Source: Bacteroidales bacterium
GTDB taxonomy: Bacteria; Bacteroidota; Bacteroidia; Bacteroidales; Prolixibacteraceae
Assembly: GCA_015654795.1 (NCBI GenBank)
Contig: JAATGF010000062.1
Coordinates: forward strand, 8,102-72,101
Direction of reading: 5' to 3'
Length of the DNA stretch: 64,000 nucleotides
Shown: piece after piece, positions 1 to 64,000 of the stretch
Layout: each line of letters begins with the position of its first letter
Numbering within the stretch: position 1 is the first letter of the stretch
Program-made: the position numbers and the translations under genes
Notes under the pieces: generated by a model
The model's input: the letters and a program-made list of their open reading frames with translations, nothing else
Database searches by the model: none
Told to the model about the DNA's origin: nothing

Positions 1-81
1 CGAGCAATGACTTTTGATATGCCTGTTGATTCGTTTGAACAATACCTCAAAAAAGAGCTCCATGAAAAATTACCTGAATAA
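1..81 (+). CDS. 3' end of an upstream tra-operon gene, truncated by the window edge (identity not assignable)
   Basis: Frame 1 is open from base 1 (RAMTFDMPVDSFEQYLKKELHEKLPE*) to TAA at 79-81. It overlaps the traM ATG at 62, which fits the tight packing of Bacteroidetes tra operons. It is too short to name. Confidence 0.3.
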   Translation, partial: RAMTFDMPVDSFEQYLKKELHEKLPE

Positions 82-1291
82 AAACTGGCCGTTACTTTTT
101 CTTCCCTTTATTGTGATTCCCTTTATCATCCTGATTTTTTACATCCTGGGAGGAGGAAAGGCCCCCGCAAGCGGGAAAGAGGAGTCAAAACCAGTCGCCG
201 GGAAAGTTGCGGTTAACTACAGCCTTCCCGAAGCGGACCGCACGATCGGGATTGTTGACAAGATGGAAGCCGTGCAGGCGCAGGCCCAAAGTTTCGGAAC
301 GCAGGACTACTATATCGGGGCAGAGAACACTTCATCTGTTGTAACATCAGAAAAAGACAGCACCTCTGAACCGGATGAAGCGCAAAATCAGGAGGCAGCA
401 AAGGCATGCAGATCCGGTCTCAATGATCAAACTGATCAGGGTATCCCGGATAACCTGATGGCTCATATCCGAAAACAGGAAGCGCAGGTAAAACTGGAGT
501 TGCAACAGGCAGCCGGTAATACGAGCGTTGGTGCAAAAGGAGAAATACTCAGGAATGCGGATCAATCCCGTTCAACTGACAATTCCAATACTAACAAGCA
601 AAGTGAATTGAAATCTGTGACATCAAAGATCAATCATGGTTCAACAGATATTGAACAGCTGGATGCACTGTTTGACAGGAGCCTTGCGCTTGCACGTCAA
701 AACGATTCACTGAATATCCGTTTACAGGAAGTGAATCTAAGAGAACAGCAAAGAGCTGCAAAAGAAACCCAATATTACACGCTTGATAAAGCGAAGAACA
801 ATAATACAACCCCGGAAAAATTAAAAGAATCCGCAACAGGCGCTATCCCGGCAGAGATTTATGAGACGGCAACAGTACTAACAGGTAACCGTGTCAGGAT
901 ACGGTTACTCGGGGATACAAGACTCAACGGCAGGATGATCCCGCGTAACACGTTTGTGTATGGCATCTGCCGGACAGACAATGAAAGACTACAGATTGAA
1001 GTGCAGCAGATACAGGTGGGTGGTCAGTTTATCCCCGTTAAGATCACAGTCTGTGATCTGGACGGACTGCCGGGACTTTACGTGCCTGACAATGTATCGA
1101 GGAAAATCACCAAAGAGGTTGGAAGTGGTACCAACACCTCTTCGATGGTTGGTTTTACGGGCAATCCGCTCGCTTATGCCGGTGTTCAGGCTGCTGATCG
1201 TGCCGCCAGATCGGTGTTGCAGGTAATCAAACAGAAAAAGGTAACCATTAAGAAAAATACACTTGTTTACCTGATTAACAAAAATAAATAA
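62..1291 (+). CDS. traM: Conjugative transposon protein TraM
   Basis: ORF 14..1291, with the likely ATG at 62. MKNYLNKNWPLLFLPFIVIPFIILIFYILGGG is an N-terminal TM helix, followed by a low-complexity/coiled middle. The conserved C-terminal block RVRIRLLGD..VYGICR..ERLQIEVQQIQVGGQFIPVKITVCDLDGLPGLYVPD is typical of Bacteroidetes TraM. It lies directly upstream of traN. Confidence 0.85.
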   Translation: MKNYLNKNWPLLFLPFIVIPFIILIFYILGGGKAPASGKEESKPVAGKVAVNYSLPEADRTIGIVDKMEAVQAQAQSFGTQDYYIGAENTSSVVTSEKDSTSEPDEAQNQEAAKACRSGLNDQTDQGIPDNLMAHIRKQEAQVKLELQQAAGNTSVGAKGEILRNADQSRSTDNSNTNKQSELKSVTSKINHGSTDIEQLDALFDRSLALARQNDSLNIRLQEVNLREQQRAAKETQYYTLDKAKNNNTTPEKLKESATGAIPAEIYETATVLTGNRVRIRLLGDTRLNGRMIPRNTFVYGICRTDNERLQIEVQQIQVGGQFIPVKITVCDLDGLPGLYVPDNVSRKITKEVGSGTNTSSMVGFTGNPLAYAGVQAADRAARSVLQVIKQKKVTIKKNTLVYLINKNK

Positions 1292-1310
1292 TCATTTAAA
1301 AATCAAACCA

Positions 1311-2222
1311 ATGAAACAAGTATTTTCAAAAAACACAATATGGAAATCAAATATTCTTGTACGGGTTTTTCCGATAGTTCTGAACAGACTATCCGATCTT
1401 GGAAAGTCAAATTATTTCAGAATAAAACGAATACTGATCATTTTCCTGTTTTCAATTTCTACCCTGATCTGTTCAGCCCAGAACATCCTGCAGCTATCCG
1501 ATAAAAAAAGTGTCCACGTGGTCTGTCCCGATAAAGTGCTTTATGTCAGTTGTGGAGACGATTCCGAAATCCAGGCAGAGATTCTTCCCGAACTCTCCAA
1601 TATTGTCCGGGTAAAAGCATTGCACCCTTTTGAAGGACAAACCTCCCTGACGGTGGTTTGTGCCGGGCGCATTTATTCCGTGGCTGCACAGTTTGGCAGC
1701 TGTGATGTGCTGACTTACCAGCTGGAGTCACTGCCATCTGAAAAAGCCTTCCCTTTTTCCGGCAAACTGATGCCCGATGAAAGTTTAAAAGGCGTTAGTG
1801 ACCAGGTTTTATCCCGCAAACGAAATCATACCGTGCATCGGAGTGCCAGGAAAAACGGGATACTGATGGAAGTCAGAGGTATATCTATCAAAGGAGATGC
1901 TCTTTTCCTGGCAATTCAGGTTACAAACCATACCAATATGGCATTCGATGTCGGGGCGTTTAACTTCTGGATTGCAGACAAAAGGCAGCAGAAAGCCACC
2001 AATGTGCAGGAATACCAGCTGACTCCAGATTATGCCCGTTTTGAACTCAAACGGGTTCCGGCACGGGGGCGAGCCAGTGAAGTCTTTGTGATTGAAAAAC
2101 TGACAATTCCCGATAAACGGATTCTAAGGATCGAAATAATCGAAAAATCCACCGGAAACACAGGCCGTAAACTTACCCTTGAGCTCAAAAACAGGGATTT
2201 GCGCAAAGCCGCAATGCTTTAA
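1311..2222 (+). CDS. traN: Conjugative transposon protein TraN (DUF4138 family)
   Basis: 303-aa ORF with an N-terminal hydrophobic segment. The block VHVVCPDKVLYVSCGDDSEIQAEILPELSNIVRVKALHPFEGQTSLTVVCAGRIYSV matches the TraN/DUF4138 pattern. Its position after traM is supportive. Confidence 0.8.
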   Translation: MKQVFSKNTIWKSNILVRVFPIVLNRLSDLGKSNYFRIKRILIIFLFSISTLICSAQNILQLSDKKSVHVVCPDKVLYVSCGDDSEIQAEILPELSNIVRVKALHPFEGQTSLTVVCAGRIYSVAAQFGSCDVLTYQLESLPSEKAFPFSGKLMPDESLKGVSDQVLSRKRNHTVHRSARKNGILMEVRGISIKGDALFLAIQVTNHTNMAFDVGAFNFWIADKRQQKATNVQEYQLTPDYARFELKRVPARGRASEVFVIEKLTIPDKRILRIEIIEKSTGNTGRKLTLELKNRDLRKAAML

Positions 2223-2320
2223 AACGAATGACTTTAGGATGTTATCAGGCAGACTGTTAGCTTATCAACTGTTCGTTTGTCGACTAATTATTTTACAATT
2301 CTGATCCGCCAAAAATAAAA

Positions 2321-4297
2321 ATGATGAGTACTACCGAGGATAAAGAGCTGATCAAACTGCATGAAGGGTTCCGGTTTTTCAGTTACCTGCTGCTGATCCT
2401 GTCACTGTACCTGAATCAGCGAAGTTACATGGAGAGCAAAGGAATTATGATCTCGGAGTTTACCCCTCTGGTGGATAAGCTTTTGCAAATGAGATTTCTG
2501 TCAGGGATTTATCTCTCTAAAACGGTCTGCCTGTTTTTTCTGATGGTGACCTGTATCGGTACAAAGGCTGCCAAAGAGCGGGAACTGACTGTATCAAAGA
2601 TCATCATACAGGTTCTTTCGGGACTGATATTCTACTGGGGCAGCCTGCTGTTTTTTGATAGATTCCCGCTTTGGTATATCCTGCTGTCGTTTAGCGGTTT
2701 TGTAATTCTGAATATCGGTTTTGATAATATTTCAAAACTAATCAATGTCAATTTGATGAAAGACCGCTTTAATGTTGAGAACGAAAGTTTTTTACAACAG
2801 GAGAAATTAATGGAGAATATTTATTCGGTTAACCTGCAGACGAATTACCTCTACAGGGGAGAGTTTCGTGAAGGCTGGATCAATATTGTGAACCCGTTTC
2901 GGGCTACGATGGTGATAGGAACACCCGGCTCGGGTAAATCGTTTTCCGTGGTGCTCCCCTTTATCCGGCAGCATTTGCACAAAGGTTTTTCGATGTGTGT
3001 CTATGATTTTAAATACCCGGACCTGTCTGTTGTGGCCTATAACCGTTTTCTGGCTGCCAAAGCAAAGGGACGGTTACCGAAACCCGCCAGGTTTTTTGTG
3101 ATCAATTTTGATGATATCCGTAAGTCTTACCGCTGCAATCCGCTTGCTCCTGAACTCATGGAAAGCCCCATTGATGCTTTTGAATCCTCCCGGACGATCC
3201 TTTATAACCTGAACCGGGAATGGATACGCAGGCAGGGTGAGTTCTTTTCCGAATCAGCGGTCAGTTTTTTTGCTGCAGTGATCTGGTTCCTGAAAAAATA
3301 CAGGGAGGGGATTTACTGCACACTGCCCCATGCCATCGAACTGCTTCAGCTCGATTATGATGAACTCTTTGAAGTACTGTCCACAGAAAAGGATGTGGTC
3401 AACGTAATCAACCCGTTTGTCAATGCCTACAAACGTGAAGCGAGCGAGCAGCTGGAAGGTCAGCTGGGAAGTCTTAAGATTGCCATCTCGAAGATCATCA
3501 GCCCTGAGATCTATTGGATCTGTTCCGGTAATGATTTTTCACTGGATATTAACAACCCGGAGCAGCCAAAGGTGCTGTGCCTGGCCAATAACCCCCTTCG
3601 CGTGGAGATGTATGGAGCAGTACTTTCTCTTTTCATTACCCGGATGCTCAAGGTAATCAATCGCAAAGGGCAATGCCCGTCATCGCTGATCTTTGATGAG
3701 CTGCCAACTATCTACTTCAGGGGACTGGATACACTGATCGCGACAGCACGAAATAACCGGATTTCCACTTTGATGGGAGTTCAGACGGTTGATCAGCTGA
3801 TCCGGGATTACGGGAAGGAACAGGCCAATGCCATCCTGACCAATATTGGGAATATCCTTTCTGGACAGGCATCGGGTGAGACGGCCCGGTTTATCCAGGG
3901 ACGTATGGGCAAGATCCTCCAGGAACGGCAATCGGTCAATATCAATCAGAATACACAGTCATCAACCTTTTCAACACAGCTTGATTTTCTGGTACCCGAA
4001 GGAAAGATTGCCACACTGCCACAGGGTTGCATGGTCGGACAGGTAGCGGATAACTTCGGAGAGGTTATTTCGCAAAAGAACTTCAACTGCCAGATCTGTG
4101 CCGACACCGAAGAACTGGCAAGGGAAGAAAAGAGGTACTGGGAGATACCTGATTTTTATCATTTTGATGATATCAGAGAGGTACTGGAAAGGAACCGCAA
4201 CCGGATTTATAATGAGATACAAACCCTGGTCTCGCAAATCCGAAAAGCAAAATCTGTTGCAAAACTGACTGATAACCAAAATAACAAGCCCTTTTAA
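2321..4297 (+). CDS. Type IV coupling protein (VirD4/TraD/TraG-family conjugative DNA-transfer ATPase)
   Basis: 658 aa with several N-terminal TM helices, Walker A GTPGSGKS and a Walker-B-like SSLIFDELPT. It lies between the tra genes and the relaxase. Confidence 0.85.
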   Translation: MMSTTEDKELIKLHEGFRFFSYLLLILSLYLNQRSYMESKGIMISEFTPLVDKLLQMRFLSGIYLSKTVCLFFLMVTCIGTKAAKERELTVSKIIIQVLSGLIFYWGSLLFFDRFPLWYILLSFSGFVILNIGFDNISKLINVNLMKDRFNVENESFLQQEKLMENIYSVNLQTNYLYRGEFREGWINIVNPFRATMVIGTPGSGKSFSVVLPFIRQHLHKGFSMCVYDFKYPDLSVVAYNRFLAAKAKGRLPKPARFFVINFDDIRKSYRCNPLAPELMESPIDAFESSRTILYNLNREWIRRQGEFFSESAVSFFAAVIWFLKKYREGIYCTLPHAIELLQLDYDELFEVLSTEKDVVNVINPFVNAYKREASEQLEGQLGSLKIAISKIISPEIYWICSGNDFSLDINNPEQPKVLCLANNPLRVEMYGAVLSLFITRMLKVINRKGQCPSSLIFDELPTIYFRGLDTLIATARNNRISTLMGVQTVDQLIRDYGKEQANAILTNIGNILSGQASGETARFIQGRMGKILQERQSVNINQNTQSSTFSTQLDFLVPEGKIATLPQGCMVGQVADNFGEVISQKNFNCQICADTEELAREEKRYWEIPDFYHFDDIREVLERNRNRIYNEIQTLVSQIRKAKSVAKLTDNQNNKPF

Positions 4298-4336
4298 GAT
4301 GTGTGGTTTTTATTAATTTTTAAAAAATGAAGTGTT

Positions 4337-5017
4337 ATGGAACAAAAGACAAGAATGACCATTGATGAGGTTCCGTATGACAAGCTGGAAAAAGCGGGAA
4401 TTGACCGCAACTTTATCTCCAGGATGGAACCCAAAGAACTCAACGATTTTCTGAACGGATTCCGTTCGGAAAAGCTCTACACGGTAAATGCCCGGATCAA
4501 TGATGAAGAGCACCGGATTCCGGCAAAGCTGCGTTTACAGAAAGAGGAGGACGGATCGGTCTCTGTAAAGGTGCACCCGATTCAGCGTCTCTCGATACCC
4601 GATGAATACATGGGACATACCTTTAGCAAACAGGAGAAGGCATCTTTGCTGAACGACAAAAACCTGGGGCAGACCATTGAGCTGACCAATAAAAAAGGTG
4701 CAAAGGAGAACTATTACCTGAGCATTGATCCAAAAACCAATGAATTGGTACCACTCAAGACGAAGCAGATCCAGGTCCCTGACAAAATCAAGGGAACGAC
4801 ACTCTCCGCAGAGCAGAAAGATCAGCTGGCAGCCGGTCATAAGGTAACAGTTAACGGGATGACAGGGAAGAACGAAAAAAAATTTGCAGCAACTCTTCAG
4901 GTCGATGCGGCCTCGAGGAAGATCGGCTTTTCAGAATTCAAACAGGAAGCATCCGAAGCGGCCAAACAAGCAAACAAGGAAGAAACCAAAAAAAGTGCGA
5001 AACTAAAAGTTAGCTGA
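4337..5017 (+). CDS. DUF4099/DUF3945-like conjugative-element protein
   Basis: 226 aa. The N-terminus (YDKLEKAGIDRNFISRMEPKELNDFLNGFRSEKLY) and the later block (IKGTTLSAEQKDQLAAGHKVTVNGMTGKNEKKFAATLQVD) resemble the DUF4099 + DUF3945 pair common on Bacteroides conjugative transposons. The call is from memory of those motifs only. Confidence 0.5.
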   Translation: MEQKTRMTIDEVPYDKLEKAGIDRNFISRMEPKELNDFLNGFRSEKLYTVNARINDEEHRIPAKLRLQKEEDGSVSVKVHPIQRLSIPDEYMGHTFSKQEKASLLNDKNLGQTIELTNKKGAKENYYLSIDPKTNELVPLKTKQIQVPDKIKGTTLSAEQKDQLAAGHKVTVNGMTGKNEKKFAATLQVDAASRKIGFSEFKQEASEAAKQANKEETKKSAKLKVS

Positions 5018-5268
5018 TCCGAATGTCAAAAATGAAAAGGGTAGTACGAGTGAAAAGGAGGGGAACTTGTATAGTGAGATTTCCCTCTTTTTTCGCATAA
5101 GAGCAACCCCTCTTGGAAAGGTATGGAGATCGATCGAAGAGGACAATGCAAGATGTGTTTTTGTATGCACAAAAACCTTTTGATCGTTCCTGGCGGGGCC
5201 TTTAATTTTCTTCGAAAATTTTTGTTAAACCAATCCATTGCTCAGTTTAAATAGTAAAATAAAAAACC
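5018..5268 (+). promoter_or_regulatory. Candidate oriT / mob promoter region
   Basis: A 250-nt non-coding gap immediately upstream of the relaxosome genes. It contains a perfect 8-bp inverted repeat with a 4-nt loop (gtttttgt atgc acaaaaac, 5157-5176). No nick site could be identified. Confidence 0.25.
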
Positions 5269-5652
5269 ATGAGACCAAGATTATCTGAAAACAAAAAACG
5301 GAATAGACCATTGATCATCCGTGTTTCAAGGGAGGAGAAAATCCGGATAAAAAGTCATACCCGGATTGGAAAGTATGCGTGTATGAGTGATTTTATCAGA
5401 ACACGGCTTTTTAATTCCAATAAAAAAGTAATCTCCCTGGATGAAGAGGCTTCTGCTCAAATAAAGAGGTTGGATTATGAGCTGAACAAAATCGGTGTCA
5501 ACCTTAACCAGATTGCCAAAAAGATCAATTCTCAGAATGTATCCCAGTTTACATCCGATGACAGGGCGGTTTTCGAACAGATTTTGCAGGAACACCTAAA
5601 TTGCTATTCTGTATTACAAAAATATATGGAGAAAGTTGAATCAGGTAAATAA
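5269..5652 (+). CDS. Relaxosome accessory protein, MobC/MbeC type (PF05713-like)
   Basis: 127 aa with the hallmark LNKIGVNLNQIAKKIN motif (..IGnNlNQiAr..N). It lies directly upstream of the relaxase. Confidence 0.8.
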   Translation: MRPRLSENKKRNRPLIIRVSREEKIRIKSHTRIGKYACMSDFIRTRLFNSNKKVISLDEEASAQIKRLDYELNKIGVNLNQIAKKINSQNVSQFTSDDRAVFEQILQEHLNCYSVLQKYMEKVESGK

Positions 5653-5734
5653 TTGAAATTTAACTCAGATCAGAAAGAAACCTAATTGATTTTTGTGATT
5701 CTGCCGATTGTTCGAACACTACAAATATGAGAAT

Positions 5735-7330
5735 ATGGTAATTGTGATTCATCAGACTGCCGATACACCGAACGCACTTCTTTACAATGAGCAGAAAGTA
5801 ACGGAAGGTTTGGCTACGTATTTTCACAGTTCCAATACAGAGTCCTCAAATCCTTTTTTGTATGACCACAATTATCGATTGAATGCCCTTCTTGATATTG
5901 AAAACCGAAATACCCGTTCGATAAACAAATGCCTTCATATCTCCGTTAACCCATCAAAATCAGATAGTCTGGTTTTGGATGACAAAACGATCCGTCTGGA
6001 AATCAGACAGATGATGGAACATATGGGCTACGGGAACCAGCCTTATTTTGTCTATAAACACAAAGATTTGGACAGGGTGCATTACCATGTCGTTTCAACG
6101 AGGATTGATAAAGAGACCGGTAAAAAGATCAAGGACAATTATGAACAGGAAAAAATGCAGCGGTTTATCCAAGGCCTGGAACAGAAATACGATCTCAAAC
6201 AAGAAGAACCCAAATCGCAGCTCAGGCAAAACGACTTTACGCTCAATGCAACCTGTTCTGACCTGAAAGCAAGGGTAGAAGAAATATTTCGGTTACTGAA
6301 CCAATCTGCAGGTATAGAAAATGAGACGATGTATCGGGATATCTTGAGCGCTTTTCATTTACAAATCAACAGGTCGGGCAGGGGAGAAGTTGTAGCTGTA
6401 ACAGACGATGAGAATAAAACAATTAGAAATCCGCTACGCATTTCAGAACTTAAAGAACGGATAAAAATCCTTGAGACTGAAAACAGACCGGAAAAAGAAT
6501 TGGTAAAGCAAGTAGAAGAGCAGGTTACCTCCGGTTTTAAGGAATTATTTAAAAAATATCGTTTCTGTGATGCACAGAACGCAGCCCTTGAGTTAAAAAA
6601 AAAGGGTCTTTTTCTGTTCCGATCTTCTGAATCGGGCAACTACAAAATCTACCATCCAGACAATAAGATGGTGTTCAGCAATCCGTTTCTGATTGATAAA
6701 CAGTTGATCAGACTCGACTATTTCAATCTAACAAACCAGGATTTTTACGCCATCATCAAAGATTACAATCGTGCTCTCGCTGAAAAGTTTCGGTTTGTCA
6801 CAGAAGGGCTGATTGATTACGAAAAGGTTTCTATGTTGGAATTGAAAAATCGGGAAAATAATGTTCCATTCAAAGAAATTAAACTGTCTGAAAGCAAAGA
6901 GTTTAATCGGATAACCTCCGGTATGGACGACCTGTCAAAGAGTTTTACAGAATCCGCGATCAAAGATTATTACTGTTATTCCATCCATAGAATTATTGAA
7001 ACGGAACAACGGATCAATCAGTATGACTTTTACCGGGAATATAACCAGAACCGGAAATCATTGAAGCCGGGTCTTACAAAGGATCTGGCAGAAAAGTATA
7101 ATGTGGTGAAAACAGAAGATCAATATTACCTTAACAATCATCCGTCCGCAATTCAAGAGGTCAGTCTGAACCCTGAACAGCTGATATTCCATCTTGATCA
7201 AAAGAACTTTTTTGCAGGACCAATCCTTGAGATGCTTCGGTTAATGCCTTGGTACAATAATGAAAAAGAGCGTGGTAACAGGAAGCAAAAGTTGAAGAGG
7301 AAGAAGAAAGGACTGGCAAAGAGGATTTGA
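5735..7330 (+). CDS. Relaxase/mobilisation nuclease domain protein
   Basis: ORF 5708..7330 starts at TTG, and the first ATG is at 5735 (MVIVIHQ). The histidine-triad region HKDLDRVHYHVVSTRID follows the relaxase PF03432 pattern. The C-terminal tail is basic. Confidence 0.85.
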   Translation: MVIVIHQTADTPNALLYNEQKVTEGLATYFHSSNTESSNPFLYDHNYRLNALLDIENRNTRSINKCLHISVNPSKSDSLVLDDKTIRLEIRQMMEHMGYGNQPYFVYKHKDLDRVHYHVVSTRIDKETGKKIKDNYEQEKMQRFIQGLEQKYDLKQEEPKSQLRQNDFTLNATCSDLKARVEEIFRLLNQSAGIENETMYRDILSAFHLQINRSGRGEVVAVTDDENKTIRNPLRISELKERIKILETENRPEKELVKQVEEQVTSGFKELFKKYRFCDAQNAALELKKKGLFLFRSSESGNYKIYHPDNKMVFSNPFLIDKQLIRLDYFNLTNQDFYAIIKDYNRALAEKFRFVTEGLIDYEKVSMLELKNRENNVPFKEIKLSESKEFNRITSGMDDLSKSFTESAIKDYYCYSIHRIIETEQRINQYDFYREYNQNRKSLKPGLTKDLAEKYNVVKTEDQYYLNNHPSAIQEVSLNPEQLIFHLDQKNFFAGPILEMLRLMPWYNNEKERGNRKQKLKRKKKGLAKRI

Positions 7331-7710
7331 AGGTATATCCTGAATGTTTGATTATCTATGCCAAATGTTTTTCCCTTGCTTTAGGATAAATTTCTCATTT
7401 ATTCTTGTTTTATCAAATAACCGTCAAATAAGCTTTGTTTTGAATTTCAAATAGTTTTGAGTTTTGTGTTTAATTTTAAGGCTTCTTCATCAAATAATAA
7501 TCAAAAAAATCGGTCGCCAGTTTTTTTTTTAAGGTGACTGATTGGCCGGTTTTTATCTTTTGTCAAATAACAGATAAATAAGAAATAAGCAATCTTGTAT
7601 CCTTTTTGAATAACTTCTCTCTAAAATTTTTCCTTCAATAATCTCAGCAAATGCTTCCCTTTTTCAGTAATCAAATATCTTTGATTTGGGGTTGGTGGAT
7701 TTCCGGGGTA

Positions 7711-8665
7711 CTACATTTTAACCCAACCGTAATCAAGCAACGGATCTAAGTACTTTTTTCTGTTTGTAGTATGATTGGTCAGGCCAATTGCTTCCAGTAT
7801 TTCTTCCCTCTTTGTCGGCTCCTTTACAATTTTCAGAATAACTGCAACTTTCTCATACACAAATGCATTAAGAATTGAAAGAGCTTGGTCACTAGCTTGA
7901 TCGCTAACTTGATCTATCACGTTCGCAGGTAAAGTAGTAAGAAAGTAAATACATTGTTCATCCGTATCAAAAACAGGTTTGGGTGAACTATTTTTTCGCA
8001 TTACTTTGTAGATAGTAGGAAACTCGGTACCTCGTCCTTCAGTTAGGTGCAATTCTTTCAGAAAATCACCAATACGTCTGTTTCTGTAATCTCTCGCAAT
8101 AATTCGCTCCTGTTCCTTTAGAATTTGGGTATCCACGGGCGGCCGGGACCCGGATAACTCAAAATTTCAATTTTATCTGGCCATATCTGAATTTCGGTAG
8201 GTGAGTCTCGCTCTTAACTTTTATGGTAAACGCATTACGGATTACTTCACGAATAGCAATGGCAGGGTATTCCCAACGGTCATTGCGGTAAACGCCAGTG
8301 TAGTCAGTTGTACCTTGTGGGATGTGTCTCAATACAAACTGGTAGGCTTGCTCAGGCTGAAGTCCAACGCTTATATCGATCGTTTTTGGGTCAATGAAGT
8401 TCCCCGGGAGCGCGCCTTTAAATCGTGCACATTCAATTTTGGAATAAGGAAAATATTGTTTCTGTAATTCATCAGACAGCAAAATTAAGGCAAAAGTCGG
8501 AAGATCTTTGCCTTGCTCCGGACGAAAAAGTTCCAACTTTTTTACTGGTTGATGACCAAGGGGAAAGAGGATAAACCATTCTCGATGTCCGACTATAAAA
8601 ACAATGTATAACAACAATTTGATGCTCGAACGATTTATGTGCATGTTTGCTATAAACCCTAACAC
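7711..8665 (-). pseudogene. Decayed AlbA_2/HATPase_c_4 'RecG-like' ATP-binding putative transcriptional regulator (N-terminus missing, at least 2 frameshifts)
   Basis: ORF 8159..8665 carries the central region (..ARFKG..IDISVGLQPEQAYQFVLRHI..YPAIAIREVIRNA). ORF 7711..8136 carries the C-terminal region (RNRRIGDFLKELHLTEGRGTEFPTIYKVM.. plus an HTH-like tail). The expected ..IEILSYPGP.. segment is readable only in a third frame around 8140-8185. Confidence 0.6.
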
Positions 8666-9662
8666 GCCAAAAAATTAAAAAATTGTCAAAAAACTATTGA
8701 ATTACGGCAAAATTGCCGCTTAAAATTTACCGAAGTATTGTACCTTATTATTGTTGGTTCAATCTCCTGTCCTGGGTTTCGATTCAATAACATTTGATTT
8801 TTCGTCACCATTTTGAGCTTTTAGGAATAGTAATTGGAACTATTGAGAATACCATGCATTAATCTTCATTTCATTATTATTCCGGTCATTCATGTTAAGT
8901 TCATGACAAATTTGTTCGATCTCTTATCAAATAAAACCCAATCAGATAACACATCCTTGGAATCGACATATATGCCAAGGGTCGCATAAATTGATCAGTA
9001 TTCAGAGTGCTTCGCAACAAGAACTCCTTCGGTTGATCGACCAGTATCATAACTGGTTGGCATAGGCAAGGATTGATCCTGACATTCACCGTGGAGGCAG
9101 TTAATTGACTGCACAGTGGCTGCTGTGTGGAGCATCATATGTCCACATTTCCTGCGTTTTGTCTGTCTGAAAGCATAGGGCCTGCCCGGGCGTATCAACA
9201 TAGAATCAAATTCGAAAAACGATTTGATTCTGTTGTTACTTTGTTTTCAGGTTTTGGATAAAAATAATCCGGAATAATAATTTTTAGTTGGAGCATACAT
9301 TTTTTTCTTCATAGAAAAGCTGCCCAAAAAGAGCCTGCGCCAGCAGTTCTCTAAACGGCTGAACAATTCAGGGATCCGCCATGCGCCAAGTTTTTTGAAG
9401 GGCTTTCTTTTCTTCAGATTTTACAAACAAAGCATTAGAAGAAAGAAACAAAAGTAAAGGCAGACAATTAAGTTGAAACTGACATTGTCCATCAGTTGAA
9501 TTGTTTTCAGTGTGGACGCAAATATTTTCAATGGTGAAGGGTTACACGGTCATCATCTTACACTAGCGTGTTGAACAATAATCGGTTCGCCTGGATTAAA
9601 AATTATTATTACTTTTGGACTTTAATTTGATGAATTAACCAAATCAAACAGAAAAAGAGGAG

Positions 9663-10268
9663 ATGCTTAAAACCTTCCGATCTACGGAAATAAAGCTTGG
9701 AAATGGAGAAAAAATTGATTTGAATGATTTTTTCAATATCTATTATCCTGAACTTAACTCATTTGCATCAAGGTACATCGTAAACCTGACTGTGTGCGAG
9801 GACATTGTTCAGGAGGTATTTATTTCCTTTTGGGAGAAACAGAAGAGCTTTCCAAACATACAAGCTGTTAAAGCCTTTTTTTACACTTCAACAAGAAATT
9901 CTTGTTTGGACTATCTTAAACACTGTAAAGTTGAAGAAAGGTACCGAGTGCAAAATAAAACTGCAGATGAAACTACTGAATCTTTTTTGGACGAGGTGAT
10001 CAGGAAAGAAGCCTATAGTGAAATCTACTGTGAAATCAATAAACTACCAGAAATGGGTAAAAAAGTTTTGCTACTTTCTCTTCACGAAAACTCAAATGAA
10101 GAGATTGCCAAAATCTTAGATATTGCCATTAACACCGTAAAAACTCATAAAGCAAGAGCCTATAAGGTTTTGCGAAAAAATCTGAATGCGTTATTTCTCT
10201 TCTTTTTCACATTCAGAAAACAATTAATTCAACACTCTTTATTATCAGGAAATCCTCGTTCAAATTGA
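9663..10268 (+). CDS. ECF (sigma-70 family) RNA polymerase sigma factor
   Basis: 201 aa. Region-2-like CEDIVQEVFISFWEK and region-4 HTH NEEIAKILDIAINTVKTHKARAYKVLRKNL. It is followed by a FecR-type anti-sigma factor and an STN-domain SusC. Confidence 0.85.
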   Translation: MLKTFRSTEIKLGNGEKIDLNDFFNIYYPELNSFASRYIVNLTVCEDIVQEVFISFWEKQKSFPNIQAVKAFFYTSTRNSCLDYLKHCKVEERYRVQNKTADETTESFLDEVIRKEAYSEIYCEINKLPEMGKKVLLLSLHENSNEEIAKILDIAINTVKTHKARAYKVLRKNLNALFLFFFTFRKQLIQHSLLSGNPRSN

Positions 10269-10581
10269 ATAGTAAGTGCGAAGGGATTGTAGCCACTTGT
10301 CACCTTTCATGTAATAACCATTAATTCCAAATTATTTTAGGGTCGTTCGAAAAGTAATTCAAACTCTAAAATGGATTTAAATGATTTTTACAAGCTTTAC
10401 TTACTATTGATTGATGCTTATTTTTCTTATTGACTATGAATAGTCCTCACAACTGTTGAGATTGCATTTGGGAAAATTTGAAAATAATTCAATCTTTTTT
10501 CAAATTCATGTCATTCCTTTTTTGCTCATGGTCGTTTTTAATACCGGTTGAGAACAAATTTTAAAACTCAACAATTTTACG

Positions 10582-11640
10582 TTGTACATCATGAATCTTT
10601 TCGAATCAATTAAAACTGGACATCTAATTGGGAAATACCTGACAGGTAAAGAATCCACCGAAGAGCTTGGTGAACTTAGAGCCTGGATTGATAAAAGCAG
10701 TGACAACAGGAAACTTTTTAATTCATTAAAAGAGGAGAAAACTATTGCAGACTCCATAGAAGAATTTGAAACCTATGATAAGCATTATGCCTGGAAAAGA
10801 TACATGGAACGTCTCGATGCCTTATCCCTCCAAAAAATATTAATATGGTGGAGATATGCCGCTGTTTTCTTCTTTCTGATTGCTTGTGGTGGAATATTAG
10901 CCTACCTGAACAAAGAAACGACTCCTCAGTTGGCTACAAATGACAGCTACACTACAATATCAACCAACAACGGACAAAAATCCAAAGTTACTTTGCCAGA
11001 TAGTTCAATCGTTTGGATCAATTCAGGAACTACATTATCTTATAACAGTAATTTTTCGGTTAGCGAGCGTAGTATTAAATTGAAAGGACAAGCTTTTTTC
11101 CACATTGCAAGAAACGAGAAGATGCCATTAATAGTCACCTGTAATGATTTAAATATAAGGGTTTTGGGGACTAAGTTTGATGTGTCTGCTTATCCGGAGG
11201 ATCGAAATATCAGTGTGGTTTTAGAGTCAGGAAGTGTTGAGTTACTAAAATCCGGAGATCAGTCATCCTTACAAATGTTGAAGCCCGGAGAAAAAGCTGA
11301 ATTCGATACTCAGCATCAAGAGTTATCCATCAGTAAAGTAAAAAGTTATAATTATACTTCATGGAAAGATGGTATATTAATTTTCAAGGATGAACCTATG
11401 GAAAAGGTTTTAGAAAAATTAGAACGAAAGTATAATATTGTTATTGAGGTGAAAAATCCTAAAGTCAAACAACTAATTTTTAATGCTACGATTGTGAATG
11501 AGAGTATTGAAGAGATTTTTGATTTGATGAAATTTAGTTGTGCTATCACTTATTCTATTGTTCCAAGCAAAAATCCTGAAGTTCCGGTAAAAGTGATTAT
11601 ATACAAAATGAAACAAAAAAATGAAATGCCTATGAGATAA
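10582..11640 (+). CDS. FecR-family anti-sigma factor
   Basis: 352 aa with an N-terminal cytoplasmic segment, one TM helix (WWRYAAVFFFLIACGGILAYL) and a periplasmic FecR/DUF4974-like C-terminus (..VTLPDSSIVWINSGTTLSY..). It lies between the ECF sigma factor and the SusC. Confidence 0.85.
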   Translation: MYIMNLFESIKTGHLIGKYLTGKESTEELGELRAWIDKSSDNRKLFNSLKEEKTIADSIEEFETYDKHYAWKRYMERLDALSLQKILIWWRYAAVFFFLIACGGILAYLNKETTPQLATNDSYTTISTNNGQKSKVTLPDSSIVWINSGTTLSYNSNFSVSERSIKLKGQAFFHIARNEKMPLIVTCNDLNIRVLGTKFDVSAYPEDRNISVVLESGSVELLKSGDQSSLQMLKPGEKAEFDTQHQELSISKVKSYNYTSWKDGILIFKDEPMEKVLEKLERKYNIVIEVKNPKVKQLIFNATIVNESIEEIFDLMKFSCAITYSIVPSKNPEVPVKVIIYKMKQKNEMPMR

Positions 11641-11776
11641 TAAACTAACAGTACAAACTAGAAAAAATAAAGGAGATGCGCTAACACCTCCCTTAAATTT
11701 TGCAAACACCTCTGAATTTTGACGAACCGGAGGCATTTAAGACAATTTGAATATTAATACAAATCGCAACAAATTT

Positions 11777-14700
11777 ATGAAAAAAATATATTTTTCATCT
11801 ATTCAAGTATTTTTAAAATTCTTGGAATCAAAAGTAGGTTTAAAAATGAGAGCAACACTGGTAATTTTACTAATCGGTATCGGTCAAAGTTTTGCTATTG
11901 ATCTTTATGCTCAAAACAAACGTTTGACTTTGAATATGTCTAACGTATCCATAAAGAGTGTATTAGAAATTATTGAAAATCAGTCTGATTATTTCTTTAT
12001 GTATGAAGCACGTAACGTGGATGTTGACAAAAAAGTGACCATATCCGTAGAAAATGAGTCCATTCCTGAAATATTGAACAACTTGTTTACTAACACCAAC
12101 ATTACTTACAAAATAGTTAACCACCAAATTGCATTAAATAATGTGTCATTATCTTCAGCTGGACAACAAATAGTAAAAGTAACTGGCCACATTGTTGACA
12201 CAAAAGGTATACCTCTGCCCGGCGTAGCGATAGTTATTAAGGGTACAACCACAGGAACAATTACTGATGGCGATGGGAACTATTCTTTTACTAACGTTCC
12301 AAGCAATGCCAATCTTACTTTTTCTTTTGTGGGAATGAAAACTATAGAGATTGCCGTATCTGGTAAATCTGTAATTAATATTACCCTGGAAGAGGAAGCA
12401 ATTGGTATTGAAGAGGTTGTAGCTATTGGGTATGGAACTATGAAAAAGTCAGACCTGACAGGTTCAGTTGTTTCGGCTGATATTAACGCATTCAGGGAGT
12501 CTTCCAATGTATCCATTGTTCAGTCTCTTCAGGGTACAGTACCTGGATTAAATGTTGGACAGGTAAATTCGGCAGGGCAAAATCCAACGATTTCAATCAG
12601 AGGGCAAAATTCGTTTAATAGTGGAAATACTGCACCATTGATGGTTGTGGACGGGGTTGTTTTCAATGGAGCCTTGATTGGTCTGAACCCGTCTGATGTA
12701 GAATCAATAGATGTATTGAAGGATGCCAGTTCAACGGCAATTTACGGGTCAAGGGCTGCCAATGGTGTTCTTTTGATCACTACGAAAAAAGGAAAAAATT
12801 ATGGTAAACCAGTCATCAATTATACATGCTCCTACACGATACAGAATCCGATTCAAAATCTGCGTGCATTAAACAAGGAAGGATACCTTGAAAAGATCAG
12901 GGATGCATATTGGAAGGAGGGGTACCTTGCTCCCGATTATACCCAACCTAATCCTGATTTTGATCCGAGTGTGAAATTGAATACGCGTGCATTAATAGAC
13001 GGTTATAAAAATGGAACAGAGTTTAACTGGTGGGATGCCGGCACCCAAAGCGGGCATATCCAAGAACATAACCTGAGTGTTCGAGGGCAGAACGACAGGA
13101 CATCTTATTATACCTCTATTGGTTATACTGATCAACTTGGTTTTATAACAAATGATAAATATAAAAGATTTTCAGTTAGAACTAACCTGGAAAATAAAAT
13201 CTTGGATTGGTTTAAGGTTGGGGTACAGTCGTTTGTTTCTTCTGGTGATAATTCAGGAGCATCACCAAACAGAGGCGCACTTTTTATTATGAGTCCACTT
13301 GTAACTCCTTATGATGAAAATGGCGAACTGTTGAAGAATCCTGCAGGAACAGCCCAGCAAAATCCGTTTTTTAGTTCAAACATAGGTAACTATGATAAAC
13401 AACTAAACCTTTTTGCAAATTTTTATACAGATATTGATATTCCCTTTATCAAGGGTTTATCTTATCGAATTAATTATTCTCATAATTATATGTTGAATCG
13501 CTATTTTAATTCCAGTGAATATGCAGTAAATTTCACAGGAGAAGCGTTAAAAACTAATGGAACCGAATATGACTGGACCTTCGACAATATTTTGAGTTAT
13601 TCAAAGTCCATTCAGAATCATACTGTTAATGTTACACTTGTGGCTGGACGAGAGAAAAGGGAATATGAGAGTACGACGGCAACTGCTCAAAGTTTTTCAA
13701 ATTTAGATTTAGGTTATAACAATCTGAGTTTAGGCACTAATCAATTTGCGTCTTCGTCTGCATGGAATGAGAACAGCCTATATTATATGGGAAGGCTGCA
13801 TTACGGATTTAAAAATAAATACCTGGCAACTTTTACTGTCCGTAGAGATGGGTTTTCGGGATTTTCCAAAAATAATAAATTTGGGATTTTTCCATCTGGC
13901 GCATTAGCATGGGTACTTAGCGAGGAATCTTTTTTTAAAGAAAAACTGGATTGGCTTGAGTTTTTGAAAATAAGGACTTCGTATGGAGCAAATGGTAATC
14001 GTACTATGGGACGTTACGGCACTCTTGCAAAAGTAACCTATAGTAAAGATTATGTTTTTGGAGATGGCGGCCAATCTTCTTTTGGGGAATATATAAATTC
14101 CATGGCGAATTTAGATTTATCATGGGAGACAACAACTGGAATAAACCTGGGATTGGATTTTGTTTTGTTAAAGCAAAGGATCAGTGGTAACATAGAATAT
14201 TATAATACTAATACAAAAAATATTTTATTTGATTTACAAATACCTCAAATTTCGGGATTTGGGTCGATTACAAGCAATATCGGAAAGGTATACAACCACG
14301 GAACTGAGTTTTCGATCACCAGTGCCAATGTGAAGACTGATGATTTTACATGGAGTACAACCTTAAATTTTTCAGCTAACAGGAACAAAATAAAATCAAT
14401 TATGGGAGTGGATACTAATGGTGATGGTAAGGAAGACGATCTTGTTTCGAGTGGGTTATTCATTGGAGAACCCATAAATGCTATTTATGATTACAAGATT
14501 AAAGGGTTATACCAAATAACAGACACAGATATTCCTGAAGGCTGGTTGCCAGGGCAATACAGATTAGCAGATTTAAATAAAGATGGATCAATTACTGCTG
14601 CCCTGGACAGAGAAATTATTGGGTATAAAGATCCAAGTTACCGTTTCAGTGTCACCAACAACTTTAATTTTAGAAACTGGGAACTGAGAATATTTATTAA

Positions 14701-15103
14701 TTCGATACAAGGTGGTAAGAATATGTATTATGGCAAAAATGACCCCACTTATAACTGGGATTCGGACAATATAACAGCAAGTAATCTTGTCAAATGGGAC
14801 TGGTGGACTCCGGCTAACCCTGCCGCAGAATATCCATACCTTTTAAAGAAATCACCAATATTGCCCGGCTATTACGATAAAAGAAGTTTCGTCAGATTGC
14901 AAGATGTTTCACTATCATACCGATTTGATAAAAAATTGGTGAATAAAATTGGCGTCCAGGATCTGAAAATTTATATCAATGGGAAGAATCTCTATACCTG
15001 GACCAAATGGAAAGGATGGGATCCCGAAACAGGGCAAGGATATGATTATGGCGGAATGCCTACATTACGGGGTTATTCTTTAGGAATCGATTTAACTTTT
15101 TAG
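11777..15103 (+). CDS. susC: SusC-like TonB-dependent transporter with N-terminal STN signalling domain
   Basis: ORF 11747..15103 starts at TTG, the first ATG is at 11777, and 11846 is an alternative start. It has an STN-type extension (LTLNMSNVSIKSVLEIIENQSDYFFMYE), a CarboxypepD_reg-like segment (VTGHIVDTKGIPLPGVAIVIKGTTTGTITDGDGNYSF), a plug (SIDVLKDASSTAIYGSRAANGVLLITTKKG) and a terminal ..GIDLTF. Confidence 0.9.
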   Translation: MKKIYFSSIQVFLKFLESKVGLKMRATLVILLIGIGQSFAIDLYAQNKRLTLNMSNVSIKSVLEIIENQSDYFFMYEARNVDVDKKVTISVENESIPEILNNLFTNTNITYKIVNHQIALNNVSLSSAGQQIVKVTGHIVDTKGIPLPGVAIVIKGTTTGTITDGDGNYSFTNVPSNANLTFSFVGMKTIEIAVSGKSVINITLEEEAIGIEEVVAIGYGTMKKSDLTGSVVSADINAFRESSNVSIVQSLQGTVPGLNVGQVNSAGQNPTISIRGQNSFNSGNTAPLMVVDGVVFNGALIGLNPSDVESIDVLKDASSTAIYGSRAANGVLLITTKKGKNYGKPVINYTCSYTIQNPIQNLRALNKEGYLEKIRDAYWKEGYLAPDYTQPNPDFDPSVKLNTRALIDGYKNGTEFNWWDAGTQSGHIQEHNLSVRGQNDRTSYYTSIGYTDQLGFITNDKYKRFSVRTNLENKILDWFKVGVQSFVSSGDNSGASPNRGALFIMSPLVTPYDENGELLKNPAGTAQQNPFFSSNIGNYDKQLNLFANFYTDIDIPFIKGLSYRINYSHNYMLNRYFNSSEYAVNFTGEALKTNGTEYDWTFDNILSYSKSIQNHTVNVTLVAGREKREYESTTATAQSFSNLDLGYNNLSLGTNQFASSSAWNENSLYYMGRLHYGFKNKYLATFTVRRDGFSGFSKNNKFGIFPSGALAWVLSEESFFKEKLDWLEFLKIRTSYGANGNRTMGRYGTLAKVTYSKDYVFGDGGQSSFGEYINSMANLDLSWETTTGINLGLDFVLLKQRISGNIEYYNTNTKNILFDLQIPQISGFGSITSNIGKVYNHGTEFSITSANVKTDDFTWSTTLNFSANRNKIKSIMGVDTNGDGKEDDLVSSGLFIGEPINAIYDYKIKGLYQITDTDIPEGWLPGQYRLADLNKDGSITAALDREIIGYKDPSYRFSVTNNFNFRNWELRIFINSIQGGKNMYYGKNDPTYNWDSDNITASNLVKWDWWTPANPAAEYPYLLKKSPILPGYYDKRSFVRLQDVSLSYRFDKKLVNKIGVQDLKIYINGKNLYTWTKWKGWDPETGQGYDYGGMPTLRGYSLGIDLTF

Positions 15104-15125
15104 AAAACTGTAAAATTATACGATC

Positions 15126-16787
15126 ATGAAATCATATAAATATTTATTGATTATTTTCTTTGCAATTTCATTGTTTTCCTGTAACGAAGATAAGATACTG
15201 GAAGAGGTACCACTTAACTTTTATAGTCCTGAAAATTCATATACTACACCAAAACAAATTGATGCAGCGATAATTGAATTATACAATCAAGCCAGGTACC
15301 TGTATTACAGTTCATGGAATGATGACGTAAATCGGTGGTCATCTGCCCTCCAGGCCGGGACCGATTTTGGCCGCGATGCAAGGGCGCCTGGTCAATTTGG
15401 GATCGGTAATTACCCTGCATATCTGTTCCCCAGCTCAAACCTTACATTAGGATGGTGGGTAAACACGTATAAACTTATTTCCATGTCAAATGTTATCCTC
15501 AACAGGATCACAGGCATAACATATCCTACAGAAGGAGAAAAAAATACCGCCATAGCCGAAGCAAGATTTTTCAGAGGGTTTTCTTACCGCATATTGGCCT
15601 ATTTATATGGGGGAGTTCCAATCGAACTTAAAGAGGTAAGTTCGCCTAAAAGAGATTATACCCGTGCAACAAGAGAAGAAGTTTATACGCAATGTATAGA
15701 TGACATAAAGTTTGCTTCAGAAAACCTGCCAGATATTAATAGTGTTAAGGCACAAGGTCGGGTAAGTAAAGAGGCGGCTTTTCATTTCCTTGCCGATTTG
15801 TACCTGGCCACCCATGAATGGGATAAAGCCATCAATGCCTCTTCTCAGGTTATTGATAATCCAAACTTTAGCTTGGTGAAAGAGCGTTTCGGCTCCAGGA
15901 AGAACGAACCCGGCGATGTATGGTGGGACCTTTTTCAAAGAGGCAACCAAAACAGGAGCAGTGGGAATAAAGAAGCGGTATGGGTGGCACAAATAGAATT
16001 TAATGTCCCGGGAGGCGGCGACACTTATAAAGCTGAAAGATATTGGGGATGCTGGTATTATAATATTAAGGACCCGGATGGCATTTCTGGCTTTATCGGC
16101 CCTACATCACAAAATTGTGGACGCCCGGTTGGGTTGATGGGGGCAACAAAATATTGGGAAACCACAATATGGGAAAGCGATTGGGACAATGATATGCGGA
16201 ATAGCCAATACAATATGGTCAGGGACTTTGTTTATGATAATCCGAAATCGGCATATTATGGGAAAAAAGTCAGCGAATTTCCCCCAAAGAACCTTGACAC
16301 ACGACAAGACTTTTATCCTTTCCAATCAAAAATTTCCACACCCCGGAATCATCCGGACCAATTGTATTCTGATAAAAGTACAGGATTATTGTTAGGTTCT
16401 GCCGGGGCTACTTATACTGATCAATATTTTGTCCGTTTAGCCGAAACCTATTTAATCAGGGCCGAAGCTTATTTAAGCTCGGGAGATAAAACGAGAGCCG
16501 CCGCCGATATCAACGCGGTGAGAGCCAGGGTGAATGCCAAACCGGTCAATCCTGGCAATGTGGATATTAATTATATCCTCGATGAAAGGCTCAGGGAGTT
16601 GGCATATGAAGAAAAAAGAAGGTTGACATTGTCACGTCTGGGGATGGTTTATGAAAGGACTAAAAAATATAATACATACGACGATGGACTGACTATCCAA
16701 CCTTTTAACGAACTTTTTCCAATTCCATATAGTGAAATTGAAAGGAATACTGAAGCAGTGTTGGAGCAGAACCCTGGGTACAATTAG
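15126..16787 (+). CDS. susD: SusD/RagB-family outer-membrane lipoprotein
   Basis: 553 aa with a lipoprotein signal (..ISLFSCNED) and SusD-type TPR-like blocks (AEARFFRGFSYRILAYLYGGVPI; FVRLAETYLIRAEAYL; ERLRELAYEEKRRLTLSRLG). It is directly downstream of susC. Confidence 0.9.
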   Translation: MKSYKYLLIIFFAISLFSCNEDKILEEVPLNFYSPENSYTTPKQIDAAIIELYNQARYLYYSSWNDDVNRWSSALQAGTDFGRDARAPGQFGIGNYPAYLFPSSNLTLGWWVNTYKLISMSNVILNRITGITYPTEGEKNTAIAEARFFRGFSYRILAYLYGGVPIELKEVSSPKRDYTRATREEVYTQCIDDIKFASENLPDINSVKAQGRVSKEAAFHFLADLYLATHEWDKAINASSQVIDNPNFSLVKERFGSRKNEPGDVWWDLFQRGNQNRSSGNKEAVWVAQIEFNVPGGGDTYKAERYWGCWYYNIKDPDGISGFIGPTSQNCGRPVGLMGATKYWETTIWESDWDNDMRNSQYNMVRDFVYDNPKSAYYGKKVSEFPPKNLDTRQDFYPFQSKISTPRNHPDQLYSDKSTGLLLGSAGATYTDQYFVRLAETYLIRAEAYLSSGDKTRAAADINAVRARVNAKPVNPGNVDINYILDERLRELAYEEKRRLTLSRLGMVYERTKKYNTYDDGLTIQPFNELFPIPYSEIERNTEAVLEQNPGYN

Positions 16788-16797
16788 TAAGATATTT

Positions 16798-16842
16798 GGC
16801 ACAGAATGTTTGTTTTTAAGTTAAAAATAGATGTTCTGTGCC
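16798..16842 (+). terminator. Hairpin downstream of susD (possible intrinsic terminator/attenuator)
   Basis: ggcacagaa (16798-16806) pairs with ttctgtgcc (16834-16842), giving a 9-bp perfect stem with an AT-rich loop of about 27 nt. Confidence 0.3.
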
Positions 16843-16923
16843 TAACACTCATATAGTTGTTCATATTATTATGTATCCAAATCTTTTATAAATCAATAGA
16901 ATTAAAACAATGCAAATCAAAGT

Positions 16924-18093
16924 ATGAAGAATAAATTTTTAAGTAGAAAGATTGGATTTCTGATAGTATCGTTTTTTTTATTCTTATCTGTCAATGTTAT
17001 TGCAAATCAGATTTCTGAAAAATCAAGTAAAAGTTCTGTTCTTGAAATAGCTGAAAAAGTAACAAATTGGCAACTTGTCCATCTGCCAGCCAATACGTCT
17101 AAAGATTGGTGGGAGCAACCAACAAAACGGACTTATGGCAAGCATTTATTAGATTGGGAATATGGTACTTTTTATTCCGGGTTAATGGATTTGTACAAAG
17201 TAGATTCAAAAGAGAAGTACCTAAAAGTTTTGATGGATATGGGCGAAGGATACCAATGGTATATCCGCCCCAGATTATGGGATGCTAATGTATTACAAAT
17301 CGGCCAGGTGTATCTTGAGTTGTACAAATTGAAGAAAAAACAGGAAATACTTACAATGGTCGGATATGCTTTGAGTGCCAATTTTGACAGGCATCCTGAA
17401 AATCCTGATATTACGTTTAAAAACAATAATTATTGGTGGAGCTGGTGGAGTTGGTGCGATGCACTATTTATGGCGCCCCCAACATTTGTTAAATATGCAG
17501 AAGTGACGGGGAAACCAGAGTACCTGGACAAAATGAATGAATTGTATTTAATGAGTTATAATTACTTGTATGACAAATCAGAGAAACTCTTTTTCAGAGA
17601 TGATCGGTTTTTTGAACAACGTTCTTCTAATGGAGAAAAAATATTTTGGGCAAGAGGAAATGGTTGGGTCGTTGCGGGATTAGCTAAAATGTTGCAGTCA
17701 ATGCCTAAGAATTATTCCAACAGAGCTTTCTATGAAACTCTTTTGAAAGAAATGGCTTCTCGGTTAAAAGATATTCAGCAGCCCGAAGGGCATTGGCCAT
17801 CAAACCTCTTGGATGCGACTCAGTTCCGTAGTATTGAAACCAGTGGTACCGGCCTTATTTGCTATGCGCTTGCATATGGCATCAACAATGGATATTTGAA
17901 TAAAGACCAGTACTATCCTGTTGTGGAAAAAGCCTGGGGGGTTTTAGCTAAAAGTGTCCACCCCGATGGTAAGTTGGGATATGTACAATGGATTGGAGAC
18001 GCCCCTGCATCGGTATCGTACGAAAGTACAGCAGCTTTTGGTGTCGGCGCTTTCTTATTGGCTGCAAGCGAGGTGTATAAGCTTATCCCTTAA
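16924..18093 (+). CDS. GH105 unsaturated rhamnogalacturonyl hydrolase (YteR-like)
   Basis: 389 aa with a signal peptide. Motifs WWSWCDALFMAPP and FWARGNGWVVAGLAKML (RGNGW), together with the overall size, fit the GH105/GH88 (alpha/alpha)6 fold. The RGNGW motif favours GH105. Confidence 0.75.
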   Translation: MKNKFLSRKIGFLIVSFFLFLSVNVIANQISEKSSKSSVLEIAEKVTNWQLVHLPANTSKDWWEQPTKRTYGKHLLDWEYGTFYSGLMDLYKVDSKEKYLKVLMDMGEGYQWYIRPRLWDANVLQIGQVYLELYKLKKKQEILTMVGYALSANFDRHPENPDITFKNNNYWWSWWSWCDALFMAPPTFVKYAEVTGKPEYLDKMNELYLMSYNYLYDKSEKLFFRDDRFFEQRSSNGEKIFWARGNGWVVAGLAKMLQSMPKNYSNRAFYETLLKEMASRLKDIQQPEGHWPSNLLDATQFRSIETSGTGLICYALAYGINNGYLNKDQYYPVVEKAWGVLAKSVHPDGKLGYVQWIGDAPASVSYESTAAFGVGAFLLAASEVYKLIP

Positions 18094-18148
18094 TAATGAA
18101 ACGATACAAACTTGAGCGGATAACAATAAATCATCGAAAATCAAGAAA

Positions 18149-19645
18149 ATGAAACGGGAAAAATTCTCAATGTATTTAATTTTAGCATTAACTTTTATCA
18201 GTTTAAACTGCTGGTCAAAAGACTACAACATACTGGATTATGGTGCAACAGGCGATGGGGTTACCCTGAATACAGCAGCTATTCAATCAACAATTGATGC
18301 TTGTTCTGGTTTAGGGGGCGGGAGGGTATTAATCCCATCAGGAAAATATTTGTCAGGAACTATTTTACTAAAAAGTAATGTCGAAATACATTTTGAACAT
18401 TCTTCCACGTTGCTGGGCAGCCCGAATAAAGAAGATTATCCTACTCAACCTGTTCCGAAATATCGTTCACTCAGAGATGATTCAGGTTTCCGTTCGTTAA
18501 TATATGCCGAGGGGCAGTCCAATATTGCTTTAACCGGAAACGGGACTATTGACGGGCAGGGAAAGAACCATCCCATGATAAAAGGACAAGATGACGAAAA
18601 CAGGCCTAAAAATGTATTATTTATTTCATGCCAAAATGTAAAAGTTGAAGGGTTACATTTCACTAATTCGGCATTTTGGAACCAGCATTACCTGGATTGC
18701 GAGGATGTTATTGTCCGGGGTATTTCAGTTTATAACCATTGCAACTACAACAACGATGCGATAGATATTGACGGGTGCCGGCGGTTTGTTTTGTCCGATT
18801 GTATTTTCGACACCGATGATGATGGAATTACGTTAAAAAGTACAGGGGCATCTCCGACCGAGGATATTGTCATTACTAATTGTATTGTTTCCAGTTTTTG
18901 CAATGCCATTAAAGCCGGAACAGAATCCACCGGGGGATTTCGCAACATAACCATTTCCAATTGTGTAGTAAAGCCATCCAGGTCCGAAAATACACCATTA
19001 TTTAATACCCCTCGAATAGGTATTACAGGCCTTTCTTTAATGATTACAGACGGCGGAATAATGGAAGGAGTGACAGTAAGTGACCTGACCATTTACGGAA
19101 CCATGGCTCCATTGTACATCAGGTTGGGTAACCGCGCACGCAAACATACACGCGACGCACCTGAGCCGGCGGTAGGCAAGGTTAATAATATTTCGATCGA
19201 TAACGTGGTTGCCTATGGCGCGGGAAGCTATGGATCATCAATCACAGGAATTCTGCATTATCCTGTCAAAAATATTTTGCTGAGTAATATTCAATTGTTT
19301 ACAAGTGGAGGTATAAAAAAAGGAGATTACAATGAAATAGTGGAAGAGGCTGAAAATAAATACCCTCAGCCAACAATTTGGGGTAATCTCCCGGCATCAG
19401 GTTTATATATCCGGCATGCAGAAGGAATATCAATTCACAACCTGGTTTTAGGGGTTGAAGCACCTGATGAACGTGTCCCCGTAGTAGCCGACGATGTCTC
19501 CTTTTTACAAATCTCAGGAAGCAGGTTATACGGTGATTTCACATCAACACCGTTTGTAAAGGGAAAAAGCATGAAGCAATATAAAATTGATAAACCTATT
19601 GGTTGGAAAGGAAACGACAAAAATTTAATAGAAGTAATTAATTAA
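18149..19645 (+). CDS. GH28 polygalacturonase/rhamnogalacturonase-type beta-helix hydrolase
   Basis: 498 aa with a signal peptide. YNILDYGATGDGVTLNTAAIQSTIDAC is a pectate_lyase_3-like N-terminus. NNDAIDIDGC and DTDDDGITLKS match the GH28 catalytic Asp motifs. Confidence 0.85.
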   Translation: MKREKFSMYLILALTFISLNCWSKDYNILDYGATGDGVTLNTAAIQSTIDACSGLGGGRVLIPSGKYLSGTILLKSNVEIHFEHSSTLLGSPNKEDYPTQPVPKYRSLRDDSGFRSLIYAEGQSNIALTGNGTIDGQGKNHPMIKGQDDENRPKNVLFISCQNVKVEGLHFTNSAFWNQHYLDCEDVIVRGISVYNHCNYNNDAIDIDGCRRFVLSDCIFDTDDDGITLKSTGASPTEDIVITNCIVSSFCNAIKAGTESTGGFRNITISNCVVKPSRSENTPLFNTPRIGITGLSLMITDGGIMEGVTVSDLTIYGTMAPLYIRLGNRARKHTRDAPEPAVGKVNNISIDNVVAYGAGSYGSSITGILHYPVKNILLSNIQLFTSGGIKKGDYNEIVEEAENKYPQPTIWGNLPASGLYIRHAEGISIHNLVLGVEAPDERVPVVADDVSFLQISGSRLYGDFTSTPFVKGKSMKQYKIDKPIGWKGNDKNLIEVIN

Positions 19646-19779
19646 AGAAATTTCATTTAACCTGGTTTAAACAATTTATGACATAAAAGGGAATTATGAA
19701 GCCAATTTTTGTCTTTTTCGCCTTAGCAATAAGTTTATGTAGTGTTTATTATATTTTTTCTAAACCAATAACTAAAATT

Positions 19780-20916
19780 ATGAATCGTATATTTTTTCTT
19801 TATTTCTTTATTTCTGTTTCGTTTTCATCCCAGGGTCAATCCCTTTTTCAAATACCCGAAGGGGTGCAAACCCGATGGTCAAGCGCCGAGAATTGGGGCG
19901 GAGAAAAGGGCGCCGGAGGAATAAAAAATGGTGGTAGAAAAGGATCGCCCAGTTTTGCCTTGAAAGCGGGAGCAGAAAAAGTGCTTGCCCAGGCCAGTGA
20001 AACCAGCGGCATGATTCGCCGTATTTGGTGCACGATTGATAAGCGGTCGCCCAAAATGCTCCGGGGAATCAGGCTGGAGATGTTCTGGGACAATGCGGAA
20101 AAACCGGCAGTGTCAGTCCCGTTGGGCGATTTTTTCGGGCAAGGGCTTGGCCAGATGAAAGCATTCGAGAATGTATTTTTTGCCAGCCCTGAAGGGAAAA
20201 GTTTCCTGTGTTTGGTGCCTATGCCTTTCAAAAAAGCCATGAAGATTGTGGTCAAAAACGAGACGGATGAAGACATCTCCATGTTTTTTTATGATGTTGA
20301 CTATACCTTTGGCGACCAGTTTGGTAAAGATTTGCTCTATTTCCATGCCTGGTACAACCATCAAAACCCGACCAAACTGCGGAAAGATTACGAAATTTTA
20401 CCATTTGTGGCAGGAAAGGGTCGTTTTCTGGGGGCCAACTTCAGTGTGATTGTAAATACCATCGAATATACAAGGTCGTGGTGGGGCGAGGGAGAAGTAA
20501 AAATGTACATCGACGGCGATTCGGAATACCCGACCCTTTGCGGAACCGGCACGGAAGATTACATCGGGACAGGCTGGGGTCAAGGCGAATATTCGCAAAT
20601 GTACCAGGGCTGTACGGTTGCTAACGGCGAAAAAATGGAATATGCCTTTTACCGTTATCATGTTCCCGATCCGGTTTATTTCTACAAGGACATAAAAGCG
20701 ACGATTCAACAGATTGGTTTTGCCAACGAAAAGGAAATAAAAATGCTTGCCCAAATGAAAAATCCAGTCTACCCGATTGGCAAAGAATTGAAGGCTATTG
20801 ATTTTTCGAAAGAAATGAAAGGGCTATTGTTCGAAAGGACAGATGATGTTGCCAGTTGCGCCTATTTCTATTTGTCGGAACCTGAAAATAACCTGCCACA
20901 AAAAGCAGATAAATAA
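19780..20916 (+). CDS. DUF2961 family protein (family now classified as GH172)
   Basis: ORF 19696..20916, with the probable start at 19780 (MNRIFFLYFFISVSFSSQGQS signal). The hallmark is WWGEGEVKMYIDGDSEYPTLCGTGTEDYIGTGWGQ. Confidence 0.7.
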   Translation: MNRIFFLYFFISVSFSSQGQSLFQIPEGVQTRWSSAENWGGEKGAGGIKNGGRKGSPSFALKAGAEKVLAQASETSGMIRRIWCTIDKRSPKMLRGIRLEMFWDNAEKPAVSVPLGDFFGQGLGQMKAFENVFFASPEGKSFLCLVPMPFKKAMKIVVKNETDEDISMFFYDVDYTFGDQFGKDLLYFHAWYNHQNPTKLRKDYEILPFVAGKGRFLGANFSVIVNTIEYTRSWWGEGEVKMYIDGDSEYPTLCGTGTEDYIGTGWGQGEYSQMYQGCTVANGEKMEYAFYRYHVPDPVYFYKDIKATIQQIGFANEKEIKMLAQMKNPVYPIGKELKAIDFSKEMKGLLFERTDDVASCAYFYLSEPENNLPQKADK

Positions 20917-21059
20917 CACACAAACACATGATCTGTGAAAACAAAAATTAACCTGACCATTGGTTTTCAACCACATTTATAACGTGTCCTAAAATAATTC
21001 AAATACTGAACGAACATACATACAGCGCAAACGCATTGTTGGCAACCTCCACAGACAGG

Positions 21060-21558
21060 CGTCGGTATTGAAAAGTCCGGAAACAAATATTCCGATTAAA
21101 GAAACTAAACTATCAAATACTAAGAGGTATTTAATTGGATTATTTCTGGAATGGATGACCTTTCAAAAAGTTTTACCGAATCCGCGATCAGGGATTATTA
21201 CCGGTATTCCATCCGCAGAACTATTGAAACGGAACAGCGGATCAATCAGTTCGACTTTTACCGGGAATATAACCAAAACAGGAAGTCATTAAAGCCTGGT
21301 CTTACAAAGGAGCTGGCAGCTAAGTATAAGATTGTGAAAACAGAGGATCAGTTTTACCTGAATAACCATCCATCCAGAATACAGGAGATCAGTTTGAACC
21401 CTGAACAGATGAAATTCTATCTTGATCAAAAGAACTTTTTTGCGGGACCAATCCTTGAGATGATCCGGTTAATGCCCTAGTACGGCAAAGAAAAAGAGCG
21501 GAATAAAAAGAAAGAGATGCTAAAGCAGAAAAAGAAGGGGCAGGGAAAAAGGGTTTAA
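21060..21558 (+). pseudogene. Relaxase 3'-end remnant (second copy of the 6850-7330 segment)
   Basis: ORF 21151..21480 is about 85% identical (93/109 aa by hand count) to relaxase residues MDDLSKSFTESAIKDYY...ILEMLRLMP. Homology starts near 21066 in another frame (NIPIKETKLSNTKRY vs NVPFKEIKLSESKEF), which implies a frameshift. A TAG replaces the Trp codon (LMP*YGKEKER vs LMPWYNNEKER). The basic tail continues to TAA at 21556-21558. The N-terminal ~380 codons are absent. Confidence 0.85.
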
Positions 21559-21613
21559 TGTTTTTTTTACGAAGTATTATCTTTACTCTTCCATTTGACA
21601 AAATCTCTATGCC

Positions 21614-22189
21614 TTACTTCACTTTGGTTTGGAGTAATTTAAGAAAGGCTCTTCCTCTTTCGGTTATTCGAAATTTCTGTTTGGGACTTTTATGTTTATC
21701 CTTAATGGTCCACTTTACTAATTTTGATTCTTGTAATTTCTTCAATATTTCATTTAATTGCCCGGAAATGGTTTTTTGACCCAGTTCTGCAGATATTTCC
21801 TTCCTTGATAATGTCTTATCTATTAATTCTTTCAATATTTTTGTAAATAATGTCTCCTGCTGCAACTCTTGCTGTAACTCTTGCTGTAACTCTTGCTGTT
21901 GTTTGAAATTCTTGTTGGTAAAAGTGACACGGAATGCGATTCCTGGTTCTTTCCAGTCGAGCCCGATTTCAGGATAATTTTGCAATTCTTCAGCAATCAG
22001 TTTTAATCCATTGCCCCACTGTTCAATGATTCCTATTTTTTTGAAAACTGGAGCCAATATCTTGTTTCGAATATCAGATTGACCTGATTCCATATCGATG
22101 AAATCACATTCCGACCGGAGCAACTTTGAAAAAGAACTGGCAAAAAATGGTATCACTGTTTTGTTCCTGGAGAATGAACAGGGGCACAT
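21614..22189 (-). pseudogene. C-terminal fragment of an AlbA_2/'RecG-like' ATP-binding regulator gene
   Basis: ..SGQSDIRNKILAPVFKKIGIIEQWGNGLKLIAEEL.. plus a winged-helix-like tail (LSRKEISAELGQKTISGQLNEILKKLQESKLVKW) is the same family as 7711..8136. The N-terminal ~2/3 is missing. Its 5' end overlaps a plus-strand relaxase fragment. Confidence 0.55.
21859..21900 (-). repeat. 12-nt tandem repeat (gctgYaactctt x3 plus a partial unit) encoding QQEL repeats
   Basis: gctgcaactctt / gctgtaactctt / gctgtaactctt / gctgttg.. read directly from the sequence. It encodes QQELQQELQQELQQE in the linker of the 21614..22189 fragment. Confidence 0.9.
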
Positions 22190-22481
22190 CTATGGCGTAA
22201 CCTTTATCGACCACGAGCAAAAGGCGGTATTTAACGGTTCGCGACTGAGAAAAGAGTTTTCGGCAAATGTGCTCAACGACCTATTTAAAGAGTGTGAGCA
22301 AAAAGAGGAACACACAAAACAGGTGGCAGGAAAAGAACCGTTCGCGCCGTTAGTCCGGCAATCTGATCATATAGAATCTGCTGTCGGCAGCTTGTTCTCG
22401 ATTCTTTCACCGGAACCTGAATCATACCCGGATAATCAGTACCCGCTTCCGAAAAAACGTAAATATGGGAGGCAAATATAA
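22098..22481 (+). pseudogene. C-terminal fragment of a second, different relaxase (Bacteroides MobB-like tail)
   Basis: ..FEKELAKNGITVLFLENEQGHIYGVTFIDHEQKAVFNGSRLRKEFSANVL.. with a basic end (PKKRKYGRQI*) resembles relaxase C-termini. No nuclease domain lies upstream, where the ORF runs into the minus-strand fragment. Confidence 0.45.
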
Positions 22482-22538
22482 ATGAGATATCACAACAGTA
22501 TATTATTGTCGGTTTATATTTTTGAGTATATTTGCACT

Positions 22539-23309
22539 ATGAGTACATATAGGCCAACAAAAATAAACAAATTGCTTCAAAAGCTGCCTTCGGGGGCCTT
22601 GTTCTTTTCATCGTGGATGAAAGAGAACGGCATATCCTATGAACTGCAACGGCGGTACCGCGATTCCGAATGGCTGACACCCGTCGGGGCAGGCGTAATG
22701 GTCCGTACCGGCGAAAGTCCAACCATATACGGTGCTTTATCGTCGCTGAATAAACAAACCGGCAAACATTTTTATGTGGGTGGTTTATCGGCTTTGGAAC
22801 TAGCGGGATATACACATTATGTGCCAATGGGACGACCGGTTGTGTATGTAGGTTACCCCCAGGGGGAATGGGTACCTGCCTGGCTTAAAAAGCATGACTG
22901 GGGAGTGGATTTATTATGCGTTACCTCGGAATATTTTGATTCGGATACCGGCATAACGACAATGATGCAAGGTGCATTTGAAATAGTGGTTTCCACGCCG
23001 GAACGGGCGTTTATGGAATGCCTGAACCTTGTTCCGAAACAGTACAACCTCATGGACTTGTATTATGTAATGGAACAACTTACTTCGCTTCGTCCGAATA
23101 TGGTACAGGCACTGCTGGAGAAGAATACATCGGTAAAAATGAAACGTTTGTTCCTGTACATGGCGGAAAAAGCCGGTCATACGTGGGTCGGCGACCTGGA
23201 TTTACCGAAAATAGATACCGGGAGTGGGAAACGGGAAATCGTGCCAAACGGTGTTTACGACAGCAAATATCAGATTGTGATATCCGAAGAATTAAAGAAC
23301 TATGAATAA
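22539..23309 (+). CDS. abiEi: AbiEi-family type IV toxin-antitoxin antitoxin
   Basis: ORF 22482..23309, with the likely start at 22539 (MSTYRPTKINKLLQKLPSGALFFSSWMKENGISYELQRRYRDSEWLTPVGAGVM = AbiEi_4-type N-terminal wHTH). It overlaps the start of an AbiEii-like gene by 8 nt. Confidence 0.75.
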   Translation: MSTYRPTKINKLLQKLPSGALFFSSWMKENGISYELQRRYRDSEWLTPVGAGVMVRTGESPTIYGALSSLNKQTGKHFYVGGLSALELAGYTHYVPMGRPVVYVGYPQGEWVPAWLKKHDWGVDLLCVTSEYFDSDTGITTMMQGAFEIVVSTPERAFMECLNLVPKQYNLMDLYYVMEQLTSLRPNMVQALLEKNTSVKMKRLFLYMAEKAGHTWVGDLDLPKIDTGSGKREIVPNGVYDSKYQIVISEELKNYE

Positions 23310-24199
23310 CCTCTATAAAGAACAGGTAAGACTTTTACTTCGCATGTTACCGGTAATCTTCCGGGAGGAAGATTTTGCGGTTCACGGTGGTATAGCCATA
23401 AATCTGTTTATCAAAGACCTACCGCGATACTCGGTGGATGCGGACTTGACCTATGTCCCACTTGGCCCGCGGGAAGAAAGCTTGGCGGAAATCGATAAAA
23501 AGCTGGCAGCTATCAGTCAGCAATTCAAACGGGGAGTGCCGGGAGTCCATATCCGACCGATACCCAATAAGCTCTTATGCACATTGGGACGAAGCATGGT
23601 AAAAATTGAAGTCAACGGGATTAAATGAGGCATTATCGGGCCAACGACAGAAATGCCATTATGCAATAAAGCACAGGACGAATTAGGGATGTATTGCAAA
23701 GCGCGTATTGTACCCATGGAACAACTTTACGGCGGGAAAATTGAGGCTGCCCTTAGCCGCCAGCACCCGCGAGACCTGTTCGATTACAACTATATGGATC
23801 CGGATGAAATTGACGGGTTAAAGCGTGGGTTCATGTTTGCTTTGCTGGGAGGCGACAAGCCTTTTATTGAATCCTTGTCTCCCCATACGATAAACCAGCA
23901 GGAAGCGTTGGAAAATCAGTTCCGCGGTATGACAGATATTCTTTACATACGAAAACTATGAAAGCGCGCGGAAACAGCTTATTGCTTTTATCAACTCAAT
24001 CCTGAACCAAGAAGATAAGGTGTTTCTCGTCAGTTTTGAAGAAAGTAACCCGCAGTGGGAAAAATCTGCATACAGCGATTTCAGAAATTTCCCTGCAGTG
24101 CAGTGGAAACGGCTTAATGTGAATAAACTAAAAACACAAAATCCGGCAAAACATAGGCAGGAAGTTGAACGATTGAAAGCTTATTTTGGAATGAAATGA
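23302..24199 (+). pseudogene. abiEii: AbiEii/AbiGii-family nucleotidyltransferase toxin, inactivated (in-frame TGA plus a frameshift)
   Basis: ORFs 23302..23628 and 23653..23961 are in the same frame, separated by TGA at 23626-23628 (..KIEVNGIK*GIIGPT..). The C-terminus (FTYENYESARKQLIAFINSILNQEDKVFLVSFEESNPQWEKS..PAVQWKRLNVNKL..) continues in the +1 frame from about 23942 to TGA at 24197-24199. The motifs FAVHGGIAINL and DADLTY fit the NTase. Confidence 0.75.
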
Positions 24200-24549
24200 T
24201 AAGTTTTTTTAGAGATGAGGATTTCCTCCGTGTAAAATTTCCGCATAAAAAAAAGAGATGAGTGCATTTTAGTTTCCCAATAGTGATGTTTATCTCCATT
24301 CTATTTTCAAGTGATTGCTTCCTTTGGGAATATGGTTGTCCAATCATTTAGTTTTTTGTGAGGAGTTATTTCTATCAGGATAAAATTGGAGAAATCTATT
24401 TCCCAACGTTCCCGGTCACAAAGGACCAACTAAATGCCACAAGCTGCCATCCCTTTGCTTACTTCGAAACCAAGACAAAACACCGCTATTTTCACATTTT
24501 AACCGGTTAAAGTCCAGTTATTAGGCAACAGGACGATGATTTAAGAGGT

Positions 24550-24783
24550 CTAGCAAAGATCATGTATAAGGTTGGCTATTTTTTCTTCGATCCTGATCAG
24601 TTCATTCTCATCCAGACCTATAACCTGCCGGGGCGTGTCTTTGATCCCCAGATATAATTCTCCCCCTGCGTCATTGGCCAATGCCAGAATAGTCTTTGCC
24701 AATTCAGAACTGGTTGGTAGAGATTCTTTAAATTCAAGCCTGCGGCCTTCCGGTTGTTGGACTATATCGGCAAGTTTTATCAT
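24550..24783 (-). pseudogene. N-terminal AlbA_2 (Schlafen-like DNA-binding) fragment of a 'RecG-like' regulator gene
   Basis: MIKLADIVQQPEGRRLEFKESLPTSSELAKTILALANDAGGELYLGIKD.. is the canonical AlbA_2 N-terminus. The frame ends after about 78 codons and downstream frames are broken. Confidence 0.6.
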
Positions 24784-25133
24784 GTTTAAATCTAATTGTA
24801 TTGATGTCTCAAAGATATTCAATCATTTTTAATTCAGAATATTAATCAGAGGAATATCTATTTTGCATTACTTACTGTATTTGCCGGATAATTTAGGCTA
24901 ATCTGGTCATGAATAATGTCAAAGCTATTATTATGCATCTTTCCCGTTCACCGAATTCTTTTGTTCATTTACAATGAACGAGCAAATATTGTGAACAAGA
25001 ATAAAAACAACAGCATTTTTCCCGAAATGTAAAATTATTATGATCTCTATTCAGGAAAATAAAATTTTGACTTTAAAGAATACACTCCACTCAAATTTTC
25101 ACAAAAATATTGATCGCTCCACGGAATGGTAAA

Positions 25134-25306
25134 GGGGTTCCGGCGCGCCGGAATCCTTCGGATGCGTTCAGTTTGCCGGAATATCGCTACCCTTCGGGCA
25201 TGGCGACAAACTGACATGTACCCCGTTGACCTTATCCGTGGCAGCTCAATGATAGGCACGCAAAAATTTAACCGGCGTGCCAGACAAAATCCGTCCACCG
25301 ACGGAT
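25134..25306 (+). promoter_or_regulatory. Structured GC-rich leader upstream of ardC (candidate ncRNA/5'-UTR element or single-strand promoter-like element)
   Basis: 16-nt perfect palindrome ttccggcgcgccggaa (25138-25153, extendable with G-C/G-U pairs). Two C(UUCG)G-type tetraloop hairpins (tccttcgga about 25154-25162; cccttcggg 25190-25198). A 6-bp stem ggcacg/cgtgcc (25255-25260 / 25276-25281). A 7-bp stem atccgtc/gacggat (25289-25306). There is no convincing ORF. Confidence 0.3.
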
Positions 25307-25340
25307 GCTAAAATAAGTCCTAAGGGCATAGGCGTCACAG

Positions 25341-26219
25341 ATGAATAAAATAGGTCTTTATGAAGTTGTTACGCAGAAAATTATTGACAGATTGGAAGCG
25401 GGAGTTGTTCCATGGCAGATTCCCTGGAGAACCAAAAATGGAATGCCTCGTAATATGATATCCAACCGCCCTTATACAGGAATCAATTTCTGGATGCTGC
25501 TTTGTCTTCCTTACACTTCACCGTTTTACATGACTTTCGAACAGGCAAGAGTGCTGGGCGGTAACATTTGCAAAGGAGAAAAATCAACAATGGTGGTTTT
25601 CTGGAAGATTCTCGAGTCTGAAGATAAAAACGGAGAGACCAAGAAAATCCCATTTCTTCGTTACTACAATGTTTTTAACCTGACGCAAACCGAAGGAATT
25701 GATCCAAAGAAGATCCCGGATACTGATGCTTTTGATCACGATTTTAATTCCATTGCAGCTGCTGATCAGATCGTTCATGGATGGAAAGATTGCCCAAAGA
25801 TAGAATGGGACAGCGATCATGCTTACTACTCACCCTCACTAGATACTGTCTGTATGCCGAATCAACGGTCTTTCTTTCGAGATGAGCAGGTTTATTCCAC
25901 ACTGTTTCACGAACTTACGCATGCAACTGGCCACCGCTCCAGACTGGATCGTCATGAAAAAATAAAAGACCATAAATTTGGTTCCCAGGATTATAGTCAG
26001 GAAGAATTAGTGGCCGAATTAGGAGCTGCTTACCTGTGCGGAATAACCGATATTGAACAGCAGACCATCGAAAACAATGCCGCTTACATTAAAAGCTGGA
26101 TCAGAACTTTCAAAGATGATCCGAAGGTGTTGGTTTTGGCAGCTGCCCAGGCACAAAATGCCGTGAATTACATGCTGAACCAGAGCGCGGAACATTTACC
26201 ATCTGGTACAGTTGAATAG
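25341..26219 (+). CDS. ardC: ArdC-like antirestriction protein (N-terminal ssDNA-binding DUF1738 domain + zincin metallopeptidase domain)
   Basis: 292 aa. The N-terminal block (VVTQKIIDRLEAGVVPWQIPW..PYTGINFWML) is followed by the C-terminal HExxH motif LFHELTHATGH and the SQEELVAELGAAYLC block. Confidence 0.8.
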   Translation: MNKIGLYEVVTQKIIDRLEAGVVPWQIPWRTKNGMPRNMISNRPYTGINFWMLLCLPYTSPFYMTFEQARVLGGNICKGEKSTMVVFWKILESEDKNGETKKIPFLRYYNVFNLTQTEGIDPKKIPDTDAFDHDFNSIAAADQIVHGWKDCPKIEWDSDHAYYSPSLDTVCMPNQRSFFRDEQVYSTLFHELTHATGHRSRLDRHEKIKDHKFGSQDYSQEELVAELGAAYLCGITDIEQQTIENNAAYIKSWIRTFKDDPKVLVLAAAQAQNAVNYMLNQSAEHLPSGTVE

Positions 26220-26220
26220 T

Positions 26221-26248
26221 AAGAGAGGCCCTACGGGATTTCTCTTTT
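26221..26248 (+). terminator. Probable intrinsic terminator after ardC
   Basis: aagagagg ccctacggg atttctctt forms a stem (including G-U pairs) followed by tttgt, 2 nt after the stop codon. Confidence 0.45.
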
Positions 26249-27460
26249 GTTCACATCTTTTATTCACATTGTATTGTTTTAAGCAAAATTTATTAAATCT
26301 TTGAGAAAGCCGTGGGTGGTCTTCTCTATCCTTCCGGTTTAAAATAATTTGGTGGTATATAATGCGATAGATCTATATTGTTATGTCAAATCCGAACAGA
26401 TATACGCTTCAATGCAGCATTCGCGACACACGTCTGGCTTTTTCTAATTTGTTTTACCTGTTTGTTCCGGGAAGCAAAATTGTATTTACCTCGTATGAAA
26501 TTCTTGCTGCATTGCCTATCTTATCGCTAATAACCCTCTTGACCTATTTGGCCGTTCATTTTGCCAATTGATTCTCCAGCAAAGATCTTCCTTTCAGTGC
26601 GGCACTTTGTAATAAATAAGTCTTCTATAGTCAATTTTTAGCTTTAGTTGCTTCTTTAACTCATTTCGCCTCCAGCGATCATCCACTTCTTGCCCATTTC
26701 GTTACTCTCCGCTTTGGGCGAAGCTTCTTCCACTTCAGACTTCATGACTGCCCACACCACTATTTAGAATTTCGCAATTTTATTCTATCTGCTAATTCTT
26801 GCTTCTCCTCAAAATCGAAATTCTGTTTTCCATCTTTGATTAAGACCTTCCCGCTTTCTTCTTGAAAGCAGCTGAAGAAGGCACCTCAAAAATAATCGAG
26901 AACCAGTTAAATTTCGAATATACTTCAAACCTGAAACCCGCTTTATAAGCATGGAATATGCTTTCTGAAAACGATTTACGTAAATAGAATAAACTTAATT
27001 GCCTTCCATTGGACGAAATTTATCAGGTTTAAGAGTATGCCGAAGAACACGGGGTACAACCCTTATTTGTTTAGCAAACAGTAGAAGAAGAAGTTAAGAA
27101 TATTTTCTTTGGTTTACCAACTTACCTGACGAATCTGGATTTGATAAATAATGTCTGCAACTATGATGGGATATTATTGAATACACTTTTCCCAATCAAG
27201 ATTTATAAGCATGAAAAAATACCCCCAAATTTATTCAAGTATGGATTAATATATCTTGCAAAAGAGCTACACTTTAATAATAAAAATAAATTGATTGTTG
27301 TGAACTTTTGTCATTTACTTGGAATACGTTCTTCGTTTTGATTTAATACAAATGGTTGAAAATGAGATTCGCCATTAATCAGGCAAGCAATCCAAAAAAT
27401 TTTGTACTGTCAAATTCGGAGAAGGGAATTTTTACTGTATAATCTTTTGAAATATTTGAA

Positions 27461-28483
27461 TTAACCATTGGATAACTTCATCGATGACTCACGGACATTC
27501 AGGCGTCCATTTAAGACAACTGTTTGCGGGATAAATATTCCTTTATTTTCTAACTGATCCAAAAGTAACAAAGCTGCTGTTCTACCGATTTCGTGTGTGG
27601 GTTGAGCAACACTGGTCAATGGAGGATCAATCAATTGGGCCAAATGTGTTTCAGTGAACCCAACAAGTGCAACATCTCCGGGAATTTTGAGTCCGCTCTT
27701 TTTGAGTACCATCATCGCTCCGATGGCGGTGGGATCATTCACTGCAAATATGGCATCCGGAAGATCATTATTTTTTATCAATTTTTCCATTTCCCGTTCA
27801 CCGTCACCAATCATCAAACCAGTTTCAATAATTGAACCGTTATCAACCATTAATTTATGTTTGCGATGTGCATCGATAAATCCGTTTTTTCTGCTTTTAG
27901 AAAACATTAATCCGTCAGGACCGGAAAAGTGAAATATTTTTTTATATCCCTGATAAATAAGGTGTTCAGTTGCAAAAAAAGCCCATTTGTAATCATCAAT
28001 AAGTACTTTATGAGTTTCCAGTTCGTTCGAAACCCGGTTAAAAAGCACCAATGGAAAGCCCTGACTGACCATTTTTTTATAATACTCCACATTTTTTGTT
28101 TCGAGCGACAAGGATAGGATCATTCCGTCGACCATGTTGTTTTCCAATGCTTTTACATTTTCGAGTTCATGGATATACGATTCGTTTGATTGCATAATGA
28201 GCACCTGGTATCCATTTTTATGAAAAACTTCCTGTATTCCAATGATCACCTCGGGAAAAAAAGGATTTATAAACTCAGGTACGACCACCCCGATCTGGTT
28301 GGAGCATTGTTTCAACAGGCTTTTTGCCATTGGATTAGGCGAATACCCCATTTCGTTTGCCGTTGCAAGGATCATATCGCGTGTTTCTTTCCGGATGTCA
28401 TATTTATCATTAAAAGCTCTTGAAATAGTGGAAACAGAGCAATTCAGCCTTTTGGCGACGTCTTTTATTGTAATATGCTTCAT
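27461..28483 (-). CDS. LacI-family transcriptional regulator
   Basis: 340 aa. The N-terminal HTH is MKHITIKDVAKRLNCSVSTISRAFND, followed by a periplasmic-binding-protein-like sugar-binding core (..AIFAVNDPTAIGAMMVLKKSGLKIPGDVALVGF..). Confidence 0.9.
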   Translation of the reverse strand: MKHITIKDVAKRLNCSVSTISRAFNDKYDIRKETRDMILATANEMGYSPNPMAKSLLKQCSNQIGVVVPEFINPFFPEVIIGIQEVFHKNGYQVLIMQSNESYIHELENVKALENNMVDGMILSLSLETKNVEYYKKMVSQGFPLVLFNRVSNELETHKVLIDDYKWAFFATEHLIYQGYKKIFHFSGPDGLMFSKSRKNGFIDAHRKHKLMVDNGSIIETGLMIGDGEREMEKLIKNNDLPDAIFAVNDPTAIGAMMVLKKSGLKIPGDVALVGFTETHLAQLIDPPLTSVAQPTHEIGRTAALLLLDQLENKGIFIPQTVVLNGRLNVRESSMKLSNG

Positions 28484-28507
28484 CTGGCAAGTTGTTAGTT
28501 TTCGGAG

Positions 28508-28589
28508 AAATCGATTTTTGCCAAAAGTAAGGAGTTATTTTGATTTGTGGAATCGTTTCCGGAAATTTAAAACGTTTCCGGAAACGATT
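28508..28589. promoter_or_regulatory. Cluster of LacI-type operator-like palindromes in the lacI / GH97 divergent intergenic region
   Basis: AAATCGATTT (28508-28517), AATCGTTTCCGGAAA (28551-28565) and AAACGTTTCCGGAAACGATT (28570-28589, containing a 14-bp perfect palindrome cgtttccggaaacg at 28573-28586). The core AAACGTTT matches the generic LacI-family AANCGNTT operator core. Confidence 0.45.
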
Positions 28590-28740
28590 CCGGAGAAAAT
28601 AATTGATTTTTGCTTTCATTTGACTAAATACAGTCATAATATCGCAAAACGCTATTTAACTTTTGCTTTCTATTCGTCAGAGAACTTTCTACTTATTCCC
28701 ATAAACTTGAATTTGAAAGGATCCAAATTTTTATTGTTCT

Positions 28741-28839
28741 CAAAATCGGAAAATAAGCATTATGCAACATTCAATAGAATTTAAAAATGTCATGATCGGA
28801 GAAGCCTGGTTTGCATCCGGACAATCGGACATGAACTAG
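28741..28839 (+). pseudogene. Short remnant of a SASA/sialate-O-acetylesterase-like (DUF303) carbohydrate esterase gene
   Basis: The frame reads ..SIEFKNVMIGEAWFASGQSDMN* (TAG at 28837-28839). This matches the N-terminal catalytic-Ser signature of that family (..V.IGEVWLCSGQSNM..). There is no start codon and the downstream sequence is missing. Confidence 0.5.
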
Positions 28840-28888
28840 GCATCATCTAAAGCTGCACCAATTTTAAATTAACATAAAAACAACAAAT

Positions 28889-30829
28889 ATGAGAAGAACA
28901 TATTCATTATTCGTTATAGCACTCTTCATCTGTTCAAATGCAATGTCGCAGTTAAATGTAATGAAATTAATTAGTCCGGATAAAAGAACATCCCTGCAAC
29001 TTGAGCGCAATAAAGATGGAAAACTTTGTTTTTCCATTGCTAAAAATGGAGAAGTATTAATTAACCCCTCTGTCCTTGGAATCTGCATCAACGGACACGA
29101 TTATGGGCTGAATACCGTTATCGGTAAAATGTCAAAACAAACCGTAAACGAAATATTTCCTGTTTTGGGGGATAAAAAATCAGCAAACTACACTGCCATC
29201 CGTTACAAAATTCTGTTTGAGGAACATGAAAACAATCAACCATGGGTATTGGAATGTGATGTATCAAACGAGGGCGTCGCATTTCGATACATTATAGGAG
29301 AAAACAGAATGAATCATGTAAATATTGAAAACACCACTTTCACCATTTGCGACCACACAAAAGTTTGGTTCTTCGAGCGAAACAACGACTGGAAACTTAA
29401 ATCGTATGCAGGAGAATGGAAGAGCTGCAATATCCGGGAATTGAATGGTATTTCTGCCTTAAGTCCGGTTCAGGGTTGTCCCCTGATTCTTGAATTCAAA
29501 AATAATTCATTTGGCTTAATTACGGAGGCAGCTTTGTATAATTATAGTGGCGTACGTTGGGAAACCATAGGTACTAATACCATAAAGGCTAATTTCCCGG
29601 AGGGAGAAAAAGGATTTGACGTACAGGGGACAATAACTACTCCATGGAGAGTCTGTCTATTAGCGGATAACCTGAATGACCTTGTAAACAACAATTTAAT
29701 TTATGGATTGAACCCAGCTCCTGATAAAACACTATTTGCAGATACTGACTGGATAAAACCGGGTCGTTCCGTATGGCGCTGGTGGAGTCGTGGAACCGGC
29801 AATCCAACAGAAGAAAAAGAAATAATTGAATCAGGGTCGCTGCTTGGTTTTGAATATTCATTAATCGACGAAGGATGGGAAAAATGGGATAATAAATGGT
29901 CCGATCTGAAAGATTTATGCAATTATGGCAAAAGTAAAAATATTGGAATCTGGGTCTGGAAACACTCTGATGAATTGAATTCACCTGAAAATGGGTATAA
30001 AAAAATGAGATTGTTTTTGGATAGTTTGAAAAACGCAGGAGTTTGTGGAGTCAAAGTCGATTTTATGAATGGTGAAAGCAAAACAATAATCGATTTTGAT
30101 ATTGCCCTTTTGAGGCTTGCCGCAGAGCGAAAATTAATGGTCAACCTGCATGGATGCCAGAAGCCTTCGGGTGAGGCCCGTACTTACCCCAATGAGCTTA
30201 CACGCGAAGGAATCCGGGGATTGGAGCTTAACCTAATGAACGAAGGACCTATACCCCCGGATCATAACGCAGCCCTCCCCTTTACACGCATGGTTGTGGG
30301 AAATGGAGACTATACCCCGTTAGGCTTTACTTCCCCGGGGAAGACCACCTGGGCTCACCAGATAGCAACATTGGTTTGTTTTCGATCACCCTTACAATGT
30401 ATAGCTGAAGATCCCTTGTTTTTATTGAATAATGCAATGATTCATCCGGCACTGGAGATGATCAAAGCAATCCCCGCTGTATGGGATCAGACAATTGTTT
30501 TATCCGGAAGCAAAATAGGAGATGTCGCTATTATTGCCCGCCGCAATGGTATGGATTGGTTTGTTGGTGTATTGAATGGTCCTGGTGCAAAAGAAATTCG
30601 GATTCCGTTTTCATTTCTCCCCAAAGGCGCACACCAAATAAAGATCATACAGGATGACACAGATGCAAAATTAGTCGATTTAAGAGGGCTGTCACCAAAA
30701 GCAAAATTAAAAGAGAGTCCTTTTGCTGTCCCGTTTAAAGTATCTCAAAAAAATGTCCTGTCAACGGACACCATGACAATGAATTTAATAAATGGCGGTG
30801 GATTACTAATCTATTTCAGTAATAAATAA
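28889..30829 (+). CDS. GH97 glycoside hydrolase (alpha-glucosidase/alpha-galactosidase family)
   Basis: 646 aa with a signal/lipoprotein-like N-terminus (LFICSNAMSQ). Diagnostic central blocks are GFEYSLIDEGWEKW, GIWVWKH and GVCGVKVDFMNGE..LMVNLHGCQKPSGEARTYPNELTREGIRGLE. Confidence 0.85.
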   Translation: MRRTYSLFVIALFICSNAMSQLNVMKLISPDKRTSLQLERNKDGKLCFSIAKNGEVLINPSVLGICINGHDYGLNTVIGKMSKQTVNEIFPVLGDKKSANYTAIRYKILFEEHENNQPWVLECDVSNEGVAFRYIIGENRMNHVNIENTTFTICDHTKVWFFERNNDWKLKSYAGEWKSCNIRELNGISALSPVQGCPLILEFKNNSFGLITEAALYNYSGVRWETIGTNTIKANFPEGEKGFDVQGTITTPWRVCLLADNLNDLVNNNLIYGLNPAPDKTLFADTDWIKPGRSVWRWWSRGTGNPTEEKEIIESGSLLGFEYSLIDEGWEKWDNKWSDLKDLCNYGKSKNIGIWVWKHSDELNSPENGYKKMRLFLDSLKNAGVCGVKVDFMNGESKTIIDFDIALLRLAAERKLMVNLHGCQKPSGEARTYPNELTREGIRGLELNLMNEGPIPPDHNAALPFTRMVVGNGDYTPLGFTSPGKTTWAHQIATLVCFRSPLQCIAEDPLFLLNNAMIHPALEMIKAIPAVWDQTIVLSGSKIGDVAIIARRNGMDWFVGVLNGPGAKEIRIPFSFLPKGAHQIKIIQDDTDAKLVDLRGLSPKAKLKESPFAVPFKVSQKNVLSTDTMTMNLINGGGLLIYFSNK

Positions 30830-30859
30830 CAGGTGATCAAAATCCATAAACCGATAAAT

Positions 30860-31839
30860 ATGAATTACATAAAATTTATATCTCACAAAAGATGGTTAAT
30901 CATTTTGTGTTTCTTTTCTTTACCTGCTCCATGTTTTTCATTTATAAACCCCATTCAGAAACATCGGGTTATAATAAGTACGGATATTGGCGGAAGTGAT
31001 CCTGATGACTTTCAGTCGATGATTCATCTTTTTCTTTATGCAGACACTTTAGATATCGTTGGATTGGTATCATCACCTCCTCAGAATGGCCGTAAAGAAT
31101 CAATCCTGGAAGTTATTGATGCTTACGAAAAGGATTATCCAAAATTAAAAAAGAAGAACAGTGAATATCCTACGGCTGATTATCTTAGATCAGTAACAAG
31201 GCAGGGAGCGTTAACTACGCAACTGTCGGTAAAACCGGAAGACGGAATCAGTGAAGGGGTGAAATTAATTATCGATGAGGCAAAGAAAAGGGATTCGGGA
31301 CCGCTTTACATTCTTGTGTGGGGTTCAATAACAGATATCGCCCAGGCCTTACATGCTGCGCCTGATATTAAATCAAAAATCAGGGTCTATTATATTGGGG
31401 CCTGGAACACGCAACAAGACAGCAATGCCCGAAACTATGTTTATGATGATCATCCTGATTTATGGCTCATCGAGAATAATACCACTTTTCGGGGTATGTA
31501 TATGGGTGGATATCAGGAAAACGATTATGGAAATGAGCGTTTTATCAGTTCTCATCTAAAAATGCCGGGGCACTGGGAGATTTGTTTTGCCATAAGAAAG
31601 GCGATATTAAAATGGGTGATACCCCTTCAGTCTTGTACTTATTGAATGGTGATCCATCCAACCCCGAATCAGAAAGCTGGGGAGGTCGTTTTCAAAAAAC
31701 ACAACATGGCGCTAATTACTGGACAGATATACAAACACCAGAATACTCCGAAAGCAGCAAAGCAGGAGCCAAAACAGTAAATAAATGGCGTACCGATTAT
31801 TTAAACGATTGGAAACTCAGAATCAACTATCTGAAATAG
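30860..31839 (+). pseudogene. DUF1593 (nucleoside-hydrolase-like) family protein with an apparent 1-nt frameshift in an A-run
   Basis: ORF 30833..31645 (GTG; ATG at 30860) carries VIISTDIGGSDPDDFQSMIHLFLYADTLDIVGLVSSPP. The C-terminus (..NAGALGDLFCHKKGDIKMGDTPSVLYLLNGDPSNPESESWGGRFQK..) continues in ORF 31582..31839. The frames join at the A5 run 31558-31562. This could be a sequencing error rather than real decay. Confidence 0.65.
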
Positions 31840-32030
31840 AATCACTTAAATTCACGTCGTCAAAATCCAAATAAAATTTGAGAAGAACGATATGCAATAG
31901 ACCGGCCAGTCCTGTTTTTTACAGCCTGGTCCGATTTGTATTTCTTCAACAGGCGCGGTTAACGATTGTTGGTTGGACAAGCTAAATTTCTCCGGTCCAA
32001 TTTAGATATTTGATTCATTATTCTATTTTT

Positions 32031-32078
32031 CGAAAACGTTTCCGAAAAATAAAAACGTTTCCGAAAACGTTTCCGAAA
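32031..32078. promoter_or_regulatory. Three direct copies of the AAACGTTTCCGAAAA operator-like motif upstream of the SSS transporter/GH78 genes
   Basis: AAACGTTT cores lie at 32034-32041, 32053-32060 and 32065-32072, each followed by CCGAAAA, about 85-130 nt upstream of the ATG at 32161. It is the same word as in the lacI-proximal cluster. Confidence 0.45.
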
Positions 32079-32160
32079 ATAAAAAGTTCTTTTTTCTTTC
32101 AGTCGCATCAACAATATCCTAATATTGTCATCGAAAAACTACCAAACTAATATTTCACAA

Positions 32161-33855
32161 ATGACGCTTCTCGATTATTTTGTAATCGCACTATTTTCTC
32201 TGATGATCATATTTATCGGTCTCTCCTTTTCAAAAAAATCGGGAAGCGATATGCTCACCTTCTTTGCCGCAGGGGGTGCAGTTCCATGGTGGATTAACAG
32301 CTTATCTTTATTTATGGGTTTTGTCTCAGCAAGCACATTTGTAGTCTGGGGTTCAATAGCTTACTCGTCGGGCTGGGTTGCGATAACCATTCAGTGGGCG
32401 ATGTCGGTAGCGGGTTTGGTGACAGGAATCTTTATTGCACCAAAATGGCACAAAACCAAATCTTTAACCGCTGCAGAATACATTTGTCACCGGCTGGGAA
32501 TCCAAACTCAAAAGACCTACTCCTACATCTATTTGTCCATCATGGTCTTCCTTAAAGGGGTATGCCTGTATGCTGTCGCAATTATTCTGCAGGTTACTAC
32601 CGGAATATCTTTGTATTGGTGGATCGGATTGCTGGGAGCAATTGTAATACTATACACGACCTTTGGTGGATTATGGGCTGTTGTAGTAACCGATGTACTG
32701 CAATTTATTATCCTTATTTCGGCGGGATTGATCCTGCTTCCCTTGTCATTTGATAAGATAGGCGGTATCTCCGGTTTTGTTAATTCAATTCAAGCGCAGC
32801 ATATTAATGAATTTTTTAATCTTAGCGACCATAAATATACAATAAGCTTCCTGCTTGGATTTTTGTTCTACAACATCTTTTATCTGGGCGGACAATGGAG
32901 TTTTATACAACGTTATACAAGCGTAGCGTCACCAAAGGAATCTAAAAAGGTGGGTATTTTGTTCGGACTGTTCTATATCGTCGCCCCTGTAATCTGGATG
33001 TTGCCACCTATGATTTACAGGGCTGTAAATCCGGGTTTGGTTGGTATTGAAAGTGAGCAGGCTTATATGCAAATGTGCAAAACGGTATTGCCATCCGGAA
33101 TGCTGGGATTGATTACGATCAGCCTCATTTTTGCAACCAACAGTTCTGTCCAGGGTTTCCTGAATATTTCTGCCGGGGTCATTACCAACGATTTATTCAA
33201 AGCTTTTTATCCCCAATCGTCTGAAAAACTTTTAATGCGGATCGCAAGGATAGCCACTTTACTGATGGGACTGATTGTGATCTTAATGGGACTGTTGGTT
33301 CCTTTAATGGGAGGTGCGACTAATGTGATCCTCAGTGTTGCCTCCATCACGGGTGGAGCCATGTATTTCCCTTTAATCTGGACACTATTTTCCAAAAGGC
33401 AAAATAGCTATACCGTACTTGGAACTACAATTCTTGCATTGCTCGTATCTCTCGCATTTAAATTTGTCATTCCTTCCCTGACCGGAAATTCATTGTCAAG
33501 GGCAGCCGAAATGGTCATGGGAGTCGTTGTTCCAATGTCGATTATTGCTTTCTTCGAAATAGGATTACGGTTAAAAAAGAGCTCGGCAATTGAATTCGAA
33601 AATTATCAACGCTATCTATCCCTTAAAATTGATTCCATTGCCCCGACTTCCGATTCATCTGTTGATTCAGAGGTTGAAAACAGATTTGGCAAGCGGATGA
33701 TCGCCATAGGAATTCTTGCTACGGGACTGATCATCGGAGGACTGGGTGCAATAGCTGTAAATGGGAAAGTCTATGTGCTTGGGATGGCGCTTATTTTGCT
33801 GCTAATCGGATATAGAATATTACCCAAAACATCAAAAATCAAATCTGATAAATGA
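32161..33855 (+). CDS. Sodium:solute symporter (SSS) family transporter
   Basis: ORF 32125..33855 starts at TTG, and the first ATG is at 32161. It is polytopic with about 13-14 hydrophobic helices, with SSS-like blocks (FFAAGGAVPWWINSLSLFM; GGLWAVVVTDVLQFIIL). Confidence 0.8.
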   Translation: MTLLDYFVIALFSLMIIFIGLSFSKKSGSDMLTFFAAGGAVPWWINSLSLFMGFVSASTFVVWGSIAYSSGWVAITIQWAMSVAGLVTGIFIAPKWHKTKSLTAAEYICHRLGIQTQKTYSYIYLSIMVFLKGVCLYAVAIILQVTTGISLYWWIGLLGAIVILYTTFGGLWAVVVTDVLQFIILISAGLILLPLSFDKIGGISGFVNSIQAQHINEFFNLSDHKYTISFLLGFLFYNIFYLGGQWSFIQRYTSVASPKESKKVGILFGLFYIVAPVIWMLPPMIYRAVNPGLVGIESEQAYMQMCKTVLPSGMLGLITISLIFATNSSVQGFLNISAGVITNDLFKAFYPQSSEKLLMRIARIATLLMGLIVILMGLLVPLMGGATNVILSVASITGGAMYFPLIWTLFSKRQNSYTVLGTTILALLVSLAFKFVIPSLTGNSLSRAAEMVMGVVVPMSIIAFFEIGLRLKKSSAIEFENYQRYLSLKIDSIAPTSDSSVDSEVENRFGKRMIAIGILATGLIIGGLGAIAVNGKVYVLGMALILLLIGYRILPKTSKIKSDK

Positions 33856-33941
33856 TGATCGATTTCAAATATATCAGGATTTGCCTTCGATCGTGGGTAC
33901 CCGGAGTGAGCATGCAATCTCAAAAAAGAGATGATCAGCCT

Positions 33942-36680
33942 ATGCATTTAAAAATTTCTTTTTTACGGTTATTTCTGCTTCTTTCATTCCTGGCATCAGG
34001 AATGGCAGTTTCGGCAGCTAAGCCGGGCGCTCCGTCGTTTCTGAGGGTTGACTATACTATAAATCCGATGGGGATCACGAATCAAAAACCCGTTTTCAGC
34101 TGGCTCATGCAGGATGCTGATCGTGGAGAAAAACAAATAGCTTATGAAATTATTATAGCATCTACAGTTGAAAAAATAAACAAAAATACTGGCGACATCT
34201 GGGCTACCGGATGGGTTAATTCCGATCAGCAAAATGGAATAGTCTACAATGGTGTACCTTTATCCTCTAAAACAACCTATTTCTGGAAATCGAGGGTGAA
34301 AGATAAGGATGAGAATATGAGTCCTTTCGGTTCAACCGCAACTTTCGAAACTGGTTTATTCAATAACGACTGGACAGCAAAATGGATTTATGTTGAAGAT
34401 AATTTACAGAAACCCTTTTTCAATCCGAAAACCGTTAATTATAAAGATTCAACAGTACATCCGCTTTATGATAGCAGGAACTGGGAAGGTGATACCTGGC
34501 AGAAACTCGTTACCGGCAAATTGCTAAGGAAGGAATTTCAACTTCCCTCGAAAACCATTAAACAGGCTCGTGTCTATATTGCAAACCTGGGATATTATGA
34601 ATTTAGGATTAATGGGATAAGAGTAGGTGATCATGTCCTTGATCCCGGAATGACAGATTGCACCAAAAGGGTATTATCGGTAACCTATGATGTAAAGGAC
34701 CTTCTTCAAAATGGGTCGAATGCTGTAGGAGTTATGCTTTCAAACGGACGGCTGATCAACAGCAAAGACGGCTTCCGGTTTCAGCTGGAGATTGAATATG
34801 AAGACAATCAGAAAATTAATGTGTTAAGTGATGAAAGCTGGAAAGGAACCTGCGATGCACCTTTTAAATCTGTTATTAACTGGGGGATATCAAAGGAATT
34901 ATTCGATGCGGCCAAGGAACAAACAGGCTGGGATAAAAAGGGCTTCAATGATGTCGGATGGAAATCAGTCAAAGTAAACAACCTTGATTTAAAGATTGAC
35001 GCTCAGCTTGAAGCAATCAGGGTGATTGAAGTCATCAAACCTGTCCGTACAATTAAATTATCAGATAGTGTCTACAGGTACGACATGGGTCAGAATTTTT
35101 CCGGGTGGGCTCGGATGAAGGTAAACGGTCCGAAAGGGAAGATCATTAAAATTCAATATTCCGACACTCAGGAAAGCCTTATGGATTTTAACCAGGAGGA
35201 CCAGTATACACTCAAAGGCGGAGGAGTTGAAACCTTTGAACCACGCTTTACCTATCATGGCTTCCAGTGGATTACTTTAATCGGCTACCCGGGTATCCCT
35301 GCAATTGAGAGCATCCAGGGTTGTGTTGTTCATACAGACCTTACAAAAACGGGAACTTTCAGTTGCTCCAACAAGATGTTGACTCAGTTGTATCAGAATA
35401 GCCAGTGGAGCCTAAGAACAAATGTCCACAGCGTATATACCGATTGTCCAAGCCGCGAAAAAGTGCCCTGGCTGGGACAATGGAGTCAGGAAACGTTAAG
35501 CCAGAATTTCGATATGGGTAAGTTTTTCCTTAAGTGGAAAGACGATATTATTGCGGCACAGGATTCTGACGGTCGTATTTCGGATAAGGTACCGGGCAGA
35601 ATTCACTATGGCTGGAACGGGACAGATCCCGTTTGGGTCTCTGAGGTGGTGCTTGGAACTTACGATATCTACAGGGCAATTGGCGATAAAAAGCAGTTAT
35701 CGGATAGCTATCCCGTACTTCAGAAATTAATTGGCTATTATCAATCAATCGCCGATAGCAATAAAATGATATCTCAGAGCAGATGGGGCGATCATATCGG
35801 GCTTGATAAGCCGTCACCAGCCTATTTAAGCAGTGCCTATTTCTTTCAGATGGTTAAAACGATGACGCTTATTGCAACCGAACTCAATAAAAAGGAGGAT
35901 GTCGCCACTTATAAATCATTGGCAGAATCGATCAGGCGGAATATAAACAGAATCTATTTCCACGAAAACGGTTACGACAATAACTCTCAGGGAGCCAATG
36001 CCGTAGCACTTCATTTCGGAATTGTCCCCGAAGACCTGATACCCGCGGTGATGAAAAGCCTTGAACAGGACATCGTGCGAAAAGGATACCATGTGAGCAC
36101 TGGAGGAGCGACTACCTACAACTTAATGAATGCATTGTGGAAATACAATAAAACTTCGCTTGGTTATGAAATGGCTTCACAAGACAGTTATCCCGGCTGG
36201 GGATTCTGGTTAAAAAACGGCGCTACAACAAGCTGGGAACAATGGGATGTAAATAACGCTTCAAAAAACCATGGATGGTTAGGCTCTTATCTTTCATCGT
36301 GGATGGTTAAAGCCATTGGTGGTATTTCCATTCTGGAACCGGGCTATCATAAAATCAAGATTATCCCCGGGATTGCTGGAGAGCTGAGTTTTGCGAAAAC
36401 TTCAATTGAAACGATAAAAGGGAAAGTTGCATTTTCGTGGTCAAAACAATCACCAGGGAAACTGGAAATGGTGGTGACTATTCCGCCCAATAGCACGGCG
36501 GAGGTTTATATCCCGTCGAAAAATATTTTATCAATCAGGGAAGGTACCGTATCAATCTGGGAAAATGGTAAACCCACCGGAAAGGCAGCTGCCGTGGGTT
36601 GGAAAGGGCGACAGGAAAACTATACAATCTGGGATATAGGATCGGGGACGTATAAATTTCAAATTACGGATAAATTATAA
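33942..36680 (+). CDS. GH78 alpha-L-rhamnosidase
   Basis: ORF 33852..36680, with the likely start at 33942 (MHLKISFLRLFLLLSFLASGMAVSA signal). The N-terminal rhamnosidase block is LRVDYTINPMGI..PVFSW..QIAYEIIIAS..IWATGWVNSDQQNGIVYNGVPLSSKTTYFWKSRV. The six-hairpin catalytic region includes ..VYTDCPSREKVPWLGQW... Confidence 0.88.
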   Translation: MHLKISFLRLFLLLSFLASGMAVSAAKPGAPSFLRVDYTINPMGITNQKPVFSWLMQDADRGEKQIAYEIIIASTVEKINKNTGDIWATGWVNSDQQNGIVYNGVPLSSKTTYFWKSRVKDKDENMSPFGSTATFETGLFNNDWTAKWIYVEDNLQKPFFNPKTVNYKDSTVHPLYDSRNWEGDTWQKLVTGKLLRKEFQLPSKTIKQARVYIANLGYYEFRINGIRVGDHVLDPGMTDCTKRVLSVTYDVKDLLQNGSNAVGVMLSNGRLINSKDGFRFQLEIEYEDNQKINVLSDESWKGTCDAPFKSVINWGISKELFDAAKEQTGWDKKGFNDVGWKSVKVNNLDLKIDAQLEAIRVIEVIKPVRTIKLSDSVYRYDMGQNFSGWARMKVNGPKGKIIKIQYSDTQESLMDFNQEDQYTLKGGGVETFEPRFTYHGFQWITLIGYPGIPAIESIQGCVVHTDLTKTGTFSCSNKMLTQLYQNSQWSLRTNVHSVYTDCPSREKVPWLGQWSQETLSQNFDMGKFFLKWKDDIIAAQDSDGRISDKVPGRIHYGWNGTDPVWVSEVVLGTYDIYRAIGDKKQLSDSYPVLQKLIGYYQSIADSNKMISQSRWGDHIGLDKPSPAYLSSAYFFQMVKTMTLIATELNKKEDVATYKSLAESIRRNINRIYFHENGYDNNSQGANAVALHFGIVPEDLIPAVMKSLEQDIVRKGYHVSTGGATTYNLMNALWKYNKTSLGYEMASQDSYPGWGFWLKNGATTSWEQWDVNNASKNHGWLGSYLSSWMVKAIGGISILEPGYHKIKIIPGIAGELSFAKTSIETIKGKVAFSWSKQSPGKLEMVVTIPPNSTAEVYIPSKNILSIREGTVSIWENGKPTGKAAAVGWKGRQENYTIWDIGSGTYKFQITDKL

Positions 36681-36779
36681 TCAAACTATAGAAAATGCAG
36701 CATAAACTACTGGTTTAAATGGGATTATAATGCGCATTCAGAATTATTTATTGTCAAAATTTACTAAAAAAATAAAATC

Positions 36780-39056
36780 GTGATCAAGGAATCCTTTGTG
36801 ACAAAAAGAGAGTCTAAATCAAAAACATTAAATGCCGGTTTCGTAGTGGTAGGTGGTGGTTTGGCAGGCACATGTGCGGCTATCGCTGCAGCCAGATCCG
36901 GAATCAGCGTATTACTCATTCAGGATCGTCCGGTTTTGGGAGGAAATTCATCGAGCGAGGTGAGACTCTGGGTATTGGGAGCTACGTCGCACATGGGCAA
37001 TAACAACAGGTGGGCCCGCGAAGGTGGCGTTATTGACGAAATACTCGTTGAAAACCTTTATCGTAACAGGGAAGGGAATTCAATTATTTTCGATACCGTA
37101 TTGCTGGAGAAAGTCACAAAAGAATCCAATATTACGCTATTGCTCAATACAATGGTTTATGAGGTTGAAAAAAAAGACAACACCGCTATTTCATCTGTAA
37201 AGGCGTTTTGTAGTCAGAATTCCACTGAATATATCTTAAATGCTCCTTTATTTTGTGATGCTTCCGGAGATGGCATTTTGGCTTTTAGTGCAGGAGCTTC
37301 TTTCCGAATGGGAGCAGAAGCAAAAGCCGAATTCGGTGAAGGATTTACGCCAACAGAAGAATACGGTGAACTTTTAGGACATACCATGTACTTTTACAGC
37401 AAAGAGACCGGGCGACCTGTCAAATACGTTGCCCCTTCGTACGCTTTAAAGGATATCACTAAAATACCCCGATTCAAAAGTATTAAAACCGGAGAAATGG
37501 GTTGTAATTTCTGGTGGTTCGAATTTGGAGGACGAGGCGACACTGTTCACAACACCGAAGAGATTAAATGGCAGCTTTGGAGCGTGATTTACGGGGCTTG
37601 GGATTATATCAAAAACTCCGGCAAATTTCCGCATTCTGAAAATCAAACATTGGAATGGGTTGGAACCATCCCTGGAAAACGCGAAAGCAGGCGATTCGAA
37701 GGTGAGTACATCCTGAAACAGCAGGATATTATTGAACAAGCGCACTTCCCCGATGCTGTTTCATTTGGCGGCTGGGCAATTGACCTGCATCCTGCGGATG
37801 GCGTATTCTCCGAATTGCCTGCCTGCAACCAGTACCATTCAAAAGGTATCTATGAAATCCCATATCGGTGTTTAATCAGTAAAGATATTAAGAACCTGTT
37901 TATTGCAGGACGGTTAATCAGCGCTTCGCATGTTGCATTTGGATCAACCCGCGTGATGGCAACTTCTGCTCATGGCGCCCAGGCAATTGGTATATCAGCA
38001 GCCTTATGCAAACAAAACGGGATGAGCCCGGCGGACGTATCCAAAGCCGAAAATATTAAAAACCTTCAGCAAAAGTTAAATATTAACGGCCAAAGTATCC
38101 CGGGAGTGCCAATTAATGAAAAAGAAAATTTAGCAGCGCAAGGTCTTATTAATATTTCGAGCGAATTAGTTCTCGATGAGATTCCATTTGATGGCAACTG
38201 GCTGGATTTGAATATATCTGTTGGTCAGCTATTGCCTTTAAGCAAAGATATCCAGTACACTTTTGAGATTTCGGTCGATGCCAGTGTTGCAACATCCATT
38301 GAAGCAGAATTGCAAACCAGCTCAAAGGTGTTCAACTATACACCCGACAACCTCGTTGAAAAACAAATCATCGATTTAAAGCAGGGACTGCAGACTGTTA
38401 AAATAGTATTTCAGAATACTCTAACTGAAAATCAGTATGCTTTTATCCTGTTCAGGAAAAACCCCGATGTAAAAATCAGGTGTAGTGAAAAACGGATCAG
38501 TGGTATTTTATCCGTTTTCAACAAAATCAATCCTGCAGTAAATAACTATGGCAAGCAAACCCCTCCCGAAAACAGTGGCTTTGAGTCGTTTGAATTCTGG
38601 TGTCCCGAGCGGCGTCCAAAAGGGCACAACATTGCGATGTCGATTTCGCCGGCACTGGACTGTTTCCAAAAAAGGAATATAACAAACGGATATATCCGTC
38701 CTTACATTCAAACAAATGCCTGGGTAGCCGATTGGAACGATGCAAATCCTTCTGTAACAATAAAATGGGATGAACCAAAATCGATCCATTCCATCTCCTT
38801 GTTTTTTGACACCGACTATGATCACCCGATGGAATCATCACAAATGGGACATCCTGAAGATGTGATTCCTTTCTGCGTCCGTGAGTTCAAAATCCTCGAT
38901 GTAAACGGAAAGCTCCTGTTTGAGAAAACAGATAACCATCAAACGATCAACCGATGGATTCCCGATCAGGTTCTGACCACTGAATATTTAAAATTTGAAT
39001 TTGAGCATCCGCTTGGCAATGTTCCCGCATCAGTATTTGAAATATATATTGATTAA
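36780..39056 (+). CDS. PF12831-type FAD-dependent oxidoreductase-like protein, leaderless, with a ~300-aa C-terminal beta-sandwich-like extension
   Basis: 758 aa starting at GTG, with no in-frame ATG before the Rossmann motif. Motifs are FVVVGGGLAGTCAAIAAARSG..IQDRPVLGGNSSSE, IPGKRESRRFEGEY and IPYRCLISKDIKNLFIAGRLISASHVAFGSTRVMAT. There is no signal peptide. Confidence 0.75.
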   Translation: MIKESFVTKRESKSKTLNAGFVVVGGGLAGTCAAIAAARSGISVLLIQDRPVLGGNSSSEVRLWVLGATSHMGNNNRWAREGGVIDEILVENLYRNREGNSIIFDTVLLEKVTKESNITLLLNTMVYEVEKKDNTAISSVKAFCSQNSTEYILNAPLFCDASGDGILAFSAGASFRMGAEAKAEFGEGFTPTEEYGELLGHTMYFYSKETGRPVKYVAPSYALKDITKIPRFKSIKTGEMGCNFWWFEFGGRGDTVHNTEEIKWQLWSVIYGAWDYIKNSGKFPHSENQTLEWVGTIPGKRESRRFEGEYILKQQDIIEQAHFPDAVSFGGWAIDLHPADGVFSELPACNQYHSKGIYEIPYRCLISKDIKNLFIAGRLISASHVAFGSTRVMATSAHGAQAIGISAALCKQNGMSPADVSKAENIKNLQQKLNINGQSIPGVPINEKENLAAQGLINISSELVLDEIPFDGNWLDLNISVGQLLPLSKDIQYTFEISVDASVATSIEAELQTSSKVFNYTPDNLVEKQIIDLKQGLQTVKIVFQNTLTENQYAFILFRKNPDVKIRCSEKRISGILSVFNKINPAVNNYGKQTPPENSGFESFEFWCPERRPKGHNIAMSISPALDCFQKRNITNGYIRPYIQTNAWVADWNDANPSVTIKWDEPKSIHSISLFFDTDYDHPMESSQMGHPEDVIPFCVREFKILDVNGKLLFEKTDNHQTINRWIPDQVLTTEYLKFEFEHPLGNVPASVFEIYID

Positions 39057-39099
39057 CAGGTAAATCTCAAAAATTTAATGTGTATTTAAATTTTAACCA

Positions 39100-40425
39100 A
39101 TGAAAGAGTTTAGTCTAAGTCTGTGTAGCTTATTGCTTATTGCCTCAACATCATGGCTATCTGCCCAGGAAGTCCCAAATCCGTTAACCCCGGTGACATT
39201 GAAAGCCAGGGGATATAAACTTCTTTATGAGGATGGATTCGACAAAGTAGGGAAACCTTCTGCAAAGGATTGGTTATTTCGTAATAATCAAAAACATGGA
39301 GGCATCAGTTCACCAAAGAATGTCGTAGTTGATAGAGCGGCCGATGGGACGAGCTGTCTGAACATCAAATATACATTTGATAAAACACGTAAAAACGGGG
39401 AACAATTCATTGGTGGCGGTATCGTTTCCACCAGCACTTTTGGTTACGGTTACTACGAAGCTCGTGTAAAGCTTTATGGAGGAAAACCGGAACTGGCGGG
39501 ATTTCATCAGTCGTTCTGGTCAATGGGCCTCACAGGTTCCAACGAAGGAGAAGGAAGCGGCGTGCGTGATAGTCTGGTGAATATCGATCTTCTGCCTCAA
39601 AAAAACCAGGTACTCGAAATTGATGCATTTGAACATGATTCAAAAACCCGTAGCCTAGCACAGAATTACCATATCTATACTCCAAAACATTTTAGTAATA
39701 TCACTAAACCCGACCGCATAGAGAAAGATCTTTCACAATGGATCGTTTTTGGGTATGAGTGGCTTCCGGGACAGATTAACTTTTACTGCGATGGGAAATT
39801 GATCAACATACATAAAATGGATCAGATATGGCAGATATTTGCGCCTCAGAATCTTTGGTTCACAGCTTTACCTGTAGATTGGGCAAATACCGGAGGCCTC
39901 AAAGTTCCTGCTCCGGGAGCTGCGATGCAGGTTGATTACTTTAAATTCTATGCAAAACAACTAACCGGAGTAAACCGTTTGGGGAACTCAGACTTTGAAT
40001 ACGGAGTTGACGGGGAAAGTTATCCTGTTGCATGGATCGTGTCGCAAACTGAAAATAATGATCCTGATGCGGTGAAAGTGGTTACAGATAGCATTTCAGC
40101 AAAAAATGGTCGTCGTTTTCTGCTGCACAAGGACAATAAACCTTACAAAACCACTACCAAACAGATCATCAGTTATATCCCGAATGGAAATTATGCGCTG
40201 TCCGCATGGGTTAAATCATCTGGAGGGCAGAAAAATGCAGCGCTGATTGTAAAATGCGGTGACAAGGAAAACCACATTCCGATTAAAGCTGCCAGTGTCT
40301 GGACGAAGGTTTTACTTGACAATGTGGCAGTTAAAAACAACGAAGCAATTATTGAAATTCAGTCTGAAGCGGAGTCAAATCAATGGCTCATGATGGACCA
40401 TATGGAGTTTTCAGAAGTAAAATAA
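39100..40425 (+). CDS. GH16 family glycoside hydrolase with a C-terminal CBM4/9-like module
   Basis: 441 aa with a signal peptide. The catalytic ExDxxE motif is present as LEIDAFEH. The C-terminus (NSDFEYGVDGESYPVAWIV..NGNYALSAWVKSSG) has a CBM_4_9-like pattern. Confidence 0.75.
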   Translation: MKEFSLSLCSLLLIASTSWLSAQEVPNPLTPVTLKARGYKLLYEDGFDKVGKPSAKDWLFRNNQKHGGISSPKNVVVDRAADGTSCLNIKYTFDKTRKNGEQFIGGGIVSTSTFGYGYYEARVKLYGGKPELAGFHQSFWSMGLTGSNEGEGSGVRDSLVNIDLLPQKNQVLEIDAFEHDSKTRSLAQNYHIYTPKHFSNITKPDRIEKDLSQWIVFGYEWLPGQINFYCDGKLINIHKMDQIWQIFAPQNLWFTALPVDWANTGGLKVPAPGAAMQVDYFKFYAKQLTGVNRLGNSDFEYGVDGESYPVAWIVSQTENNDPDAVKVVTDSISAKNGRRFLLHKDNKPYKTTTKQIISYIPNGNYALSAWVKSSGGQKNAALIVKCGDKENHIPIKAASVWTKVLLDNVAVKNNEAIIEIQSEAESNQWLMMDHMEFSEVK

Positions 40426-40747
40426 TCAAAATATGAAATGAGCATGACTATAAATCACATATCGGAATGAATATCAACTTCATGTGTCTCATTTTGCGGG
40501 ATTGAGAAATAAATTATATACATATGAGATTCAAATTTGATTTTGAAAGGGAAACAAGATTACCAATCGTATCAGAATTTTATTAAAACTAAATTAAAGA
40601 CTTTAAAACGAACAGTATTGTGGAATGCCTCGCTTGCGGATGCCAAAACTAACCTGATTGATCAATTGAATAGCACGCTCAAATAAGTCTTATTAGCTAA
40701 ATTGAAAATTTTATCAGTTATTAAGTTTTATATTTAAATGTTAAATT

Positions 40748-43700
40748 ATGAAAAAAATCATTTTGTTTTTTTGTCTAATCGTCTCTTTTTCTGTCGTTTT
40801 TGCGCAGCAAAAGAGTGTAACTGGCCGGGTAACGGATGAAGCTAACGATCCGGTACCGGGAGCCACAATTGTCGTAAAAGGCACCTCGGCGGGTACCATT
40901 TCAGATGCAGATGGAAATTTTAAAATCAAAATTGGGGAATCCAGTAATGTCCTCACTATTTCGTTCATCGGTTTTGAATCTCAGGATGTAAATATTACAG
41001 GTAAAAGCACCGTTGACGTAAAACTTCGTCTCAGTTCTATCGGGATCGAGGAGGTTGTTGCCGTCGGTTACGGCGTCCAGAAAAAAGTAAATCTTTCAGG
41101 CTCTATCGCATCAGTGAAAGGTGAGGCCCTGGCAAACAGAAGCACGGTTCAGACTTCGCAGGCTTTACAGGGTATGGCAGCCGGTGTAACTGTAACATCA
41201 AATAACGGCAGGCCGGGTAAAGAAGGCACAACTGTTCGTATTCGTGGTATTGGTACTTTGAACGACAATAATCCATTGGTGTTGATTGACGGGGTTGCAT
41301 CTTCACTGGATGCAGTTGACCCAAACGACATTGAAACCATGTCGATCCTCAAAGATGCTGCTTCAGCTTCAATTTATGGTTCCCGCGCGGCCAATGGAGT
41401 TATCCTGATTACAACCAAACGCGGAAAAGCGGATAAGGTAAGTGTAACTTATAAAGGCTCTGTGGGATTTACAACTCCGATTGAAATTCCCAAAAATGCA
41501 ACTGCATGGGATTATATGACCATGTATGATGAAGCAAACGCCAACGACTTACGTAACGATGCAGGCGTGCCCGGTGGTTTTATTTATGGACCGGATAAAA
41601 TCAGTACATGGAAAAATGCAACAGATCGTGATGAATATCCAAACTCGGATTTGTTTAAGGAAACTTACAAGAAACAGGCTGCTGAAACATCACAATATTT
41701 AGGTTTCTCACTTGGAAATGATAAGTTAAGGTCAAACACTTCAATCAACTATGCATGGCAGGATGCCCATTATGCACACTCTGATTACACGCGTTACGGT
41801 ATTCGTTCCAACAATAGTTATACGATGAATAAATACGTCGAATTTGGTTTCGATTTATCTGTTCGCAACACTCTTTCACAGGATGCAGCTTCAGGGCAGG
41901 GAGACTATGGAACAATTGACCAATTAATGCGGCTGCCTGCCATTTATCAGACACGTTATTCAAACGGGGTTTGGGGAGGAAATTACTCAGGAACACCTCA
42001 GGGAATGATGATTATAGAAGAAGGCCTGGCAATGAAATACGAAGGCTGGCAAGAAACCATTGCTAAGATTAGTGCTACATTCAAACCAGTTGTAGGTATG
42101 CGAATAGATTTTTCTTATACTCCAAAGTTTTCAACCAATAGCATTAAACAGGTCAAAAAAGTAATGCCTCTGTATGATTATAAAACATTAGCGGTGAGTT
42201 GGACGCCAACCTATCCGGCAACTATAGGTGAGACGAGAGAAAAAACCAGGGAGGACGACATTAATATCCTTCTTAATTACACGAAATCGTTCGGAAAACA
42301 TGATGTAGCAGCTTTAGGTGGGTTCCAGTATTTAACCAATACCTTCAATAATTTGTACGCTTACAGGCAAGGAAACAATTTCCAGCAATTTGAAGAGATA
42401 AATTCATATGACCCAACCGGGATGACCAATAGCGGTTATACTAACGAATGGGCTTTGATGTCATATTTTGGCCGCTTAAATTATGCTTTTGCAGGTAAAT
42501 ATCTTTTGGAAGCCAACGTTCGTTATGACGGTTCTTCCCGTTTCGCAAATGGTTATAAATGGGGTGTTTTTCCATCCTTTTCAGGGGCATGGCGTTTCTC
42601 GTCCGAAAGCTTTATGGAAAATTTCAAATGGTTAACCAATGGTAAACTGCGTGCTTCGTGGGGTGAATTGGGTAATCAATCTGGTTTGGGTTCAAATTAT
42701 CCTTTTGCCCTGAATGTGGCAACCGACCAATATACGGTCTTTGGTGGTGTTTTAAATCCCGGTTATGCCCCTGTCAATTATGCATTAACAGATATTACCT
42801 GGGAATCAACCCGAATGATCGATTTTGGAATTGACCTGACTTTATTCCGTGGAAAACTTGATGCCACATTTGACTGGTACAAGAAGGACACCCGTGATAT
42901 TCTGCTTACTATGCCAATTCCAGGTGTAATGGGTTATGCAAACTCTCCCAAACAAAATGCGGGCTCGGTTGAAAATAAAGGTTGGGATTTATCCATTTCG
43001 CATGCCAATACAATCGGAAAATTCTATTACAAGGTAACCGGTATATTGTCGGATGTGGAAAATAAGATAACCAATATTGGCGGTCTGGCACCTCAGATTA
43101 GTGGTGTTCATGTCAGGCAGGTAGGTGAGCCGATTGATGCTTTATATGGTTATGTTGCAGACGGTCTTTTCAGTTCATTTACCGAAGCCCGTGCTTATAC
43201 TGTAGCTCAATTCGGAAAGTTGCAGGGGGGAGATATCCGTTATATCGATCAATTAACTGTAGACTCCGATGGGGATGGAATTCCTGATGCTGGTGACAGT
43301 AAAATTACTGGTGATGACCGGGTAATACTCGGCAATCCAATTCCCCGATACTCCTTTTCACTGGATTTGTACACCTCGTATAAAGGTTTCGACTTTGCTA
43401 TGTTTTTTCAGGGTGTCGGAAAACGTGATGGCTATATTTCCGGTTGGTTAGCATATCCATTCCAAAATGCGTCTACTGCCCTGGTGCAACATACAGATCG
43501 CTGGAGTGAAGCAAATCCAAATCCAAATGCAGCATATCCGCGCTTGTCTATTAATCAACAGTCTAACAACCTGCAACCATCAACATTCTGGCAGGTGAGT
43601 GCCGCCTATTTACGTTTGAAAAATATACAGCTGGGATATTCTCTACCTGCTCAATTATTTAAAAATAAGTCTGTTTCGGCTGTCCGGTTCTATGCTAACG

Positions 43701-43822
43701 GCACCAATGTATTTACAACCAGTAAGTTGCCTTTGGGTATGGATCCTGAATCTCCTGAAACTGTTCAAAACAGTTATCCGCTGATCTCAACCTACACCTT
43801 TGGTGTGGAAGTGAAATTTTAG
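40748..43822 (+). CDS. susC: SusC-like TonB-dependent transporter (no STN domain)
   Basis: 1024 aa with a signal peptide, a CarboxypepD_reg-like segment (VTGRVTDEANDPVPGATIVVKGTSAGTISDADGNFKI), a plug (TMSILKDAASASIYGSRAANGVILITTKRG), a beta-barrel and a terminal ..GVEVKF. Confidence 0.9.
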   Translation: MKKIILFFCLIVSFSVVFAQQKSVTGRVTDEANDPVPGATIVVKGTSAGTISDADGNFKIKIGESSNVLTISFIGFESQDVNITGKSTVDVKLRLSSIGIEEVVAVGYGVQKKVNLSGSIASVKGEALANRSTVQTSQALQGMAAGVTVTSNNGRPGKEGTTVRIRGIGTLNDNNPLVLIDGVASSLDAVDPNDIETMSILKDAASASIYGSRAANGVILITTKRGKADKVSVTYKGSVGFTTPIEIPKNATAWDYMTMYDEANANDLRNDAGVPGGFIYGPDKISTWKNATDRDEYPNSDLFKETYKKQAAETSQYLGFSLGNDKLRSNTSINYAWQDAHYAHSDYTRYGIRSNNSYTMNKYVEFGFDLSVRNTLSQDAASGQGDYGTIDQLMRLPAIYQTRYSNGVWGGNYSGTPQGMMIIEEGLAMKYEGWQETIAKISATFKPVVGMRIDFSYTPKFSTNSIKQVKKVMPLYDYKTLAVSWTPTYPATIGETREKTREDDINILLNYTKSFGKHDVAALGGFQYLTNTFNNLYAYRQGNNFQQFEEINSYDPTGMTNSGYTNEWALMSYFGRLNYAFAGKYLLEANVRYDGSSRFANGYKWGVFPSFSGAWRFSSESFMENFKWLTNGKLRASWGELGNQSGLGSNYPFALNVATDQYTVFGGVLNPGYAPVNYALTDITWESTRMIDFGIDLTLFRGKLDATFDWYKKDTRDILLTMPIPGVMGYANSPKQNAGSVENKGWDLSISHANTIGKFYYKVTGILSDVENKITNIGGLAPQISGVHVRQVGEPIDALYGYVADGLFSSFTEARAYTVAQFGKLQGGDIRYIDQLTVDSDGDGIPDAGDSKITGDDRVILGNPIPRYSFSLDLYTSYKGFDFAMFFQGVGKRDGYISGWLAYPFQNASTALVQHTDRWSEANPNPNAAYPRLSINQQSNNLQPSTFWQVSAAYLRLKNIQLGYSLPAQLFKNKSVSAVRFYANGTNVFTTSKLPLGMDPESPETVQNSYPLISTYTFGVEVKF

Positions 43823-43855
43823 GAATTTTTATTATTACAATAAACTGATAAGACA

Positions 43856-45553
43856 ATGAAGAAGAATATTTTATACATTATAATGACAGCAGCACTTCTG
43901 GTTACCGGATGTGACTCTGCACTTGAACGCTATCCGCTGGATGTACCTTCTGCTGATACATTCTTTACAACCGAAACAGAAATTCAGGGAGGTGTAAATG
44001 CGTGTTACTCTTTTGTTGTATCCCGAAATAATGGTTATTTATCACCTGAGTTCAGCTGGGATGCATTCTCTGATGTAATGTTTATCCGGGGTGGTGGTTT
44101 TGCTCAGAATATCCTGATGTCTGTTTTGGATAATAAAGACGAATACTTTAGAAATTTGTGGCTCGATATGTATGGAGGCATTGGACGCTGCAATTTAATG
44201 CTCGAAAAAATCGAAGCTAATAAGGATAAAATAGCTGCAGACAAAGTAAAACAGTTTCAGGGTGAAGTTTATTTTTTACGCGCTTATTATTATTTGCGTT
44301 TAACAAATATGTTTGGGGACGTTGTTTACCAGGATAAACCCATAACATCTGTGAATGAAGGTAAGGCTGTTATACGTACTGCAAAAGCAGAAATTTTGAC
44401 AAAGATTTATGCAGATTTTGATCAGTCTGCTCAGCTGCTGACTGGCTCTGCAGTAAAAACTTTAGGTCGGGTAACTGCAGGTGCTGCGTTGGCTTATAAA
44501 GCGCGGGCGGCCTTACAAAACAACGATTGGACCACAGCAGCAGCAGCAGCGAAAGCAGTGATCGATTCGAAAAAATATAGCTTGATGCCAAGTTACTCGA
44601 CTTTGTTTACTGAAACGGTTGTTAACAATACTTCAAATACAGAGCAAATTTTCACACAAGGTCACCTGGTTACTGCTAAAAATGCTTCGGCTTATGTTCA
44701 GTGGGCAGGTTCCCGTTCTGCGGGTGGTTATTCTACCATCGTTCCAACGCAGAACTTGCTGGACTCTTATCAATGTATTGATGGTAAAGATATTAGCAAG
44801 TCACCTTTATACGACAAAACAAAACCGTATGATAAACGTGATCCTCGCTTACGTTATTCACTTGTTGTTCCTGGGGATATGTGGAATGATTATATTTTCG
44901 ATACACGCAAGGATAAACCTAACACTTTGAATAGTGCCGGGGCATCGGTAAAGAACCAGGATAGTTATAACTCCACCGAATTTTGCTCATTTACAGGTTA
45001 CCTTTTACGTAAATATTATGATTTCAAATATAAGGGCGCGAATACGCAATGTGAAATGCCTTTTATGTTGTGTCGGTATGCTGAAGTATTGCTCACTTTT
45101 GCTGAAGCAAAGATTGAGCTAAATCAAATTGATGCAGATTGTTTGAGCGCCATCAATCTGGTTCGTGGCCGTAGTGACGTGATGATGCCTGCCATTGCGG
45201 CAGGATTAAGCCAGGCAGAAATGAGAAAAATTGTCTGGTACGAACGCAAGGTAGAATTATTCAACGAAAACCTGCGTTACCAGGACCTGTTACGCTGGAA
45301 ACGGGCCGAGGTGGTATTGACACGGCCCATCTTCGGAAGACCTGTTTTAGGAGAATTTAACGTATATCCATCTGTTCAATTCGACGAATATGGTGATCCG
45401 CTTTATAACGAAGCAACTTATGCACCACACCCGTCAAGCGACTACCGCGTACTCATCAGAACCAATTTCAAAAAAGAACGCGATTATTTATGGCCAATAC
45501 CCGAAACTGAATTAAGTTTGAATCCGGGTCTTAAACAAAATCCGGGCTGGTAG
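43856..45553 (+). CDS. susD: SusD/RagB-family outer-membrane lipoprotein
   Basis: 565 aa with a lipobox (LLVTGCDS) and SusD blocks (GEVYFLRAYYYLRLTNMFGDV; MLCRYAEVLLTFAEAKIEL; YQDLLRWKRA). Confidence 0.9.
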   Translation: MKKNILYIIMTAALLVTGCDSALERYPLDVPSADTFFTTETEIQGGVNACYSFVVSRNNGYLSPEFSWDAFSDVMFIRGGGFAQNILMSVLDNKDEYFRNLWLDMYGGIGRCNLMLEKIEANKDKIAADKVKQFQGEVYFLRAYYYLRLTNMFGDVVYQDKPITSVNEGKAVIRTAKAEILTKIYADFDQSAQLLTGSAVKTLGRVTAGAALAYKARAALQNNDWTTAAAAAKAVIDSKKYSLMPSYSTLFTETVVNNTSNTEQIFTQGHLVTAKNASAYVQWAGSRSAGGYSTIVPTQNLLDSYQCIDGKDISKSPLYDKTKPYDKRDPRLRYSLVVPGDMWNDYIFDTRKDKPNTLNSAGASVKNQDSYNSTEFCSFTGYLLRKYYDFKYKGANTQCEMPFMLCRYAEVLLTFAEAKIELNQIDADCLSAINLVRGRSDVMMPAIAAGLSQAEMRKIVWYERKVELFNENLRYQDLLRWKRAEVVLTRPIFGRPVLGEFNVYPSVQFDEYGDPLYNEATYAPHPSSDYRVLIRTNFKKERDYLWPIPETELSLNPGLKQNPGW

Positions 45554-45574
45554 AGAATCAGATTATCCGGAAAA

Positions 45575-45609
45575 AGAGAAAGGCTGGTTTTTGCAGTCAG
45601 CCTTTCTTT
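45575..45609 (+). terminator. Probable intrinsic terminator after susD
   Basis: agaaaggctg (45577-45586) pairs with cagcctttct (45598-45607), giving a 10-bp perfect stem followed by tta. Confidence 0.4.
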
Positions 45610-45801
45610 ATACCAACATTTGAACCCGGTCAGATGAAACCATTCTGTTTTATCCGACCGGGGTTTCATAAAACGATAATTGGCATTTGTTTCTGCTTAA
45701 GAGTCGTATGAATACTTGTAATATCCAAATGCTTTGATTGCCAATGAATCAATGCAATTCCTGCCTTGAGTTGGTGACTTTTAAATACCTAAATAAAACG
45801 A

Positions 45802-48423
45802 ATGAAACGCAATTTATATCTGCTGTTCATAGCATTACTTCCGGTTGGTTTATTGTTTTCCTCCTGGAAATCCAATAATTTACCCGATGAAAAACAATCG
45901 TTGCCTGGCTCATCACTCAAACTTTCGTGGGTTAAAAACAAGGATGGCTGGAAAGTAGATAACTTGCTTGTAAAAAAAGACAATCAATGGGTTGCACTGC
46001 CCAACCCGGGTGGTGAGTATACCATTCTTTACAGTACCGAAAAACCAGACTCCTCTCCCGCTGTCCTCTATAGAACCAATAACAGTAAGATTATTTTTCC
46101 CGAACCTGTTTACAAATTTGTTGTTCCGCTTTGGAATAACGTTATTAATCCTGTACAACTGAACACAGCTGGCCAGGCAATCTTTTCCTATCCGCAGACT
46201 TTAAGCAAATTAGCAAACGGGAGCGTAAAATTCGTCTCCGAAACAAAAATATCTACACTCGAAGCAATCTGGAATATAGATGAAAATTATCCTTCGGATA
46301 TCAATGTAAGCATTACAGTAAAAGCCAAAGTTGCCGGTTACTTTTCAGTTGCCACTCCTTCATTGGTTACCGTTCCAAAAGAACAATTGACATGGGGTAT
46401 CCTTCCCGGCTATTTCCAGGGGTCCTCACTGGAAAATGATTTTGTAAAGGCTTATGCTTACGGACAAGGAATACCGGATCGTCCTGTTGTCGTCAGGGAG
46501 CGAACGGCAAGCACCTTATCGCCGGTGATCACGACAAAGAACGGCATCTCTATTGGCGTAATTCCGGAACCATGTACAGATCGCGATCCATGGCTTACCG
46601 ATAAAAGTACACATACAGACTGGTTGCTTGGATTATCCTTAATGAACAGGAAATCTGATTTGACGCCAACACTTTATCATCCAGTGCTGGGACAAAAAGG
46701 ATCCTGGTTAAAAGCAGGTGAAACGGTGAGTTTTAAATTCCGTTACTCGGTAATGCCTACCGACTGGTATCCGGTTTACAAACATGCACTATGGGACATT
46801 TATCATTTTAAGGACTTTCTGAGCTTAAAGAAAACATCACAGTCTCTCACAGACCGCATTTTTGCAATGCACCGGTATGTAATAAATGATGTATCATCGA
46901 AGTGGAGAATTGAAGAGTTTAATGGTTCAAAAATTGGCGGACAGGCTTATAATGCAGGCATCAGGGGTGCAAATGGCGATGCAATGAAAAATTCCGATTA
47001 TGGCGCCATGTGGATGATGGCAACAATTATGAACGATTCCGTTTTGAAACAGACGCGTCTGCCCTTTGCACGCAATTTTAAACTGGAACAGCAACAAACT
47101 GCGCCGGGCCTCTTTAATGGCGCTGTCGCCGGACAATACTATTTGTCAAAAAGTAAAAGGTTTACCGAGGAATGGGGTACCTATACCGAACCTATCGCAA
47201 TTACTTATTATAACCTTCTGGATATCGGGAACATTCTGTTGTTCAACCCCGGCGATTCCATTCTTCGCAGCAGGTTAACCTCAGGCGCTGAAAAACTTTT
47301 GGAATGGCAGGGAGCAGAGGGAAACTGGCAAATTGCCTACGATGAGGAAGGAAAGCCCATGTTTACAGAGCTGGAGGATCTAAGACCCACGTTTTACGGG
47401 ATGATAGTTGCATACAATATTCTGAAGGATAAAAAATACCTCGCAGCAGCCTGTAAGGGTGCCGATTGGTTGATAAAGAATTCAGTAGACAAGGGGCATT
47501 TTTTGGGTGTATGTGGAGATATTCGTTTTATACCCGATTTTGCAACGGGGCAAATCGCTCAGGCACTTCTTGATTTGTATGATCTTACCAAAAATCCAAA
47601 ATATAAGGAAGCTGCAATCAAAACGGCACGCTTTTATACAACTTCCATTTATACACATCCTATACCGTCCAGGCAGGTTAAAACAGTCAACGGAATAAAG
47701 CATGAAGACTGGGAGATCAGCCAGGTTGGACTTAGCTTCGAACACGGCGGGAACGTAGGATCGGCAAATAACGGAGGTCCTATATTACTGGCCAGCCATG
47801 CCGGATTGTTCGTCCGTATCTATGAACTCACGCACGATTCTGTTTATCTCAATATGGCAAGGGCAGCAGCATTGGGTCGGGATGCATTTGTGGATCAAAA
47901 AACCAGCGTAGCCTCCTATTACTGGAGCAAGATGAACGCTGGTCCCGGCGAATTTCCTCACCATGCATGGTGGCAGATCGGCTGGCTCACCGATTACCTG
48001 CTTTCAGAAGCGGAAATGAGATCAGCTGGTAAAATAACCTTTCCGCATGGATTTATATCTCCAAAGGTAGGCCCTCATAAAACCTATGGTTTTGCCCCGG
48101 GAAATATTTATGGCAATAAAGCGTCTTTATCGGTTCGCGAGGGTTTGCTCAAAGCAGAATCTCCTTATCTGGATTTTATGACTGCAGCTAATCCGGAGAC
48201 AAAAAACATCTACTTTATCCTTCTGAACAGTGACGATGAACTACTTAAAACAACCATCACCCTCGATTCTGATGCCCTCATAAGAGGATCCAAAATAAAG
48301 CGGTTAAGCTGGATCAATGAATCAGGCAAAACCGAATTGATTAAAGTAAATGAGGTAAATTTAAAAATTGAAATACCTCCTTTCGGGGTAAAAGTGATTG
48401 AAGCACATTATGATGTTAATTAG
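45802..48423 (+). CDS. Large secreted hypothetical protein; candidate unclassified CAZyme (N-terminal beta-rich region + C-terminal (alpha/alpha)-toroid-like region)
   Basis: 873 aa with a signal peptide (LFIALLPVGLLFSSW). I recognise no family motif. The C-terminal half has helical-repeat features seen in six-hairpin enzymes (LLEWQGAEGNWQIAYDEEGKP; GADWLIKNSVDKGHF; AQALLDLYDLTKNPKYKEAAIKTARFY). It lies immediately after susC/susD. Confidence 0.35.
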   Translation: MKRNLYLLFIALLPVGLLFSSWKSNNLPDEKQSLPGSSLKLSWVKNKDGWKVDNLLVKKDNQWVALPNPGGEYTILYSTEKPDSSPAVLYRTNNSKIIFPEPVYKFVVPLWNNVINPVQLNTAGQAIFSYPQTLSKLANGSVKFVSETKISTLEAIWNIDENYPSDINVSITVKAKVAGYFSVATPSLVTVPKEQLTWGILPGYFQGSSLENDFVKAYAYGQGIPDRPVVVRERTASTLSPVITTKNGISIGVIPEPCTDRDPWLTDKSTHTDWLLGLSLMNRKSDLTPTLYHPVLGQKGSWLKAGETVSFKFRYSVMPTDWYPVYKHALWDIYHFKDFLSLKKTSQSLTDRIFAMHRYVINDVSSKWRIEEFNGSKIGGQAYNAGIRGANGDAMKNSDYGAMWMMATIMNDSVLKQTRLPFARNFKLEQQQTAPGLFNGAVAGQYYLSKSKRFTEEWGTYTEPIAITYYNLLDIGNILLFNPGDSILRSRLTSGAEKLLEWQGAEGNWQIAYDEEGKPMFTELEDLRPTFYGMIVAYNILKDKKYLAAACKGADWLIKNSVDKGHFLGVCGDIRFIPDFATGQIAQALLDLYDLTKNPKYKEAAIKTARFYTTSIYTHPIPSRQVKTVNGIKHEDWEISQVGLSFEHGGNVGSANNGGPILLASHAGLFVRIYELTHDSVYLNMARAAALGRDAFVDQKTSVASYYWSKMNAGPGEFPHHAWWQIGWLTDYLLSEAEMRSAGKITFPHGFISPKVGPHKTYGFAPGNIYGNKASLSVREGLLKAESPYLDFMTAANPETKNIYFILLNSDDELLKTTITLDSDALIRGSKIKRLSWINESGKTELIKVNEVNLKIEIPPFGVKVIEAHYDVN

Positions 48424-48432
48424 TCTGTAACA

Positions 48433-49809
48433 ATGAAAATTCAAACCGGAAGTATAAGTTCCATAATAATAAGTTGTATTGCGATTTTAATCGGAGGTTC
48501 TTTGATGAGCTTTCAGCAAAAGGATTTGAACCACTACGTTCAATATGACGGATTTAAAAAGAGTGATCTGTTCCAGGTAAAAGTCAACGGAATAAAAGTT
48601 TTTACGGCAGAAGAATTATGTTTTGGCGACAGCATTTTCCACACCTCACAATTCTTTGTCGAAGGAGAAACCGAAATTATTGTTGAATGTGCTGTACCTG
48701 TTGAGAAATTTGAAATCAGGCCATTCAGTAAAAAAATAAGCGGCGTAATTAAAGGCAATCAACTGATCTTCAAAGTAAACAAGCCCGAAATGTTAATTAT
48801 AAAAATAAACAATCTTAAACCATTGTGCTTATTTCAGACACCTCCTGAAAAAGAGGTACCTGATCCCAAAGATCCAAATGTGATCTTTTTTGGCAAAGGA
48901 ATACATGAACCGGGGTTGTTGAGCATTAAAAGCGGACAGACCATTTATCTTGAGCAGGGGGCAATCGTCAAAGGCCGTTTTTTTGCTGAAGGGGTACATA
49001 ATGTAACCATCAAAGGTCGTGGAATAATTGATGCTCGCGGTTTCACGAATAAATCAAAAAAGATCTGCGGATTGGAATTTAAAAGTTCATCACATATAAA
49101 GGTTGAAGGAATTGGTTTACGTACCGGCGAATGGTGGCAAAGTCTCTATATACTGTGCAACGATGTTGATGTAAGATACATGAACCTCATGAGTTTCGGG
49201 GTCAATAATGACGGCATTGACATCGACGGCGTGACCAATTTCACGGCAAGCGGCTGCTTCATCGGTTGCGGCGATGATGGTTTCGGCTGGCATGCTGTCG
49301 ACGCTAAAACCAATGGTCAAATGCCTACTGAAAACTGCACCGCCAGTGATTGTGTAATTTATAATGCACATGCCGGAAATGGATTGAGGGTTGGCGCTTC
49401 AATGGAAACCCACCTTTTTAAGAATATCACCTTTAGAAATATCGATGTTGTTGAACATTCAGGTTACGGAATACGCAGTGACCACAGCGATTGGGCAAGC
49501 TGTGAAAACATTCTGTTCGAAAATTTTTTCATTGAAAAACCGGTCAATGCAATCAATATAAAGATTGAAAAGACCCGTTACTCCAACGATACCGGATATC
49601 GTGATGAACGAGGCAATATATATGGTTTAAATTTTATCAATGTTCAAACTTCCGGAGGACAGATCATTCTGAATGGATTCGATACTGAACATGCGATCAG
49701 GAATGTCAATTTCAAAAATTGCAAAGCCAGCGGAAAACCGATTGAAGCCAAAGATGTAGAAACAAATGAGTTTATCTATCATCTTAATTTCTTGAATCAG
49801 ATAAATTAA
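48433..49809 (+). CDS. Right-handed beta-helix glycosidase, GH28-like
   Basis: 458 aa. NNDGIDIDGV, GCGDDGFGWH and HAGNGLRVGAS resemble the GH28 NTDG / DD / GHG motifs. The protein is divergent. Confidence 0.6.
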   Translation: MKIQTGSISSIIISCIAILIGGSLMSFQQKDLNHYVQYDGFKKSDLFQVKVNGIKVFTAEELCFGDSIFHTSQFFVEGETEIIVECAVPVEKFEIRPFSKKISGVIKGNQLIFKVNKPEMLIIKINNLKPLCLFQTPPEKEVPDPKDPNVIFFGKGIHEPGLLSIKSGQTIYLEQGAIVKGRFFAEGVHNVTIKGRGIIDARGFTNKSKKICGLEFKSSSHIKVEGIGLRTGEWWQSLYILCNDVDVRYMNLMSFGVNNDGIDIDGVTNFTASGCFIGCGDDGFGWHAVDAKTNGQMPTENCTASDCVIYNAHAGNGLRVGASMETHLFKNITFRNIDVVEHSGYGIRSDHSDWASCENILFENFFIEKPVNAINIKIEKTRYSNDTGYRDERGNIYGLNFINVQTSGGQIILNGFDTEHAIRNVNFKNCKASGKPIEAKDVETNEFIYHLNFLNQIN

Positions 49810-49981
49810 TACACTAAATAACACATTGATTACCTTAACGTTATAAATAAACCAAAGATTGACTCAATAAATTTGAAATACACACTCTTGCGAGTCCGGA
49901 ATATTTGGGGTGAACGGGTAGTCGGAAATTACAGAATTCTGCTCCGGATCCAAATGAGATACAATAACTTAATATTAATAT

Positions 49982-51778
49982 ATGCGAGTGAAAAATGTTA
50001 AAATCATCTTCTTCATCCTGTTTCTTTGCGGTGTAAACGCATACCCGCTTTTCTCACAAATACTCATTGAGGCCGAGAATTTCACAAATAAAGGGGGATG
50101 GGTTGTCGATCAGCAATTTATGGACGAGATGGGATCACCCTATTTGCTGGCGCATGGCCTTGGCGTTAAAGTTGAAAATGCAGTCACTACTGTTCCCATT
50201 GAACGTGGCGGAAAATACAGGGTATGGGTTCGAACCAAAGATTGGGTCGCACCGTGGAATGCAGTTGGAGCACCGGGGAAATTTAATGTTGTAATTAATG
50301 GCACCGTTTTACAGGAGGTTTTTGGTACAAAATATGCGGAATGGACCTGGCAAAATGGTGGTATCGTCGACCTGGAAGGGACCAAAACAACGATTGAACT
50401 TCAGGATTTAACTGGTTTTGAAGGTCGGTGCGATGCGATACTGCTTTGTAAAAACCTGGATTTCAAGCCAGCGAACTCATTAAATGAGCTGAGGAAATTC
50501 AGACGTAAATTGCTTGGAACCACCCGGCCAAGGAATTGCGGCAATTATGACCTGGTTGTTGTGGGTGGAGGAATTCCGGGCATTACTTCCTCCTTAATGG
50601 CAGCCAGAAAAGGACTTAAGGTCGCTTTAATACAGGACAGACCGGTTGTTGGTGGTAATAACAGTTCAGAAACAAGGGTTTGGCTTGGAGGTGCAATCAA
50701 TGTCGCCCCTTATGTGAAATTAGGTAATATCGTAAAAGAGCTGGAACAGGAAAAAAGAGCTCATTACGGGGATGCAAATACTGGTGAACTCTATGAAGAT
50801 GATCGTAAACTTTCGTTGCTGCAAAAAGAGAAGAATATTGATCTGTACATGAATTGCAGAGCCAACGAAGTCGTTGTAAAAAAGAACCGGATCAGTAATA
50901 TTGTTGCAGAAAACATTATCACAGGTGAAAGAAATCTGATCAGCGGAACTTTGTTTGCCGATTGTACAGGCGATGGGGTGATCGGATATTTAGCCGGAGC
51001 GGAATATCAAATGAGTGATTCCATCATGGGGAAATGCAATCTGTGGAATATTTCCATAACTGCAAATGAAACAACATTTCCAAAATGTCCGTGGGCTTTG
51101 GATCTTACGCTAAAAGCGTTTCCCGGTCGCAGTGCAATACCTGGTTCCTACGGTATAAAAGGGGAGAAAGCATTGGGAGGATGGTATTGGGAAAGTGGGT
51201 TTTACCGCGATCCGTTCAGGTATGACGAATGGGTCAGGGACTGGAATTTCAGAGCGATGTATGGCGCCTGGGATGCGCTCAAAAACGTCGATCATGCCTA
51301 TCCGAAACATCAACTAAACTGGTCGGCCTATATTTCAGGGAAAAGGGAATCGCGAAGATTAATCGGAGACTTAATACTTAACGATCAGCATTTACTGAAC
51401 GCTACTGTATTTGAAGACGGGTTAATGGCCACGGGCTGGGATATGGATGTACATATCCCTCATAAAGATTTAAAAAATTATTATCCCGAAGACCCCTTTA
51501 TTTCGTATGATATTCATACAAAATACAAGATGCCGTTCCTATTGCCATACCGGATCCTTTACTCAAAAAACATCAATAACTTATTCATGGCAGGAAGAGA
51601 TGTAAGCGTAACCCATCAGGCTTTAGGCTCAGTCAGGGTGATGCGTACCGGCGGATTAATGGGTGAAGTTGTAGGTATTGCAGCTTATTTGTGCAAAAAG
51701 AACAACGCTTCTCCCAGAGATATTTATACCCAATATCTTTCGGAACTTAAAGATCAGATATTAAACCAGCTACCTTAA
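49982..51778 (+). CDS. PF12831-type FAD-dependent oxidoreductase-like protein with signal peptide and N-terminal CBM-like beta-sandwich
   Basis: 598 aa. The signal is MRVKNVKIIFFILFLCGVNAYPLFSQ. The N-domain is ILIEAENFTNKGGWVVDQQFMDEMGSPYLLAHGLG... Further motifs are DLVVVGGGIPGITSS..IQDRPVVGGNNSSE, ISGKRESRRLIGD and LPYRILYSKNINNLFMAGRDVSVTHQALGSVRVMRT. Confidence 0.75.
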   Translation: MRVKNVKIIFFILFLCGVNAYPLFSQILIEAENFTNKGGWVVDQQFMDEMGSPYLLAHGLGVKVENAVTTVPIERGGKYRVWVRTKDWVAPWNAVGAPGKFNVVINGTVLQEVFGTKYAEWTWQNGGIVDLEGTKTTIELQDLTGFEGRCDAILLCKNLDFKPANSLNELRKFRRKLLGTTRPRNCGNYDLVVVGGGIPGITSSLMAARKGLKVALIQDRPVVGGNNSSETRVWLGGAINVAPYVKLGNIVKELEQEKRAHYGDANTGELYEDDRKLSLLQKEKNIDLYMNCRANEVVVKKNRISNIVAENIITGERNLISGTLFADCTGDGVIGYLAGAEYQMSDSIMGKCNLWNISITANETTFPKCPWALDLTLKAFPGRSAIPGSYGIKGEKALGGWYWESGFYRDPFRYDEWVRDWNFRAMYGAWDALKNVDHAYPKHQLNWSAYISGKRESRRLIGDLILNDQHLLNATVFEDGLMATGWDMDVHIPHKDLKNYYPEDPFISYDIHTKYKMPFLLPYRILYSKNINNLFMAGRDVSVTHQALGSVRVMRTGGLMGEVVGIAAYLCKKNNASPRDIYTQYLSELKDQILNQLP

Positions 51779-51797
51779 AACTTTAATAACAACCCTG

Positions 51798-53603
51798 ATG
51801 GAGGCAAAATCTTTTTTTAACTTAAAGAATTACGGATTCTTGTTTTTACTCTGCCTGAGTCTCAACCTTTATGGTCAGATTTTAGTAGAGTGCGAAAATT
51901 TCGACAGCAAGGGTGGCTGGGTAGTCGATCAGCAGTTTATGGATCAGATGGGTTCACCCTATTTAATGGCTCACGGTTTGGGCACACCTGTTAAAGATGC
52001 GCATACCACGGTATCATTTCCGGAAGCCGGAACCTATAAAGTATTTGTAAGAACTTACAACTGGACTTCGCCCTGGTATAAAGGAAAAGGACCGGGGCAA
52101 TTCCAACTGAAGATCAATGGAAAAATACTGCCTGCGGTTTTGGGAATTGAAGGGAACCAATGGATGTGGCAGGATGCAGGAATAGTTAAACTTCGAGAAG
52201 CCAGAACGGAAATCGTTTTAAAAGATCTGACCGGGTTCAACGGTCGCTGTGATGCTGTTCTTTTTACAAAAGATAAGTCATTCGTCCCGCCATCAGGAGA
52301 AAAAGAACTATCCGAATTTCGAAAAAAACTCCTTCGGATCGACTCTCCACTCGATGGAGGAAGGTATGACCTTGTCGTTGTAGGAGCAGGTGCTGCGGGT
52401 ATCTGTACTGCAATCTCGGCGTCGCGATTAGGTATTAAAGTTGCACTGATCAACGACCGGCCGGTTTTAGGCGGAAATAACAGCTCAGAAGTAAGGGTCG
52501 GACTTTCGGGTGATATCGATAAAAATCTTTATCCCAATATTGGGAATGTCTTGAAAGAATTCAATCCGGAACGGCCATCAAACGCCGGACCGGCCGAAGC
52601 CTTTATGGATGACCGGAAAATGTCACTCATCCTCGCTGAAAAAAATATCACCCTTTTTCTGAACATGCATGTATTTAAAACTGAAATGAATTCCAATAAA
52701 ATCAGATCAGTTATCGCCAAAAACATCGAAACCGGCAAGGAAATGATTTTCAGAGGAAGCTTGTTTGCCGATTGTACCGGTGATGCAACTGTTGGTTACC
52801 TGGCGGGTGCTGACTACAGGATGGGAAGGGAAAGCGCTTATGAAGCATTCGAATCGCTCGCACCGCTTTTTTCAGATCAGCGAACATTGGGTACCTCAAA
52901 CCTGTGGTCATTCGAAACTTCTGCTGATGCTTCTCGTTTCCCTGTTCTTGATTGGGCCTGCCAGTTCAGCAAACAGTACAATATCGATGAAATTAAACCG
53001 GACTGGAAATGGGAAGGGGGATTCTCAAAAAATACGATTACAGATGCCGAAAATATCAGGGATCAAAACCTGCGCGCAATTTTCGGTAACTGGGCTTATC
53101 TCAAGAATAACAATCCAAAATATGCCAACCGGAAACTGACCTGGGTAGCATTTATTGGCGGCAAAAGGGAATCGCGCCGGTTACTTGGAGATGTTATCCT
53201 TAATCAAAATGATATTCAGAACCAGGTCAGGTATAACGACGCCAGTTTCACTACAACCTGGTCGCTCGACCTTCATTTCCCTGATCCGGAAAACAGCAAA
53301 TATTTTCCGGGTGAGGAGTTTTACAGCTATTGCAATCAACCAAGGATTTTTCCTTATCATGTGCCTTATCGATGTCTTTATTCGCGTAATATTGAAAACC
53401 TGTTTATGGCAGGAAGAAATATCAGCGTAACCCATGTGGCTTATGGTACAATCAGGGTGCAACGTACCACCGCAATGATGGGCGAGGTCATTGGCATGGC
53501 AGCATCCATTTGCAAAAAACACCAAGCCTCTCCCCGATCGGTATATCTGGAGTACCTTGGGGAATTAAAAGAACTCATGAAAACCGGAATCGCTGCAAAA
53601 TAA
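51798..53603 (+). CDS. PF12831-type FAD-dependent oxidoreductase-like protein (tandem paralog of 49982..51778)
   Basis: 601 aa with the same architecture: ILVECENFDSKGGWVVDQQFMDQMGSPYLMAHGLG.., DLVVVGAGAAGICTA..INDRPVLGGNNSSE, IGGKRESRRLLGD and VPYRCLYSRNIENLFMAGRNISVTHVAYGTIRVQRT. Its stop overlaps the next ATG (TAATG at 53601-53605). Confidence 0.75.
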   Translation: MEAKSFFNLKNYGFLFLLCLSLNLYGQILVECENFDSKGGWVVDQQFMDQMGSPYLMAHGLGTPVKDAHTTVSFPEAGTYKVFVRTYNWTSPWYKGKGPGQFQLKINGKILPAVLGIEGNQWMWQDAGIVKLREARTEIVLKDLTGFNGRCDAVLFTKDKSFVPPSGEKELSEFRKKLLRIDSPLDGGRYDLVVVGAGAAGICTAISASRLGIKVALINDRPVLGGNNSSEVRVGLSGDIDKNLYPNIGNVLKEFNPERPSNAGPAEAFMDDRKMSLILAEKNITLFLNMHVFKTEMNSNKIRSVIAKNIETGKEMIFRGSLFADCTGDATVGYLAGADYRMGRESAYEAFESLAPLFSDQRTLGTSNLWSFETSADASRFPVLDWACQFSKQYNIDEIKPDWKWEGGFSKNTITDAENIRDQNLRAIFGNWAYLKNNNPKYANRKLTWVAFIGGKRESRRLLGDVILNQNDIQNQVRYNDASFTTTWSLDLHFPDPENSKYFPGEEFYSYCNQPRIFPYHVPYRCLYSRNIENLFMAGRNISVTHVAYGTIRVQRTTAMMGEVIGMAASICKKHQASPRSVYLEYLGELKELMKTGIAAK

Positions 53604-54697
53604 TGATGAAACAAATAGTGATAATTTTGATATTAAGAATATTAGGGATTGCAACTGGATTCAATTTGTCTGCACAAACAAAGATTCTGCCGGGCGAACT
53701 CAACCTTCAGCCGATGATTCAGCCTATCCCAATGACTGCAAGGTTCATCAATGACACCTCCTTTATTTGGTGCGGTACTTTGATTAAATCACATATCGAT
53801 CAGAAATATCATCTTTATTATTCACGCTGGCCACGAAAACTGGGTATGAATGCATGGGTAACCCACTCTGAGGTCGCACATGCAGTTTCTGATTCCCCCT
53901 TTGGTCCGTTTGAATTTAAAAGTGTTGCATTGCCGGTTCGCGGAAAGGAATACTGGGACGGGTTGGTCACACATAATCCAACGGTTCATTTCTACAAGGG
54001 TAGGTATTACCTCTACTACACAGGCAATACAGGTGATGGGATTGCAATGAGAAACCAACTCAACTGGAGTCACAGGAATAACCAGCGTATTGGCGTTGCA
54101 GTTGCCGATGATCCCAACGGCCCCTGGAAACGGTTTGATCGCCCTGTTATCGATGTGTCTTCTGATCCCGAAGCCCGTGATGCACAAATGATGGCGAACC
54201 CTTCTGTCACTCAAATGCCCGATGGCAGATACCTCATGGTTTACAAAGCAGTCGCAAAGAAAAAACCACAACCATTCGGCGGACCAGTAGTTCACTTAAC
54301 CGCCATTGCCAATCAACCCGAAGGGCCGTTTGTGAAACTGAATAAACCCATTTTTACGGCAGAGAATGTTGATTTTCCGGCGGAAGACCCATTTGTCTGG
54401 TATCAGGATAATTGCTATTATGCGATTGTTAAAGATATGAAAGGTGCTTTCACAAATGCCGGTCGTAGCCTGGTCCTTTTTTATTCAACAGATGGTCTGA
54501 ATTGGAAACTGGGCAAACATCCGCTGGTTTCTGCGCTGAGCATCAAATGGGAAAATGGTACCACTCAAAAATTGGAGGCACTTGAAAGGCCCCAACTCTT
54601 TTTTGAAAACGGAAAATTAGTTGCTTTGCTGTGTGCTGTAAATGAAACTACTGAACATTCTTACAATGTGCAGATACCACTGAAAAAGAAATACTGA
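53603..54697 (+). CDS. Five-bladed beta-propeller glycoside-hydrolase-like protein (clan GH-F, GH43/GH117-like), paralog A
   Basis: ORF 53510..54697, with a realistic start at 53603 (MMKQIVIILILRILGIATGFNLSAQ signal). Blade-like repeats are KYHLYYSRWP, THNPTVHFYKGRYYLYYTG, NQRIGVAVADDPNGPWKRF, MANPSVTQMPDGRYLMVYK, AEDPFVWYQDNCYYAIVKD and LERPQLFFENGKLVALL. Confidence 0.6.
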   Translation: MMKQIVIILILRILGIATGFNLSAQTKILPGELNLQPMIQPIPMTARFINDTSFIWCGTLIKSHIDQKYHLYYSRWPRKLGMNAWVTHSEVAHAVSDSPFGPFEFKSVALPVRGKEYWDGLVTHNPTVHFYKGRYYLYYTGNTGDGIAMRNQLNWSHRNNQRIGVAVADDPNGPWKRFDRPVIDVSSDPEARDAQMMANPSVTQMPDGRYLMVYKAVAKKKPQPFGGPVVHLTAIANQPEGPFVKLNKPIFTAENVDFPAEDPFVWYQDNCYYAIVKDMKGAFTNAGRSLVLFYSTDGLNWKLGKHPLVSALSIKWENGTTQKLEALERPQLFFENGKLVALLCAVNETTEHSYNVQIPLKKKY

Positions 54698-54824
54698 AAA
54701 AATATACAGTTAAAATATACATTGTCATTCTTTTTTGCGGAACATGAAGATTGAAAAGTCCTTGTATAGTAACGACACCAAACCTTTGGATTAAAAACAG
54801 AAACATTTATAATTTAAAATTAAG

Positions 54825-56630
54825 ATGAGGCATATTAACGCATTGATATTTAACCTTATGCTGGCAGTCCTGTTTATGACTGCCAACGCTCAAAACACAC
54901 AAGATGGAAAATCCCCGATTGCTGATGCAGTGCCGTTCAAATCTTCAACACAAAACAATAATCAATTGGATGCTCCGGAAACCAATCCTCAGGAAAAAAC
55001 AGAAGTCTATGATATAGTTGTTTACGGAGGAACGTGTGGCGGTGTCATGGCAGCGGTTCAGGCAGCGCGGATGGGGAAAACCGTGGCCTTGATCGAGCCG
55101 GGTATACACCTCGGCGGCCTGACCAGCGGTGGGCTCGGCTGGGTTGATGTGGGAAACCCGGAAACGATCGGAGGACTGGCCCGCGAGTATTTCCACAGGG
55201 TTTGGAAGCATTACCAGGACGACTCCGCCTGGAAATGGGAGAAAAAGCACGAAATGCCGGGGCAGCATGCGCCGCTTGCACCCGAAGACGGGACCATGTG
55301 GATCGTCGAACCTTCCATTGCGGAACGGCTGTTCGACCAAATGGTAACTGAAGCAAATGTAACGGTCGTACGCAACGAGCGGCTAAATCGAGGGAGCGGC
55401 GTGATAAAAGAAGGACAGAAAATCGTCAGCATTGCCATGGAATCCGGCACCGTTTTTCAGGCCAGGATGTTTATCGACGCAACTTACGAAGGCGATCTGA
55501 TGGCCGCATCGGGTGTGTCGTATATCGTCGGACGCGAACCCAACAGCCGGTACAACGAAACGATCAACGGGATCGGTCCCATGCCGCCGCCCAACCATTT
55601 GCCGGACATCGACCCCTATCAAATCAAGGGAAATCCGAAGAGTGGACTTTTACCCCGCATTCATCCCGACTGGGGCGGAAAGATTGGCGATGGAGACCGT
55701 GGTTTACAGGCCTACAATTACCGGATGTGCCTGACACAGATTCCTGACAACAGGGTGCCCGTGGAAAAGCCTGCTGATTACGATGAAAAACAATACGAGT
55801 TACTTTTTCGGTTTATTGAAGCCGGGGGAATGGATGGTGAATTTTTCAACGCCTCGCTGGGGGGCGGCTTTATCAAACCCTCCCTTATACCGAATGGTAA
55901 GACTGATACGAATAACAACGGTTATATCTCCACGGATTATATCGGCATGAGCTGGGACTACCCGGAGGCCGATTATGTCACGCGCGCCCGTATTGCCAAA
56001 GAGCATGAGCAGTGGCAGCGGGGTCTGATCTGGACCTTGCAGCACCATCCGCGCATCCCCGAAGAAGTTCGCCAGCGCTATGCACCGTGGGGGCTGGCAA
56101 AGGACGAGTTTACCGACAACAGACACTGGCCTTTTCAACTCTACATTCGTGAAGCCCGCCGCATGATCGCCGACTACATGGTTACAGAACACACTGCGCT
56201 TGGCAAAGAGTTTGCACCGGATCCGGTAGGAATAGGTTCCTATCATATGGACTCTCATGCCATCAAATACTTTGTTTCGCCGGCAGGCTTCCTGACGAGA
56301 GATGGCGGTATGTTCGTCCATATACCCGCACCATATGGAATCAGCTATCGCGCTATCATTCCCAAACGCAGTGAATGCAAGAACCTGTTGGTACCGATCT
56401 GCATCTCCGCCACCCATGCAGCATATGGATCCATACGAATGGAGCCGGTTTTCATGGTGTTGGGGCAGTCTGCCGCCACAGCAGCGAGCCTGGCGATTGA
56501 CAGTAACATCGCATTGCAGGATGTGCCCTACAGCGCGCTGAAAGAATGTCTGTTGGCGGACAGCCAGATCGTCGATTTGCCACCGAAAGGTTTCTCGCAA
56601 AACAGCCTGTATTCAACTGGAAAATTGTGA
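54825..56630 (+). CDS. PF12831-type FAD-dependent oxidoreductase-like protein, divergent, with a strongly GC-rich mature region
   Basis: 601 aa with the signal MRHINALIFNLMLAVLFMTANAQ followed by an N/Q-rich linker. Motifs are YDIVVYGGTCGGVMAAVQAARMGKTVALIE..GGLTSGGLGW and ..ISATHAAYGSIRMEPVFMVLGQSAATAASLA. The many antisense and alternate-frame ORFs across 54945-56600 reflect the high GC. Confidence 0.75.
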   Translation: MRHINALIFNLMLAVLFMTANAQNTQDGKSPIADAVPFKSSTQNNNQLDAPETNPQEKTEVYDIVVYGGTCGGVMAAVQAARMGKTVALIEPGIHLGGLTSGGLGWVDVGNPETIGGLAREYFHRVWKHYQDDSAWKWEKKHEMPGQHAPLAPEDGTMWIVEPSIAERLFDQMVTEANVTVVRNERLNRGSGVIKEGQKIVSIAMESGTVFQARMFIDATYEGDLMAASGVSYIVGREPNSRYNETINGIGPMPPPNHLPDIDPYQIKGNPKSGLLPRIHPDWGGKIGDGDRGLQAYNYRMCLTQIPDNRVPVEKPADYDEKQYELLFRFIEAGGMDGEFFNASLGGGFIKPSLIPNGKTDTNNNGYISTDYIGMSWDYPEADYVTRARIAKEHEQWQRGLIWTLQHHPRIPEEVRQRYAPWGLAKDEFTDNRHWPFQLYIREARRMIADYMVTEHTALGKEFAPDPVGIGSYHMDSHAIKYFVSPAGFLTRDGGMFVHIPAPYGISYRAIIPKRSECKNLLVPICISATHAAYGSIRMEPVFMVLGQSAATAASLAIDSNIALQDVPYSALKECLLADSQIVDLPPKGFSQNSLYSTGKL

Positions 56631-56871
56631 AACGATTTATAAAAACATAGGAACCTTACCAGTTAAATACCAACCGAAATGAGTGACTTGAGCAAAACAA
56701 ATTCAGTAAAAGTTCAGGACGTGTTCGATGACTATAAGAAATGGAAAATGATTATGGGGTTTTGCCCTGGCCGACAAAACCGGAAAGGAGCAACATTGAA
56801 AAGAATTAGTTCAAATCAATTTCTAATAAAGGAAGAGATAATTTAAAGAACCAATATACCTTGAAAATATT

Positions 56872-58092
56872 ATGAAATTAACTGCATTCATTCTTATTTT
56901 TGTTCTGAACGCCTTACTGACAGAGCCACAGGTGATTCTATCAGAAGTTGGGTTTGTTTTAAATATCCCTGATCTTTCAAAAAATCAGGATATTCTGGAG
57001 GTTGAGAGCAGAATTTCATCATTTCAGGGTATTTATATAAATGACCATTCGGTAATAAATTCCGGAAAACAGAACTCGGGCAGTCTCGACTTCACCAAAC
57101 TTATCCCTGAATATCCGGAAAAACATATTTTTTCGATGCCTGGGTACAATGTATGGTGCAATGGCGTGGTGAAAGGCGACGACGGGAAATATCACATGTA
57201 CTTTTCGCGTTGGCCCAAGTCGCGTGGGTTTGAAGCCTGGGTGACCCATTCGGAAATTGCCCATGCGGTTTCCGATAACCTGTTTGGAGCATATCATTTC
57301 TCCGATGTTTGTTTACCTGCCCGTGGAGATGAATACTGGGACGGAGCCATGACTCACAATCCACATGTGATAAGGTACAATGGGAAATATTATCTTTATT
57401 ATACAGGTGATCACGGTAGCGGATATTGGAAAACCACCTCTGATACAATAATGCCTAAAATAACTCATCCGGAGTGGTGGGTAAACCGTAACAACCAACG
57501 AATAGGCGTGGCGGTGGCCGACAGCCCTTATGGTCCCTGGAAACGATTTAACAAACCATTAATCGACATTACCCTGGGACGACGGATAACCGCAGTTCCA
57601 ACAGTATTCCAGCGGCCCGATGGCAATTTCTCACTGACGTACAAATTTGTGACAGAAAAAGAAGGCTACAAAGGAGGTGCAGTAAAGCACTATATCTCGC
57701 TTTCCGATTCACCGCTCGGACCGTTCAAAGACTACGACAAGCCATTCATCACTTCGCCTAAATCCGATTTTCCAATTGACGATCATGTGGAATGGTTTCA
57801 GGATGGAAGATATTACTGCATTGCCAAAGATCACGGCGACATGATTACCGAACACGGCATTACCCTTTTGTTGTTCGGGTCAGAGAATGGACTCGACTGG
57901 ACGCTGTCGCCAAACTCGCTGGTGCATAAATTCAACATTACTTTTAAAGATGGCGAACACATGGATTTCGACCGGCTCGAAATGCCCAAGGTTTATCTTG
58001 AAAATGGGAAGGTTGTTGCCTTGTTTTTGGCTGCAAAACCAAAAGGAAAGGAAGATTCATTTTCAGTGGTGTTGCCGGTAATTTACAAATGA
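56872..58092 (+). CDS. Five-bladed beta-propeller glycoside-hydrolase-like protein (GH43/GH117-like), paralog B
   Basis: 406 aa, alignable to paralog A throughout (KYHMYFSRWPKSRGFEAWVTHSEIAHAVSDNLFG; THNPHVIRYNGKYYLYYTG; NQRIGVAVADSPYGPWKRFNKPLID; IDDHVEWFQDGRYYCIAKD; LEMPKVYLENGKVVALF). Confidence 0.6.
   Translation: MKLTAFILIFVLNALLTEPQVILSEVGFVLNIPDLSKNQDILEVESRISSFQGIYINDHSVINSGKQNSGSLDFTKLIPEYPEKHIFSMPGYNVWCNGVVKGDDGKYHMYFSRWPKSRGFEAWVTHSEIAHAVSDNLFGAYHFSDVCLPARGDEYWDGAMTHNPHVIRYNGKYYLYYTGDHGSGYWKTTSDTIMPKITHPEWWVNRNNQRIGVAVADSPYGPWKRFNKPLIDITLGRRITAVPTVFQRPDGNFSLTYKFVTEKEGYKGGAVKHYISLSDSPLGPFKDYDKPFITSPKSDFPIDDHVEWFQDGRYYCIAKDHGDMITEHGITLLLFGSENGLDWTLSPNSLVHKFNITFKDGEHMDFDRLEMPKVYLENGKVVALFLAAKPKGKEDSFSVVLPVIYK
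56950..57057 (+). repeat. N-terminal module copy 1 (GFVLNIPDLSKNQDILEVESRISSFQGIYINDHSVI), shared with 58331..58438
   Basis: 30 of 36 aa are identical to the copy in the next gene, and the DNA is visibly collinear. The flanking sequences are not alignable. Confidence 0.85.
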
Positions 58093-58228
58093 ACATGACG
58101 GGATCACAATGAAAAACCAACTCAACTGGAGTCACCGGAATAATGGTCCATAAAGCAGTTGCAAGGAAAAAGCCTTGGACATTCTTACAGTGTACAGATA
58201 CCATTGAAACAACCATAATATTACCAAT
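58093..58228 (+). pseudogene. Collapsed remnant of a paralog-A-like propeller gene (three short homologous blocks; large internal deletions)
   Basis: The remnant contains acgggatcacaatgaaaaaccaactcaactggagtcaccggaataa, matching 54033-54078 of paralog A. It contains ccataaagcagttgcaaggaaaaagcc, matching about 54240-54268. It contains cattcttacagtgtacagataccattgaaa..taa, matching 54656-54697, the 3' end. Confidence 0.7.
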
Positions 58229-58237
58229 TTAAATAAC

Positions 58238-60204
58238 ATGAATCGTTTCGGGCCATACTATTTTCTATATGTACTTATCCTGGTATTACATTCAAACCTT
58301 TTATTTTCACAGGTAGAAGTAAGCGCGACCGGGTTTGTTTTAAATATCCCCAAACTTCCAAAAAATCAGGATATCCTGGAGGTTGGGAACAGGATTTCTT
58401 CATATCCGGGTATTTACATTAATGATCATTCTGTCATTTATAATCCAACAGAGAAGAAATGGCATATGTATGGAATTGTAAATGGCGAGAAAAGCTTTAT
58501 CCATCTGACCGCTGATTCATTGACTCAACAAAACTGGGTTGAGCATAAACATTACGTCGATTATGGAGCTCAGATCTGGGCACCCCACATTATTTACGAA
58601 AAAGGTAAATATTTCATGTTTTACACGAAAATTGGTGTTCCCCGTCAGATTGTTTGCGTTGAGTCAACCGATCTTTGGTACTGGTCTGAACCTGAACTTA
58701 TTTTGGCTTCACGCACCCGGTCAGGTAACGATGCGAAGAATAAGGATCCAATGATTATCAAGGAAAAGGATCAATGGATCATGTATGTCAGTATGATGAA
58801 AGATTCAGCAAACTGGGTGGTGGCTTACAGCACAAGCCGGGATCTGAAAAGATGGTCGAAACCACTAATTTGTTTCGATGAGAATACTTCCATGCCATCT
58901 GTTGAATCTCCTTTTGTAGTGAAAAGAAGCGATTATTATTATATCTTTATCTCAGCCAGACCCTGGCCATATGGTTATCTGGAGGTTTTTCGAAGCTCTT
59001 CACCCTATGCGTGGAAAGTAACCGACAAAGTGAAATGGATGGACTGGCATGCGCCCGAAATCATCCGCGATTTGGATGGAAAGTGGTATATCACTTTATG
59101 CGGTTATGAACCTGAAAGAAACGGATTCTCCGTTTTTCAGTTGTATTGGAATGATTATCTTGAAAATGCTGAAACATCTGTTCCTGTGCCAGCTAATAAT
59201 TTGAATCAGGTAAAAAAATCAGCTACAAAACAGACTGGTTTTATTCCTGCACAAACCTGGCTGGATACCAATGGAAATGCCATCAATGCACACGGAGGTG
59301 GGGTCATTTTTTTCAAGGGAATTTATTACTGGTACGGGGAACACAAACTGAGACCACATTTGCTGACGGCGGCATCCATTGTTATTCTTCCGTTGACCTG
59401 GTCAACTGGAAGGATCAAGGAATAGTGTTGAGTGTAAATTATGAGGATGCGAAAAGCGATCTGGCATATGGATGTATTCTGGAAAGACCAAAGGTCGTTT
59501 ACAATGAAAAGAATAAGGAATTTGTAGTATACTTTAAACTCTATCTCAAAGGGGTGGGTTACGAAACCAGTTATGTGGGAGTGGCAGTAGCCCGAAATCC
59601 CGAAGGCCCTTTCATGTATTATCACAAGTTTCATGGAGGAGGATCTCCTAATGGTTCAGGAGATTTCTCGATGTTTAAAGATGAGAGTGGCGACTTATAC
59701 CATTTGACAGTAAGAAAGCCGGACAAAACCTTTGTCATCGGCAAAATGGATGAAGACTATTATTATCCGAAAGGAGAATACCTGGCTTGCGATGGCATAG
59801 CACCGCATACGGAAGCCCCGGTGGTGATAAAAAAAGATGGTAAATATCATTTGTTGGGCTCAGGTTCAAGCGGATGGAAACCCAATGCCGCCCGCAGTTA
59901 TACGACGGATCGTTTATCCGGGAAGTGGACTTACCATGGAAATCCATGTAAAGGGATAAACAGTTTTGATCACATCGGAGCGGATAGTACATTTGGCGGA
60001 CAATCAACTTGCATTTTACAGGTACAGGGTATAAAAAATGCCTATATTGCAATGTTTGATATCTGGAAACCTGAAAATCCTGTTAATGGAAGATATATCT
60101 GGCTGCCAATAGAATTTATTAGTGGCAAAATGTCTGTTTCATGGTATGACAGTTGGAGTCCTGATGATTTTAAACCAGGAAGACATTTGCCAGATAAGAA
60201 TTAA
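58238..60204 (+). pseudogene. Two-propeller fusion (N-terminal GH43/GH32-clan-like propeller + C-terminal GH43 domain resembling exo-beta-1,3-galactanase-type GH43) with an apparent 1-nt frameshift
   Basis: ORF 58238..59425 has QIWAPHIIYEKGKYFMFYT, NKDPMIIKEKDQWIMYVS and VESPFVVKRSDYYYIFIS, then the start of a second domain, WLDTNGNAINAHGGGVIFFKGIYYWYGEHK. This continues in ORF 59425..60204, whose frame is open upstream from about 59341 (TETTFADGGIHCYSSVDLVNWKDQGIVLSVNYED..HTEAPVVIKKDGKYHLLGSGSSGW..). The frame switch lies within about 59340-59365, near an A-run. Confidence 0.65.
58331..58438 (+). repeat. N-terminal module copy 2 (GFVLNIPKLPKNQDILEVGNRISSYPGIYINDHSVI)
   Basis: See 56950..57057. 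It occupies the same position just after the signal peptide, but is attached to a different propeller family. Confidence 0.85.
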
Positions 60205-60241
60205 AAAACTATCAAACAAAGCGTTACAATAAACTGAATAA

Positions 60242-61672
60242 ATGATAAAGCAAACACTCCTGATATTTTCATTGGCAATCCTTTTAATAACCCTGTTTAT
60301 TGAAGCTAATGGTCAAAATGGTGCGATCGAAAAGAGAGCCGAATTTTTGATCGCAGCGAGCCAGGCGGGAGCCAGTCCTTTATTTTTTGATTCCAAAACT
60401 TACCTATCGCCGGTTATCCGGATACAAAATTTTTCCGACCCGAATGAATTCAAAGTCCGCTCAGGACTACCAAATTTCTTCAATAAAATAAAAAAAGGAG
60501 AATCAGTTACTATTGGTTATCTGGGTGGAAGTATTACCCGGGCTGATAATCAATATCGTTTGCAATCAGCAAAATTTATTCAAAATTTATATCCGTCAGT
60601 AAAAATAGCAGGAATAAATGCAGGGGTTTCGGGAACAGGAACGGATCTGGGCGCCTGCCGTTTATACCATCAGTTGCTAAAATATAATCCTGATTTAATC
60701 TTTATTGAATTTGCAGTAAATGGTGCTTTCCCGGATGGAATGGAAGGGATTATCCGCCAGATTTGGAAATATAATCCCAGGATTGATATTTGTTTGATCT
60801 ATACTATTTCAGAAGATCAAACGAAGATTTATGCCGAGGGAATGATTCCTGAAAATATAATTAATCTCGAAAAAATAGCTGACTATTATGCTATCCCAAC
60901 AGTTCATATGGGTTTGCAGGCTGCAATGCTTGAAAAACAGAATATGCTTATATGGAAAGCGGATACTTCCTTGAAATATAATAAGATAATATTCTCGGCG
61001 GATGGCACTCATCCGCTTGAAGCAGGCGGCAACCTGTATGCCGAAGCTATCGGCCGTTCAATATTGAAGATGAAAAAGAGAGCCACAGATTATATCCACC
61101 CTTTAAAAAATCCAGCCATTATTGATAATTGGGAAGACGCCACAATGCTCGACCCGCAAAGTTGTGCATCTTTTAGTCCTGAATGGAACAAAATTGATCC
61201 TAACGGGATCGAATCACTGAAGCAATTTTCCGGATGGTTTCCTTATGTGATGAAAGGCGAAAAACCAGGTGCATGGATAAAGATTCATTTTCAGGGAAGT
61301 ATGCTGGGTATATTTGATATCGGAGGACCGGAAGCGGGACAGATCGAGCTGGAGCTGGATGGTGTTAAAAGAAAGTTTGAGGAAAACAGCACAGTCAATT
61401 ACTCCATCAGCCAAGAAAATTCTGCTGTTGAATCGATTAACCGTTTCAACAGATTTTGCAATAATCGCTACAGGGGGCAATGTGTTTTCATAAAAATCGA
61501 AGAGGGCATACACACTGCGATCCTTAAAATTTCTGCCAGTATTCCCGACAAAGCTAAAATACTGGGTAAAGTACAATTGACTGATATTACTCAAAATCCT
61601 TCAAAATATAGCCAGTCTGTCATTTATCTGGGGAAGATCTTGTTGCGCGGTGAGATTATCCGCTCTGAATGA
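60242..61672 (+). CDS. SGNH/GDSL-family hydrolase (probable carbohydrate esterase) with a C-terminal beta-sandwich
   Basis: 476 aa with a signal peptide. SGNH blocks are I GYLGGSITR, II GVSGTGTDLG, III EFAVNG and V DGTHP. Confidence 0.7.
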   Translation: MIKQTLLIFSLAILLITLFIEANGQNGAIEKRAEFLIAASQAGASPLFFDSKTYLSPVIRIQNFSDPNEFKVRSGLPNFFNKIKKGESVTIGYLGGSITRADNQYRLQSAKFIQNLYPSVKIAGINAGVSGTGTDLGACRLYHQLLKYNPDLIFIEFAVNGAFPDGMEGIIRQIWKYNPRIDICLIYTISEDQTKIYAEGMIPENIINLEKIADYYAIPTVHMGLQAAMLEKQNMLIWKADTSLKYNKIIFSADGTHPLEAGGNLYAEAIGRSILKMKKRATDYIHPLKNPAIIDNWEDATMLDPQSCASFSPEWNKIDPNGIESLKQFSGWFPYVMKGEKPGAWIKIHFQGSMLGIFDIGGPEAGQIELELDGVKRKFEENSTVNYSISQENSAVESINRFNRFCNNRYRGQCVFIKIEEGIHTAILKISASIPDKAKILGKVQLTDITQNPSKYSQSVIYLGKILLRGEIIRSE

Positions 61673-61778
61673 AAAACTTAAAAATCGAAATTCACAAAAA
61701 GAATGAGCAAAATTCATACCATCGTTATCATGGTTGAAGCTGATTCTGCAAATTTTTAATACGAGGTAAACTAAAATT

Positions 61779-64000
61779 ATGGAAAAGAACAAAGCTATTC
61801 TGACTCTGCTGATTGCTGTAATAATCAGCGTTTATTCAATTTTTGCAGCGACCGCCGGCAATTCTGTTAATCCCGGAGAGACCCGGATTTCATTAAACGG
61901 GTTATGGAATTTCAAAGCCGATTATTACAATAACGGGGAAGCTCAATCTTGGTTTGAAGGTCGTTTCAATGATTCAGGCTGGGATAAATTACCGGTACCA
62001 GGTAATTGGGATATCAGAAATGAGTATGCCAATTATTCGGGGAAAGGGTGGTACAGAACCACGTTTGAAACACCTTCAGAAATAACTGACAAGGTTGTAC
62101 GTTTGAATTTTGAAGCAGTTGGTATTGACTATAAGGTGTGGGTAAACGACGAACTGGTCGCTGATGTTAAAGGAGGGTATTTCCCTAATTTCATTGATAT
62201 TGGCAAAAAATTAAAAAACGGCGTAAAAAACAGCCTTGCTGTTTGCGTCGACAATACATTCCGAAGCGGTGCTTACTGGAGCTGGGGAGGCATCCGTCGT
62301 CCGGTTACGTTATTCGTTAATAACCCCGTATTTATTAAATCGGCACATATTACAGCCACTCCCGATTTAAAAAGGGGCACCGCCGCTGTTTCATTGAATG
62401 TCGTAGTTTTCAACGAAAGCCAGATTAAAGGGAATGCATCACTGGATTATGAATTGAGTTTTGCCGGGAAAATAATCAAAACGGGAAATACAACGCTAAC
62501 CTTGTCAGGGTTGGCAAACCAGAATGCCAGTCTGGAATTTGTATTGGCAAAAAAAGAGGTTAAGCTCTGGCATTTCGATTTTCCGAATTTGTATTCACTA
62601 AAGGTTCAGTTAAAACGAGGAAGCAATCTGTATCACGAAATTAATGAACGTTTTGGCATTCGAAAGGCAGAAATAGTAAATGGTCTGTTCTTGTTAAACG
62701 GAGAATCGGTCCGGGCAATGGGGCTCAATTGGGTGGCCGATGACCGTCTTACCGGAAATACGCTGCCTGCAGAATTGTATAAACGGGAAATTGATAATAT
62801 GAAATCACTCGGAGTAAACATTGCGAGGATCTCACATTTACCGTTGCCGCAGGAAGTTTACGACTATTTTGATGAAAAGGGAATTATGATTATCGCTGAG
62901 ATTCCGGTTTGGGGTGTTACAAAATTGGCTGATCCGGAAAATTCAATTTCGAAATCGTGGATGAAACAATTGGTAGTCAATAATTTTAACCATCCCTGCA
63001 TTATTGGCTGGTGTGTTGGAAATGAAATTGGAAGGAAAGATCAAAACCTCAGGGTTATGGAGTATGTCGAAAGGGCCATAAAATATGTCAAAGACTCTCT
63101 TGATCATTCGCGACTTGTTGTTATGGTTTCACATACTGCAAATTCATGGAAAGTTGATCCATCGAAATTTGGTGACTTTGTTCCTTATAATACTTATGGA
63201 TCATGGGGTTACAACGCAGACAAGGTTCATGAATACCAACTGGGTAAAATGATTTTCATTTCTGAATGCGGCTCTAATCTGATTGGTGAAGATCTGAATA
63301 CTTCAACCGGAAATTTTACAAAGATGCTGACGGAGTTTCGTGGAAGAGAATATTTATTTGGTGCATCGTTATGGACCTATAACGATTATCGCAGCAATTT
63401 CCGTTCTTCGGATCTAACGTGGGATAGTAAAGTTTCGCAAAACAGGGATTGGGGTCTTATTGATGGTTACGGGAATAAAAAGAGGGCATTCGAAATCATT
63501 AGAAAGGAGTTTGCACCCTTACAATTATTAAAGGCAAGAAAGACCGAAACTGGCATTGAAGTTACACTTCAACCACGGGGAAAACTCGATTTGCCGGCTT
63601 ATGTTTTACGCGAATACAGATTGGTTTGCGAGGAATATGGTCCGGATTACAAATCGTCCGGAAAATCGGAAATCACATTACCGGTTATAAATCCCGGAGA
63701 TCCGCAATTAACAAAGTTATTTGATGTGAAAAGTGCAGAAACAGCAGTATCTGCACGCAAAATATCAGTAATTAGTCCTACCAATTATGTAATGATAGAT
63801 ACTACAATCTATTATGCAACACCTGAAAAACCCGTCATTAAAGCCATCTTTAACAACGGCTCACGGATGCGCGTTGTCTTCGATCATGTTAATTTTGCAG
63901 CAGAATACCGGTTGCAGTACGGTGAAAAAGATCTAAATCAGAAGTCGGTCAATACAATCGACAGATATATCGAAGTGGATAAATTGGCCGAAGATGTAAC
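61779..64000 (+). CDS. GH2 glycoside hydrolase (beta-galactosidase/beta-glucuronidase family), 3' end outside the window
   Basis: The frame is open from ATG at 61779 to the window end, so it is not in the ORF track because no stop is reached. Supporting features are the signal peptide, the sugar-binding domain (LNGLWNFKADYY..SGWDKLPVPGNWD..YSGKGWYRTTF), the TIM barrel with NHPCIIGWCVGNEI (acid/base Glu) and IFISECGS (nucleophile Glu). Confidence 0.85.
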   Translation, partial: MEKNKAILTLLIAVIISVYSIFAATAGNSVNPGETRISLNGLWNFKADYYNNGEAQSWFEGRFNDSGWDKLPVPGNWDIRNEYANYSGKGWYRTTFETPSEITDKVVRLNFEAVGIDYKVWVNDELVADVKGGYFPNFIDIGKKLKNGVKNSLAVCVDNTFRSGAYWSWGGIRRPVTLFVNNPVFIKSAHITATPDLKRGTAAVSLNVVVFNESQIKGNASLDYELSFAGKIIKTGNTTLTLSGLANQNASLEFVLAKKEVKLWHFDFPNLYSLKVQLKRGSNLYHEINERFGIRKAEIVNGLFLLNGESVRAMGLNWVADDRLTGNTLPAELYKREIDNMKSLGVNIARISHLPLPQEVYDYFDEKGIMIIAEIPVWGVTKLADPENSISKSWMKQLVVNNFNHPCIIGWCVGNEIGRKDQNLRVMEYVERAIKYVKDSLDHSRLVVMVSHTANSWKVDPSKFGDFVPYNTYGSWGYNADKVHEYQLGKMIFISECGSNLIGEDLNTSTGNFTKMLTEFRGREYLFGASLWTYNDYRSNFRSSDLTWDSKVSQNRDWGLIDGYGNKKRAFEIIRKEFAPLQLLKARKTETGIEVTLQPRGKLDLPAYVLREYRLVCEEYGPDYKSSGKSEITLPVINPGDPQLTKLFDVKSAETAVSARKISVISPTNYVMIDTTIYYATPEKPVIKAIFNNGSRMRVVFDHVNFAAEYRLQYGEKDLNQKSVNTIDRYIEVDKLAEDV

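Follow-up and report, generated by a model that had tools for sequence, protein, structure and literature searches.

PF12831 flavoproteins and candidate propeller glycosidases as a conserved pairing in a polysaccharide-utilisation locus

Gene content of the locus

The window, that is, the whole 64,000-nucleotide stretch of Bacteroidota DNA analysed here, contains the enzyme-encoding half of a polysaccharide-utilisation locus (PUL), the genes of which run in one direction with tight spacing. Divergent from them on the − strand lies a LacI-family regulator candidate (27461..28483; Pfam LacI and Peripla_BP), which matches NCBIfam LacI-family equivalogs (e.g., CytR and RbsR) only below cutoff and which its position alone nominates as a regulator of the locus. 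The genes of the locus itself are on the + strand. The first encodes a GH97 protein (alpha-galactosidase/alpha-glucosidase family; 28889..30829) in which Pfam identifies the N-terminal, catalytic, and C-terminal GH97 domains (E = 1e-58), and is followed by genes for an Sde182 nucleoside-hydrolase-like protein (30833..31645; PF07632, E = 1.5e-43), an inner-membrane importer of the sodium:solute symporter (SSF) family (32125..33855; Pfam SSF, E = 2e-41), and a GH78 alpha-L-rhamnosidase (33852..36680) with five Pfam rhamnosidase domains, which matches NCBIfam rhamnosidase models at E = 1.5e-146 with scores under the model cutoffs. Next come the cytoplasmic PF12831 flavoprotein F1 (36780..39056; 758 aa), a distant GH16-like protein (39100..40425; Pfam GH16, E = 1e-7; PDB GH16 structure 6xqf, E = 4e-5), a SusC-like TonB-dependent transporter (40748..43822; Pfam CarbopepD_reg_2, Plug, and TonB barrel), and a SusD-like glycan-binding lipoprotein (43856..45553; Pfam SusD_RagB, E = 3e-50). 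The 873-aa protein encoded at 45802..48423 is assigned to no family; it gives weak, sub-threshold Pfam signals of the six-hairpin (GH88/GH127/heparinase-like) type and no NCBIfam or PDB match. It is followed by a distant GH28-like (pectate-lyase-fold) protein (48433..49809), which has a weak Pfam GH28 match and, at E = 8e-12 but far under the cutoff, one to the NCBIfam model for alpha-D-galacturonidase BT4155.

The exported flavoproteins F2 (49982..51778) and F3 (51798..53603), both with an N-terminal carbohydrate-binding-module (CBM)-like domain, precede P1 (53603..54697), an exported five-bladed propeller glycosidase candidate. F4 (54825..56630), an exported flavoprotein of another subfamily without the CBM-like domain, precedes P2 (56872..58092), a P1 paralogue with a longer N-terminal leader. 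F1–F4, P1, and P2 are six + strand open reading frames inside the SusC/D locus, as originally described, and the NCBI gene calls for the source contig give identical products for F1 (758 aa), F3 (601 aa), F4 (601 aa), and P1 (364 aa). The TAA of F3 (53601-53603) overlaps the ATG of P1 (53603-53605) in a TAATG, through which, on the evidence of the reading frames, the two genes are translationally coupled. Downstream lie P3 (58238..59425), a different GH43-like propeller (Pfam GH43, E = 7e-13), and P4 (59425..60204), which encodes the last 259 aa of a GH43-like protein, cut off from its N-terminus by a frameshift. Junction analysis showed that the P3 frame reads on into a P4-type GH43 N-terminus; the segment 'WxDxNGxPINAHGGGVIYFxGxYYWYGEHK', which follows the signal peptide in intact P4 homologues (L006, L009, L012, and L021), sits in the P3 frame in the window. 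The co-directional run ends with a GDSL/SGNH-like esterase candidate (60242..61672; Pfam Lipase_GDSL_2, under its cutoff), after which a terminator scan found a terminator-like hairpin at 61807-61830. A GH88 gene is present in a neighbouring PUL.

Several of these neighbours recur in other propeller loci. In L002, L005, L007, L027, and L030 the propeller likewise has a flanking GH97 gene, and a GH16-like gene is immediately upstream of it in Acidobacteriota/Verrucomicrobiota loci L043, L059, L062, L071, L078, and L079. Homologues of the 873-aa protein occur in L004, L006, L009, L023, L049, and L064 (immediately upstream of F3 in L006 and L009), and those of the esterase candidate in L012, L018, L021, and L046.

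Family, motifs, and domains of the flavoproteins

The predicted membership of F1–F4 in the PF12831 group was confirmed by Pfam search, with scores far over the gathering score of 27 (F1, 316.7 bits; F2, 203.7; F3, 223.6; F4, 365.0, the best of the four). The four dinucleotide-binding strings occur exactly as originally quoted, and DRPV.GGN.SSE and GKRESRR are common to F1, F2, and F3. The long C-terminal block ascribed to the same three proteins is exact in F2 and F3 and takes the form of a close variant, NLFIAGRLISASHVAFGSTRV, in F1. F4 had been credited with the terminal block only, which is incorrect, as RE(A)RR, (Y)xMDxH, and DxTxxGD are present as well. RE[SA]RR is found in 120/120 F3-like, 107/114 F4-like, and 87/108 F1-like proteins, and [WYF]x[ILMV]DxH in 119/120, 104/114, and 101/108, respectively, a retention suggestive of a common catalytic apparatus. 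Across 32 F3-type sequences, no variation is seen in GxGxxG, in the GG motif that follows strand beta-2, or in the C-terminal segment 'AGR..S.TH.A.G..R'. F2 and F3 are tandem paralogues, as proposed (46% identity over 585 aa, E = 0), and F1 is 37% identical to F3 (E = 2e-68); by sequence comparison these relationships, like that of P1 and P2 below, are far beyond chance. F4 is about 24% identical to F2/F3.

The predicted CBM-like N-domain of F2 and F3 (~160 aa in F2) carries GGW..DQQFMD.MGSPYL.AHGLG in both; that of F3 is matched by Foldseek to the CBM35 3zm8 and weakly by Pfam to Golvesin_C (E = 0.004). F1 instead has a C-terminal all-beta extension of ~320 aa (beta-strands over residues ~455-758 of the AlphaFold2 model, pLDDT 92.6), for which no sequence homologue was found in the PDB. 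Among relatives, P0046 (from the F3 search) is fused to an F5/8-type-C (CBM32) domain, and some F4 relatives are fused to GH16 (P0299) or Golvesin_C; one syntenic locus encodes a GH2 with a clear Golvesin_C domain, and another a GH2-propeller fusion. The F1 family comprises 953 clusters at 50% identity (E <= 1e-30), or 4532 at E <= 1e-10, and the full-length relatives among 150 listed are mostly ~700-800 aa, with the alignment starting <=~20 residues into query and match. At 90% identity, F3 and F4 each have at least 8000 homologous clusters. With four copies in this single locus, both family size and copy number of the PF12831 proteins are CAZyme-like.

No curated NCBIfam model assigns a function to F1–F4, and no characterised homologue was found by PDB sequence searches, Foldseek against the PDB, or full-text literature search, in agreement with the original statement that the group has no defined role in glycan breakdown. 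In Foldseek searches of the PDB, the AlphaFold models of F1 and F3 (the latter with pLDDT 84.1 and pTM 0.85) recover only the generic fumarate-reductase/MnmG FAD fold at TM 0.22-0.30. The best neighbours include fumarate reductase, succinate dehydrogenase, and APS reductase. Fumarate reductase/succinate dehydrogenase, flavocytochrome c3, and MnmG match at E = 1e-10 and probability 1.0 with 10-14% identity, and for F3 the TM of FrdA, flavocytochrome c3, and MnmG is ~0.27. Such neighbours raise the possibility that these proteins are fumarate-reductase-like ene-reductases or dehydrogenases of uronates, which would reduce the C4=C5 bond of lyase-made unsaturated ends, or dehydrogenate saturated uronates, with the carboxylate held by conserved arginines. 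The top matches (FrdA, SdhA, and flavocytochrome c3), the invariant arginine-rich motifs (GKRESRR, PYR, and AGR), the GH88 of the neighbouring PUL, and the 873-aa protein next to F2, whose six-hairpin/heparinase-like signals could denote a lyase, are in keeping with this. It is nonetheless improbable: the TM-scores and identities are as low as given above, Pfam FAD_binding_2 matches just the first ~45 residues, the locus has no recognised polysaccharide lyase and no electron supply for a periplasmic reductase, and unsaturated uronates are already handled by GH88/GH105.

Compared with fumarate reductase, succinate dehydrogenase, flavocytochrome c3, and MnmG (GidA), F1–F4 have a similar C-terminal flavin-contact segment, 'AG(R/E)..S.(T/H)..A.G', but lack a haem domain and an Fe-S partner; their capping (substrate) region and beta-sandwich domains are unrelated, and their setting is glycan degradation as opposed to respiration or tRNA modification. 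These neighbours are true net redox enzymes, and the invariant arginines could simply serve, like those of fumarate reductase, to hold the carboxylate of a substrate; both points run counter to the redox-neutral model discussed below.

The automatic name 'xanthan lyase', flagged as wrong in the original prediction, is carried in NCBI by some F4-type proteins (P0257), and the likeness to PL8 xanthan lyase ends with the name, as Pfam finds no lyase domain in any of F1–F4. In two papers on xanthan loci, the PL8 xanthan lyase is listed apart from the FAD-dependent oxidoreductase gene (bioRxiv 10.64898/2026.04.20.719765; PMC12772297).

The propellers

P1 and P2 are paralogues, as predicted (43% identity, BLASTP E = 1e-95), and both exceed the Pfam GH43 gathering score (P1, 61 bits over only ~50 residues; P2, 37.9 bits). 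Their top PDB sequence matches are the GH117 structures 5ta7, 4ak5, 3p2n, and 3r4y; P1 matches 5ta7/4ak5 at E = 6e-11 with the single sequence and 9e-17 with a profile, and P2 matches GH117 at E = 3e-9. The label 'GH43/GH117-like' is therefore fair, but the GH117 matches are at the level of single blades, too limited to establish family membership. GH117 and GH43 are five-bladed propellers of clan GH-F, and GH117 includes 3,6-anhydro-alpha-L-galactosidases as well as beta-D-galactofuranosidase and alpha-L-fucosidase activities. GH117 has been reported as polyspecific (bioRxiv 10.64898/2026.05.19.726164; PMC6442616), and the identity of P1/P2 to characterised members is too low for specificity to be transferred. 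From its sequence, P1 is a candidate clan GH-F-like exo-glycosidase, distantly akin to GH117 and GH43. Syntenic loci resemble agar/porphyran loci in combining the propeller with GH16, GH2, and sulfatases. The P1 family (2115 homologous clusters; 563 relatives in GTDB genomes) differs from agar systems in its wide distribution among Acidobacteriota, Spirosoma, and Chitinophaga, both MAGs and isolates, which we take to be soil or freshwater groups where agar is not expected.

Export and cofactor loading

Judged by eye, the N-termini of F2, F3, F4, P1, and P2 are Sec-type signal-peptide-like without RR, as had been noted for the three flavoproteins, and F1 has no signal peptide. Sec export had been considered odd for a flavoprotein, a view that needs tempering on two counts. 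The Shewanella flavocytochrome c3 FccA is Sec-exported, non-Tat, and loaded with FAD in the periplasm, a precedent for what F2, F3, and F4 appear to be. Furthermore, six close F4 orthologues (P0245, P0252, P0254, P0259, P0265, and P0266) bear a canonical Tat motif, NRRNFILKTG, implying that the protein is exported already folded and with its cofactor. Tat signals were found in 0/120 F3-type proteins, so that periplasmic flavin loading is unexplained in that group and the exported proteins may lack FAD altogether. Taken together, the CBM-like domains, the GH16 and CBM32 fusions, and the Tat signals of close F4 orthologues speak for true flavoproteins that act on glycans.

Conservation of the flavoprotein/propeller linkage

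The original prediction was staked on the conservation of flavoprotein/propeller adjacency in related genomes, and this is what was found. An F1–F3-type gene is present in 39 of 80 propeller loci, or 26 of the 43 with full 10-kb flanks, in Bacteroidota, Acidobacteriota, Planctomycetota, Verrucomicrobiota, and Calditrichota. All 47 of these genes share the orientation of the propeller; one lies within 400 bp of it in 17/80 loci, and 11/16 F2/F3-type genes abut it. The proposal that flavoprotein plus propeller is a repeated unit holds for F2/F3-type with P1-type genes, while the second pair recurring across phyla is the symporter with the cytoplasmic F1-type gene (SSF directly upstream in 10/15 loci with enough upstream sequence). 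F4–P2 is not upheld as a repeat of the F3–P1 unit, as F4-type genes are near a propeller in only 3/80 loci, a counterpoint to the module as a whole. Since 17/43 full-flank loci (about 40%) have no flavoprotein gene within 10 kb, the propeller is not strictly dependent on the flavoprotein.

That last figure and the uncertain cofactor loading of the Sec-exported F3 type would suit a catalytically dead flavoprotein scaffold serving as a glycan-binding or structural accessory, or a mere co-residence of two abundant PUL families. Such an explanation is very unlikely, given that three subfamilies retain the FAD-binding and putative active-site motifs almost without change, that some F4 orthologues carry Tat signals, that adjacency is strictly co-directional, often immediate, and spread over five phyla, and that translation is coupled in the window. 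A functionally linked, glycan-active flavoprotein/propeller module is, by comparison, very probable.

Proposed function and comparison with known systems

The reading favoured here, which together with the mechanism below has a probability of roughly 0.4, is that F1–F4 are genuine FAD-binding carbohydrate-active enzymes that share a glycan substrate with an exo-glycosidase related to GH117/GH43. SusC/D would import oligosaccharides, which the CBM-bearing F2/F3 and the propeller P1 would trim in the periplasm, with F4 and P2 acting on variants of the glycan; the SSF symporter would then bring a small product into the cell for processing by F1, the cytoplasmic paralogue. The flavin may attack a C-H beside the glycosidic or ether oxygen of a residue resistant to ordinary hydrolases, and a cycle of transient oxidation, elimination/hydration, and re-reduction would be net redox-neutral, the flavoprotein either cleaving the linkage itself or exposing the residue for hydrolysis by the propeller.

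This net redox-neutral mechanism, put forward tentatively, is modelled on the NAD+-dependent glycosidases GH4, GH109, and related Gfo/Idh/MocA proteins, which are 'oxidoreductase-like' and occur as exported and cytoplasmic paralogues among PUL glycoside hydrolases. In these enzymes, re-reduction of the cofactor in every cycle makes an external acceptor unnecessary, and F1–F4, which share the oxidoreductase annotation, the PUL setting, and the exported and cytoplasmic paralogues, are proposed to behave alike. However, they have an FAD (GR2-type) fold in place of the NAD Rossmann or Gfo/Idh/MocA fold and bear no sequence or structural relationship to these enzymes, and F2, F3, and F4 are of Sec type whereas GH109-type proteins are typically Tat-exported. 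We know of no FAD-dependent redox-neutral glycosidase. The original prediction offered, besides a non-redox use of the flavoprotein scaffold, a keto-sugar/elimination route that follows the logic of two-step oxidative cleavage, in which oxidation beside the glycosidic bond makes that bond labile, as with FAD (GMC-type) glucoside 3-dehydrogenase or C-glycoside 3-oxidase plus a lyase, and the Bacteroides 3-keto-glycoside pathway. Here, too, a putative oxidoreductase is paired with a candidate bond-breaking enzyme in one operon, but Pfam finds no GMC domain and no xylose-isomerase-like lyase; the flavoprotein is of the PF12831 group and its partner a clan GH-F propeller hydrolase candidate.

F1–F4 could instead be net oxidoreductases that turn a hydroxyl of a sugar into a ketone or aldehyde, or strip off a substituent (O-methyl ether, lactyl ether, pyruvate ketal, etc.) by oxidation, and pass electrons to O2 or an unlinked acceptor; the product residue would then be cleavable by the propeller or other glycoside hydrolases, and F1 would oxidise the imported monomer in the cytoplasm, like the AHG dehydrogenase of agar catabolism. 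By fold class and Pfam family they belong with the redox flavoenzymes, and the cytoplasmic paralogue beside an importer mirrors agar and carrageenan catabolism, where an unusual sugar, once released and imported, undergoes oxidation. The GH16, GH2, sulfatases, and GH29 of syntenic loci are typical of decorated algal or microbial glycans, and many propeller hosts belong to genera that we take to be aerobic (Spirosoma, Chitinophaga, Flavivirga, and Larkinella). In actinobacterial xanthan loci, an uncharacterised 'FAD-dependent oxidoreductase' beside a transporter, alike in annotation name, has been proposed to aid unusual-sugar assimilation (bioRxiv 10.64898/2026.04.20.719765; PMC12772297). Against net oxidation, Pfam reveals no cytochrome, ferredoxin, or other redox-partner or electron-acceptor gene in the 27-62 kb part of the window and no additional redox domain (haem or FMN relay) in the exported F2–F4; high copy number and CBM fusions also resemble depolymerising enzymes more than a single tailoring step. 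MAGs named Tannerella, Candidatus Azobacteroides, and Dysgonomonadaceae contain F3-type homologues, and the one found in a Bacteroides MAG (L042) abuts the propeller; these lineages are presumably anaerobic, and an oxidase would be non-functional there. Net oxidation is accordingly somewhat unlikely, and it is the lack of redox-partner genes together with the presumably anaerobic lineages that favours redox-neutral cleavage or activation over a simple oxidase.

The flavoprotein/propeller module is thus a real, conserved "known unknown", and the same pairing in five phyla probably reflects an undescribed step in complex-carbohydrate breakdown.

Organization of the locus

A single co-directional run of genes occupies 28.9-61.7 kb of the forward strand, with the gene for a LacI-type regulator divergent from it (27461-28483, - strand). 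In 5' to 3' order, the run encodes a GH97 enzyme, a Sde182 nucleoside-hydrolase-like protein, a sodium:solute symporter (SSF; 32125-33855), a GH78 enzyme, the first of four PF12831 flavoproteins (F1; 36780-39056), and a distant GH16-like protein, followed by SusC (40748-43822), SusD (43856-45553), an 873-aa protein (45802-48423), and a distant GH28-like protein. It continues with flavoproteins F2 (49982-51778) and F3 (51798-53603), propeller P1 (53603-54697), flavoprotein F4 (54825-56630), propeller P2 (56872-58092), two GH43-like ORFs, P3 (58238-59425) and P4 (59425-60204), and a GDSL-like protein. The adjacent susC and susD genes and the co-directional GH97, GH78, GH16-like, GH28-like, and GH43-like genes mark the run as a polysaccharide utilization locus (PUL), and the company of these enzymes suggests that the substrate is a rhamnose- and galactose-containing heteroglycan. 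The six flavoprotein and propeller ORFs on which the original prediction was built lie where it had placed them, and the NCBI gene calls of the source contig (90,116 bp) give identical products for F1, F3, F4, and P1 by exact look-up. As had been claimed, F3 ends in a TAA (53601-53603) whose last base is the first of the P1 ATG (53603-53605), and the pair is translationally coupled; 19 nt separate F2 from F3. A scan for promoters and terminators returned counts equal to the shuffled expectation. Two ORFs antisense to this region, of 266 aa within F4 (55800-56600, - strand) and 157 aa within P1 (53822-54295, - strand), are presumably spurious.

The exported 873-aa protein yields sub-threshold six-hairpin matches only (GH88, GH127, and C5-epimerase/heparinase-like) and no match in NCBIfam or the PDB. 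It recurs with F3, P1, and SSF homologs in six of the propeller loci fetched from other genomes (L004, L006, L009, L023, L049, and L064), and it precedes the F3-P1 pair in L006 and L009, the most closely related of them. It is put forward as a second, uncharacterized candidate enzyme of the module.

A separate PUL lies upstream (9663-20916), comprising genes for an ECF sigma factor, a FecR anti-sigma factor, a SusC protein with an STN domain, SusD, GH88, GH28, and a DUF2961 protein, which we take to have a GH172-type fold; its content suggests an unsaturated-uronate or pectin-like target. Conjugative-transposon genes (TraM, TraN-like DUF4138, a TraG/VirD4-type coupling protein, DUF3945/Toprim, and a MobA/VirD2 relaxase) fill positions 14-7330, and both downstream PULs may be cargo of, or neighbors to, an integrative conjugative element. 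The stretch between the two PULs (22482-26219) encodes an antitoxin-like regulator (AbiEi) and an anti-restriction/zincin protein (ArdC), and a RecG-C/PadR-like ORF is just upstream of these genes (21614-22189, - strand). As genes of these three kinds typify mobile elements, the flavoprotein PUL could be subject to horizontal transfer; no island boundary was found by base composition or by a tRNA scan.

The PF12831 flavoproteins

All four flavoproteins fall in PF12831 over their full length, as the original prediction had supposed from sequence patterns, and far above the gathering score of 27 bits (F1, 316.7; F2, 203.7; F3, 223.6; F4, 365.0). F2 and F3 are 46% identical over 585 residues, F1 and F3 are 37% identical (E = 2e-68), and F4 is about 22-30% identical to the other three. 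F1-F3 carry the dinucleotide-binding fingerprint as GGGLAG, GGGIPG, and GAGAAG, followed by DRPVxGGN, and F4 carries the variant YGGTCGG followed by LIEPGIHLGG. Regular expressions recovered every motif that had been quoted for these proteins; F2 and F3 reproduce the long C-terminal block exactly and F1 with slight variation, and the statement that F4 keeps only the terminal part of this block proved wrong, since F4 also has RE(A)RR, YxMDxH, and DxTxxGD in common with F1-F3. Among 32 aligned F3-type sequences, the GxGxxG glycines, RPxxGGxxSSE after strand 2, and the C-terminal AG..SV.H.A....RV are invariant. The motif RE[SA]RR is present in 120 of 120 F3-like, 107 of 114 F4-like, and 87 of 108 F1-like proteins, and [WYF]x[ILMV]DxH in 119, 104, and 101 of the same sets; such retention argues for one active site common to the three subfamilies. 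The arginine-rich character of the invariant motifs is also what could be expected if these enzymes acted on uronate C=C bonds in the manner of fumarate reductase, a reading that we regard as quite improbable.

Signal-peptide-like N-termini lacking a twin arginine are visible by eye in F2, F3, and F4, as described in the original prediction, as well as in P1 and P2; in F1, which has no signal peptide, GxGxxG lies only ~20 residues from the start. Six close orthologs of F4 (P0245, P0252, P0254, P0259, P0265, and P0266; 71-83% identity) begin with the canonical Tat motif NRRNFILKTG (MDxLNRRNFILKTG…), a motif found in none of 120 F3-like proteins. The Tat signals imply that proteins of the F4 type would be exported folded and cofactor-loaded and, together with the conserved motifs, give indirect support to the predicted binding of FAD by F1-F4. 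The export route varies inside one orthologous group, being Tat for these orthologs and Sec-type for F4 itself. Flavocytochrome c3 of Shewanella provides a precedent for the loading of FAD in the periplasm.

The N-terminal domain of F3 matches the CBM35 domain of PDB entry 3zm8 by Foldseek and, weakly, Golvesin_C by Pfam. A GH2 enzyme with a clear Golvesin_C domain is encoded in a syntenic locus, and BLAST similarity between that domain and the N-terminal domains of F2/F3 is marginal (E = 0.04). Domain fusions are found in several relatives: the F3 relative P0046 carries F5/8-type-C domains, and among relatives of F4, P0299 (941 aa) and P0320-P0348 carry either GH16/SKN1, as P0299 does, or Golvesin_C. 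The CBM-like domains of F2/F3, these fusions, and, in syntenic loci, the GH2 enzyme with Golvesin_C and a GH2-propeller fusion protein point to a probable direct action on carbohydrate. The family is very large, the F3 and F4 queries each returning 8000 or more clusters at 90% identity and F1 thousands of clusters at 50% identity, and its members are found mainly in Bacteroidota, Planctomycetota, Verrucomicrobiota, and Acidobacteriota that degrade glycans.

Search for characterized relatives

NCBIfam holds no model for F1-F4, its matches being confined to ~40 residues of the dinucleotide fold (Rossmann level) and far under the cutoffs; PDB sequence searches with F3 and F4 likewise gave only ~40-residue dinucleotide-fold matches, and the C-terminal part of F1 (325 residues) gave none. 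AlphaFold2 models built on homolog alignments reached a pLDDT of 84.1 and pTM of 0.85 for F3 and 92.6 and 0.93 for F1, whose C-terminal third is predicted to be all-beta. The structural comparison that had been proposed, in which Foldseek matched both models to PDB entries up to April 2026, returned only the generic two-domain FAD fold, represented by FrdA/SdhA, flavocytochrome c3, APS reductase, MnmG, and a geranylgeranyl-reductase-like protein (E ~1e-10, TM 0.2-0.3, 10-14% identity).

Several named identities were considered and set aside. Homologs are called 'FAD-dependent oxidoreductase', 'hypothetical protein', in one case 'pyridine nucleotide-disulfide oxidoreductase', and occasionally 'xanthan lyase'; a PL8 xanthan lyase identity was rejected, as F1-F4 have no Lyase_8 or other lyase domain in Pfam. 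FAD_binding_2 covers only ~45 N-terminal residues of F1-F3 (25-26 bits) and is under the cutoff in F4 (16.4 against 20.4 bits), which does not place these proteins in the fumarate reductase/succinate dehydrogenase class. There was no GMC_oxred match at E <= 0.01 that would make them GMC glycoside 3-oxidases/dehydrogenases, and no NAD(P)-binding Rossmann or Gfo/Idh/MocA Pfam domain that would make them NAD+-dependent glycosidases of GH4 or GH109, the fold being of the FAD GR2 type. A role like that of UDP-galactopyranose mutase, considered on account of weak PDB matches and the galactofuranosidase activity reported in distant GH117 members, is unsupported, the similarity being confined to the Rossmann motif.

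The original prediction held that the family had no defined biochemical role in glycan breakdown, and no assigned reaction, solved structure, or curated name was found for it in the databases searched, nor did full-text literature searches return a paper characterizing PF12831 in glycan degradation. Of the four CAZy families founded by a 2026 screen of more than 400 PUL proteins, none consists of flavoproteins (bioRxiv 10.64898/2026.05.19.726164), and FAD proteins are unmentioned in Helbert et al., 2019 (PMC6442616).

The propellers

P1 and P2 are paralogs (43% identity, E = 1e-95) that exceed the GH43 cutoff (PF04616; 32.2 bits) with 61.1 and 37.9 bits, respectively, over best stretches that cover only positions 69-109 and 47-114 of the 288 in the profile. 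Their best PDB matches are to GH117 (E = 6e-11 with a single sequence, 9e-17 with a profile), in stretches of only ~60-150 residues that repeat over several blades. Seven acidic residues of the propeller are invariant (D66, E90, D119, D207, D262, D278, and E328). On these comparisons, P1 and P2 are best described as a probable distinct clan GH-F-like family of 2115 clusters. The specificity of GH117 is not transferable to them, because that family is reported to span several activities, including anhydro-L-galactosidases, a beta-D-galactofuranosidase, and alpha-L-fucosidases (bioRxiv 10.64898/2026.05.19.726164; PMC6442616).

In a Verrucomicrobiota metagenome-assembled genome (MAG), a single 945-aa protein joins a GH2 enzyme (N, Ig-like, and TIM-barrel domains) to a P1-type propeller (locus L068, 8156-10993), and the union of the two in one protein implies that GH2 and propeller share a substrate. 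The P3 and P4 ORFs show signs of disruption: the final ~60 residues of P3 (…IPAQTWLDTNGNAINAHGGGVIFFKGIYYWYGEHK…) correspond to the N-terminus of a P4-type GH43 protein without its signal peptide, and the remainder of P4 is read in a different frame, beginning near 59,350 (region 58238-60204). In L006, L009, L012, and L021, an intact P4-type homolog is encoded by one gene, signal peptide included. Either a frameshift has split a fusion of two propellers, leaving a pseudogene, or the disruption is a sequencing error. P2 (56872-57000) and P3 (58238-58450) also have a nearly identical N-terminal leader of ~40 residues (GFVLNIP.L.KNQDILEV..RISS..GIYINDHSVI) on otherwise different propellers, which suggests a possible recent recombination or duplication.

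Conservation of the flavoprotein/propeller linkage

A scan of the propeller alignment against one genome per GTDB species gave 563 relatives; the best 80 of their loci, each taken with flanks of up to 10 kb, were searched by tblastn with the proteins of the window, so that all counts refer to propeller-centered loci. The adjacency of flavoprotein and propeller, on whose conservation the original prediction had been staked beforehand, is kept in related genomes: 39 of these best 80 loci have an F1-F3-type gene (26 of the 43 with full flanks), and all 47 such genes are co-directional with the propeller. An F1-F3-type gene lies within 400 bp of the propeller in 17 of 80 loci, 11 of 16 F2/F3-type genes abut the propeller directly, and SSF is directly upstream of the F1-type gene in 10 of the 15 cases with enough upstream sequence. 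Linked loci occur in Bacteroidota (31/52), Acidobacteriota (4/11), Planctomycetota (2/2), Verrucomicrobiota (1/8), and Calditrichota (1/1). Strains that carry the module include Maribellus maritimus 5E3 (L028, L030), Marinoscillum furvescens DSM 4134 (L053), Flavivirga algicola Y03 (L069), Spirosoma spitsbergense DSM 19989 (L049), Larkinella bovis KACC 14040 (L064), and Novipirellula herctigrandis CA13 (L066). The repeating unit of flavoprotein and propeller that had been proposed survives in part: the pairs F2/F3-type plus P1-type and SSF plus F1-type are conserved, but an F4-type gene is present in only 3 of 80 loci, which makes F4-P2 at most a candidate repeat of the first of these pairs. 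Comparative genomics supports a probable functional flavoprotein/propeller unit, mainly because co-directionality is strict and adjacency is immediate in distant phyla; that the flavoproteins are non-catalytic or merely co-resident is very improbable. In six Acidobacteriota and Verrucomicrobiota loci, a GH16-like gene is directly upstream of the propeller, and more distant F3 homologs (Dysgonomonas, Candidatus Azobacteroides) have GH3, GH16, GH78, and GH130/GH43-like genes around them, together with one for a hybrid two-component regulator.

Proposed mechanism

Oligosaccharides would enter by SusC/D and be processed in the periplasm by F2/F3 and P1, with F4, P2, and P3/P4 acting on variants, and a small product would then be taken in by the symporter and handled by F1. 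The flavin would be net redox-neutral, a transient oxidation beside the glycosidic or ether oxygen leading to elimination/hydration and then re-reduction. Such a mechanism, to which we give a probability of roughly 35-40%, would be functionally analogous to that of NAD+-dependent GH4 and GH109 enzymes, with which F1-F4 have only this proposed catalytic logic in common. Redox-partner genes are absent from 27-62 kb of the window, and the exported flavoproteins carry no relay domain. MAGs that bear the names Tannerella, Candidatus Azobacteroides, and Bacteroides, all anaerobic lineages, encode homologs. Redox-neutral use is favored because a soluble periplasmic flavoprotein without an electron wire cannot sustain net redox turnover without O2 and because the family seems to do well in anaerobes. 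Against these considerations stand the fold class, the position of a cytoplasmic paralog beside an importer, and the signs of a decorated glycan in syntenic loci (sulfatases, GH29, and GH2), all of which would suit net oxidation, or the oxidative removal of substituents, ahead of hydrolysis; we hold this to be possible, if doubtful. Extending the redox-neutral mechanism, PUL-encoded PF12831 proteins might form a large unrecognized class of CAZymes that use catalytic FAD, with no net redox, to break glycosidic, ether, or ketal bonds that hydrolases cannot, working alongside a GH117-related exo-glycosidase and having a cytoplasmic paralog coupled to a sodium symporter, a generalization that is rather unlikely to hold as a whole.

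Significance

The finding is real, neither an artefact nor something already explained. Accessory redox enzymes and 'oxidoreductase-like' glycosidases are known kinds in glycan catabolism; the coupling of a PF12831 flavoprotein to a clan GH-F propeller and a symporter-linked cytoplasmic paralog is, as far as could be found, undescribed in the searched literature. In actinobacterial xanthan-utilization loci, an ABC transporter has as its conserved neighbor an uncharacterized protein, XutN / PAI8, annotated 'FAD-dependent oxidoreductase' (bioRxiv 10.64898/2026.04.20.719765; PMC12772297), an arrangement that, judged by annotation, parallels the symporter-F1 pairing. The coupled F3-P1 pair, the symporter-F1 pair kept across phyla, and the named strains carrying the module provide handles on the PF12831 family. 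Resolving this family would correct widespread misannotation and, whatever its chemistry, would fill a gap in turnover models for recalcitrant algal, plant, and microbial glycans.
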